From contig OY969938.1 in the NCBI GenBank assembly GCA_963704755.1, positions 1,680,001 to 1,712,000 of the forward strand: a stretch of 32,000 nucleotides of DNA, given 5' to 3'. Positions 1-32,000 of this stretch are shown piece after piece; the stretch's first letter is position 1, and the number at the start of each line of letters is the position of its first letter. The stretch is from an uncultured Chloroflexia bacterium. Its GTDB lineage: Bacteria > Chloroflexota > Anaerolineae > Anaerolineales > Anaerolineaceae. Both the position numbers and the translations under genes were made by a program. The notes beneath the pieces are model-generated. The model had not been told where the DNA came from, did not search any database, and saw only the letters and a program-made list of their open reading frames with translations.

Positions 1-243
1 GCTTCGCAAGACGTGATCGGCCGGCCGGGTGAGCGCGGCTGGATCCTCCCACCCGGGAACGTGGACCGGTTGACCGACTGCCTGAAAACCGTCCTGTCGT
101 CCGACATCGATTGGCCATCCATGCGCCGCCGCTGCCGTACTTATGCCGAACAATTCACCCTGGAAGATTGGGCCGACCGTATCGGTAAAATCTGTGCGGC
201 CCAATGGAAGATTCCTTACCAACAAGGCAAATTAAGCCAATGA
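1..243 (+). CDS. C-terminal fragment of a glycosyltransferase (GT-B/GT4-like); the gene starts upstream of the window
   Basis: Frame 1 is open from the window edge to TGA at 241-243. The tail (...GWILPPGNVDRLTDCL...YAEQFTLEDWADRI) looks like the end of GT4-type enzymes. Its stop overlaps the next ATG (ATGA at 240-243). Confidence 0.5.
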   Translation, partial: ASQDVIGRPGERGWILPPGNVDRLTDCLKTVLSSDIDWPSMRRRCRTYAEQFTLEDWADRIGKICAAQWKIPYQQGKLSQ

Positions 244-1682
244 GGACTTTAACTCCTGCTGTTGTAGAACAAACCCGGTTGAATGCTCACACGCGCCGCA
301 TCAGCCGGCCAGAAACTCCCTTAGCCGAGGTCTGGGCCAAACGCCTGGTCGTGTTTATGCTGGTAGCCTGGCCGTTGACCTTCGTTTTCGGCTTTACTCC
401 TATGCTCACCATCATGAATCTGGCCGGCTTGGCCCTGGCCATGATCGGCTTACGCTTGAAACCGGTCGGATTGATGGGCATCGCGGTCATGTGCACCCTC
501 GATACATTGACCCGCAACCTGATGGCCACCGGCGGCTTGTGGCGTTGGAACACCCTGAATTACTGGCTCGTATTGGTGATCCTGGTCAACCTGCCCTTCT
601 TGCTGCGTTTTACCGATATCCAGAGCCGCTTGCTGCAAGTCTTCCTGGTGCTGCTGACGGTCATGCTGTTGATCAGCTTTTACGTCCAATTGGGCATCCA
701 GGATATCCTGAACATTGGGGCGACTTTTGGGATTCTGTATTATTTCATTCGCGCCATCGAGGATAAAAAGGTCTTGTACTGGGTCGGCGTCGTATGCGGG
801 ACAACGGCCGCCCTGGGCGGGCTGGCGTTCTATTTCCAAATGGGCGGCCTGCCCTATATCGACCCCAATTCGCTGACCCAGTTGCCCTTGACCGGCCTGT
901 TCGCCATCTGTTTTGCCATGCCCCAGGCGGGCAACTTCAAACGCGGGCGTCTAGTCCTGCTGATGCTCACCAGCATTAACATCGTGTGGATATTCCTCAG
1001 CGGCAGCCGCGGCAGCCTGTTGACCTCATTCGTCTGCCTGGCCTTCCTGATCGTGCAAATGCGCAGCCTGACCTGGACCACCTTGTTGATCGGTGTGGGC
1101 CTGGTTTTGATCTTCTGGTTCTCGAATATCCTGCTCGACCAGCAGGCCTATGCCCTGCATCGCTTCTCGAAATTCCTGGATTCATCCTATACCCTGGCCC
1201 AACGCACCAGCGGCCGGTCGGTCATTTTTTGGACCGGCTGGCAAATCTTCCTGCAAAGGCCATTGGGCCTGGGCACCGGCAGCTTCCGCGGTGGTACGGG
1301 CTATCTTGACATCGTCGGCGGCAAGAGCCTGTCGGCCCATTCGGCCTGGATCAAGACCCTGGCCGAGAACGGTGCCGAAGGGTTCCTGCTGTTGGCATCC
1401 TGGGTGCTGTCTTTTGGCATCAGCGGGCTGCACCGTAAAGACCGCGATGTGACCTTGATCGGCTTGTTCACCACCGCGATCCTGATCGACGTATTCGTAA
1501 CCCAGGAGTTCCAGGGCAAAAACCTGTGGTTCCTGGTCGCCGGTTCAACCGCCATTCTCAACGCTGAACAATACAAAGGTCTGACCGACAAAGTCGGGCG
1601 GATCGCCAACCGGTACCGGCGGCGGGTCAAGCCGGCGCCTAAACCGAAAATCGAATTGGAGGCTGCTCCAGATGAAGGCTAG
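240..1682 (+). CDS. O-antigen ligase/polymerase family membrane protein (Wzy-like)
   Basis: The 480-aa product is polytopic and hydrophobic. It has the SGSRGSLL motif and a loop (LSAHSAWIKTLAENGAEGFLLL) typical of the Wzy_C/O-antigen ligase family. ATG at 240 was chosen over the ORF-track start at 204 because of the ATGA coupling to the upstream gene. Confidence 0.75.
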   Translation: MRTLTPAVVEQTRLNAHTRRISRPETPLAEVWAKRLVVFMLVAWPLTFVFGFTPMLTIMNLAGLALAMIGLRLKPVGLMGIAVMCTLDTLTRNLMATGGLWRWNTLNYWLVLVILVNLPFLLRFTDIQSRLLQVFLVLLTVMLLISFYVQLGIQDILNIGATFGILYYFIRAIEDKKVLYWVGVVCGTTAALGGLAFYFQMGGLPYIDPNSLTQLPLTGLFAICFAMPQAGNFKRGRLVLLMLTSINIVWIFLSGSRGSLLTSFVCLAFLIVQMRSLTWTTLLIGVGLVLIFWFSNILLDQQAYALHRFSKFLDSSYTLAQRTSGRSVIFWTGWQIFLQRPLGLGTGSFRGGTGYLDIVGGKSLSAHSAWIKTLAENGAEGFLLLASWVLSFGISGLHRKDRDVTLIGLFTTAILIDVFVTQEFQGKNLWFLVAGSTAILNAEQYKGLTDKVGRIANRYRRRVKPAPKPKIELEAAPDEG

Positions 1683-2859
1683 GCTGCGCGTGGCAATGAT
1701 CGCCGGTGAGCTGGGCCAGAGTGGCGCCGAAAAACAGCTCTATTACGTCGCCCAGGCGCTGATCAATGCCGGGGTGGACGTACGGGTATACTGCCTGACC
1801 CAGGGTGAGTATTTCGAGACGTACCTGCAAAAAGCTGGCGTCCCGGTGGAATGGGTGGGCCACGAGGGCCAGCCGTTCCTGCGCGTGGCGCGGATCTTGC
1901 AAAAGGTCCTGGCTTTCAGGCCTCATTTGATCTACTCAACTCACTTTTACACCAACCTGTATGCAGCCATCGCCGGCCGCCTGACCGGAACGCTCTCGAT
2001 CGGCAGTATCCGCAGCGATGGCCACCACGAGGTGAACGGCAACGGCCGCTGGGGCATGGCCCTGCTGAAAATGACCCACGTGCTGGTAGCTAACTCGCAT
2101 GGGGCGGCCCAGAATGCGGTTAAAAAAGGTGTCCGGGCAGACAACGTCTACACCCTGCCGAACGTGATCGACCTGGCCGCTTTCGACCGCAAGGCCGCGG
2201 CCGGCCCAAGTACCAAACCCCAACCGGGCAAGATTGCCATTGTGACCGTGGCCCGCCTGATCAAGGCCAAACGGCTGGATCGTTTTATTTCCGTGATCGC
2301 CGAGGCCCGGCGGACTTACCCGCAGATCTACGGCATTATTGCCGGCGACGGCCCGCTCAAGGATAACCTGGTGGCCCAGGCTCGCGGCCAGGGGCTGCTG
2401 CCAGACGGGATCCGCTTTTTAGGCTATTGCGACAACGTCCCGGCGCTGCTCAAAGGCAAAGATATTTTCGCGTTGACCTCGGATTACGAAGGCTTTCCGA
2501 ACGCGATCCTGGAAGCCATGGCAGCCGGGCTGCCGGTGGTCACTACCCCGGCCGGCGAAGCCGGTCGCATTGTGGTCAACCGCAAAAGCGGTTTCGTCGT
2601 CCCCCCCGAAAGCCTGCCGGCCCTGGTCCACAGTATTGTCGAGTTGAGCGGTTCGGCCGCTATGCGACAGGAGATGGGCCGCTACGGACGCCAATTGATA
2701 GAAGAACGCCACACCAACGCCAGCCTGGGGAACGCCATCCTGGAGCTCTTCCGCGAAATCGCCTTAAGGCGCAAAAACCAGCACTTGTTGAGCCTGCTCG
2801 ACGAGCTTCACACCGGCGAACCGGCCAATTCTGAACTTGAAGAGGCTATTCTTGGCTGA
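1672..2859 (+). CDS. Glycosyltransferase family 4 (GT-B, retaining type)
   Basis: The N-terminus (RVAMIAGELGQSGAEKQ) and the C-terminal E-x7-E region (SDYEGFPNAILEAMAAGLPVVTTPAGEA...GFVV) fit GT4. The start overlaps the previous stop by 11 nt. Confidence 0.85.
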   Translation: MKARLRVAMIAGELGQSGAEKQLYYVAQALINAGVDVRVYCLTQGEYFETYLQKAGVPVEWVGHEGQPFLRVARILQKVLAFRPHLIYSTHFYTNLYAAIAGRLTGTLSIGSIRSDGHHEVNGNGRWGMALLKMTHVLVANSHGAAQNAVKKGVRADNVYTLPNVIDLAAFDRKAAAGPSTKPQPGKIAIVTVARLIKAKRLDRFISVIAEARRTYPQIYGIIAGDGPLKDNLVAQARGQGLLPDGIRFLGYCDNVPALLKGKDIFALTSDYEGFPNAILEAMAAGLPVVTTPAGEAGRIVVNRKSGFVVPPESLPALVHSIVELSGSAAMRQEMGRYGRQLIEERHTNASLGNAILELFREIALRRKNQHLLSLLDELHTGEPANSELEEAILG

Positions 2860-3910
2860 TACGGTTATTCAACCCCGCCTGCTCCTGGCCGGGCCGATGT
2901 TGGGTCGCAACCAGGGCTGGGTCACCACCCAGGGCGAGATCCTGGCGGACCTGTTCGAGAACGCCGGGTATGCGGTGATGACCACCTCATCCATCCCCGG
3001 GCGAGTAGCACGCCTGGTCGATACGATCCGATCCCTGATCGCCTGGCGCAAGCAATACGACCTGGTCTTCCTCAACGTGTTCAGCGGGCCGGCTTTCGGC
3101 ATGGCCGAGATCACTTCGGCCCTGGCCAAACTGCTGAACAAGCCGCTGGTGATGGTCCTGCGGGGTGGCAATTTGCCCGAATTCGCCCTCGCGCATGGCG
3201 ACTGGATAAAACGGGTGCTCAGCCGGGCCGACCGGATCGTGGCGCCTTCGACCTTCCTGGCCGAGTTCGCCCACAACATGGGTCTGGATGTGACGGTTAT
3301 TCCCAACGTTTTACGTTTAGAAGAATACCCCTTCCGCCTGCGCGAAGGCGTCCAACCCAAAATTCTGTGGATGCGCACCTTCCATGAAATTTACCACCCC
3401 GAAATGGCCATCGAAGTGCTCGACCGCATCCGCCAATCTTTGCCGGACGCGACCCTGACGATGGCCGGCCAGGAAAAAGGCCTGCTGAACGCCGTCCGCG
3501 ACCTGGCCCACGAAAAAGGCCTGGACGCGTCGGTCCGTTTTGCCGGTTTCCTCGACCTGGAAGCCAAACGGCGCGAGTTTTCCGCCCACGATATCTTCAT
3601 CAACACCAACCGGGTGGATAACAGCCCGGTCAGCGTCCTGGAAGCGGCCGCCTTCGGTTTGCCGGTGGTGGCCACCCGGGTCGGCGGGGTGCCTTATTTG
3701 CTCGAACATGAGCAGACCGGGCTGCTGGTCGAGGACAGCGACGTCCCGGCCATGAGCGCGGAAGTGTTAAGGCTGCTGCGCGAACCGGGCCTGGCCGAGA
3801 AACTATCTCGTAACGGTAGGGTTTTGGCCGAATCCTGTTCGTGGGAAAAAGTAAAGCCCGCCTGGGAAGAAATCTTCGTCCAGGCCACAGATCATCATTT
3901 TGCCAGGTAA
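2837..3910 (+). CDS. Glycosyltransferase family 4
   Basis: The motif NSPVSVLEAAAFGLPVVATRVGGVPYLLEHEQTGLLV is the GT4 nucleotide-sugar binding region. The start is uncertain: TTG at 2837 or 2852, or ATG at 2897. The LLLAGPMLG N-terminus argues for an upstream non-ATG start. Confidence 0.8.
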   Translation: MKRLFLADTVIQPRLLLAGPMLGRNQGWVTTQGEILADLFENAGYAVMTTSSIPGRVARLVDTIRSLIAWRKQYDLVFLNVFSGPAFGMAEITSALAKLLNKPLVMVLRGGNLPEFALAHGDWIKRVLSRADRIVAPSTFLAEFAHNMGLDVTVIPNVLRLEEYPFRLREGVQPKILWMRTFHEIYHPEMAIEVLDRIRQSLPDATLTMAGQEKGLLNAVRDLAHEKGLDASVRFAGFLDLEAKRREFSAHDIFINTNRVDNSPVSVLEAAAFGLPVVATRVGGVPYLLEHEQTGLLVEDSDVPAMSAEVLRLLREPGLAEKLSRNGRVLAESCSWEKVKPAWEEIFVQATDHHFAR

Positions 3911-3940
3911 TCCACCCCGGAAGAATCGTCCCCTTTGACC

Positions 3941-5329
3941 ATGCTGACCTCCATTTATCGCAATTCCCCTTACCCGCTGCGGGTGCTGGCAGCCAGTGCA
4001 CGCGGATACATCTTGCGTGGCCAGCGCTACGGCCGCGATTGCGACGACCAGGTGGCTCAGGTTTTGGAACGCGACCGCTGGACGGCCGAACAATGGCAGT
4101 CCTGGACCGCTGAACGGCTGGCCTTTATCCTGGAGCGGGCCGTCACCCGGGTGCCATATTACCGCGAAATGTGGATCAACCGCAGGCTGCACGGCGAGGT
4201 AACCGATTGGACCCTCCTGGAAAACTGGCCGGTCCTGAGCAAAGAACGCCTGCGGGCCGACCCGCAAGCCTTCCTGGCCGACGATGTGGATGCCAGCAGC
4301 CTGATCGAGGAACATACCAGTGGCAGCAGCGGCAAACCACTCCGGTTATGGCGCAGCCGCGAGACCCAACGGACCTGGTACGGGTTGTTCGAAGCCCGTG
4401 TCCGCCAATGGAACAACGTCTCGCGCAGCGATCGCTGGGGCATCCTGGGCGGTCAGCTCATCACCCCGGTCGAACAGCGCCGGCCGCCCTTCTGGGTCTG
4501 GAACGCGGGGCTGAACCAGCTCTACCTGTCCACCTACCACATCTCTGCCGAAAACATCGCCGCTTACGCTCAGGCGCTGCGCCGCCACAAAATCGTCTAC
4601 CTGTTGGGCTACCCCTCTTCCCTGGCGCTGCTGGCTCACATGGCCCTCGACCAGGACCAGGTACTCCCCGCAATGAAAGTAATCCTGACCAACGCTGAAA
4701 TGCTGCTGCCCGGCCAGCGTAAAACCATCGAAAAAGCCTTCGGCTGCCGGGTGATCGATACTTACGGCATGTCCGAGCTAAGCGCGGCCGCCAGTGAATG
4801 TGAACACGGCGCGATGCATGTCTGGCCCGATGCCGGCCTGGTAGAGGTGTTCGCCGAAAATGGCGACCGGCCTCTCCCGGCCGGGCAAACCGGCCGGTTG
4901 ATTTGCACCGGCCTGATCAACGCCGATATGCCGCTCATTCGTTATGAAGTGGGCGACCGGGGTGCATTGGCCGATGGAACGACCGATTGCGCCTGCGGCC
5001 GGGGTCTGCCCGTGCTGGACCACATCGATGGCCGCCTGGACGACGTGTTGATCGCCACCGATGGCCGCCGGATCGGCCGGATGGATTCGGTATTCAAAGC
5101 GGACCTTGACGTGCGCGAAGCTCAAATCATCCAGGAAAGGTTGGGGACCATCCTGGTCAGGCTTGTACCCGGTTCTCTTTACGGCCAGCAGACCGCAAAT
5201 GCCATCATCCAGCGCATCCGCGAACGCCTGGGCCCGGTGGAAGTCAAACTGGAAACACTCGACGAAATCCCACGGGGGGCAAACGGAAAGTTCAAATCCG
5301 TAGTCAATCGGATGGACACCCACAGCTAA
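3941..5329 (+). CDS. CapK/PaaK-like adenylate-forming enzyme (phenylacetate-CoA ligase family / coenzyme F390 synthetase-like)
   Basis: It has the AMP-binding P-loop EEHTSGSSGKPLRLW, then DTYGMSE and a C-terminal GKFKSV lysine motif. The length (462 aa) and position in a capsule/EPS locus match CapK-type proteins. ATG at 3941 is preferred to TTG at 3935. Confidence 0.75.
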   Translation: MLTSIYRNSPYPLRVLAASARGYILRGQRYGRDCDDQVAQVLERDRWTAEQWQSWTAERLAFILERAVTRVPYYREMWINRRLHGEVTDWTLLENWPVLSKERLRADPQAFLADDVDASSLIEEHTSGSSGKPLRLWRSRETQRTWYGLFEARVRQWNNVSRSDRWGILGGQLITPVEQRRPPFWVWNAGLNQLYLSTYHISAENIAAYAQALRRHKIVYLLGYPSSLALLAHMALDQDQVLPAMKVILTNAEMLLPGQRKTIEKAFGCRVIDTYGMSELSAAASECEHGAMHVWPDAGLVEVFAENGDRPLPAGQTGRLICTGLINADMPLIRYEVGDRGALADGTTDCACGRGLPVLDHIDGRLDDVLIATDGRRIGRMDSVFKADLDVREAQIIQERLGTILVRLVPGSLYGQQTANAIIQRIRERLGPVEVKLETLDEIPRGANGKFKSVVNRMDTHS

Positions 5330-5355
5330 TCACATTAAACAATCTCAAGGAAACC

Positions 5356-6405
5356 ATGGCAGAAAAACATTCCTCTCCTCCGAATGCATCCTTGCCCTTT
5401 GTATCGGTAATTATGCCCGTGCGTAACGAAGGCGCTTATATCGAACGCAGCCTCGGCTCGGTCCTGGATCAGGATTACCCGGCCGGATTAATGGAAGTGA
5501 TCGTTGCCGACGGTCGTTCTGACGATGACACCCGCGAAGTTTTCGCCCGCCTGGCTGCCGGCCATCCCAACATGATCATGATCGATAACCCGGGCAAGTT
5601 TGTGGCGACCGGCCTGAACCGCTCTGTGCGGATCTCACGCGGTGAAATCATCGTGCGCGTGGATGGCCATTGCGAAATCGCCCCCGATTATGTCAGCAAC
5701 TGCGTCCGGCACCTCCTCGCCGGCGGCATCGCCGGGGTCGGCGGCCCGATGGAAACCATCGGCGAAACGGCAATCGCCCAGACCATCGCCGTGGCCATGA
5801 GCTCCAAGTTTGGGGTCGGCGGATCTTCTTTCCGCACGGTCAAGGACCGCAATATGTTCGTCAGTACTGTGCCCTTCCCGGCTTACTGGCGCAAAGATGT
5901 ATTAGCCGCCGGGCCATTCGACGAAGAGCTGGTCCGCAACCAGGATGACGAGTACAACTATCGCCTGGTCGCTTCTGGCAAAAAAATCTTGCTGGCCGCT
6001 GACGTCCATTCGCGCTATTACAGCCGCTCTTCGCTGAAATCATTATGGCGCCAGTATTACCAGTATGGGTTCTACAAGGTGCGCGTCATGCAAAAACATC
6101 CGCACCAGATGAGCATCCACCATTTCATGCCGGCCCTGCTGGTGGCCGGGTTGGCCGTTTCGATCCCATTAGCTTTGTTCAGCTCGATTGGCCACCTGAT
6201 GCTGGCGGTCATAATCGGGTTGTATTTGATCTCTCGATTTAAGCGGGTCCATCATCGCGGCGATCCAACAAGAGCATTCCTCCATCGCATTGCTTCCCGT
6301 GGTTTATCCAATCCTGCACCTCAGCTATGGCTCAGGTTTCTGTATTGGATTAATCCGTTTCGTTGGCTTGTGGCACCAGGGGAAGCCATCTCTTCAGACG
6401 GCTAA
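5356..6405 (+). CDS. Glycosyltransferase family 2 (ExoA-like), C-terminus probably frameshifted
   Basis: GT2 signatures are present: VSVIMPVRNEGAYIERSL, VADGRSDDDT, VDGH and QDDEYNYRL. An AAGGA RBS precedes the ATG. After about 6240 the called frame becomes Arg/Pro-rich. Frame 2 (6230-6424) instead encodes a hydrophobic tail (IALLPVVYPILHLSYGSGFCIGLIRF). See findings. Confidence 0.8.
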   Translation: MAEKHSSPPNASLPFVSVIMPVRNEGAYIERSLGSVLDQDYPAGLMEVIVADGRSDDDTREVFARLAAGHPNMIMIDNPGKFVATGLNRSVRISRGEIIVRVDGHCEIAPDYVSNCVRHLLAGGIAGVGGPMETIGETAIAQTIAVAMSSKFGVGGSSFRTVKDRNMFVSTVPFPAYWRKDVLAAGPFDEELVRNQDDEYNYRLVASGKKILLAADVHSRYYSRSSLKSLWRQYYQYGFYKVRVMQKHPHQMSIHHFMPALLVAGLAVSIPLALFSSIGHLMLAVIIGLYLISRFKRVHHRGDPTRAFLHRIASRGLSNPAPQLWLRFLYWINPFRWLVAPGEAISSDG

Positions 6406-6469
6406 AAACCCAGACCAACGTTGAATGAAATTTGCTTCCTGGGAAATGAATTGAAAGGGGAAAGGAAGT

Positions 6470-8485
6470 ATGAATAACGTGCTGGAAAAAAATATTACGC
6501 AAAAAGAGAGTTCCAAGGTCATGAACTGGAAAGCGATAGCGACATGGTTCAACAATGTCGTACGCCGGCTGCTTGACATTGCGATTGCGTTTTTCGGTAT
6601 CCTGTTCCTGTCACCCTTCTTCCTCGTCGTGATCTTCCTGATCAAACGTGATTCGCCAGGGCCGATATTCTACAAGGGTCGCCGGGCGGGGAAAAACGGC
6701 AAAGATTTCAATATCCTGAAATTTCGTACTATGTACGAAAACAAGGCCAGTTATAGCGGCGCCAAGGTGACCGCCGGTGACGATCCGCGCATCACACCCA
6801 TCGGCAAGTTCCTGCGTGAAACCAAGCTGAACGAGCTGCCGCAGCTATGGAACGTGCTGGTCGGCGAAATGAGCATGGTCGGCCCGCGGCCCGAGGACCC
6901 CGAAATCGCGCGGGCATGGCCGGAGGATGTCCGCAAGGAAATCCTCTCGGTCCAGCCGGGCGTAACCAGCCCGGCCTCGGTGCTGTACCGCCATGAAGAA
7001 ACCATGCTCCAATCGCGCAACTTGATGGATCGCTACCTGATGGACATCCTGCCCAGCAAACTGCGCCTCGACCAGCTTTACATCCGCCAGCGTACCGTTC
7101 TCAGCGACCTGGACGTCATGTTCTGGACCTCGGTAGCGCTGTTCCCGCGGATGAAAAACTTCAACATCCCGGAACATTTGCTTTACCGCGGGCCGATGAG
7201 CCTGTTTGTGAACCGCTACATCAGTTGGTTCACCATGGACTTTCTGGTCTCGCTGGCCTCGATCACCCTGGCCGGGGTCCTGCGCCGGTTAAGCTCCCCG
7301 CTGGACGTTGGCGTCGAGGTCTCGGCCGCCCTGGCCCTGCTCATCGCCCTCATGTTCAGCCTGCTCAACACGGTTATGGGCATCAACCGCATCAATTGGA
7401 GCCGGGCTTCTGCCGGTGAAGCCATCGATATCGGCATCTCCACCGTCATCGTCACCCTGGTCCTGTTCCTGGTCAACCTGATCGTACCCGGCGGCGCTTT
7501 CCTGCCGCCCATCGTCCTGGTCACCTCGGGGATGTTCTCCTTTGCCGGGTTCATCATTATTCGCTACCGCGGCCGGCTGATCTCCGGCATCGCTTCCAGG
7601 TGGCTCGGCGTGCGGCACGCCAAAATGGATCTCCTGGGTGAACCGGTCCTGGTCATCGGCGGGGGCGAGACCGCCCGGTTTGCCAACTGGCTGCTGCGCA
7701 ACGGCCCGCTGGCCCAGGCCTTCAACATCATCGGCATCGTGGACGACGACCCGACCAAAATTGGCAGCCAGATGGATGGGCTGCGCGTCATCGGCCGCAC
7801 CGATGAGATTCCTCATATCATCCGCAAATTCGATATCGGGTTGATCCTGTTTGCCATCACCGAGATCCAGCCGTCCGAATCCGAGCGGATCCTGGACATG
7901 TGCAAATCGTCGAGCACCCGGGTGATCATGGTGCCGGATATCATGGACAGCCTGCGCGCCCACTTCCCCCGCACCGAAGCCGAGCGAGATGGCCTGGTCG
8001 ATAAGATGGTCCAGAATTCCACCCAGGACCGCCTGACCGGGGTCATGAACCGCCAGACTTTTCTGCACTCCGTCGAACACGAACTGCCGCGGTCCATCCG
8101 TTACGGCCATGCCTGTTCACTCATTCTCTTCAACGTGGACTACAGTTGGCCGGATGGCGCCGTCCGCGCCAGTTCGGTGACTGCCCAGGTGCTGCAAGGG
8201 GTAGCAGAACGGGCCAGCAAGAACATCCGCGGCATCGACCAGCTTGGCCGCTACGACGAGAATGCTTTTGCCATCCTCTTACCCGAAACTGACCTGGAAT
8301 CGGCCAACCTGGTCGCAGAACGCCTGCTGAAGAACCTGACTTTCACCCCCATCTGGACCGATCGCGGCCCGTTGAACATCACCGTCTCTTTGGGTGTGGT
8401 CAGCCAGGACGACGACAAGAAAGATGCCGCCAGTCTGCTGAACAATGCTGAAAAGGCAATGAAAGTTGCCAGCATGGTCGATTGA
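6470..8485 (+). CDS. Polyprenyl-phosphate phosphoglycosyl transferase (Bac_transf) fused to a 4-TM block, a Rossmann-like domain and a degenerate GGDEF domain
   Basis: The N-terminal re-entrant helix [25 protein letters not shown] is followed by GPIFYKGRR...[33 protein letters not shown] and MSMVGPRPE. Four hydrophobic segments follow, then [12 protein letters not shown]...[13 protein letters not shown]...VIGRTDEI. The C-terminus ([12 protein letters not shown]...[21 protein letters not shown]...ITVSLGVV) has a GGDEF fold. A GGAAAGGAAG RBS lies upstream. Confidence 0.85.
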
Positions 8486-8506
8486 GCCGGTAAATAAATC
8501 GCGTTT

Positions 8507-8565
8507 GTAACTGCTCAGCCATCCCAGAAAGGATCGTCCCCTTCGGAACCTGCCTGAGCAGTCAC
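8507..8565. repeat. Short 'empty' copy of the GTAACTGCTCAG...CTGAGCAGTCAC scaffold (no long hairpin core)
   Basis: The sequence is GTAACTGCTCAGCCATCCCAGAAAGGATCGTCCCCTTCGGAACCTGCCTGAGCAGTCAC. The first 9 and last 9 scaffold bases pair (ACTGCTCAG/CTGAGCAGT). Both flanks align with the element at 20529-20639. Confidence 0.65.
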
Positions 8566-8592
8566 TCAAGTTTCAAGAAACAGGGACCCATC

Positions 8593-9585
8593 ATGGATGA
8601 ATTAAAAGGAAAGAAAGTCCTCGTTACCGGCGCTGGCGGTTTCATCGGAAGCCACCTGACCGAGATGCTGGTCCGCAGCGGGGCCCAGGTGCGCGCCTTC
8701 GTTCGCTATAATTCCCGCGGCGACAGCGGCTTACTGCGGCTGATCGACCCGGACATTCGCCAGGAGCTGGAAATTATCGCCGGCGATCTGCGCGACGACC
8801 AGGCCATCGAGCAGGCCGTATCCGGGACGGCGATCGTGTTCCACCTGGGCGCGTTGATCTCCATCCCTTACTCCTATCTGCACCCGCGCGAGGTAGCCGA
8901 AACGAACTTGATGGGCACACTGAACGTCCTGGCTGCCTGCCGGACCTACGGGGTGGAACGGCTGGTCCACACTTCGACCAGCGAGGTTTATGGAACGGCC
9001 CGGTACGTGCCCATCGACGAGGCGCACCCCCTGCAGGGGCAGTCGCCTTATTCCGCCAGCAAGATCGGGGCCGATAAACTGGTCGAAAGCTTTTACTGCA
9101 CCTATGAACTGCCGGCAGTAACCGTACGGCCCTTCAATACCTTTGGGCCACGCCAGTCGGCCCGGGCGGTCATTCCAACTATCATTACTCAGGCTCTCAC
9201 CGGGCCTCAAATCAAACTCGGCAGCCTGGATACGCTGCGAGATTTCACCTATGTAGAAGACACTGCTGCCGGTTTTGTGCGCGCTGCCCTGGCAAAGGGG
9301 GTTGAGGGTGGCGTGTTCAACCTGGGCACCGGACGGGAAGTGACCATCGGCGAGGTATGCGACCTGATCGCCGGCTGCGTCGGCCACCCGGTGACCATCC
9401 TTCAGGATGAAAACCGCCTGCGCCCACAACGCTCGGAAGTCAGGCGGCTGCTCTCGAACAATAAGCTGGCCAGAGAAAAACTGGGCTGGCAGCCCCAGGT
9501 GGACCTGGAAGAGGGGATCGAACGCACCATTGACTGGATCGGCCAGCACCTGGAGCTCTTCAAAGTCGGCCAGTACGAATTCTGA
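8593..9585 (+). CDS. NAD-dependent NDP-sugar 4,6-dehydratase/epimerase (extended SDR, LegB-like)
   Basis: It has the GAGGFIGSHL Rossmann motif, TSTSEVYG, the catalytic SPYSASK and RPFNTFGPRQSARAVIPTIITQ, at 330 aa. Confidence 0.85.
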   Translation: MDELKGKKVLVTGAGGFIGSHLTEMLVRSGAQVRAFVRYNSRGDSGLLRLIDPDIRQELEIIAGDLRDDQAIEQAVSGTAIVFHLGALISIPYSYLHPREVAETNLMGTLNVLAACRTYGVERLVHTSTSEVYGTARYVPIDEAHPLQGQSPYSASKIGADKLVESFYCTYELPAVTVRPFNTFGPRQSARAVIPTIITQALTGPQIKLGSLDTLRDFTYVEDTAAGFVRAALAKGVEGGVFNLGTGREVTIGEVCDLIAGCVGHPVTILQDENRLRPQRSEVRRLLSNNKLAREKLGWQPQVDLEEGIERTIDWIGQHLELFKVGQYEF

Positions 9586-9767
9586 CCCTGGCCTATAAAA
9601 ATTCGATTATGTGGCTGAACGCCGCCGCAGAAGAAGATCCTCCCCAGGACCCTTCTCTATGGATAACACAGCCACGAATTGGTTGATTTTATGTGAAAGA
9701 ATCCTTCGGTTTTAGGGGGGATTCATACACACATTTCATTCAACTTCCTTAGGAATTGGAGGAAATC

Positions 9768-10508
9768 ATGAAAGCCGTAATTCTGGCCGGAGGGAAAGGA
9801 ACGCGCCTTTCGCCGTACACAAAAATCTTACCGAAACCGCTCATGCCCATCGGGGAAATGCCGGTCCTGGAAGTGCTTATTCACCAACTGCAAGCTCAGG
9901 GTGTGGACGAAATTATCCTCACCGTAGGTCACCTGGCCGAGATCATGCGCGCCTTCTTTGGCGATGGCAGCCAGTTTGGCCTGAAGATCAGGTACAGCTA
10001 CGAAGATCATCCCCTGGGCACAGCCGGGCCGCTGGCCCTGGTCGATGGCCTGGACGACACCTTCCTGGTGCTCAACGGTGATGTGCTGACCGACCTGAAC
10101 TTTACCGACCTGGTCGAATTTCATAAACGACAGGGCGCTATCGCCACCATCGCCATGCACCAACGGCAGGTCAAGATCGACCTGGGCGTCATCCTGTGCA
10201 ATGGCGGGCCAAAGGTGGTCGGCTACATCGAAAAGCCTACCTACGATTACCAGGTCAGCATGGGCATTTACGTATTCGAGCCAAGCCTGCTCAAATTTAT
10301 CGAGAAAGATCGCTATCTGGACTTTCCAAACCTGGTCCACAAGCTGCTCGGCGAGGCCGAGAAAGTGGTCGGGTACCTGTTCGACGGCTACTGGCAAGAC
10401 CTGGGCCGTCCGGACGACTACGAACAGGCCACCCAGGATTTCAACACGATGCGGGAACGTTTCCTGCCGGAGCACAAATATGACGAACTGGCGAATCCCA
10501 TTAGCTGA
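9768..10508 (+). CDS. Sugar-1-phosphate nucleotidyltransferase
   Basis: It has the N-terminal signature MKAVILAGGKGTRLSPYTKILPKPLMPI, plus LGTAGPL and VLNGDVL. A GGAGG RBS sits at 9758-9762, so ATG at 9768 is preferred over the ORF-track TTG at 9756. Confidence 0.85.
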   Translation: MKAVILAGGKGTRLSPYTKILPKPLMPIGEMPVLEVLIHQLQAQGVDEIILTVGHLAEIMRAFFGDGSQFGLKIRYSYEDHPLGTAGPLALVDGLDDTFLVLNGDVLTDLNFTDLVEFHKRQGAIATIAMHQRQVKIDLGVILCNGGPKVVGYIEKPTYDYQVSMGIYVFEPSLLKFIEKDRYLDFPNLVHKLLGEAEKVVGYLFDGYWQDLGRPDDYEQATQDFNTMRERFLPEHKYDELANPIS

Positions 10509-11643
10509 CCTGGATTTGGGCAGTGAAGAAAAAGCTGCCGTGATGGACGTCTTGGACCGGCGTTGGTTGACCATGGGCGAAGTGACCCAGGCCTTCGAGC
10601 AAGAATTCGCCGATTTCATCGGCGCCAAACACGCCCTGGCCGTAGGTAATTGCACCGAAGCCCTGCACATGGCCTGCCTGGCAGCCGATATCGGCCCTGG
10701 AGATGAGGTCATCGTCCCATCGCTCACTTTTGTAGCCACGGCTAACGCCGTGGCCTATACCGGTGCGCTGCCGGTCTTCGCCGAGGTAAAATCGGGCCAG
10801 GATTTGACCATTTCAGTCGAATCGATCGAATCCAGGATCACCCCGCAGACCCGCGCGATCATTCCAATGCACTACGGGGGCTACCTCTGCCATATGGAAG
10901 AGATCAACGCCCTGGCTAAAGCGCATGGCCTGGTGGTCATCGAAGATGCCGCCCATGCCCCCGGCACCTCGCTGGACGGAAAAATGGCCGGCACCTGGGG
11001 TGATCTGGGCTGTTTCAGCTTCTTTTCCAACAAAAACATGACCACCGGCGAAGGCGGTATGGTCACCACCAACAATGATGCCTACGTGGACAAACTGCGC
11101 TGGCTGCGCTCGCACGGCATGACCTCCCTGACCTGGGACCGCCATAACGGGCACGCCTGGAGCTACGACGTGGTCTTTCCCGGCTACAACTACCGCATGG
11201 ACGAGATGCACGCCGCCCTGGGGAGAGTACAACTGCAAAAACTGGCCCACAACAATGCCCGTCGGGCTGCCCTGGTAGCCGTCTATCGCCAGATCCTGTT
11301 ACAAGTTGCGCCGAACCTGGAAATCCCATTCATGGACCACCCAGGCATTTCGGCTTACCACCTGATGCCCGTGCTGCTGCCAGCCGGCCGCGACCGGACG
11401 CAGGTGATGGAATGCATGAAAGAACACGGCATCCAGACCAGCATCCATTACCCGCCGATCCACACTTTCAGCCATTATCAAAAATGGCTGGGAGAGCGGA
11501 TTGGACCTATGCCTGTCACCGAAGACATCGCTGCCCGCGAATTGACCCTGCCCCTGTACCCCGGCATGACCAATTCGGACGTCGAGGCCGTGGCCGATGC
11601 GCTGAACGATGCCCTGCACAGCCCCGCTGCGGGGAAAATCTAA
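10480..11643 (+). CDS. DegT/DnrJ/EryC1/StrS-family PLP-dependent sugar aminotransferase
   Basis: From ATG at 10480 the product has IPLADLDLGSEEKAAVMDVLDRRWLTMGE, GDEVIVPSLTFVATANAV and FSFFSNKNMTTGEGG (PLP-lysine). The ORF-track start at 10201 is an out-of-frame overlap with the previous gene. The real start overlaps it by 29 nt. Confidence 0.85.
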   Translation: MTNWRIPLADLDLGSEEKAAVMDVLDRRWLTMGEVTQAFEQEFADFIGAKHALAVGNCTEALHMACLAADIGPGDEVIVPSLTFVATANAVAYTGALPVFAEVKSGQDLTISVESIESRITPQTRAIIPMHYGGYLCHMEEINALAKAHGLVVIEDAAHAPGTSLDGKMAGTWGDLGCFSFFSNKNMTTGEGGMVTTNNDAYVDKLRWLRSHGMTSLTWDRHNGHAWSYDVVFPGYNYRMDEMHAALGRVQLQKLAHNNARRAALVAVYRQILLQVAPNLEIPFMDHPGISAYHLMPVLLPAGRDRTQVMECMKEHGIQTSIHYPPIHTFSHYQKWLGERIGPMPVTEDIAARELTLPLYPGMTNSDVEAVADALNDALHSPAAGKI

Positions 11644-11656
11644 CCGGTTTCATCAT

Positions 11657-11687
11657 CCCGGTTCCCGTACAGAATACGGGAACCGGG
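11657..11687 (+). terminator. Stem-loop downstream of the aminotransferase gene
   Basis: CCCGGTTCCCGTA-cagaa-TACGGGAACCGGG is a perfect 13-bp stem 14 nt after the stop codon. No clear T-tract follows, so its function is uncertain. Confidence 0.4.
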
Positions 11688-11858
11688 AACCATCTGCTTA
11701 ATTTGTGATCCCACTGAATCGGATCGGTAACCCCGGAAAGAATCAAGCGCCTGGAATTTGAGTGGGGCTCTCCGCAAACGCCAGGCCGGTTATCGAAGGT
11801 ATTTTTCAGCGGGAGTCGTTTGTATTTATCGTATTTTTGATCCTGAACAGAGGTTTCC

Positions 11859-13703
11859 ATGCAACCAAAAGACTATCTCAATCTCATTAAACGTTGGGTC
11901 TGGCTGATCGCCATTGGCGTGGTTTTGGGGGCGCTCGGCGGTTTTATATTTAGCAAACTCCAAACCCCGCTCTATCAGGCCAGTACAAAAGTACTGGTGC
12001 AGCTCTCGCCAGAATCGCAGGTTTCGAACGTAACCAACCAGAACGATACCCAACTTGCCCAAACCTTCACCGAACTGATTGTGACCCGCCCGGTGCTGGA
12101 TGCAACCTCCGAAAAGCTTGGCTACAACGTCAGCGCAGGCCAGATCCAGGTCCAATCGGGAACCTCCTCCCAGATGATCAAAGTGACCATTCAGGACCAG
12201 GATCCCCAGCACGCCGCTGACATCGCCAATACCCTGGTGACTACCTTCCTGGCTCAGAATTCACTGCTGCAAAACAGCCAGTATTCCAGTGCGGAAGAAA
12301 GCCTGCAGGCCCAAATTTCTCAGGTGGAGGGCCAAATCGCCGACCTGCAGAAACAACTGGCCGACGCCGCCACCCAATCTCAGGAACAGCGTATCCAGGC
12401 TGTGACCGACATCATGACCAACCTGCAAAATGAGATCGCCCAGGTCCAACAGGATATCATCACCCTCCAGTACAAGACCGACCTGGTGCCAAGCGTCACC
12501 AACGCCGGCCTGCCGATTATGGCCACCCCTACCCTGACCCTGGACGAGATGATCAAGATCAACCACGACCAGGAGCACCTGAGCGAACTAAAGGACCTGC
12601 TGGGTATTTATCAAAACATCTACGTCGATCTTTCCTACGCGGCCGAAACCGGCGGTGGGACCGGAGGAACCACCAACGAACAGATCCAATCCGCCCTGGA
12701 TCTCTATCAGCAGATCTATTCCAATTTACTGACCAACCAGGAAAGCATCCGCCTGGCCGGTCTTCAATCCACACCCAACCTGGTCCAGGTTGAAGAGGCC
12801 CTCCCCAACGGCAACCCGATCAGCCCCAAGACGCTTTACAACATCTTGATCGGCCTGGTCGTTGGCCTGGTGTTGGCCGGTGCGGTTGTATTCATCCGCG
12901 AATACCTGGACGAATCGTTGCGCGACGCCAACATGGTCCAGGATGTGCTGGGCCTGCCGGTCCTCGGGTACATCAGCGAAATACCCAACCATAACGGCGA
13001 TAATGATCTCCCCTATGTAAAGTCGGAGCCGCGATCGCCTATCACAGAAGCCTTCCGTTCCTTGCGAAACAACCTGGAGTTTTCCTCGATTGACGACCCG
13101 CTCAAGTCGATTTTGGTCACCAGCTCGACCATCGGTGAGGGTAAAACCACCCTGGCCGTCAACCTGGCCATGGTCATGGCCCAATCTGAAAGAAAAACCG
13201 TGCTGGTGGATACCGATCTGCGCCGGCCCCAGGTGCACGACAAACTGCATATCCACAACCAGTTAGGCCTGAGCAATCTTCTGGTTGGCACATCCACCCT
13301 GGAAGAGGCGGTCCAATACATCGAACCCGAACACCTGGCCGTCCTCACCAGCGGCAGGCTGCCCCCCAACCCGGCCGAGGTGTTGGGCTCTCAAGCCATG
13401 GCTAATGTTTTGCAGAAACTGGAAGAGGAATTCGATACCGTCATCCTGGACGGGGTGCCTTTCCTTCTGGCCGATGCTTCTCCGCTGGCAGCCCGCGTGG
13501 ATGGCGTGCTGATCGTTGTCCGCCCACGCTTCACCTCCCGCACGGTGGCCCTCGAAATGGTCGAACAGCTCGACCGGGTCAAGGCCAGGGTCATCGGGGT
13601 TGCCCTTAACCGTATCCGCGAAAGTGGCGCATCTTACTATCGCGCCTTAACCGGCTACTCGAATTACGCTTATTTCAAGGAAGAGAATGCCCCAAAGGAG
13701 TAG
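11859..13703 (+). CDS. Polysaccharide co-polymerase (Wzz) fused to a BY-kinase tyrosine autokinase
   Basis: An N-terminal TM and Wzz-like coiled-coil periplasmic region are followed by a second TM. The kinase part has Walker A SSTIGEGKTTLAVNLA, Walker A' VLVDTDLRRP and Walker B VILDGVP. The C-terminal Tyr cluster is SYYRALTGYSNYAYF. Confidence 0.85.
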   Translation: MQPKDYLNLIKRWVWLIAIGVVLGALGGFIFSKLQTPLYQASTKVLVQLSPESQVSNVTNQNDTQLAQTFTELIVTRPVLDATSEKLGYNVSAGQIQVQSGTSSQMIKVTIQDQDPQHAADIANTLVTTFLAQNSLLQNSQYSSAEESLQAQISQVEGQIADLQKQLADAATQSQEQRIQAVTDIMTNLQNEIAQVQQDIITLQYKTDLVPSVTNAGLPIMATPTLTLDEMIKINHDQEHLSELKDLLGIYQNIYVDLSYAAETGGGTGGTTNEQIQSALDLYQQIYSNLLTNQESIRLAGLQSTPNLVQVEEALPNGNPISPKTLYNILIGLVVGLVLAGAVVFIREYLDESLRDANMVQDVLGLPVLGYISEIPNHNGDNDLPYVKSEPRSPITEAFRSLRNNLEFSSIDDPLKSILVTSSTIGEGKTTLAVNLAMVMAQSERKTVLVDTDLRRPQVHDKLHIHNQLGLSNLLVGTSTLEEAVQYIEPEHLAVLTSGRLPPNPAEVLGSQAMANVLQKLEEEFDTVILDGVPFLLADASPLAARVDGVLIVVRPRFTSRTVALEMVEQLDRVKARVIGVALNRIRESGASYYRALTGYSNYAYFKEENAPKE

Positions 13704-13706
13704 GCT

Positions 13707-14678
13707 ATGAGCGAAACCATATGCCCGTTCCTGGGAATGATAGAGGATCGGGAAACCGCCCTATCTTTTCCTTCCGACGGGAATTATTGCTATAAAGCCG
13801 AGCCCCTCTCGGTAGTCAATATCGACCACCAGCGAAATTTTTGCCTGTGCGCTGGGCATACCGAATGCCCCGTTTTCAAACGCAGCGAAATCGGCCCGCT
13901 GCCGGACGACCTGTCCACCGAAATTGCTCCACCGGCGCCCAAAGCGCCGGGTAACAAAAAATTCTTTATCCCGGCGATTATTTTAATTTTCGCGATTGTG
14001 GCCGTGCTGACTCTGCCAAGGGCCACCGCCTCGATCGTCGCGGCCAAACAAGCCGCCCAAAACGCACAGGCTACATCGGATTACAATTCGCAAATGGTTC
14101 TGTTAGGCACCGAAGAGATCCCGGTGACCGATGGCACCGCCTTCATTAACGCTTCCATCAGCGATATCACCCCGAACCCTACCTGGGCAGCCTGTACCCC
14201 ACCGCCGTATTGGAAAACTTATGTGGTCAACGACACCGATTCATTGGTGCGCTTGAGCCTGCTCTTTCGGGTTTCGGTCGATGACCTGAAACAGGCTAAC
14301 TGTATGGAAGGCCAGGCCCTGGTCCGCCCCGGTGAGGTCATCTACATCCCCGGCGTCACCCCCACAGTGACCCCCACCAGTACGCCGCTGTTCACCGCAA
14401 CCCGCACCCGCCGGCCGACTAGCTTGCCCACCTGGACTAACCCTCCCCGTCAAAGCAACCCCGGCCAGCCCCATCCGGCCAATACGGCCGTAAAACCTAC
14501 GAATACCAGCGTTCCGCCGACAGCCAAGCCCACAATCCAGCCCACATCCAAACCTCAACCCACATCCACACCTTTGCCGCCGCCGCCGACACCCCCGCCA
14601 ACATCGATACCTCCTACGCCAGTACCACCGCCAACCGATGTACCGCCGCCAACCGATGTACCGGCTTCTACTCCATAA
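13707..14678 (+). CDS. Membrane protein with an N-terminal Cys-rich domain, one TM, a LysM domain and a Pro/Thr-rich tail
   Basis: The N-terminus reads CPFLG...NYCYK...NFCLCAGHTECPVF. The TM is FFIPAIILIFAIVAVLTL. The LysM-like segment is YVVNDTDSLVRLSLLFRVSVDDLKQANCM...GEVIYIP. The last ~100 aa are PT-rich, including the tandem PPTDVPPPTDVP. The start lies 4 nt after the kinase stop. Confidence 0.7.
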   Translation: MSETICPFLGMIEDRETALSFPSDGNYCYKAEPLSVVNIDHQRNFCLCAGHTECPVFKRSEIGPLPDDLSTEIAPPAPKAPGNKKFFIPAIILIFAIVAVLTLPRATASIVAAKQAAQNAQATSDYNSQMVLLGTEEIPVTDGTAFINASISDITPNPTWAACTPPPYWKTYVVNDTDSLVRLSLLFRVSVDDLKQANCMEGQALVRPGEVIYIPGVTPTVTPTSTPLFTATRTRRPTSLPTWTNPPRQSNPGQPHPANTAVKPTNTSVPPTAKPTIQPTSKPQPTSTPLPPPPTPPPTSIPPTPVPPPTDVPPPTDVPASTP

Positions 14679-15009
14679 GGTGGTGGATAGCCACATTTCT
14701 TTATAGAACGCTCTACATTTCATCGAACATCAATTTTCAATGCATCAGCGCGGAACGAATTCCGCCCGGTCACTCCCAGGGGAGGCCGGGCGGAATCCTT
14801 CGAGACCTGGCCCAGATTAAACTGGGTAAAAAAAATATTGGGTAGCACCTGATCACCGTTCGAACATCCACACGAGTAGCCGCCTATTAAGGTAAAGAGC
14901 CGTGATACCAGGGGGTGTTTACCGTAAAACGAAGGTAATTGACCGACATGCCAGCCATCTATTGCAAGATTCCCGTATTAAAGCGGGAGAAAAACTGGGG
15001 AGGAAGAGA

Positions 15010-18000
15010 ATGAACCTGAAAAAGAATTGGTCAAATATTTTGCTCTGTGTCTGCCTGATTGGAATGCTGCTCGGCGGATCACCACTGATCGTACAGGCCG
15101 ATAGTAATCTGCATGCAATGATCCCAAAAAGTGCCGCTGTCAACGGCACCCAGGCTATCGGGGATATCCTCGTATCACCCGAAAGTGGAACGACCACCGA
15201 GACTGGCGGTACTTTCGTTTTTAATATCAGCCTGGGCTCACCTCCTACCGATACCGTCACCATCGATCTGTATAGCAGTAACACCGGTGAAGGAACAGTC
15301 TCGCCATCCTCGGTAGTATTGGATAATACCAATTATTCAGATGGCGTAGATGTGACCGTGACCGGCGTAAATGACGCCATCGCTGCCGATGTAGGATATA
15401 CGATTGTCACTGATCCAGCGGTAAGCAACGATACCGATTACAACGGGAACCCGGCGGACGTCGCAATGACGAACCTGAACGTCGATGACACGGCCGGCTA
15501 TGCCATAACCAATGCCACCGGGCTAACTACTACGGAGGGTAGCGGCACGGCCACCTTCGACGTTGCCCTGACCAGTGAGCCATCCAGCGCCACGACCGTC
15601 AGCGTGAGTAGTAATGACACTACTGAAGGGAAAGTTACTACCCCTGCCGGCGGTCAATTGAGCTTTGATTCCACCAATTGGAGCGATCCGCAGCCCGTTA
15701 CGGTCACCGGACAGGATGACTTTATCATCGACGGGGACCAGCCCTATACGGTTAGCGTCGGGCCGGCCAGCGGTGCAGCGGAGTACCAATCTCTTTCCGA
15801 CTCTTCGGTCTCGCTGACCAACACCGACAACGACACTGCCGGTATCATCGTCTCTCCCACCAGCGAGTTGACCACCGATGAAAATGGCGGGACCGCCACG
15901 TTCAATATCCACCTGACCAGTGCCCCCTCTTCGGACGTAACCATTGGGCTAATCAGTTCGAATACCTCGGAAGGAACCGTGCCTTCCTCGGTTACTTTAA
16001 ATTCGTCCAACTGGCAGGCCGGCGTTACCGTGACCGTGACCGGTGTGGCCGATCACACCATTGACGGCAATATTGGCTATACCATCGTTACGGGCGCTGC
16101 CAGCAGCACGGATGGGAATTACGGTGGCCTCAACCCGGCCGACGTCTCGGTTACCAACGATAATACCGACTCGGCCAATATCATCGTTTCACCCACCAGC
16201 GGCCTGGTCACCACCGAGGCCGGGGGAACGGCCAGTTTCAACATCAAACTTGCCAGCATCCCTTCCGCCGATGTGACCGTTGGGCTTTCCAGTGACGACA
16301 CAACCGAAGGGACCGTACCCAGCCAGGCGGTTTTGAATTCGACCAACTGGTCAACCGGGGTGGATGTCACGGTGACCGGGCAGGACGATTTCGTCGCGGA
16401 TGGAGATGTGGTATACCACATCGTCACGGCGAATTCCACGAGCGGTGACACGAATTATGTCGGTATAAATCCCCCTGATGTGACGGTCACCAATCAGGAC
16501 GACGACACGGCCGGGTATACGATTACACCAACGACAGGTCTGGTCACCAGTGAGAACGGCACTACGGCTACATTCACGATCCGGCTCAACAGCCAACCCA
16601 CCAGCAATGTCACCGTCAGTTTCGCAAGCAGCAAAACCACTGAAGGGACTGTTTCACCTGCTTCGGTGACCTTTACTCCAGAAGCCGGCAGCGTCAGTTG
16701 GGATACTCCCCAGATCATTACGCTGACCGGCGTAGATGACACCCCGGCAGTGGCGGATGGCAACCAGCCTTACACCATCGTTACCACGGTATCCAGCACG
16801 GATACCACCTACAACAGTCTCGATCCGGCGGATGTCTCGGCCACCAATCAGGATAACGATGTGGCCGGCTACGTATTTACTAACGCCACCAGCCTGACCA
16901 CTTCAAAATCTGGCACGTCGGTCACATTTCACGTCGCTTTGGCCACCCAGCCAACAGTAGATACAATTGTGGCCGTCACCAGCACCAATACGGCGGAAGG
17001 GACTATCACCGCCCCGGTAAGTGGTCTCCTTACCTTCACCGCTACCAATTGGGCTACTGCTCAAGATATCACAGTCAAAGGCGTGGACGATTTGATCGCG
17101 GATGGGGACATAACCTACCCGATTCACATTGGCCCGGCCACCGGCGCACCAGAATATGTCAGCGTCAGCACCGCCTCGGTCAACGTGACCAACCAGGACA
17201 ACGACGCGGCCGGGTATGTCATCACGAATGCGACCGGCCTGACCACCAGCGAGGCTGGAGGAACGGCCACTTTTGACGTCGCTTTGAGCAGCCAACCCAG
17301 TGTGGACACGACTGTAAACGTAACCAGCCAGAACCTGGACGAAGGCACCATTAGCATCCCGGCCGATGGCAAGCTAACTTTTACCACCGCCAATTGGGCC
17401 ACACCGCAGCCGGTAACCATCACGGGTGTGGACGATTTCTATGCCGATGGGACGGTGTCCTATTCCGTTAAAATTGGGCCGGCCAGCGGCGCCACGGAAT
17501 ACGCCAGCATTTTGAGTAACACGACCGTCGATGTAAACAACACCGATAACGACACCGCCGGTTACGTGATCACAGAAGCCAGTGGCCTGTCGACCACCGA
17601 AGGCGGCGGCACGGCTACTTTCAAGGTAGCCCTGTCCTCTCAACCCACCACAGCCCCGTTGACGGTCAATATCAGCAGCAGCGACACGACCGAGGGAACG
17701 GTCACCATCCCCACCAATGGTCACCTCACATTTACCGCCGATAATTGGAATACACCGCAAACCGTGACCATCAAAGGGGCCGATGATACCCTCAACGATG
17801 GCACCGTCGCCTATTCCATCAACGTGGGCACTGCCAGCGGAGCTTCAGAATACGCATCGGTGCCCGTCTCACATGTTTCGATCAACAACCTGGACAACGA
17901 GATTTTCTGGGTCAACCCGGTAGGAAACCGCGGATCGATGTTGGTTACCACCGGATCCATCACCTTGCAGGCCACCCCTTCGAACAGCGTCGACATGGCC

Positions 18001-18261
18001 GATTTCGACCATATCGTCTACGCGATTTATGACCCCACCCTGCCCGGCCCGGTCGAAAACCAGTTTGTGGAAATTGGCACGGCTTCCACAGCGCCTTATA
18101 CCGTGAATCTGCCGGTCGACCGGCTGGTGATCGGCGGCTATACCCAGGTGTACGTCTTCACCGTGGACAAAGAAGGGCACCGTTCGCCGTATAATCCTCA
18201 GAATGGGATCAATCTTCTGCGTCCCAGCGCTTACGTTTTCATCCCAATCGTTCATAAATGA
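15010..18261 (+). CDS. Secreted surface protein with 8 tandem ~114-aa Calx-beta-like beta-sandwich repeats and a distinct C-terminal domain
   Basis: ATG at 15010 has a GGGGAGGAAG RBS and a signal peptide (MNLKKNWSNILLCVCLIGMLLGGSPLIVQA/DS). The repeats span 15160-17901. The recurring pattern is DNDTAGY.IT...GL.T.E.GGTATF.V.L.S.PS..V.V...S.D..EGT......L.F...NW...Q.VT.TG.DD...DG...Y. Confidence 0.8.
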   Translation: MNLKKNWSNILLCVCLIGMLLGGSPLIVQADSNLHAMIPKSAAVNGTQAIGDILVSPESGTTTETGGTFVFNISLGSPPTDTVTIDLYSSNTGEGTVSPSSVVLDNTNYSDGVDVTVTGVNDAIAADVGYTIVTDPAVSNDTDYNGNPADVAMTNLNVDDTAGYAITNATGLTTTEGSGTATFDVALTSEPSSATTVSVSSNDTTEGKVTTPAGGQLSFDSTNWSDPQPVTVTGQDDFIIDGDQPYTVSVGPASGAAEYQSLSDSSVSLTNTDNDTAGIIVSPTSELTTDENGGTATFNIHLTSAPSSDVTIGLISSNTSEGTVPSSVTLNSSNWQAGVTVTVTGVADHTIDGNIGYTIVTGAASSTDGNYGGLNPADVSVTNDNTDSANIIVSPTSGLVTTEAGGTASFNIKLASIPSADVTVGLSSDDTTEGTVPSQAVLNSTNWSTGVDVTVTGQDDFVADGDVVYHIVTANSTSGDTNYVGINPPDVTVTNQDDDTAGYTITPTTGLVTSENGTTATFTIRLNSQPTSNVTVSFASSKTTEGTVSPASVTFTPEAGSVSWDTPQIITLTGVDDTPAVADGNQPYTIVTTVSSTDTTYNSLDPADVSATNQDNDVAGYVFTNATSLTTSKSGTSVTFHVALATQPTVDTIVAVTSTNTAEGTITAPVSGLLTFTATNWATAQDITVKGVDDLIADGDITYPIHIGPATGAPEYVSVSTASVNVTNQDNDAAGYVITNATGLTTSEAGGTATFDVALSSQPSVDTTVNVTSQNLDEGTISIPADGKLTFTTANWATPQPVTITGVDDFYADGTVSYSVKIGPASGATEYASILSNTTVDVNNTDNDTAGYVITEASGLSTTEGGGTATFKVALSSQPTTAPLTVNISSSDTTEGTVTIPTNGHLTFTADNWNTPQTVTIKGADDTLNDGTVAYSINVGTASGASEYASVPVSHVSINNLDNEIFWVNPVGNRGSMLVTTGSITLQATPSNSVDMADFDHIVYAIYDPTLPGPVENQFVEIGTASTAPYTVNLPVDRLVIGGYTQVYVFTVDKEGHRSPYNPQNGINLLRPSAYVFIPIVHK

Positions 18262-18282
18262 CCCGGCATCGATAAAATTATT

Positions 18283-18323
18283 AAAAAATATCCGCGGAGG
18301 CAAAGCCTCCGCGGATATTTTTT
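18283..18323 (+). terminator. Intrinsic (bidirectional-type) terminator after the repeat-protein gene
   Basis: AAAAAATATCCGCGGAGG-caaag-CCTCCGCGGATATTTTTT is a perfect 18-bp arm pair. It has an A-tract on the 5' side and a T-tract on the 3' side, and lies 22 nt after the stop. Confidence 0.8.
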
Positions 18324-18330
18324 TAAGTCA

Positions 18331-18430
18331 CATACCTGCTCAGCTACCGCAAAAAGAAAGGGGTGTTTTTATTGTTTTTCGCGTGCAAAGCACGTGAAAA
18401 ACAATAAAAACACCCTCAAATAAAGTATTG
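18331..18430. repeat. Nested palindromic element (decayed scaffold plus 26-bp hairpin core)
   Basis: The left flank ACCTGCTCAGCTACCGCAAAAAGAAAG is followed by the hairpin GGGTGTTTTTATTGTTTTTCGCGTGC-aaa-GCACGTGAAAAACAATAAAAACACCC at 18361-18415 (25 of 26 positions pair; the mismatch is G.T). It is related to the elements at 20529 and 20656. Confidence 0.7.
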
Positions 18431-18434
18431 CTTG

Positions 18435-18473
18435 AAAGAGGCTGTCCCAAAGGAACTTTGGGACAGCCTCTTT
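18435..18473 (-). terminator. Intrinsic terminator of the beta-helix lipoprotein gene
   Basis: AAAGAGGCTGTCCCAAAG-gaa-CTTTGGGACAGCCTCTTT is a perfect 18-bp stem 9 nt from the minus-strand stop codon at 18482-18484. It is flanked by T/A runs. Confidence 0.7.
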
Positions 18474-18481
18474 TATTAAAA

Positions 18482-20119
18482 TCACGGCGAGGTCAAGACG
18501 AATACGCCAAAGTTCGGAAAAGTGCTGGGTTTCAGCGGTTCGCTCCAGCCGATGGGAACGGCCACCGACCAGCCGGTCATGGGGATGTTGATGGAACTGC
18601 CGTTATAGGTGCCGCTGATGGTTTCTGCGTAATAGTTCTGCACGTTGTGCAGGGTATAATGGTCGCCGTTCTGCAAACCCAGTTTAGAGATATCCACAGT
18701 GATGTTACTCGCCTGAGTCCAGTTGAACACGATGATATTTCCGCGTTTGGCGTCGTACTGGTTCGGGCGCACAATCACCTGCGGGCTGGACGGGTAGCCA
18801 TTCTGGAACTTGCTGCTCTGGTCGTAGCTGGTGCTGCTCAACCACTGCGCCCAACTCTTCGACGAATCGTTCAGCGAGAAGGGACGCGAAGCGCTGGAAC
18901 CATACAGGTTGGCGTTCCAGGTGTAACTCCCCGGCGAAGAAGGATAGCGCAGGGAAACGTCGGTGCTGGTACTGTTGAAAATACAGTTATTCGACACCGA
19001 TACCCCACTCCACCAGTACACTTCCAGGCTGGTTTCGCCTTGGCCCCACAACCAGTTATTCTCCAGGGTCAGGTTGCTATTGTTCTTGGCGTCATAGCCC
19101 AACTGCAGCGTGGTATTGTACACATAATTCTCGGTAATCGAAATGTTTTTGGCCGGGTTCAGTCCACCGACCAGGAAATCGTTATTCATGACCACATTGC
19201 CATGGAAGGTGTAGTTATTCAGGTAGCTCTGCTCGGTATAAGTGTGAAACGAATACCCGCCGAAGTTATTGAACACAATGTTTTCTTCGATGTCCTTGGT
19301 CCCGGTTTCGTTCTGGGTATACACCCCGTGGCCATGGCCGCGGTCCGGGGCGCTCCAGCCGTTGTTATAGCTCAGGTTACCGTAGATCACCGCGTTAGGC
19401 GCATCCGCGTCGGCGGTAATCCCATCCCGGCCATCGTGGATGACATTGTTGATCAGGGTCACGTTAGCCGCGTACACACCAACCCCGCCGCTGCGGGTCA
19501 TATCGCTGGGATGCGACCCGGTTTGGTTCGAGGTGCGGTCGGTGCTGGAGGACATCACTTCGAAACCCCAGAAAACCACGTACGGGGTGTAAATTTCGAT
19601 ACGCGCATCGATCGTCACCCGTTCGCCCGGGTAAGCCCGGATGTAGACCGGGTTACCGGATACACCCCCTACCTTGATGTTGAATTTGGCCGGCTCGACC
19701 GTTGGGTGATACGTGCCGCCGCGCACCCAAATGGTGTCCCCGGGTGAAACCCAGTTTGATTTGAGTAAGGCATCGTCCAGGTCCCAGGGATGCGCCATCG
19801 TGCCGTCGCCGCTCGAGGTGCCGCTGGTGGTCACGTAGTGGCTGGTCCCGGTCAGGGCCGCCGAATCCTCCGGGCTTACCGTCGCTTCGAGCGGCGGAGC
19901 CGGGGTTGCTTCCGGCGTCACCGTATCAGCCGTGACGCCGTTCATGGTTGTAGCCGTCGTGCAGCTTGTCGGTGTGGTGACCAACGGTAAATAAATTTTG
20001 GGGTCATTGGTGGCGTTTTGAGTCTGGCCACTGACCTGGGGTGTAACTTCTGCAGCGCAACCTGCCAGTACAATAATTAACAGCAGGGCAATATTCTTGG
20101 AGGCGATCTTCCGTAACAT
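18482..20119 (-). CDS. Lipoprotein with right-handed parallel beta-helix repeats (polysaccharide lyase/hydrolase-like) and a C-terminal beta-sandwich
   Basis: It has a signal peptide with a lipobox (LLLIIVLAGC). Repeated PbH1-like turns are present: NNVIHDGRDGI, YGNLSYNNGW, ENIVFNNFGGY, HGNVVMNNDF, ITENYVYN, LENNWLWG and VSNNCIFN. A GAGGGA RBS lies 6 nt upstream of the ATG. Confidence 0.75.
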   Translation of the reverse strand: MLRKIASKNIALLLIIVLAGCAAEVTPQVSGQTQNATNDPKIYLPLVTTPTSCTTATTMNGVTADTVTPEATPAPPLEATVSPEDSAALTGTSHYVTTSGTSSGDGTMAHPWDLDDALLKSNWVSPGDTIWVRGGTYHPTVEPAKFNIKVGGVSGNPVYIRAYPGERVTIDARIEIYTPYVVFWGFEVMSSSTDRTSNQTGSHPSDMTRSGGVGVYAANVTLINNVIHDGRDGITADADAPNAVIYGNLSYNNGWSAPDRGHGHGVYTQNETGTKDIEENIVFNNFGGYSFHTYTEQSYLNNYTFHGNVVMNNDFLVGGLNPAKNISITENYVYNTTLQLGYDAKNNSNLTLENNWLWGQGETSLEVYWWSGVSVSNNCIFNSTSTDVSLRYPSSPGSYTWNANLYGSSASRPFSLNDSSKSWAQWLSSTSYDQSSKFQNGYPSSPQVIVRPNQYDAKRGNIIVFNWTQASNITVDISKLGLQNGDHYTLHNVQNYYAETISGTYNGSSINIPMTGWSVAVPIGWSEPLKPSTFPNFGVFVLTSP

Positions 20120-20299
20120 GATGGGTCCCTCAATGGATGAAGCCGAAACGGCCTCGTTTGGGTTCGCTGTGATGAAAATGCTGTAGTGGTGGTTTGTGAA
20201 TGTGCAATCACTTCCAGGCGAAAGGCCAGGCCTTTCAGTTTATTCAGGAATTCATTTGGTAAATAAGTTTATCTACAATAGCAATTTTTGGCAACTAAG

Positions 20300-20432
20300 A
20301 AATTTAGAGGGTGTTGAAAAAGTCACTTTTCATCATCCAAATTGGGATATATGTGGCGGGGCGGCTTCGCCGCCCCGCCACATATATCCCAAAAATTTTT
20401 ATATGCGGGCGTTTTTCAACACGCTCAAATTT
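20300..20432. repeat. Nested palindromic element: ~21-bp outer inverted repeat enclosing a perfect 24-bp hairpin
   Basis: The outer arms are AAATTTAGAGGGTGTTGAAAAA (20300-20321) and TTTTTCAACACGCTCAAATTT (20412-20432). The inner hairpin is TTGGGATATATGTGGCGGGGCGGC-ttc-GCCGCCCCGCCACATATATCCCAA (20342-20392). Confidence 0.75.
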
Positions 20433-20528
20433 AGGACAACGAAGTGCAGCAGCGAAGACGCTCTACTCCGTTGTTCCAATATTTTTATCGAATAGTCGCT
20501 TTTTAACCCGCCTAAGATTACAATAAAG

Positions 20529-20639
20529 GTAACTACTCAGCCATCGCAGAAGAAACAGGGTGTTTTATTATTTTTTATATGCTTCGCATGTAAAAAATAA
20601 TAAAACACCCTCCCCCTCTGAACCTGCCTGAGTAGTTAC
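20529..20639. repeat. Nested palindromic element: 12-bp terminal inverted repeats GTAACTACTCAG/CTGAGTAGTTAC with a 26-bp hairpin core
   Basis: The TIRs at 20529-20540 and 20628-20639 are perfect. The core is AGGGTGTTTTATTATTTTTTATATGC-ttc-GCATGTAAAAAATAATAAAACACCCT at 20557-20611, with 1 mismatch. The scaffold matches the element at 8507-8565. Confidence 0.8.
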
Positions 20640-20655
20640 AAATAAAGAATAAATA

Positions 20656-20770
20656 AACTGCACGGCTCAGCCTAACTGGGAAGAAACCCGAATTTGAGGT
20701 GTTTGCGCGGGCGATGCCCGCGCAAACACCTCAAATTCGGGACCTTTTCAACAAGGTATTGAGCAGTTAC
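20656..20770. repeat. Nested palindromic element, same scaffold family with a different perfect 26-bp hairpin core
   Basis: The left scaffold is AACTGCACGGCTCAGCC...GGAAGAAAC. The core is CCCGAATTTGAGGTGTTTGCGCGGGC-gat-GCCCGCGCAAACACCTCAAATTCGGG (20687-20741, perfect). The right end is TTGAGCAGTTAC followed by AAATAAA. Confidence 0.75.
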
Positions 20771-20811
20771 AAATAAACCTCATCTATCTCAAAATCGCAA
20801 CCGAGGGAACT

Positions 20812-21318
20812 ATGGATTTGCTCGAATATCTTCACCAACTTTATGATTTTCATTATTGGGCCAACAACCGCCTGCTGGCCTCAGCGGTGGGCGTCTCGAA
20901 CGAACAGCTCTACGAGCCTTTGGGGTTCGGCTGGGCCAGCATCCACGGGACGCTGCTGCATACGCTCAGCGCGGAATGGATGTGGCTGGAGCGCTGGCAT
21001 GGCCATTCTCCCGAACACCCCCTGGCCGCAGAGGATTACCCCACCCTCTACGATATCCAGAAAAAATGGAATAGCCAACAGACTGCCCTATTAGCCTTCC
21101 TGGCCGAACAAACCTCGACAAGCATCCTGGTTGAAATCGACTATACGAACACCAGGGGCGAATCGTTCCAATTGCCGCTGTGGCAGATGATGGCCCACGT
21201 GGTCAACCATGCCACCCATCACCGCGCCGAAGTGGCCGAAATGCTGACCAGGCTCGAAGTGGTCCATCCCGAAGACGAGCTGGCCCATTATTTTCTAGAA
21301 AAAAGCGGCCAGAGGTAG
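20812..21318 (+). CDS. DinB-family (DinB_2/YfiT-like) four-helix-bundle metal-binding protein
   Basis: The 168-aa product has YDFHYWANNRLL, HGTLLHTLSAEWMWLERW and HVVNHATHHRAEV (the His triad pattern of the DinB superfamily). A GAGGGA RBS is present. Confidence 0.75.
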   Translation: MDLLEYLHQLYDFHYWANNRLLASAVGVSNEQLYEPLGFGWASIHGTLLHTLSAEWMWLERWHGHSPEHPLAAEDYPTLYDIQKKWNSQQTALLAFLAEQTSTSILVEIDYTNTRGESFQLPLWQMMAHVVNHATHHRAEVAEMLTRLEVVHPEDELAHYFLEKSGQR

Positions 21319-21328
21319 ATTGGTGCCT

Positions 21329-21395
21329 GTAGCCCGGCTTTCAAAGCCGGGAATGTGTTTGGCTTAGGAATTCTCGGGTTTGAAACCCGAGCTAC
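21329..21395. repeat. 67-bp MITE-like element with 25-bp self-palindromic terminal inverted repeats
   Basis: The ends are GTAGCCCGGCTTTCAAAGCCGGGAA (21329-21353) and TTCTCGGGTTTGAAACCCGAGCTAC (21371-21395). The same two modules build the array at 24676-25447. Confidence 0.7.
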
Positions 21396-21455
21396 CCTGC
21401 CGAAACATTATTTCGATTTAATTGAAACAAATAGCCTGAACCTGTACCGCGCATA

Positions 21456-22241
21456 TCAATGCCGGGTCAGGCGCCGGTATTCCGCAGTCGCCGCGTAGCT
21501 GCGCAGGGCTTTGATCCGGTTGACGATCATCGGGTGGGTGGACAGGCTGGAGGCCAACACATTAAAGACCGAATCGTCCTGCGCGTCGATGGCCTGCATG
21601 GCCCGCTGGAGGTCGCCTTTTGTGCGTACATCTCCGGCAGCCAGCTTGACCAGCGCCGATATGGCCTTATTTAAATCCCCGCAAGCCAGCAGGCCGGCCC
21701 GGTCAGCCGAAAACTCGCAAGCCCGGTTCCACCACCGGAAAGCAAAGGTCAGGATCATCGCCAGGCCCAGCGAAACCGGCACACCGGCCATGCCCCCCAG
21801 CAGCGTATTCAGCCAGGTATGCTCCAACACCAGGTGGCCCAATTCGTGACCAACCACGAATCGCATCTCGTCCGGGTCCATAATACTGATCAACGAGGAA
21901 TAGATCACTACCACGCGCGGATTCGACAAGCCGAAGGTATAGGCGTTCCGCTCGGTACTGGGCAGTACGAACATCTCGAACGGCGACGAATGCAGCTTAA
22001 TCGCGCAGTCTTTGGCCAGGTCGTATAGTACGGGGGTCGTCGCCCGCTTCACCCGGTGCGCATGGCGAATAATATCGCGATGGTGCGACAGGTTGGCCTG
22101 GTAAGCCACCACCACGAAAACCAACACCAACACCGGCACCAGGAATATGGTCAAACCGGCGCCGATTACCACGGCAACCAACAACGCCCCTACTGTCAAT
22201 GCCAGAATAGGTTGTTCACTGGGATATCGCGAAAACTTCAC
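21456..22241 (-). CDS. M48-family zinc metalloprotease (HtpX-like), membrane-anchored
   Basis: It has HELGH in VVGHELGHLVLEH, and N-terminal and central TM segments. A GTG start at 22241 has a GAGGG RBS 5 nt upstream. Confidence 0.8.
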   Translation of the reverse strand: MKFSRYPSEQPILALTVGALLVAVVIGAGLTIFLVPVLVLVFVVVAYQANLSHHRDIIRHAHRVKRATTPVLYDLAKDCAIKLHSSPFEMFVLPSTERNAYTFGLSNPRVVVIYSSLISIMDPDEMRFVVGHELGHLVLEHTWLNTLLGGMAGVPVSLGLAMILTFAFRWWNRACEFSADRAGLLACGDLNKAISALVKLAAGDVRTKGDLQRAMQAIDAQDDSVFNVLASSLSTHPMIVNRIKALRSYAATAEYRRLTRH

Positions 22242-22322
22242 CGCAGCCCTCGCGATGCCATCGATTTACCTGTGTCCAGCTTAAAGTTCATCCAGTCTAT
22301 TATTTTGCCAGCTCCCTGAAAT

Positions 22323-23324
22323 TTATTGAAGGGTGAAGTTAGGATCACCCACGTACTGCCACCAGTTCCAGGCCACCCCATCCGATTGGCCATCGATATG
22401 CGGGAACAGGCTCATCCACCAAATGTGGTGTTGGCGGATATCGCCATTGCCCCATTCGTGGCAGTTCAATTTTACCGTCGCTGCGCTCAAATCAGGGAAA
22501 TTGGTCCAATTTCGACAGCCGCACGTGACGGACCGGGGGTTGCCCCAATCGTAATCGCTGCGTGAATTGGGGGCGTAATGGACGGTCCCGCACTCGGCTC
22601 TCCCGGGCGAGGTTTTATCATAACGGGTAAAACGGTCCCACAGGTTACCCGGCCCATGAACATCCCGATACGCGTGGGCCAGGATAAATTCGGAGCGGTG
22701 GCCGAAATCTTCCAGCATCTCACCCACCCCGCGTTCGTAGCTGAATCCCATCAAGAAAAACCGCCGCCGCGCTCCGGGGGCATCCAGCGGCGGGGCATTG
22801 CAAAAGTAAGCCCCCGGCCCGGCCATACGCAATTCGTAAAATCCGGCATAAGGCATCCCGAATAACCAGGCTTCGTCGATGCTGCCGGAGTTGACCCGCT
22901 CGACCAGGCCGTAATCGTCCAGGATTTTGCGGTAATCGACCTCATCCGGCTGGTGAAAACCGGCATGGGCCTGGCGGGCATGCAAATAGGCTTCACCCGT
23001 GTAGGCAAAGCCATCCGCCTTGCGCGGGAATTCATTCACCCACAGCATATCGACTACCTCGTAAGCCAGGAGGCCATGCGAAGCAAAGAACAGGTCCTGG
23101 ATATACCCCGCTACCAGCCTGTTCACGTCCTGCCAGCCCAAAACTTTGCTCAACCGCTGCCCGGCCTGTGCAGCCAGCGGCGGATCGAACACGATAACCA
23201 GCGCCTTCTTGCGCAGCGGCTGCGGCAAGCCCGCAGGTGACTGCGGGATAGGGTCCGGCGCGACAAAAGGAGCTTCCGTTTCCCGAAGTCTCAGGCTTTG
23301 AAGAAATCGCTGCCAGATATTCAT
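22323..23324 (-). CDS. Uncharacterised conserved-looking protein (Cys/Trp/His-rich C-terminal half)
   Basis: This is a long ORF with normal amino-acid composition. I recognise no family. The C-terminus reads ECGTVHYAPNSRSDYDWGNPRSVTCGCRNW...CHEWGNGDIRQHHIWWMSLFPH. ATG (MNIWQRF) at 23324 is preferred to the ORF-track GTG at 23378, which has no RBS. Confidence 0.6.
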   Translation of the reverse strand: MNIWQRFLQSLRLRETEAPFVAPDPIPQSPAGLPQPLRKKALVIVFDPPLAAQAGQRLSKVLGWQDVNRLVAGYIQDLFFASHGLLAYEVVDMLWVNEFPRKADGFAYTGEAYLHARQAHAGFHQPDEVDYRKILDDYGLVERVNSGSIDEAWLFGMPYAGFYELRMAGPGAYFCNAPPLDAPGARRRFFLMGFSYERGVGEMLEDFGHRSEFILAHAYRDVHGPGNLWDRFTRYDKTSPGRAECGTVHYAPNSRSDYDWGNPRSVTCGCRNWTNFPDLSAATVKLNCHEWGNGDIRQHHIWWMSLFPHIDGQSDGVAWNWWQYVGDPNFTLQ

Positions 23325-23405
23325 GCCTTCAGTATACCGGATTTGTTTACCATCTCGCCAGGCCCCGAATTGCCTCACAATTAATCTTACTTTGCGAAAT
23401 AACGT

Positions 23406-24654
23406 TGGCTCAAAATAAATGTTACCCTAACGCGGAATAAAGCACCGCAGAGGGAGCTCATGATGAGTCAACGCAGTCGGCGGGAGATGCTAGAAAGCAT
23501 TCGTCCGCGCTATTTGAAAGCCAGGAAAGCCGAGAAGAAACAGATTCTGGATGAATTTATCGCCACAAGCGGATATCATCGTAAATACGCTATTCGGCTG
23601 TTGAAGCATGGTTCCAAGCCAAAGGGGTTGAAGAAAGCCGGGCGACGGAAGAAATACAACGGGGAAGTCGTCGTGGCTCTGGAAAAGATTTGGGAAGTTA
23701 GTGGGTGCATCTGCTCAAAACGACTACAGCCTTTTATTCCTGAAATGGTGGATGTTTTAGAGCGCTGGCAGGAAATAGAGTTGAGCGAGGAAACCAAAGC
23801 GCTTTTGTTGAGCTTGAGCCGGGCCACCATAGATCGCTGTTTGAAAAAGGCACGCCTCGCCCCCACCCCACGTGGGCTTGGGACTACCAAACCGGGCAGT
23901 TTGCTCAAACAAGCCATTCCCATCCGCACCTTTACCCCTTGGGAGGACGAGAAGCCAGGCTTTCTGGAAATCGACCTGGTGGCCCATTGTGGTACAACCA
24001 CCGAGGGTACCTACCTCAATACCCTCACTGCAACCGATTTAGCCACCGGCTGGACCGAGTGCCTGGGCCTGGCCAACAAAACCCAGACAGCTGTCTCTCA
24101 AGCCATTGAGGAATTGCGCCATAACCTGCCTTTTCCTCTTTTGGGATTGGATTCAGACAATGGCAGTGAATTCATCAACGATACACTTTTGCGATACTGC
24201 CAGAGCGAACTCATTACCTTTACGCGTTCGCGGCCTTACCACAAGAATGATCAGGCTCATGTGGAACAGAAGAATTGGTCGGTTGTTCGACATACCATTG
24301 GCTATGACCGCTTCGAAACCCCACAAGAACTTGCCTTGCTCAAATCCATTTACTCCGATTTGCGTCTTTACATCAATTTTTTCCAGCCAGTTCTCAAACT
24401 GATTGCTAAAGAAACCGTTGACGGCAAGACGATCCGTAAGTATGATCTGGCCAAGACCCCCTATCGCCGGGTCTTAGCCCAGGACTCTCTTCCCCTGAAA
24501 GTCAAGGCCAGTCTTACTGCCCAATATGTTCATCTGAACCCTGTGTCCTTACAGGCCAGTATCAATAAAAAGGTCAATCAATTGTTAAGAATTCTCCGGT
24601 AACATTTCTATTTGAGGCAACGATTATCCCAAAGTAACATTTTATTTTGAGGCA
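23406..24654 (+). mobile_element. Insertion sequence (~1.25 kb) with imperfect ~20-bp terminal inverted repeats
   Basis: The left end is TGGCTCAAAATAAATGTTAC (23406-23425). The reverse complement of the right end (24634-24654) is TGCCTCAAAATAAAATGTTAC, giving 19 of 21 matching positions. The element encloses a single DDE transposase gene. No target-site duplication was recognised. Confidence 0.7.
23460..24602 (+). CDS. DDE transposase with integrase-core (rve) domain, single-ORF type (ISNCY/IS481-like)
   Basis: An N-terminal HTH-like region (IRPRYLKARKAEKKQILDEFIATSGYHRKYAIRLL) is present. The catalytic triad candidates are EIDLV, DSDNGSEF and HVEQKN, with 35 residues between the second D and the E (DD35E). 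Confidence 0.85.
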   Translation: MMSQRSRREMLESIRPRYLKARKAEKKQILDEFIATSGYHRKYAIRLLKHGSKPKGLKKAGRRKKYNGEVVVALEKIWEVSGCICSKRLQPFIPEMVDVLERWQEIELSEETKALLLSLSRATIDRCLKKARLAPTPRGLGTTKPGSLLKQAIPIRTFTPWEDEKPGFLEIDLVAHCGTTTEGTYLNTLTATDLATGWTECLGLANKTQTAVSQAIEELRHNLPFPLLGLDSDNGSEFINDTLLRYCQSELITFTRSRPYHKNDQAHVEQKNWSVVRHTIGYDRFETPQELALLKSIYSDLRLYINFFQPVLKLIAKETVDGKTIRKYDLAKTPYRRVLAQDSLPLKVKASLTAQYVHLNPVSLQASINKKVNQLLRILR

Positions 24655-24675
24655 CCACGGGCCCAAAAATCCGCC

Positions 24676-25447
24676 GCAGCCCGGCTTTCTATGCCGGGAA
24701 CGTGCTTGGTGCGGACATCTTCGCGGTTGAAAATCGTGCCTGTTACCTGACCGCTGGTAGCCCGGCTTTCAAAGCCGGGAACGTGCTTGGTGCGGACATC
24801 TCCGCGATTGAAATCTGTGCTTGTTATCTGCCCGCTTGTAGCCCGGCTTTCTAAGCCGGGAACGTGCTTGGTGCGGACATCTCCGCGGTTTAAATCTGTG
24901 CTTGGTACCTGACCGGCGGCAGCTAAAGCTGCACCTACAACAGCACAAAGACCCACCTGCGTGGGTCTCCCTTTCGGCAAAGGCCAGTTACTATAGCTGG
25001 AATGATGCCCGGCCGGCGTTTTCTCGGGTTGGAAACCCGAGCTACCCATTCCAAACGCCAGAAGCTACCTGAGTGTCCCCGGTGACCCTCGTAGCCCGGC
25101 TTTGAAAGCCGGGAATGTGCTTGGTGTAAGCATCTCCGCGGTTGAAATCTGTGCTTGGTACCTGCCCTCTCGTAGCCCGGCTTTCAAAGCCGGGAACGTG
25201 CTTGGTGTGGGCATCTCCGCGGTTGAAATTCTGCTTGTTACCTGACCGGCGGCGGCTAAAGCCGCACCAACAAAAGCACAAAGACCCACCTGCGTGGGTC
25301 TCCCTTTCGGCAAAGGGCAGTTATTATAGCCGGAATGATGCCCGGCCGGCGTTTTCTCGGGTTGGAAACCCGAGCTACCCATTCCAAACGTCAGAAGCTA
25401 CCTGAGCGTCCCCGGTGACCCTCGTAGCCCGGCTTTCAAAGCCGGGG
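24676..25447. repeat. Higher-order tandem repeat array: 81-bp unit A and ~171-bp unit B, arranged A-A-A-B-A-A-B-A(partial)
   Basis: A units start at 24676, 24757, 24838, 25091, 25172 and 25424 (partial). Each begins G(T/C)AGCCCGGCTTT.(A/T)(A/T)GCCGGGAA. B units (about 24915-25090 and 25249-25423) carry several hairpins and end in TTCTCGGGTTGGAAACCCGAGCTACCC. Confidence 0.85.
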
Positions 25448-25451
25448 TTTT

Positions 25452-25485
25452 CCCACCCCTCTCCCGTGTCTGGGAGAGGGGTGGG
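25452..25485. repeat. GC-rich palindrome
   Basis: CCCACCCCTCTCCC-gtgtct-GGGAGAGGGGTGGG is a perfect 14-bp stem. It lies between the array and the stop of the minus-strand permease gene. No U-tract follows on either strand. Confidence 0.6.
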
Positions 25486-25507
25486 GGTGAGGGCTCCTGC
25501 TTGTTCT

Positions 25508-26246
25508 TCAATCCAAAATTAACCTGGCTCGCTGGAAACGGGCCATGGCCAGCGAAATCACGAAGATGTTGGCCACGATCAAGACAGCCAGTCCTACCAC
25601 GATTACGCTCTGCAGCGATATCCCCGATACGGCACTGATAATCGATTGGAGCATACCGGCCGGCAAGAACTGGACGCCCAGGAACGGCACGATCCAGAGG
25701 ATAATCAAGACAATGCTCAAGCGCTGGTAGGCCTGGCGGGCGTTTTCGGCCCGCAGTGAGACCAGCACCCCTACCGAAGCCAGCAACAAAGACACCAGGA
25801 AGCTGAACACCGTGGCGCCCAGGAAAATGCCCCCGTTGTAGAACTGGATGGTCCCGTTGAAAAATGCCACGTTGATCGTCACGGCGCCCACCAGCATACT
25901 GCCGATGGCTAACAGCCAGGCGTACACAACGGTAGCGCCGATTTTGCCAAACAGGATAGCCCGGTCAGAAAGACGGCTGGCCAAAAGCGTTTCCAGGGTA
26001 TGGCGCTCGCGCTCCCCGGCGATCGAAATCGGTCACAATCCCCATCGCGGAGAAAATGGGCATCCACGACCAGAGCAAAGCCCCCACCGGACTGCTCAGC
26101 CACTTTTGCCCTTGCATCATGGGCATCAACACCCCAATGATCGCCACCAGAATCAGCATATTACCGATCCCGCCGCGCAAACTGCCCCGCATCAAAAATA
26201 TTTCCTTGAATTCCTTCCGGATGATCGTAAGAATGTCAGTTAACAT
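25508..26246 (-). pseudogene. ABC-2 type transporter permease, interrupted by a 1-nt frameshift
   Basis: Two overlapping ORFs (26246-25965 and 25984-25508) join into one 245-aa permease if one T of the coding-strand GATTTCGATC is removed (plus-strand AAA at 26026-26028). The joined reading restores [31 protein letters not shown], the conserved ABC-2 motif. Confidence 0.75.
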
Positions 26247-27180
26247 GTTCTTCCTCCATATCCATTAAACTCAGGAAGGCATCTTCCAGACTGGCCTTGC
26301 CTTTATGGACCTCCTCGATCTCTACATCATTGGTCACCAAATACTTGACCAGGCCGGCGGTATCCATCGGGCCGGTCAATTCGATTTCCAGGTGAGAATT
26401 GTTCTGGCGCAAACCGGCCACGCCCGCTTGCTGGCGCAGCGCGTCCAGCACGGATGGGGTAAAGCCGCGGCCGATGACTTCCAGGCGCGGGCCGCCGGTC
26501 CGTGCGCGCAGCTCGTCTGGAGCGCCGGTCATCAACAGCCGGCCTTCGCGGATCACACCCACTTGCTGGCAGAGCTTTTCGGCTTCGGGCAGGTTGTGAG
26601 TGGTCAGGAATACGGTCACACCCTGCATGCGCACCAGGTTTTCCAGGTCCTCGCGCAGAGTCGCCGAGGCGACCGGGTCCAGCCCGGCGGTGGGCTCGTC
26701 CAGAAAAACCAGCTTGGGCCGGTGCATCAACACCCGCGCCACGGCCAGTTTCTGCTTCATCCCACGGCTCCAGGAGCCCACCGTTTCTTTGCGGCGGTCC
26801 CACAAGTCCAGGTTATCCAACAGCTCGTGGATGCGGGCGCTGCGCTCGGCAGATGACATGTGCCAGATGCGCCCATAAAAATCCAGGTTATCTTCGGCGC
26901 TCAGGCGCTCGTACAGCCCGGTGTGCTCCAGCAGTGCCCCGCTGTTCGTCCGAATCTGGTCGGCCCCGCTGCGCGTATCCTGGCCCATGACGATCGCCTG
27001 GCCGGCAGTCGGCTCGAGCAGCCCCAGCAGCAAGCGAATGGTGGTGGTCTTCCCGGAGCCATTCGGCCCGAGAAAGCCAAAAACGATCCCATTGGGCACT
27101 TCGAAATCGACCCCATCCACCGCGCGGATCGCGCCGAAGGAACGGCTCAACTGGTGTGTTTGAATCGCGTACATCGACAT
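26236..27180 (-). CDS. ABC transporter ATP-binding protein
   Basis: It has Walker A GFLGPNGSGKTTT, the signature motif WSRGMKQKLAVA and Walker B LVFLDEPTAGLD. ATG at 27180 has an AGGAG RBS 7 nt upstream. The stop overlaps the permease start by 11 nt. Confidence 0.9.
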   Translation of the reverse strand: MSMYAIQTHQLSRSFGAIRAVDGVDFEVPNGIVFGFLGPNGSGKTTTIRLLLGLLEPTAGQAIVMGQDTRSGADQIRTNSGALLEHTGLYERLSAEDNLDFYGRIWHMSSAERSARIHELLDNLDLWDRRKETVGSWSRGMKQKLAVARVLMHRPKLVFLDEPTAGLDPVASATLREDLENLVRMQGVTVFLTTHNLPEAEKLCQQVGVIREGRLLMTGAPDELRARTGGPRLEVIGRGFTPSVLDALRQQAGVAGLRQNNSHLEIELTGPMDTAGLVKYLVTNDVEIEEVHKGKASLEDAFLSLMDMEEEHVN

Positions 27181-27415
27181 TCTAATCTCCTGAAGCAACT
27201 GCCTGGCTCATCGGGTAAAATCTCCGCAAACTGCTCAATTTCGGGAACTTCTTAATATGAGCCTGAACAATTACCTCCTAAAATATTCCTTGCCCGATCT
27301 ACAGGAGCGGTCAAGGTTAAAAAGCATATATCGATCTGGCCAACCGGCGCAGTTAATCCGGCGCGGCCTGTACGGCCCGCCAGGTATCTGCTCTGGATTG
27401 ATCTACCGGTAAAAA

Positions 27416-27724
27416 CTACGAAATCTCATCTACGATCTTTTTCAATTGGCTGCGGTATTCCTCGAAGGCTTTCCGGCCGGCCGGGGTCAACTGCACCAGG
27501 GTTTGCGGAATCTTGCCCCGAAAGGTCTTTTCAATTTCGACATAATTTGCGTCCTCCAGTTTAGCCAGGTGGGCCGAAAGGTTGCCCTTGGTCAGCCCGG
27601 TTTCGCGCAGCAAAAAAAGGAAGTCTGCTTTTTCGGCGGTATAAAGGATCGAGGCAATAACCAGGCGCGAGGGCTCGTGGAGCAAGCGGTCTACTCCAGT
27701 AAAGCTGCTCACATCCGTGCTCAT
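27416..27724 (-). CDS. Winged-helix (ArsR/MarR-like) transcriptional regulator
   Basis: The 102-aa product reads LHEPSRLVIASILYTAEKADFLFLLRETGLTKGNLSAHLAKLEDANYVEIEKTFRGKIPQT, a wHTH pattern. The start overlaps the upstream gene stop (ATGA at 27721-27724). Confidence 0.75.
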   Translation of the reverse strand: MSTDVSSFTGVDRLLHEPSRLVIASILYTAEKADFLFLLRETGLTKGNLSAHLAKLEDANYVEIEKTFRGKIPQTLVQLTPAGRKAFEEYRSQLKKIVDEIS

Positions 27725-28359
27725 TGCTCTGCCCCATCCAGGTAGCCAACGCCGGTACGGCGCAGGTAACCTCTCAACGCCAACAGGCCCGAGAGCAGCC
27801 AGATAAACCCGGTCACGGCCAGGAGAACCCCGATGTCGCCGGGATAACCCAGGCCCAAAAGCAGGATCGCCGGGCCGAGCAGAAAGCTGAACGCCGACAA
27901 AAAGTAAAAACGCACCAGGCCGGTCTGCAAACCACGAAAGAGGCCGAACAAGGCACTCGCCAGGCCCATCATCAAAGGCGGCAGCTTGAACGCCAGGTTC
28001 CCGTCCAGAAATTTCAACAGGAAAATCGTCAGCATGCTGACCAGGCCGGCGAGAACGGCGACCACGATCCGGTGCTGCGCGGATATTTTGCGTAATTCAA
28101 CATAGCCGGTGCGCGGGTAGGTCAGCTTCTCTTTGGCCCGCGATATCGCCTGCCGGGCCAGGAACATCAAGGCCAGGCTGAAAAAAGGCATGCCCAACCC
28201 ATTGGCCCAGGAACGAATGTCCTTGGGCAGCAGGTCGAAGACCATGAAGGTCAGGCCCAGTACCAGAATGACCGCGCCTCCGGCCATTTCCGGGATGCCG
28301 TCCTCGAACCAGTAGGCATTAATCCGTTTTTGAGCATTTCGAACAGGATCGCGTTCCAT
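27721..28359 (-). CDS. Polytopic membrane protein of unknown function, co-transcribed with the wHTH regulator
   Basis: There are about 6 hydrophobic segments. ATG at 28359 has a GGAG RBS 5 nt upstream. No family was recognised. Confidence 0.6.
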   Translation of the reverse strand: MERDPVRNAQKRINAYWFEDGIPEMAGGAVILVLGLTFMVFDLLPKDIRSWANGLGMPFFSLALMFLARQAISRAKEKLTYPRTGYVELRKISAQHRIVVAVLAGLVSMLTIFLLKFLDGNLAFKLPPLMMGLASALFGLFRGLQTGLVRFYFLSAFSFLLGPAILLLGLGYPGDIGVLLAVTGFIWLLSGLLALRGYLRRTGVGYLDGAEQ

Positions 28360-28367
28360 CAAATCTC

Positions 28368-28400
28368 CGTAAACGAGTTTGCGTTACAAACCAGTTTACG
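28368..28400. promoter_or_regulatory. Dyad-symmetric element in the leader of the membrane-protein/wHTH operon (candidate operator or RNA hairpin)
   Basis: CGTAAAC-gag-TTTG-cgttac-AAAC-cag-GTTTACG has 7+4 bp symmetric arms. It lies immediately upstream of the RBS. Confidence 0.25.
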
Positions 28401-28454
28401 AATATTACAATAATTCCTGGCGGATGTCAAGGGGAAAAATCCGTTAACGAACGT

Positions 28455-28490
28455 AAAAGGGCGGCCCCAGTCTGGAAACCGAGCCGCCCT
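28455..28490 (-). terminator. Possible terminator downstream of dnaA
   Basis: On the minus strand, AGGGCGGC-(17 nt)-GCCGCCCT is followed by TTTT. It lies about 66 nt after the dnaA stop. The loop is large, so confidence is moderate. Confidence 0.4.
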
Positions 28491-28555
28491 ACTCTTCTTC
28501 TCCTACCCGATTCTTCTTTGTGTGCTACGGGTATTCTGTGGTCGGAATGCTGCGC

Positions 28556-29890
28556 TTACGCCGGCAGGCCGAAAAGCTGCTCGCGCAGTTGCAGTACCTG
28601 GCGGCGCAGGTGATCGTCGCGTTCGATCAGGTCGGCGACTTTCTCGCAGGCGTACATTACCGTGGTGTGGTCACGGCCGCCAAGCGCCTCACCGATCTGC
28701 GGGAGCGAAATATTGCCTACCTCGCGCATCAGGTACATGGCCACCTGGCGAGGCAGCACAACCTCACGCGAGCGCCCTCGCCCCAGGATCCGGTCGCGGT
28801 TGATGCCAAAAGCGCTGGCTACCGCGGCCAGAACGCTGTTCGGCTCCACCGACGTGCGCTGTGGGATCAGGTCGGCCAGGGCCACATTGACCATATCGGT
28901 CGTCAACTGCTGTCCGGAAAGGTCCGCGTAAGCCATGACCCGGGTCAGGGCCCCTTCCAATTCACGAATATTGGACTGGATCTGGCGGGCAATGGCGTAC
29001 AGGATATCGGGCGGGACCTGGCGGGAGGCGCGGTCGGCCTTGGAGCGTAAAATCGCAATACGCGTCTCCAGGTCGGCCGGCTGGATATCGACGGTCAGCC
29101 CCCACTCGAAGCGCGAGCGCAGCCGTTCTTCCAGGGTAACCATGGCCTTCGGCGGCCGGTCAGAGGAAAGCACGATCTGCTTTTCCTGGTTGTGCAGGGT
29201 ATTGAAGGTATGGAAGAATTCTTCCTGGGTCGATTCTTTGCCGGCAATGAACTGGACGTCATCGATCAAGAGCACATCAATGGTGCGGTAATGATCCCGA
29301 AAAGCCTGGGTGTTGTGGGTGCGGATCGAATTGATCAGGTCGTTGGCGAAATCTTCCGACGAGACGTACAACACTTGCAAGCCGGCCCGCGCGGCGCTGT
29401 TGCCGATGGCATGCAGCAGGTGGGTTTTGCCCAACCCCACCCCGCCATACAGGAACAGCGGGTTGTAGGCATGGGCGGGGCTGTCAGCCACCGCCATGCA
29501 AGCCGCGTGAGCCATCCGGTTGCTGGCCCCAACCACGAAGTTATCGAAGCGGTACCGGTTGATCAGCGTCTGGTTCTGGGGCTTCTGCTGGGTGCGCACC
29601 GGAGGCAGATCTTCTTCAGCCACGACCGGCAGGTTTTCTATCTCATGATGCCAGACCACAAATTCAACACTCACCGGGCATTCCATATGGCCGGCCATCA
29701 AATGGGACACTGTGCTGGAAAGCCGGCTGGCCAACCAATCCCGGGCGTAAGCGTTGCGTACGCCGACGGTAACGGTATCACCCTCCTGTTTCACTAATTC
29801 TGCACTGCGGACCCAGGTATCAAAAGATGCCTTGGACATGTCCATTTGTAATTGACCGAGCGTAGCCTGCCAGGCTTGTTGAAGATTCAT
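28556..29890 (-). CDS. dnaA: Chromosomal replication initiator protein DnaA
   Basis: The domain III AAA+ motifs are NPLFLYGGVGLGKTHLLHAIGN and LLIDDVQFIAGKESTQEEFFHTFN. Domain IV reads RSREVVLPRQVAMYLMRE...SLPQIGEALGGRDHTTVMYA. ATG at 29890 has a GGGAGG RBS 6 nt upstream; the ORF-track start at 29905 is TTG. Confidence 0.95.
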   Translation of the reverse strand: MNLQQAWQATLGQLQMDMSKASFDTWVRSAELVKQEGDTVTVGVRNAYARDWLASRLSSTVSHLMAGHMECPVSVEFVVWHHEIENLPVVAEEDLPPVRTQQKPQNQTLINRYRFDNFVVGASNRMAHAACMAVADSPAHAYNPLFLYGGVGLGKTHLLHAIGNSAARAGLQVLYVSSEDFANDLINSIRTHNTQAFRDHYRTIDVLLIDDVQFIAGKESTQEEFFHTFNTLHNQEKQIVLSSDRPPKAMVTLEERLRSRFEWGLTVDIQPADLETRIAILRSKADRASRQVPPDILYAIARQIQSNIRELEGALTRVMAYADLSGQQLTTDMVNVALADLIPQRTSVEPNSVLAAVASAFGINRDRILGRGRSREVVLPRQVAMYLMREVGNISLPQIGEALGGRDHTTVMYACEKVADLIERDDHLRRQVLQLREQLFGLPA

Positions 29891-30408
29891 GGCCCGTCCT
29901 CCCAAGTTTGATTTGGACTAATGAGACTGGTTCAGGACAATACGAAAGTAAACCCACTGGCGAATCATTCAGTGGGACAGAATTAAAAATTATTGCTTTT
30001 TATCCAGGTCTCGGTAATGAAGATGGGAGCGCCAGGCTCTCATCCGGGATATCCCCGACTTTCATTGTGTTGCCTATTCTAACAGAAAGGATCAGGCTTA
30101 AACAAGCTGTTTTCCCTACGCAAGTTTAAAAATTAATGGATCTTTAAGGAATTTAATGTTAAAGAATACTTAATCTTTCAGCCGATTAATTCGTGATATT
30201 TTAGTTGGGTACCAACACCATAGTTGCGGCTTTTTCGGCTGCGCGTTCTCCACATATACCGTTAATGGGCTTATTTTTCGATCTACCCCCCACAGGTGGG
30301 ATTAACTCAAAAATATTGCGGTTCGTTTACCGAGGTCTATTATGCAAGTGAGATTCATAAAACAACCTCTCCCCGAGAATCAATTCGTTAACATTTTTAA
30401 TTGTCGGA
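29891..30408. other. Putative oriC / dnaA promoter region
   Basis: This is a 518-bp non-coding gap upstream of dnaA. It has a strongly AT-rich block at about 30121-30215 in an otherwise GC-rich window. DnaA-box-like 9-mers are TTCTCCACA (30246-30254, 8/9) and TTATCCAGG (30000-30008, 7/9). Confidence 0.4.
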
Positions 30409-31701
30409 TCAGGCCTCGGACAAAATCCGCCGGGCAGCCTCGCGGCCAATCCGCACGGCGAAATTCGTACCGCGGTCCCAGGGATAAACCTGGCTCATGC
30501 TGGCAAAATAGATGCCTTTCAAAGGCGTGGCCAGGTCGGGGATGTTTTGCGAATGGTTGACCAATGGGATCGGCTGGGCATATTGGGTGCGGAACAACCA
30601 GGATTTACGCACCCAATCCGGCTTGAAATCCGGGTTGAAGCGCGGCAGGACCGGCATAAACTTTTCCAGAATCTCGTCTTTGCTCAAGCGGAAGTTCTCG
30701 TGATCGATATCCAGGTAATCGCCAATATAGACGATGTGATCGCCGCCAAAATGTTCGACCGGGACGAAGTTGGTGTGCTCCACCAGCGCCAGGAAGGGGA
30801 AACCCGCGCTCTTGGGAATGTTGTACCAGTAATAACCCTCTTTCGAAAGCTGCTGGCGCAGCGCAAGGACCATCACCACCGCGCCCATGCTCTTTAAATT
30901 GAGCAGCCCGCCCAGGTAGTCCTTCGGCAGCGAAGGCGCCAGGCGCGCAAACAACCCCGGCCCAAGGGTGACCAGGCAGCGGTCGAAGGTTTCGGCCTCG
31001 CTGCCCGCGAGAGAAATCTTCACCCGGCCGGCGCCATCCGGTTCGATTTGCTCAACCGGGGTCTTCAGGCGGATTTGAACGCCGCGCTTGCGCAGGATAT
31101 CGGCAAACGCGTCCGAAAAGGCCTGGAACCCGCCCTGGAAGGTCCCCAGGCGAGTGGAACGCGCCTTAAGCCGGGCCCAGAACCAGGCCATATTTACGTC
31201 TTGAAAATACCTTCCGAATTTGCCCTGCAAAAGCGGCTCGAATTGCAAGCCATACAGCTTGTCGCCGTAAGCCTTGCGCATCCAGGCGTCGGCGGTGACC
31301 TTTTCTAAGGGCTTCCAGCCGGCCAGGTACCGCAGGTACACCGTCACGAAGCCGAAACGGGCAATATCCACCAGGTTGAAGCCGGGGAAAGTCAGTGCAG
31401 CCAGGGGCGAATCGAACGGGTAGAAGTGATCTTTGTAGAACACCACCGTCTTCGGTCGCGGGAAAAACACTTTATCCTGCAAGCCAAGTTCGTTGATCAG
31501 ACCCAACATGTCATGATCGCTCTGGAACCAGTGGTGGTAAAAATGCTCCACCGACCAATCCCAATTCTCGTCCTTGAAGCCGGCGGCCAATCCGCCCGCC
31601 TGTTCAGACGCCTCGAAAATGACCACTTCGTGGCCGGCGTTGATGAAATCGTAAGCGGCTGCCATGCCGCCGTGGCCCGCGCCAATGATCGCGATACGCA
31701 T
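30409..31701 (-). CDS. FAD/NAD(P)-binding oxidoreductase (phytoene-desaturase/amine-oxidase superfamily)
   Basis: The N-terminal dinucleotide fold is MRIAIIGAGHGGMAAAYDF...VVIFEASEQAGGLA, at 430 aa. An AAGGA RBS is present. The substrate is not assignable from sequence alone. Confidence 0.8.
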   Translation of the reverse strand: MRIAIIGAGHGGMAAAYDFINAGHEVVIFEASEQAGGLAAGFKDENWDWSVEHFYHHWFQSDHDMLGLINELGLQDKVFFPRPKTVVFYKDHFYPFDSPLAALTFPGFNLVDIARFGFVTVYLRYLAGWKPLEKVTADAWMRKAYGDKLYGLQFEPLLQGKFGRYFQDVNMAWFWARLKARSTRLGTFQGGFQAFSDAFADILRKRGVQIRLKTPVEQIEPDGAGRVKISLAGSEAETFDRCLVTLGPGLFARLAPSLPKDYLGGLLNLKSMGAVVMVLALRQQLSKEGYYWYNIPKSAGFPFLALVEHTNFVPVEHFGGDHIVYIGDYLDIDHENFRLSKDEILEKFMPVLPRFNPDFKPDWVRKSWLFRTQYAQPIPLVNHSQNIPDLATPLKGIYFASMSQVYPWDRGTNFAVRIGREAARRILSEA

Positions 31702-31708
31702 GCTGGCT

Positions 31709-32000
31709 TTATCCTTTCAATGCGGTGGGTTCAACCTCGGCCACCGTTTGACCTTTGCGAACGTCCTTGCCCCAGCGCAGTGGCTGGCGGAAATAATAGA
31801 AGGCGCCCAATGCCGTGATCGGCAGCCACAAGGCCACGTGCAGCAGCCCTGTATAAGCCGTAGCATCCGCCTGCGCGACCCCATATGCCACCAGGACGGC
31901 AATGCCGGGTCCGTCGAATGTACCGATATAGCCCGGCGCGGATGGAATCGTCGTGGCAATGTTGACGATGCCGTTCATCAGCATCAGGGCAAAAAAGCTG
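31709..32000 (-). CDS. C-terminal part of a UPF0104/LPG-synthase-TM-like (flippase-like) membrane protein; the gene continues beyond the window
   Basis: The segment IPSAPGYIGTFDGPGIAVLVAYGV...AYTGLLHVALWLPITALGAFYY matches the conserved C-terminal TM region of this family. The frame is open to the window edge. The stop lies 8 nt before the oxidoreductase start. Confidence 0.65.
   Translation of the reverse strand, partial: SFFALMLMNGIVNIATTIPSAPGYIGTFDGPGIAVLVAYGVAQADATAYTGLLHVALWLPITALGAFYYFRQPLRWGKDVRKGQTVAEVEPTALKG

Follow-up and report, generated by a model that had tools for sequence, protein, structure and literature searches.

A degenerate GGDEF domain with a conserved I-site fused to a phosphoglycosyl transferase-like protein of Anaerolineae: a candidate c-di-GMP receptor in surface polysaccharide biosynthesis

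Introduction

Post-translational control of Wzx/Wzy-dependent polysaccharide pathways has been called poorly understood (PMC12802240, PMC10942596), and phosphoglycosyl transferases (PGTs) are expected to be control points (PMC10942596). In the Wzx/Wzy pathway of Myxococcus xanthus, the response regulator EpsW directly activates the PGT EpsZ (PMC12802240), while in Caulobacter crescentus c-di-GMP acts post-translationally on HfsJ, a glycosyltransferase that functions early in a Wzy-type adhesin pathway (PMC11481889). The DUF domain of WbaP serves as a nucleotide-sensing regulatory and dimerization domain (PMC10942596), and PelD is cited as a degenerate-GGDEF receptor (PMC12802240).

Here we describe a protein encoded in a 32,000-nucleotide stretch of DNA (the window), in which a PGT-like domain is followed by a degenerate GGDEF domain. 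PelD of the Pseudomonas aeruginosa Pel system is similar to it in being membrane-anchored and in possessing a dead GGDEF fold with the RxxD motif and a second arginine; PelD serves solely in the post-translational control of an exopolysaccharide machine. However, receptors of the PelD type form a subunit of their own within synthase-dependent systems, whereas the receptor predicted here is fused in cis to the priming enzyme of a Wzy/BY-kinase cluster. Further degenerate-GGDEF receptors that use the I-site are PopA, the GIL domain of BcsE and Listeria PssE. To our knowledge, c-di-GMP control has been well worked out for synthase-dependent systems only. HfsJ is unlike the window protein, being a soluble glycosyltransferase that acts after the PGT and possesses neither a GGDEF nor a PilZ module. 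The allosteric I-site is shared with PleD, WspR and DgcR, and equivalents of R359, D362, R390 and R313 are all found in the window protein, but those proteins are catalytically active and use the I-site for product inhibition, whereas the active site of the window protein is gone.

Our literature search did not find a paper describing the combination of a Bac_transf/PGT domain with GGDEF (the 2021 SSN survey of the monoPGT superfamily by O'Toole et al., PNAS, was outside its scope), and the terms GGDEF, diguanylate, permutation and Chloroflexi are absent from the 2024 PNAS paper on monoPGT annotation. The initial annotation did not know the architecture as characterized; the fusion is not rare, being found in 81 clusters at 90% identity and in at least 8 full-length clusters at 50% identity. 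Fused relatives are annotated in databases as 'sugar transferase' or 'diguanylate cyclase'.

Domain organization

A complete ORF was found exactly where the initial annotation had placed it, and its ATG start is preceded by a purine-rich, Shine-Dalgarno-like stretch (GGGGAAAGGAAG). The previously proposed order of a re-entrant helix with a Bac_transf domain, four transmembrane segments, a Rossmann-like domain and a GGDEF fold agrees with Pfam, hydropathy and the AlphaFold model (Table 1). All three profiles, PF02397, PF13727 and PF00990, have matches in the protein: Bac_transf (E = 4.7e-54), CoA_binding_3/PF13727 (residues 304-488, E = 1e-5, 26.1 bits versus the cut-off of 25) and GGDEF (E = 2.1e-20), the last starting at nucleotide 8021, next to the earlier estimate of about 8020. 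The structure used throughout is an alignment-based AlphaFold model of the monomer; a single-sequence AlphaFold model (pLDDT 40) was discarded. The break in the re-entrant helix, S48-P49, is equivalent to S23-P24 of PglC, and P49 is invariant. The charges of the loops between the transmembrane helices place the DUF and GGDEF domains, by prediction, in the cytoplasm.

Table 1. Features of the PGT-GGDEF gene and the surrounding polysaccharide cluster in the window
Feature	Position	Strand	Basis or remark
Wzy_C-type polymerase/ligase, head of co-directional cluster	204..1682	+	
GT2 glycosyltransferase, upstream of PGT-GGDEF gene	5356..6405	+	
Complete ORF: PGT-like domain, TM4, Rossmann DUF, degenerate GGDEF	6470..8485	+	671 aa + stop
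Bac_transf (monoPGT-like) domain, residues 32-224	6563..7141	+	Pfam, Foldseek
Re-entrant membrane helix, residues 33-58, S48-P49 break	6566..6643	+	hydropathy, AlphaFold model
N121-E122 at the monoPGT catalytic Asp-Glu position (Asp to Asn)	6830..6835	+	alignment to WbaP 'tslDELpql'
Four transmembrane helices, residues ~242-366	7193..7567	+	hydropathy, AlphaFold model
Rossmann-like DUF, PF13727 type, residues ~390-498, GGGETA...IVDDDP	7637..7963	+	Pfam, 3NKL match
Linker ('stalk') helix joining DUF to GGDEF, residues 503-518	7976..8023	+	DSSP of model
GGDEF-fold domain, catalytically degenerate, residues 518-667	8021..8470	+	Pfam, phmmer, Foldseek
R541, PleD R313 equivalent (secondary I-site)	8090..8092	+	phmmer; invariant in core family
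RGID, RxxD primary I-site (R587, D590), residues 587-590	8228..8239	+	aligned to PleD R359-D362
DENAF in place of GG(D/E)EF, residues 596-600	8255..8269	+	aligned to PleD G368-F372
R618, PleD R390 equivalent (I-site)	8321..8323	+	phmmer; 81/81
LegB-like NAD-dependent sugar-nucleotide 4,6-dehydratase	8593..9585	+	TIGR04180, 414.8 bits, below the 475 cut-off
Sugar-1-phosphate nucleotidyltransferase	9756..10508	+	
PseC/LegC-like (DegT) aminotransferase, start approximate	10489..11643	+	
Wzz/GNVR + P-loop BY-kinase (polysaccharide co-polymerase), C-terminal Tyr cluster	11859..13703	+	TIGR01007, 152.9 bits, above the 108 cut-off

The same three modules (four transmembrane helices, a PF13727-type DUF and Bac_transf), with their soluble parts in the cytoplasm, constitute the WbaP-type Lg-PGTs (8T53), but the order is reversed in the window protein, where the catalytic domain comes first and TM4 and the DUF lie C-terminal to Bac_transf. 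It also differs from WbaP in its dyad (Asn-Glu versus Asp-Glu), in the extra putative sensor at the C-terminus and in its DUF, which is nearer to the WbpM/PglF type and resembles the WbpM-type N-terminal domain 3NKL (E = 9.7e-4). WbaP-type PGTs form homodimers through a beta-hairpin swap between the DUFs; the model of the window protein covers the monomer.

The initial annotation had interpreted this order as a permuted WbaP. The architecture appears to be better explained as a small PGT placed ahead of a TM4-DUF-dehydratase of the PglF/WbpM type, in which the dehydratase has been exchanged for GGDEF. Such PGT::PglF-like fusions (Bac_transf, TM4, PF13727, Polysacc_synt_2; ~800-940 aa) are widespread, occurring in Nitrospira, Nitrosomonas and others, and their N-terminal scaffold of 500 residues has the same domain order as the window protein and the same 'GPRPE' motif. 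Their C-terminal domain is an SDR dehydratase and their dyad is mostly Asp-Glu, whereas the window protein carries Asn-Glu and, according to Pfam, possesses GGDEF at the C-terminus and no Polysacc_synt_2 dehydratase.

Loss of the active site and conservation of the I-site

The GGDEF domain aligns with PleD without gaps (phmmer), including the PleD stretch RAID-LPCRY-GGEEF. This alignment reproduces the earlier reading of the signature at 8228-8269, with DENAF in place of GG(D/E)EF and an intact RxxD motif five residues before it. The substrate motif reported missing is absent as part of a broader loss of substrate and metal ligands: PleD D327, N335, H340, D344 and K442 are replaced by N555, G563, S568, A572 and S668, respectively, and the position of PleD R446 falls past the C-terminus. 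In the structural comparison, the modelled domain adopts a GGDEF fold similar to 3IGN (Foldseek, TM 0.86, rmsd 2.1 A), among c-di-GMP-bound GGDEF structures. Thus, the fold, the inactive A-site, the RxxD motif and the second arginine that characterize I-site receptors are all present, and since the active site is gone, the I-site can act as a sensor only.

We compared the domain across 81 relatives from Anaerolineae/Chloroflexota (clusters at 90% identity, down to 44% identity). The I-site residues D590, R618 and R541 are each conserved in 81/81 relatives and R587 in 80/81, while GG[DE]EF is found in none of the 81; all five positions of DENAF, as well as every other A-site position, vary. Among the 150 columns of the domain, the I-site residues rank 4, 6, 10 and 11 by entropy, compared with ranks of 29-136 for the A-site positions. 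In six remoter GGDEF-bearing clusters (50% identity) the RxxD motif and the downstream arginine are retained and the A-sites are degenerate; in the most distant member, P0177, the R541 position is occupied by glutamate. Since GGDEF domains at large commonly carry RxxD and the arginine equivalent to R390, these residues could be conserved in part by descent or for structural reasons.

These patterns bear on other possible functions of the domain. JGI and NCBI records name the protein 'diguanylate cyclase (GGDEF)-like protein', and an active cyclase would make c-di-GMP locally. This is extremely improbable, and we rejected it: the GG[DE]EF motif is missing throughout the family, every ligand for metal, base and phosphate has been replaced, and the protein ends short of the R446 equivalent.

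The domain could also sense a nucleotide other than c-di-GMP, such as GTP, (p)ppGpp or a further cyclic dinucleotide, either at what remains of the A-site or at the I-site, thereby tying priming to nucleotide pools. The degenerate GGDEF domain of Caulobacter PdeA senses GTP. Structures of PleD with (p)ppGpp are available (9G85/9G86), and the WbaP DUF, of the type that adjoins GGDEF here, binds uridine nucleotides (PMC10942596). We nevertheless regard this function as quite improbable, as the A-site residues for guanine and phosphate (PleD N335, D344, K442 and R446) are lost and variable, whereas those of the I-site are conserved. GTP sensing at the A-site in particular was rejected because both base and phosphate ligands are lost.

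On the tree of the shared region, GGDEF-bearing and GGDEF-less members separate cleanly, which suggests a single gain (or loss) of GGDEF, followed by its retention. Members of the GGDEF-less sister clade have short or coiled-coil tails, and their existence implies that the enzyme can work without the domain. GGDEF might accordingly be a structural remnant whose only role is in dimerization, in folding or in the docking of a partner (for example the BY-kinase), with the conserved Arg and Asp making protein contacts and no nucleotide bound. Degenerate GGDEF domains that do not bind c-di-GMP are exemplified by CsrD. Such a role is unlikely here, given that precisely the four residues contacting c-di-GMP in PleD are within the 11 most conserved columns of the domain while their neighbors drift, and that PilZ, a dedicated c-di-GMP binder, is found on the same scaffold in other lineages. 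Both Bac_transf and GGDEF were matched in 68/68 aligned GGDEF-bearing relatives (PF13727 in 64/68), thus the fusion is not a chance pattern. A genome-contig scan with the window protein as a single query retrieved GGDEF-less relatives only, and searching for homologues of the GGDEF region by itself yielded mostly GAF-, PAS- and REC-GGDEF cyclases (31-44% identity) and no further PGT fusions.

The phosphoglycosyl transferase-like domain

The description of the protein as an initiating PGT stands with respect to the Bac_transf profile match and the fold, which in the predicted model resembles PglC 8E37 (Foldseek, TM 0.80) and WbaP 8T53. It is less secure with respect to catalysis, as the first reading had overlooked that the dyad motif is KLNELPQL instead of the canonical LDELPQL, so that the catalytic Asp is replaced by Asn121. 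In monoPGTs, the dyad Asp forms the covalent phosphoglycosyl intermediate (bioRxiv 10.1101/2023.09.19.558431). N121 is invariant in 109 sequences of relatives and at 13 loci, which casts doubt on canonical covalent catalysis; the label of an ordinary initiating PGT is not safe, and the regulated step may not be canonical PGT catalysis. In addition, the TIGR03025 score (264.8) is under the trusted cut-off of 295.55.

These observations would fit a pseudo-enzyme that transfers no sugar phosphate and instead binds Und-P and/or NDP-sugar as a c-di-GMP-responsive organizer or regulator of the other cluster enzymes (e.g. the adjacent or fused GT2), with priming carried out by a PGT encoded elsewhere. 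We consider this rather unlikely, since strong purifying selection acts on the remainder of the active-site region: K84 and R116, equivalents of the essential PglC residues K59 and R88, are invariant, as are E122, the PRP motif and many other residues. Moreover, no second PGT is encoded within +-10 kb at 13 loci, sugar-nucleotide genes lie in tight linkage with the gene, and the N-E dyad recurs in a relative (P0296) whose fused PglF-type dehydratase is intact and would provide the substrate. The domain may be catalytically competent. We also considered E142 of the invariant 'GPRPE' motif as a relocated nucleophile that offsets N121 in this clade; this candidate was rejected because the PRPE motif is also present in Asp-Glu members of the scaffold.

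Polysaccharide gene cluster

The PGT-GGDEF gene belongs to a co-directional cluster that includes both a Wzy-type polymerase and a PCP/BY-kinase. The order GT2, PGT-GGDEF, dehydratase, NTP-transferase, aminotransferase, BY-kinase and LysM is kept in four other genomes, including Thermanaerothrix daxensis, and in some relatives GT2 is joined to the N-terminus of the PGT-GGDEF protein. A Wzx-type flippase was found by Pfam neither among the scanned ORFs of the window nor in the flanks of five related loci (L009-L013), and may sit outside the regions covered. No DGC or PDE gene and no c-di-GMP riboswitch or other RNA element is present in the window, and no separate GGDEF gene accompanies GGDEF-less relatives at 13 loci, as a split arrangement would require. 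Promoter and terminator scans of the window were uninformative.

Proposed mode of regulation

We consider it fairly probable that a c-di-GMP receptor of the I-site type controls the priming enzyme in cis. The initial annotation had put this forward as an idea, and it fits the near-invariance of the I-site amid A-site drift and the independent presence of PilZ on the same scaffold. A dead GGDEF domain that keeps only the c-di-GMP site and is fused to a priming enzyme suggests that the messenger probably switches polysaccharide production at the first membrane step. The PGT-like protein would be the lipid-carrier priming enzyme of a conserved Anaerolineae cluster for a Wzy/BY-kinase-type, presumably surface, polysaccharide. 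The C-terminal slot, elsewhere occupied by a PglF-type dehydratase, would hold a dead GGDEF domain with the I-site only (R587xxD590, R618 and additionally R541), to which cytoplasmic c-di-GMP may bind. The protein is expected to dimerize, and an intercalated pair of c-di-GMP molecules could then connect the I-site of one GGDEF domain with R541 of its partner, as in PleD. Relayed along the stalk helix, the change would reach the DUF and the catalytic domain and set the rate of repeat-unit initiation. By analogy with PelD, BcsA and Alg44, activation at high c-di-GMP seems likelier, although the direction is a guess.

If true, a priming enzyme with its own c-di-GMP receptor would offer a test system, within one polypeptide, for a messenger that gates the use of scarce undecaprenyl-phosphate. 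Anaerolineae are abundant filamentous bacteria of anaerobic digesters and activated sludge, where the matrix affects granulation and bulking.

Other fusions of the PGT-TM4-DUF scaffold

PilZ domains with an intact RxxxR...(D/N)xSxxG motif are fused to the same scaffold, C-terminally in P0323 and N-terminally in P0406. In another relative (P0188), a REC domain occupies the C-terminal slot that holds GGDEF in the window protein. This resembles the EpsW-EpsZ pair, in which a signalling domain acts on an initiating PGT, but EpsW is a protein of its own, a response regulator that signals through its phosphorylation and not through c-di-GMP. The PilZ and REC variants are known from short metagenomic contigs. 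Judging from these sequences, signal-input modules, including two kinds of c-di-GMP receptors, appear to have been repeatedly recruited to the scaffold in separate lineages, which suggests a general design principle rather than a curiosity.

A broader reading, which we offer only tentatively, is that the Asn-for-Asp monoPGT-like clade (at least 50 clusters at 50% identity) comprises the sole primers of their own clusters and works by a non-covalent (direct-transfer) mechanism, and that the PGT-TM4-DUF scaffold is a general hub for I-site GGDEF, PilZ (at either end) and REC inputs. Under this reading, a different, non-covalent mechanism follows from the invariant Asn in sole priming enzymes. 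The invariant Asn in place of the nucleophile also calls into question the assumption that all monoPGTs use the covalent Asp mechanism. Finally, PilZ is also found fused to a PglF-like dehydratase (P0325).

Domain architecture of the PGT-GGDEF protein

The protein is encoded by a 671-codon ORF (window 6470-8485, + strand) whose ATG start follows a purine-rich ribosome-binding stretch. Pfam matched all three domains expected by the initial annotation (PF02397, PF13727 and PF00990), in the order Bac_transf, PF13727, GGDEF (see the table). NCBIfam GGDEF models cover residues 510-667, in agreement with Pfam, while EPS/WcaJ/WbaP-type phosphoglycosyl transferase (PGT) models match with their C-terminal halves only, at residues ~24-225. 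The N-terminus, the catalytic domain, the Rossmann-like domain (DUF) and the GGDEF domain are all cytoplasmic as judged from K/R-rich loops.

An alignment-based AlphaFold model (mean pLDDT 84.4, pTM 0.67) was compared with the PDB using Foldseek. The C-terminal GGDEF fold was confirmed by its match to the c-di-GMP-bound GGDEF structure 3IGN (TM 0.86, rmsd 2.1 Å, 33% identity), and the model also recovered PglC (8E37, TM 0.80) and WbaP (8T53). Full-length PleD, WspR and DgcR align over ~310-350 columns of the model. The Rossmann-like DUF and GGDEF together thus have a topology similar to that of a REC-GGDEF tandem, but at an rmsd of ~10-25 Å, so the domains are oriented differently.

Features of the PGT-GGDEF protein, its neighbors and its relatives
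Feature	Residues	Nucleotides	Basis or remark
Upstream GT2		window 5356-6405	hydrophobic segments at C-terminus
Bac_transf	32-224		Pfam, E 4.7e-54
Re-entrant helix	33-58		hydropathy, AlphaFold model
N121-E122	121-122	window 6830-6835 (+)	Asp-Glu dyad position of monoPGT
Four TM helices (TM4)	between ~242 and 366		hydropathy, AlphaFold model
CoA_binding_3 (PF13727)	304-488		Pfam, E 1e-5, barely over gathering score
Rossmann-like alpha/beta domain (DUF)	~390-498		AlphaFold model, hydropathy
Linker helix	503-518		followed by GGDEF fold; AlphaFold model, hydropathy
GGDEF	518-667		Pfam, E 2.1e-20
RGID (RxxD)	587-590	window 8228-8239 (+)	PleD R359-D362; phmmer, gapless
DENAF	596-600	window 8255-8269 (+)	opposite PleD GGEEF; phmmer, gapless
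Dehydratase, nucleotidyltransferase, aminotransferase		window 8593-11643	
P0323		L014 1334-3217	C-terminal PilZ on PGT-TM4-DUF scaffold
P0188		L015 1155-3185	Asn-Glu dyad; intact REC (response-regulator receiver) in C-terminal, GGDEF-equivalent slot

Conservation of the I-site in a degenerate GGDEF domain

The gapless phmmer alignment with PleD bears out the intact RxxD site noticed initially, and the signature lies exactly at the annotated positions 8228-8269. In the same alignment R618 corresponds to PleD R390 and R541 to R313 of the secondary I-site. The claimed loss of the cyclase motifs also holds: DENAF replaces GG(D/E)EF, and the GH..GD substrate motif is gone (H340 to S568, D344 to A572). 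Further PleD residues are substituted (D327 to N555, N335 to G563, K442 to S668), and the chain stops short of the position of R446.

A homologue search identified 81 clusters (90% identity level) that share all three domains and are 44-76% identical; the few named members are Thermanaerothrix daxensis, Anaerolineaceae and 'Chloroflexi'. R587 is conserved in 80 of the 81, and D590, R618 and R541 in every one. At the five GGDEF positions the commonest residue occurs in only 20-44 members, and none of the 81 aligned relatives has GG[DE]EF. Among 150 domain columns ranked by entropy, I-site residues are 4th, 6th, 10th and 11th, and A-site (cyclase active site) positions 29th to 136th. In six remoter fusion clusters (50% identity) the A-sites are degenerate too (GENEL, ESGYI, GENDF, GGCEF, GENSF, GIYGF), and both RxxD and the downstream Arg are retained. 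We rejected an active cyclase, given the absence of GG[DE]EF from all 81 relatives and the replaced catalytic and substrate ligands. The conserved I-site beside a drifting A-site argues that selection has acted to keep the allosteric c-di-GMP site and no longer constrains the catalytic one, and the domain is best described as a predicted dead cyclase with a retained I-site.

Origin of the domain order

The segment C-terminal to the catalytic domain has no sequence match to WbaP; among solved structures it comes closest to 3NKL, which is the N-terminal domain from a WbpM-type dehydratase. The family profile was searched against 1.84 billion representative proteins, with Pfam calls on representatives. 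Many proteins of 800-940 aa have the order Bac_transf, TM4, PF13727, Polysacc_synt_2 (P0226, P0272, P0277, P0296, P0303 and many others), that is, a small PGT fused ahead of a PglF/WbpM/CapD-type membrane dehydratase. Fusions of this kind are found widely, e.g. in Nitrospira, Nitrosomonas nitrosa and Acidoferrales. The TM4-DUF module is common to PglF-like dehydratases and Lg-PGTs, which Dodge et al. termed puzzling (PMC10942596). The initial description of a permuted PGT thus stands for its catalytic-first order and falls as a permuted WbaP: the protein is a PGT-TM4-DUF scaffold whose dehydratase slot is occupied by GGDEF.

A neighbor-joining tree built from residues 25-498, the part common to both kinds of protein, cleanly splits 72 GGDEF-bearing from 37 GGDEF-less proteins, which indicates that GGDEF was probably gained or lost in a single event. 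In the sister clade without GGDEF (Promineifilum, Ardenticatenaceae) the tails are short or form coiled coils.

Asparagine at the catalytic dyad

The dyad Asp of monoPGTs attacks the NDP-sugar to give a covalent phosphoglycosyl-enzyme intermediate (bioRxiv 10.1101/2023.09.19.558431). In our alignment 'tklNELpql' lies opposite 'tslDELpql' of solved WbaP/PglC sequences, and therefore N121 stands in for this Asp; on this alignment the protein falls outside the canonical Asp-Glu definition of monoPGTs. Neither N121 nor E122 varies among 109 aligned relatives or in 13 of 13 loci examined. Further active-site residues are also invariant, namely K84 (PglC K59), R116 (PglC R88) and the PRP motif. Among scaffold representatives Asn-Glu and Asp-Glu are about even (54 vs 42; 50 vs 46 in a second count). 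P0296 combines Asn-Glu with an intact fused dehydratase, and P0177 Asp-Glu with GGDEF; the substitution thus marks a large sub-clade, tied to neither domain order nor sensor. The invariant E142 (PRPE) was rejected as a clade-specific compensation, being common to Asp-Glu members. The Asn-Glu enzymes may either use a direct-transfer mechanism or be inactive.

Other signal domains and proposed mechanism

PilZ is a dedicated c-di-GMP receptor. It occurs with intact RxxxR...(D/N)xSxxG motifs at the C-terminus of P0323 (627 aa, Asp-Glu; RxxxR at 528, NxSxxG at 555), at the N-terminus of P0406 (692 aa, Asn-Glu, 31% identical to P0323) and at the C-terminus of P0325, a PglF-like dehydratase. This repeated recruitment lends independent comparative support to a putative c-di-GMP control of the scaffold. 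The REC fusion in P0188 parallels the PGT EpsZ, which is directly activated by a response regulator (PMC12802240). As a caveat, these PilZ and REC fusions come from short metagenomic contigs, although each gene is complete.

The best-supported reading is that the protein would act as a cis-acting I-site c-di-GMP receptor controlling the priming step. The stalk helix and the DUF, a nucleotide-sensing domain, would probably transmit the signal, and in a dimer the I-site may be cross-linked to R541 as in PleD. The protein is proposed to work like PelD, BcsE and PssE, degenerate-GGDEF receptors of polysaccharide machines; unlike them, it carries the receptor fused to a PGT of a Wzy/BY-kinase-type pathway, and its domain order sets it apart from WbaP-type Lg-PGTs. 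Outside the 2021 monoPGT superfamily survey, our literature searches turned up no account of a protein that joins a PGT to GGDEF or PilZ. According to recent papers, the regulation of Wzx/Wzy pathways at the post-translational level is poorly understood (PMC12802240, PMC10942596). The family itself is genuine and conserved and lends itself to experimental tests; its functions are predicted from sequence. The parallel PilZ and REC fusions and the replacement of Asp by Asn add to its value.

Genomic context

All genes in window 204-18261 are co-directional, in the order Wzy_C, two GT4, a CapK-like adenylate-forming enzyme, GT2, PGT-GGDEF, a LegB-like 4,6-dehydratase, a sugar-1-P nucleotidyltransferase, a PseC/LegC-like aminotransferase, a BY-kinase co-polymerase (C-terminal Tyr cluster), a LysM protein and a large Calx-beta protein. 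T. daxensis and two metagenomic genomes, with protein identities as low as 44%, share the gene order between GT2 and LysM. In a third metagenomic genome the three sugar-nucleotide genes are missing, and GT2 is joined to the N-terminus of the PGT. Such GT2 fusions occur in several relatives (~1005-1055 aa, e.g. locus L013 10001-13036) and suggest that the two proteins are functionally coupled. Within ±10 kb, none of the 13 loci examined has a second Bac_transf gene or a separate GGDEF gene, and neither the window nor the covered regions of other loci showed a Wzx-type flippase.

From the three sugar-nucleotide genes, the priming sugar is predicted to be an NDP-4-amino-4,6-dideoxy-hexose. The nucleotidyltransferase best matches a mannose-1-P guanylyltransferase model; the donor is possibly GDP-linked rather than UDP-linked. 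The longest aminotransferase ORF (10201-11643) overlaps the nucleotidyltransferase (9756-10508) by ~300 nt, and its Pfam match begins at residue 106, which places the true start probably near 10489-10510.

Window 14902-20119 holds the Calx-beta protein (1119 aa) and, in divergent orientation, a right-handed beta-helix (pectate-lyase-like) protein. Since related loci carry Cadherin/Big_9 and Pel9A-like beta-helix proteins at the same place, both may be matrix or polysaccharide-processing components. A G+C dip (0.46 vs ~0.57) at 20001-21000 and an rve-family integrase/transposase gene (23460-24602) suggest that an insertion element separates the cluster from dnaA. A 351-aa ORF (22323-23378, - strand) has no Pfam match. 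The complete dnaA (28556-29905, - strand; DnaA_N, Bac_DnaA, Bac_DnaA_C) places the polysaccharide cluster within ~20 kb of a probable replication origin.
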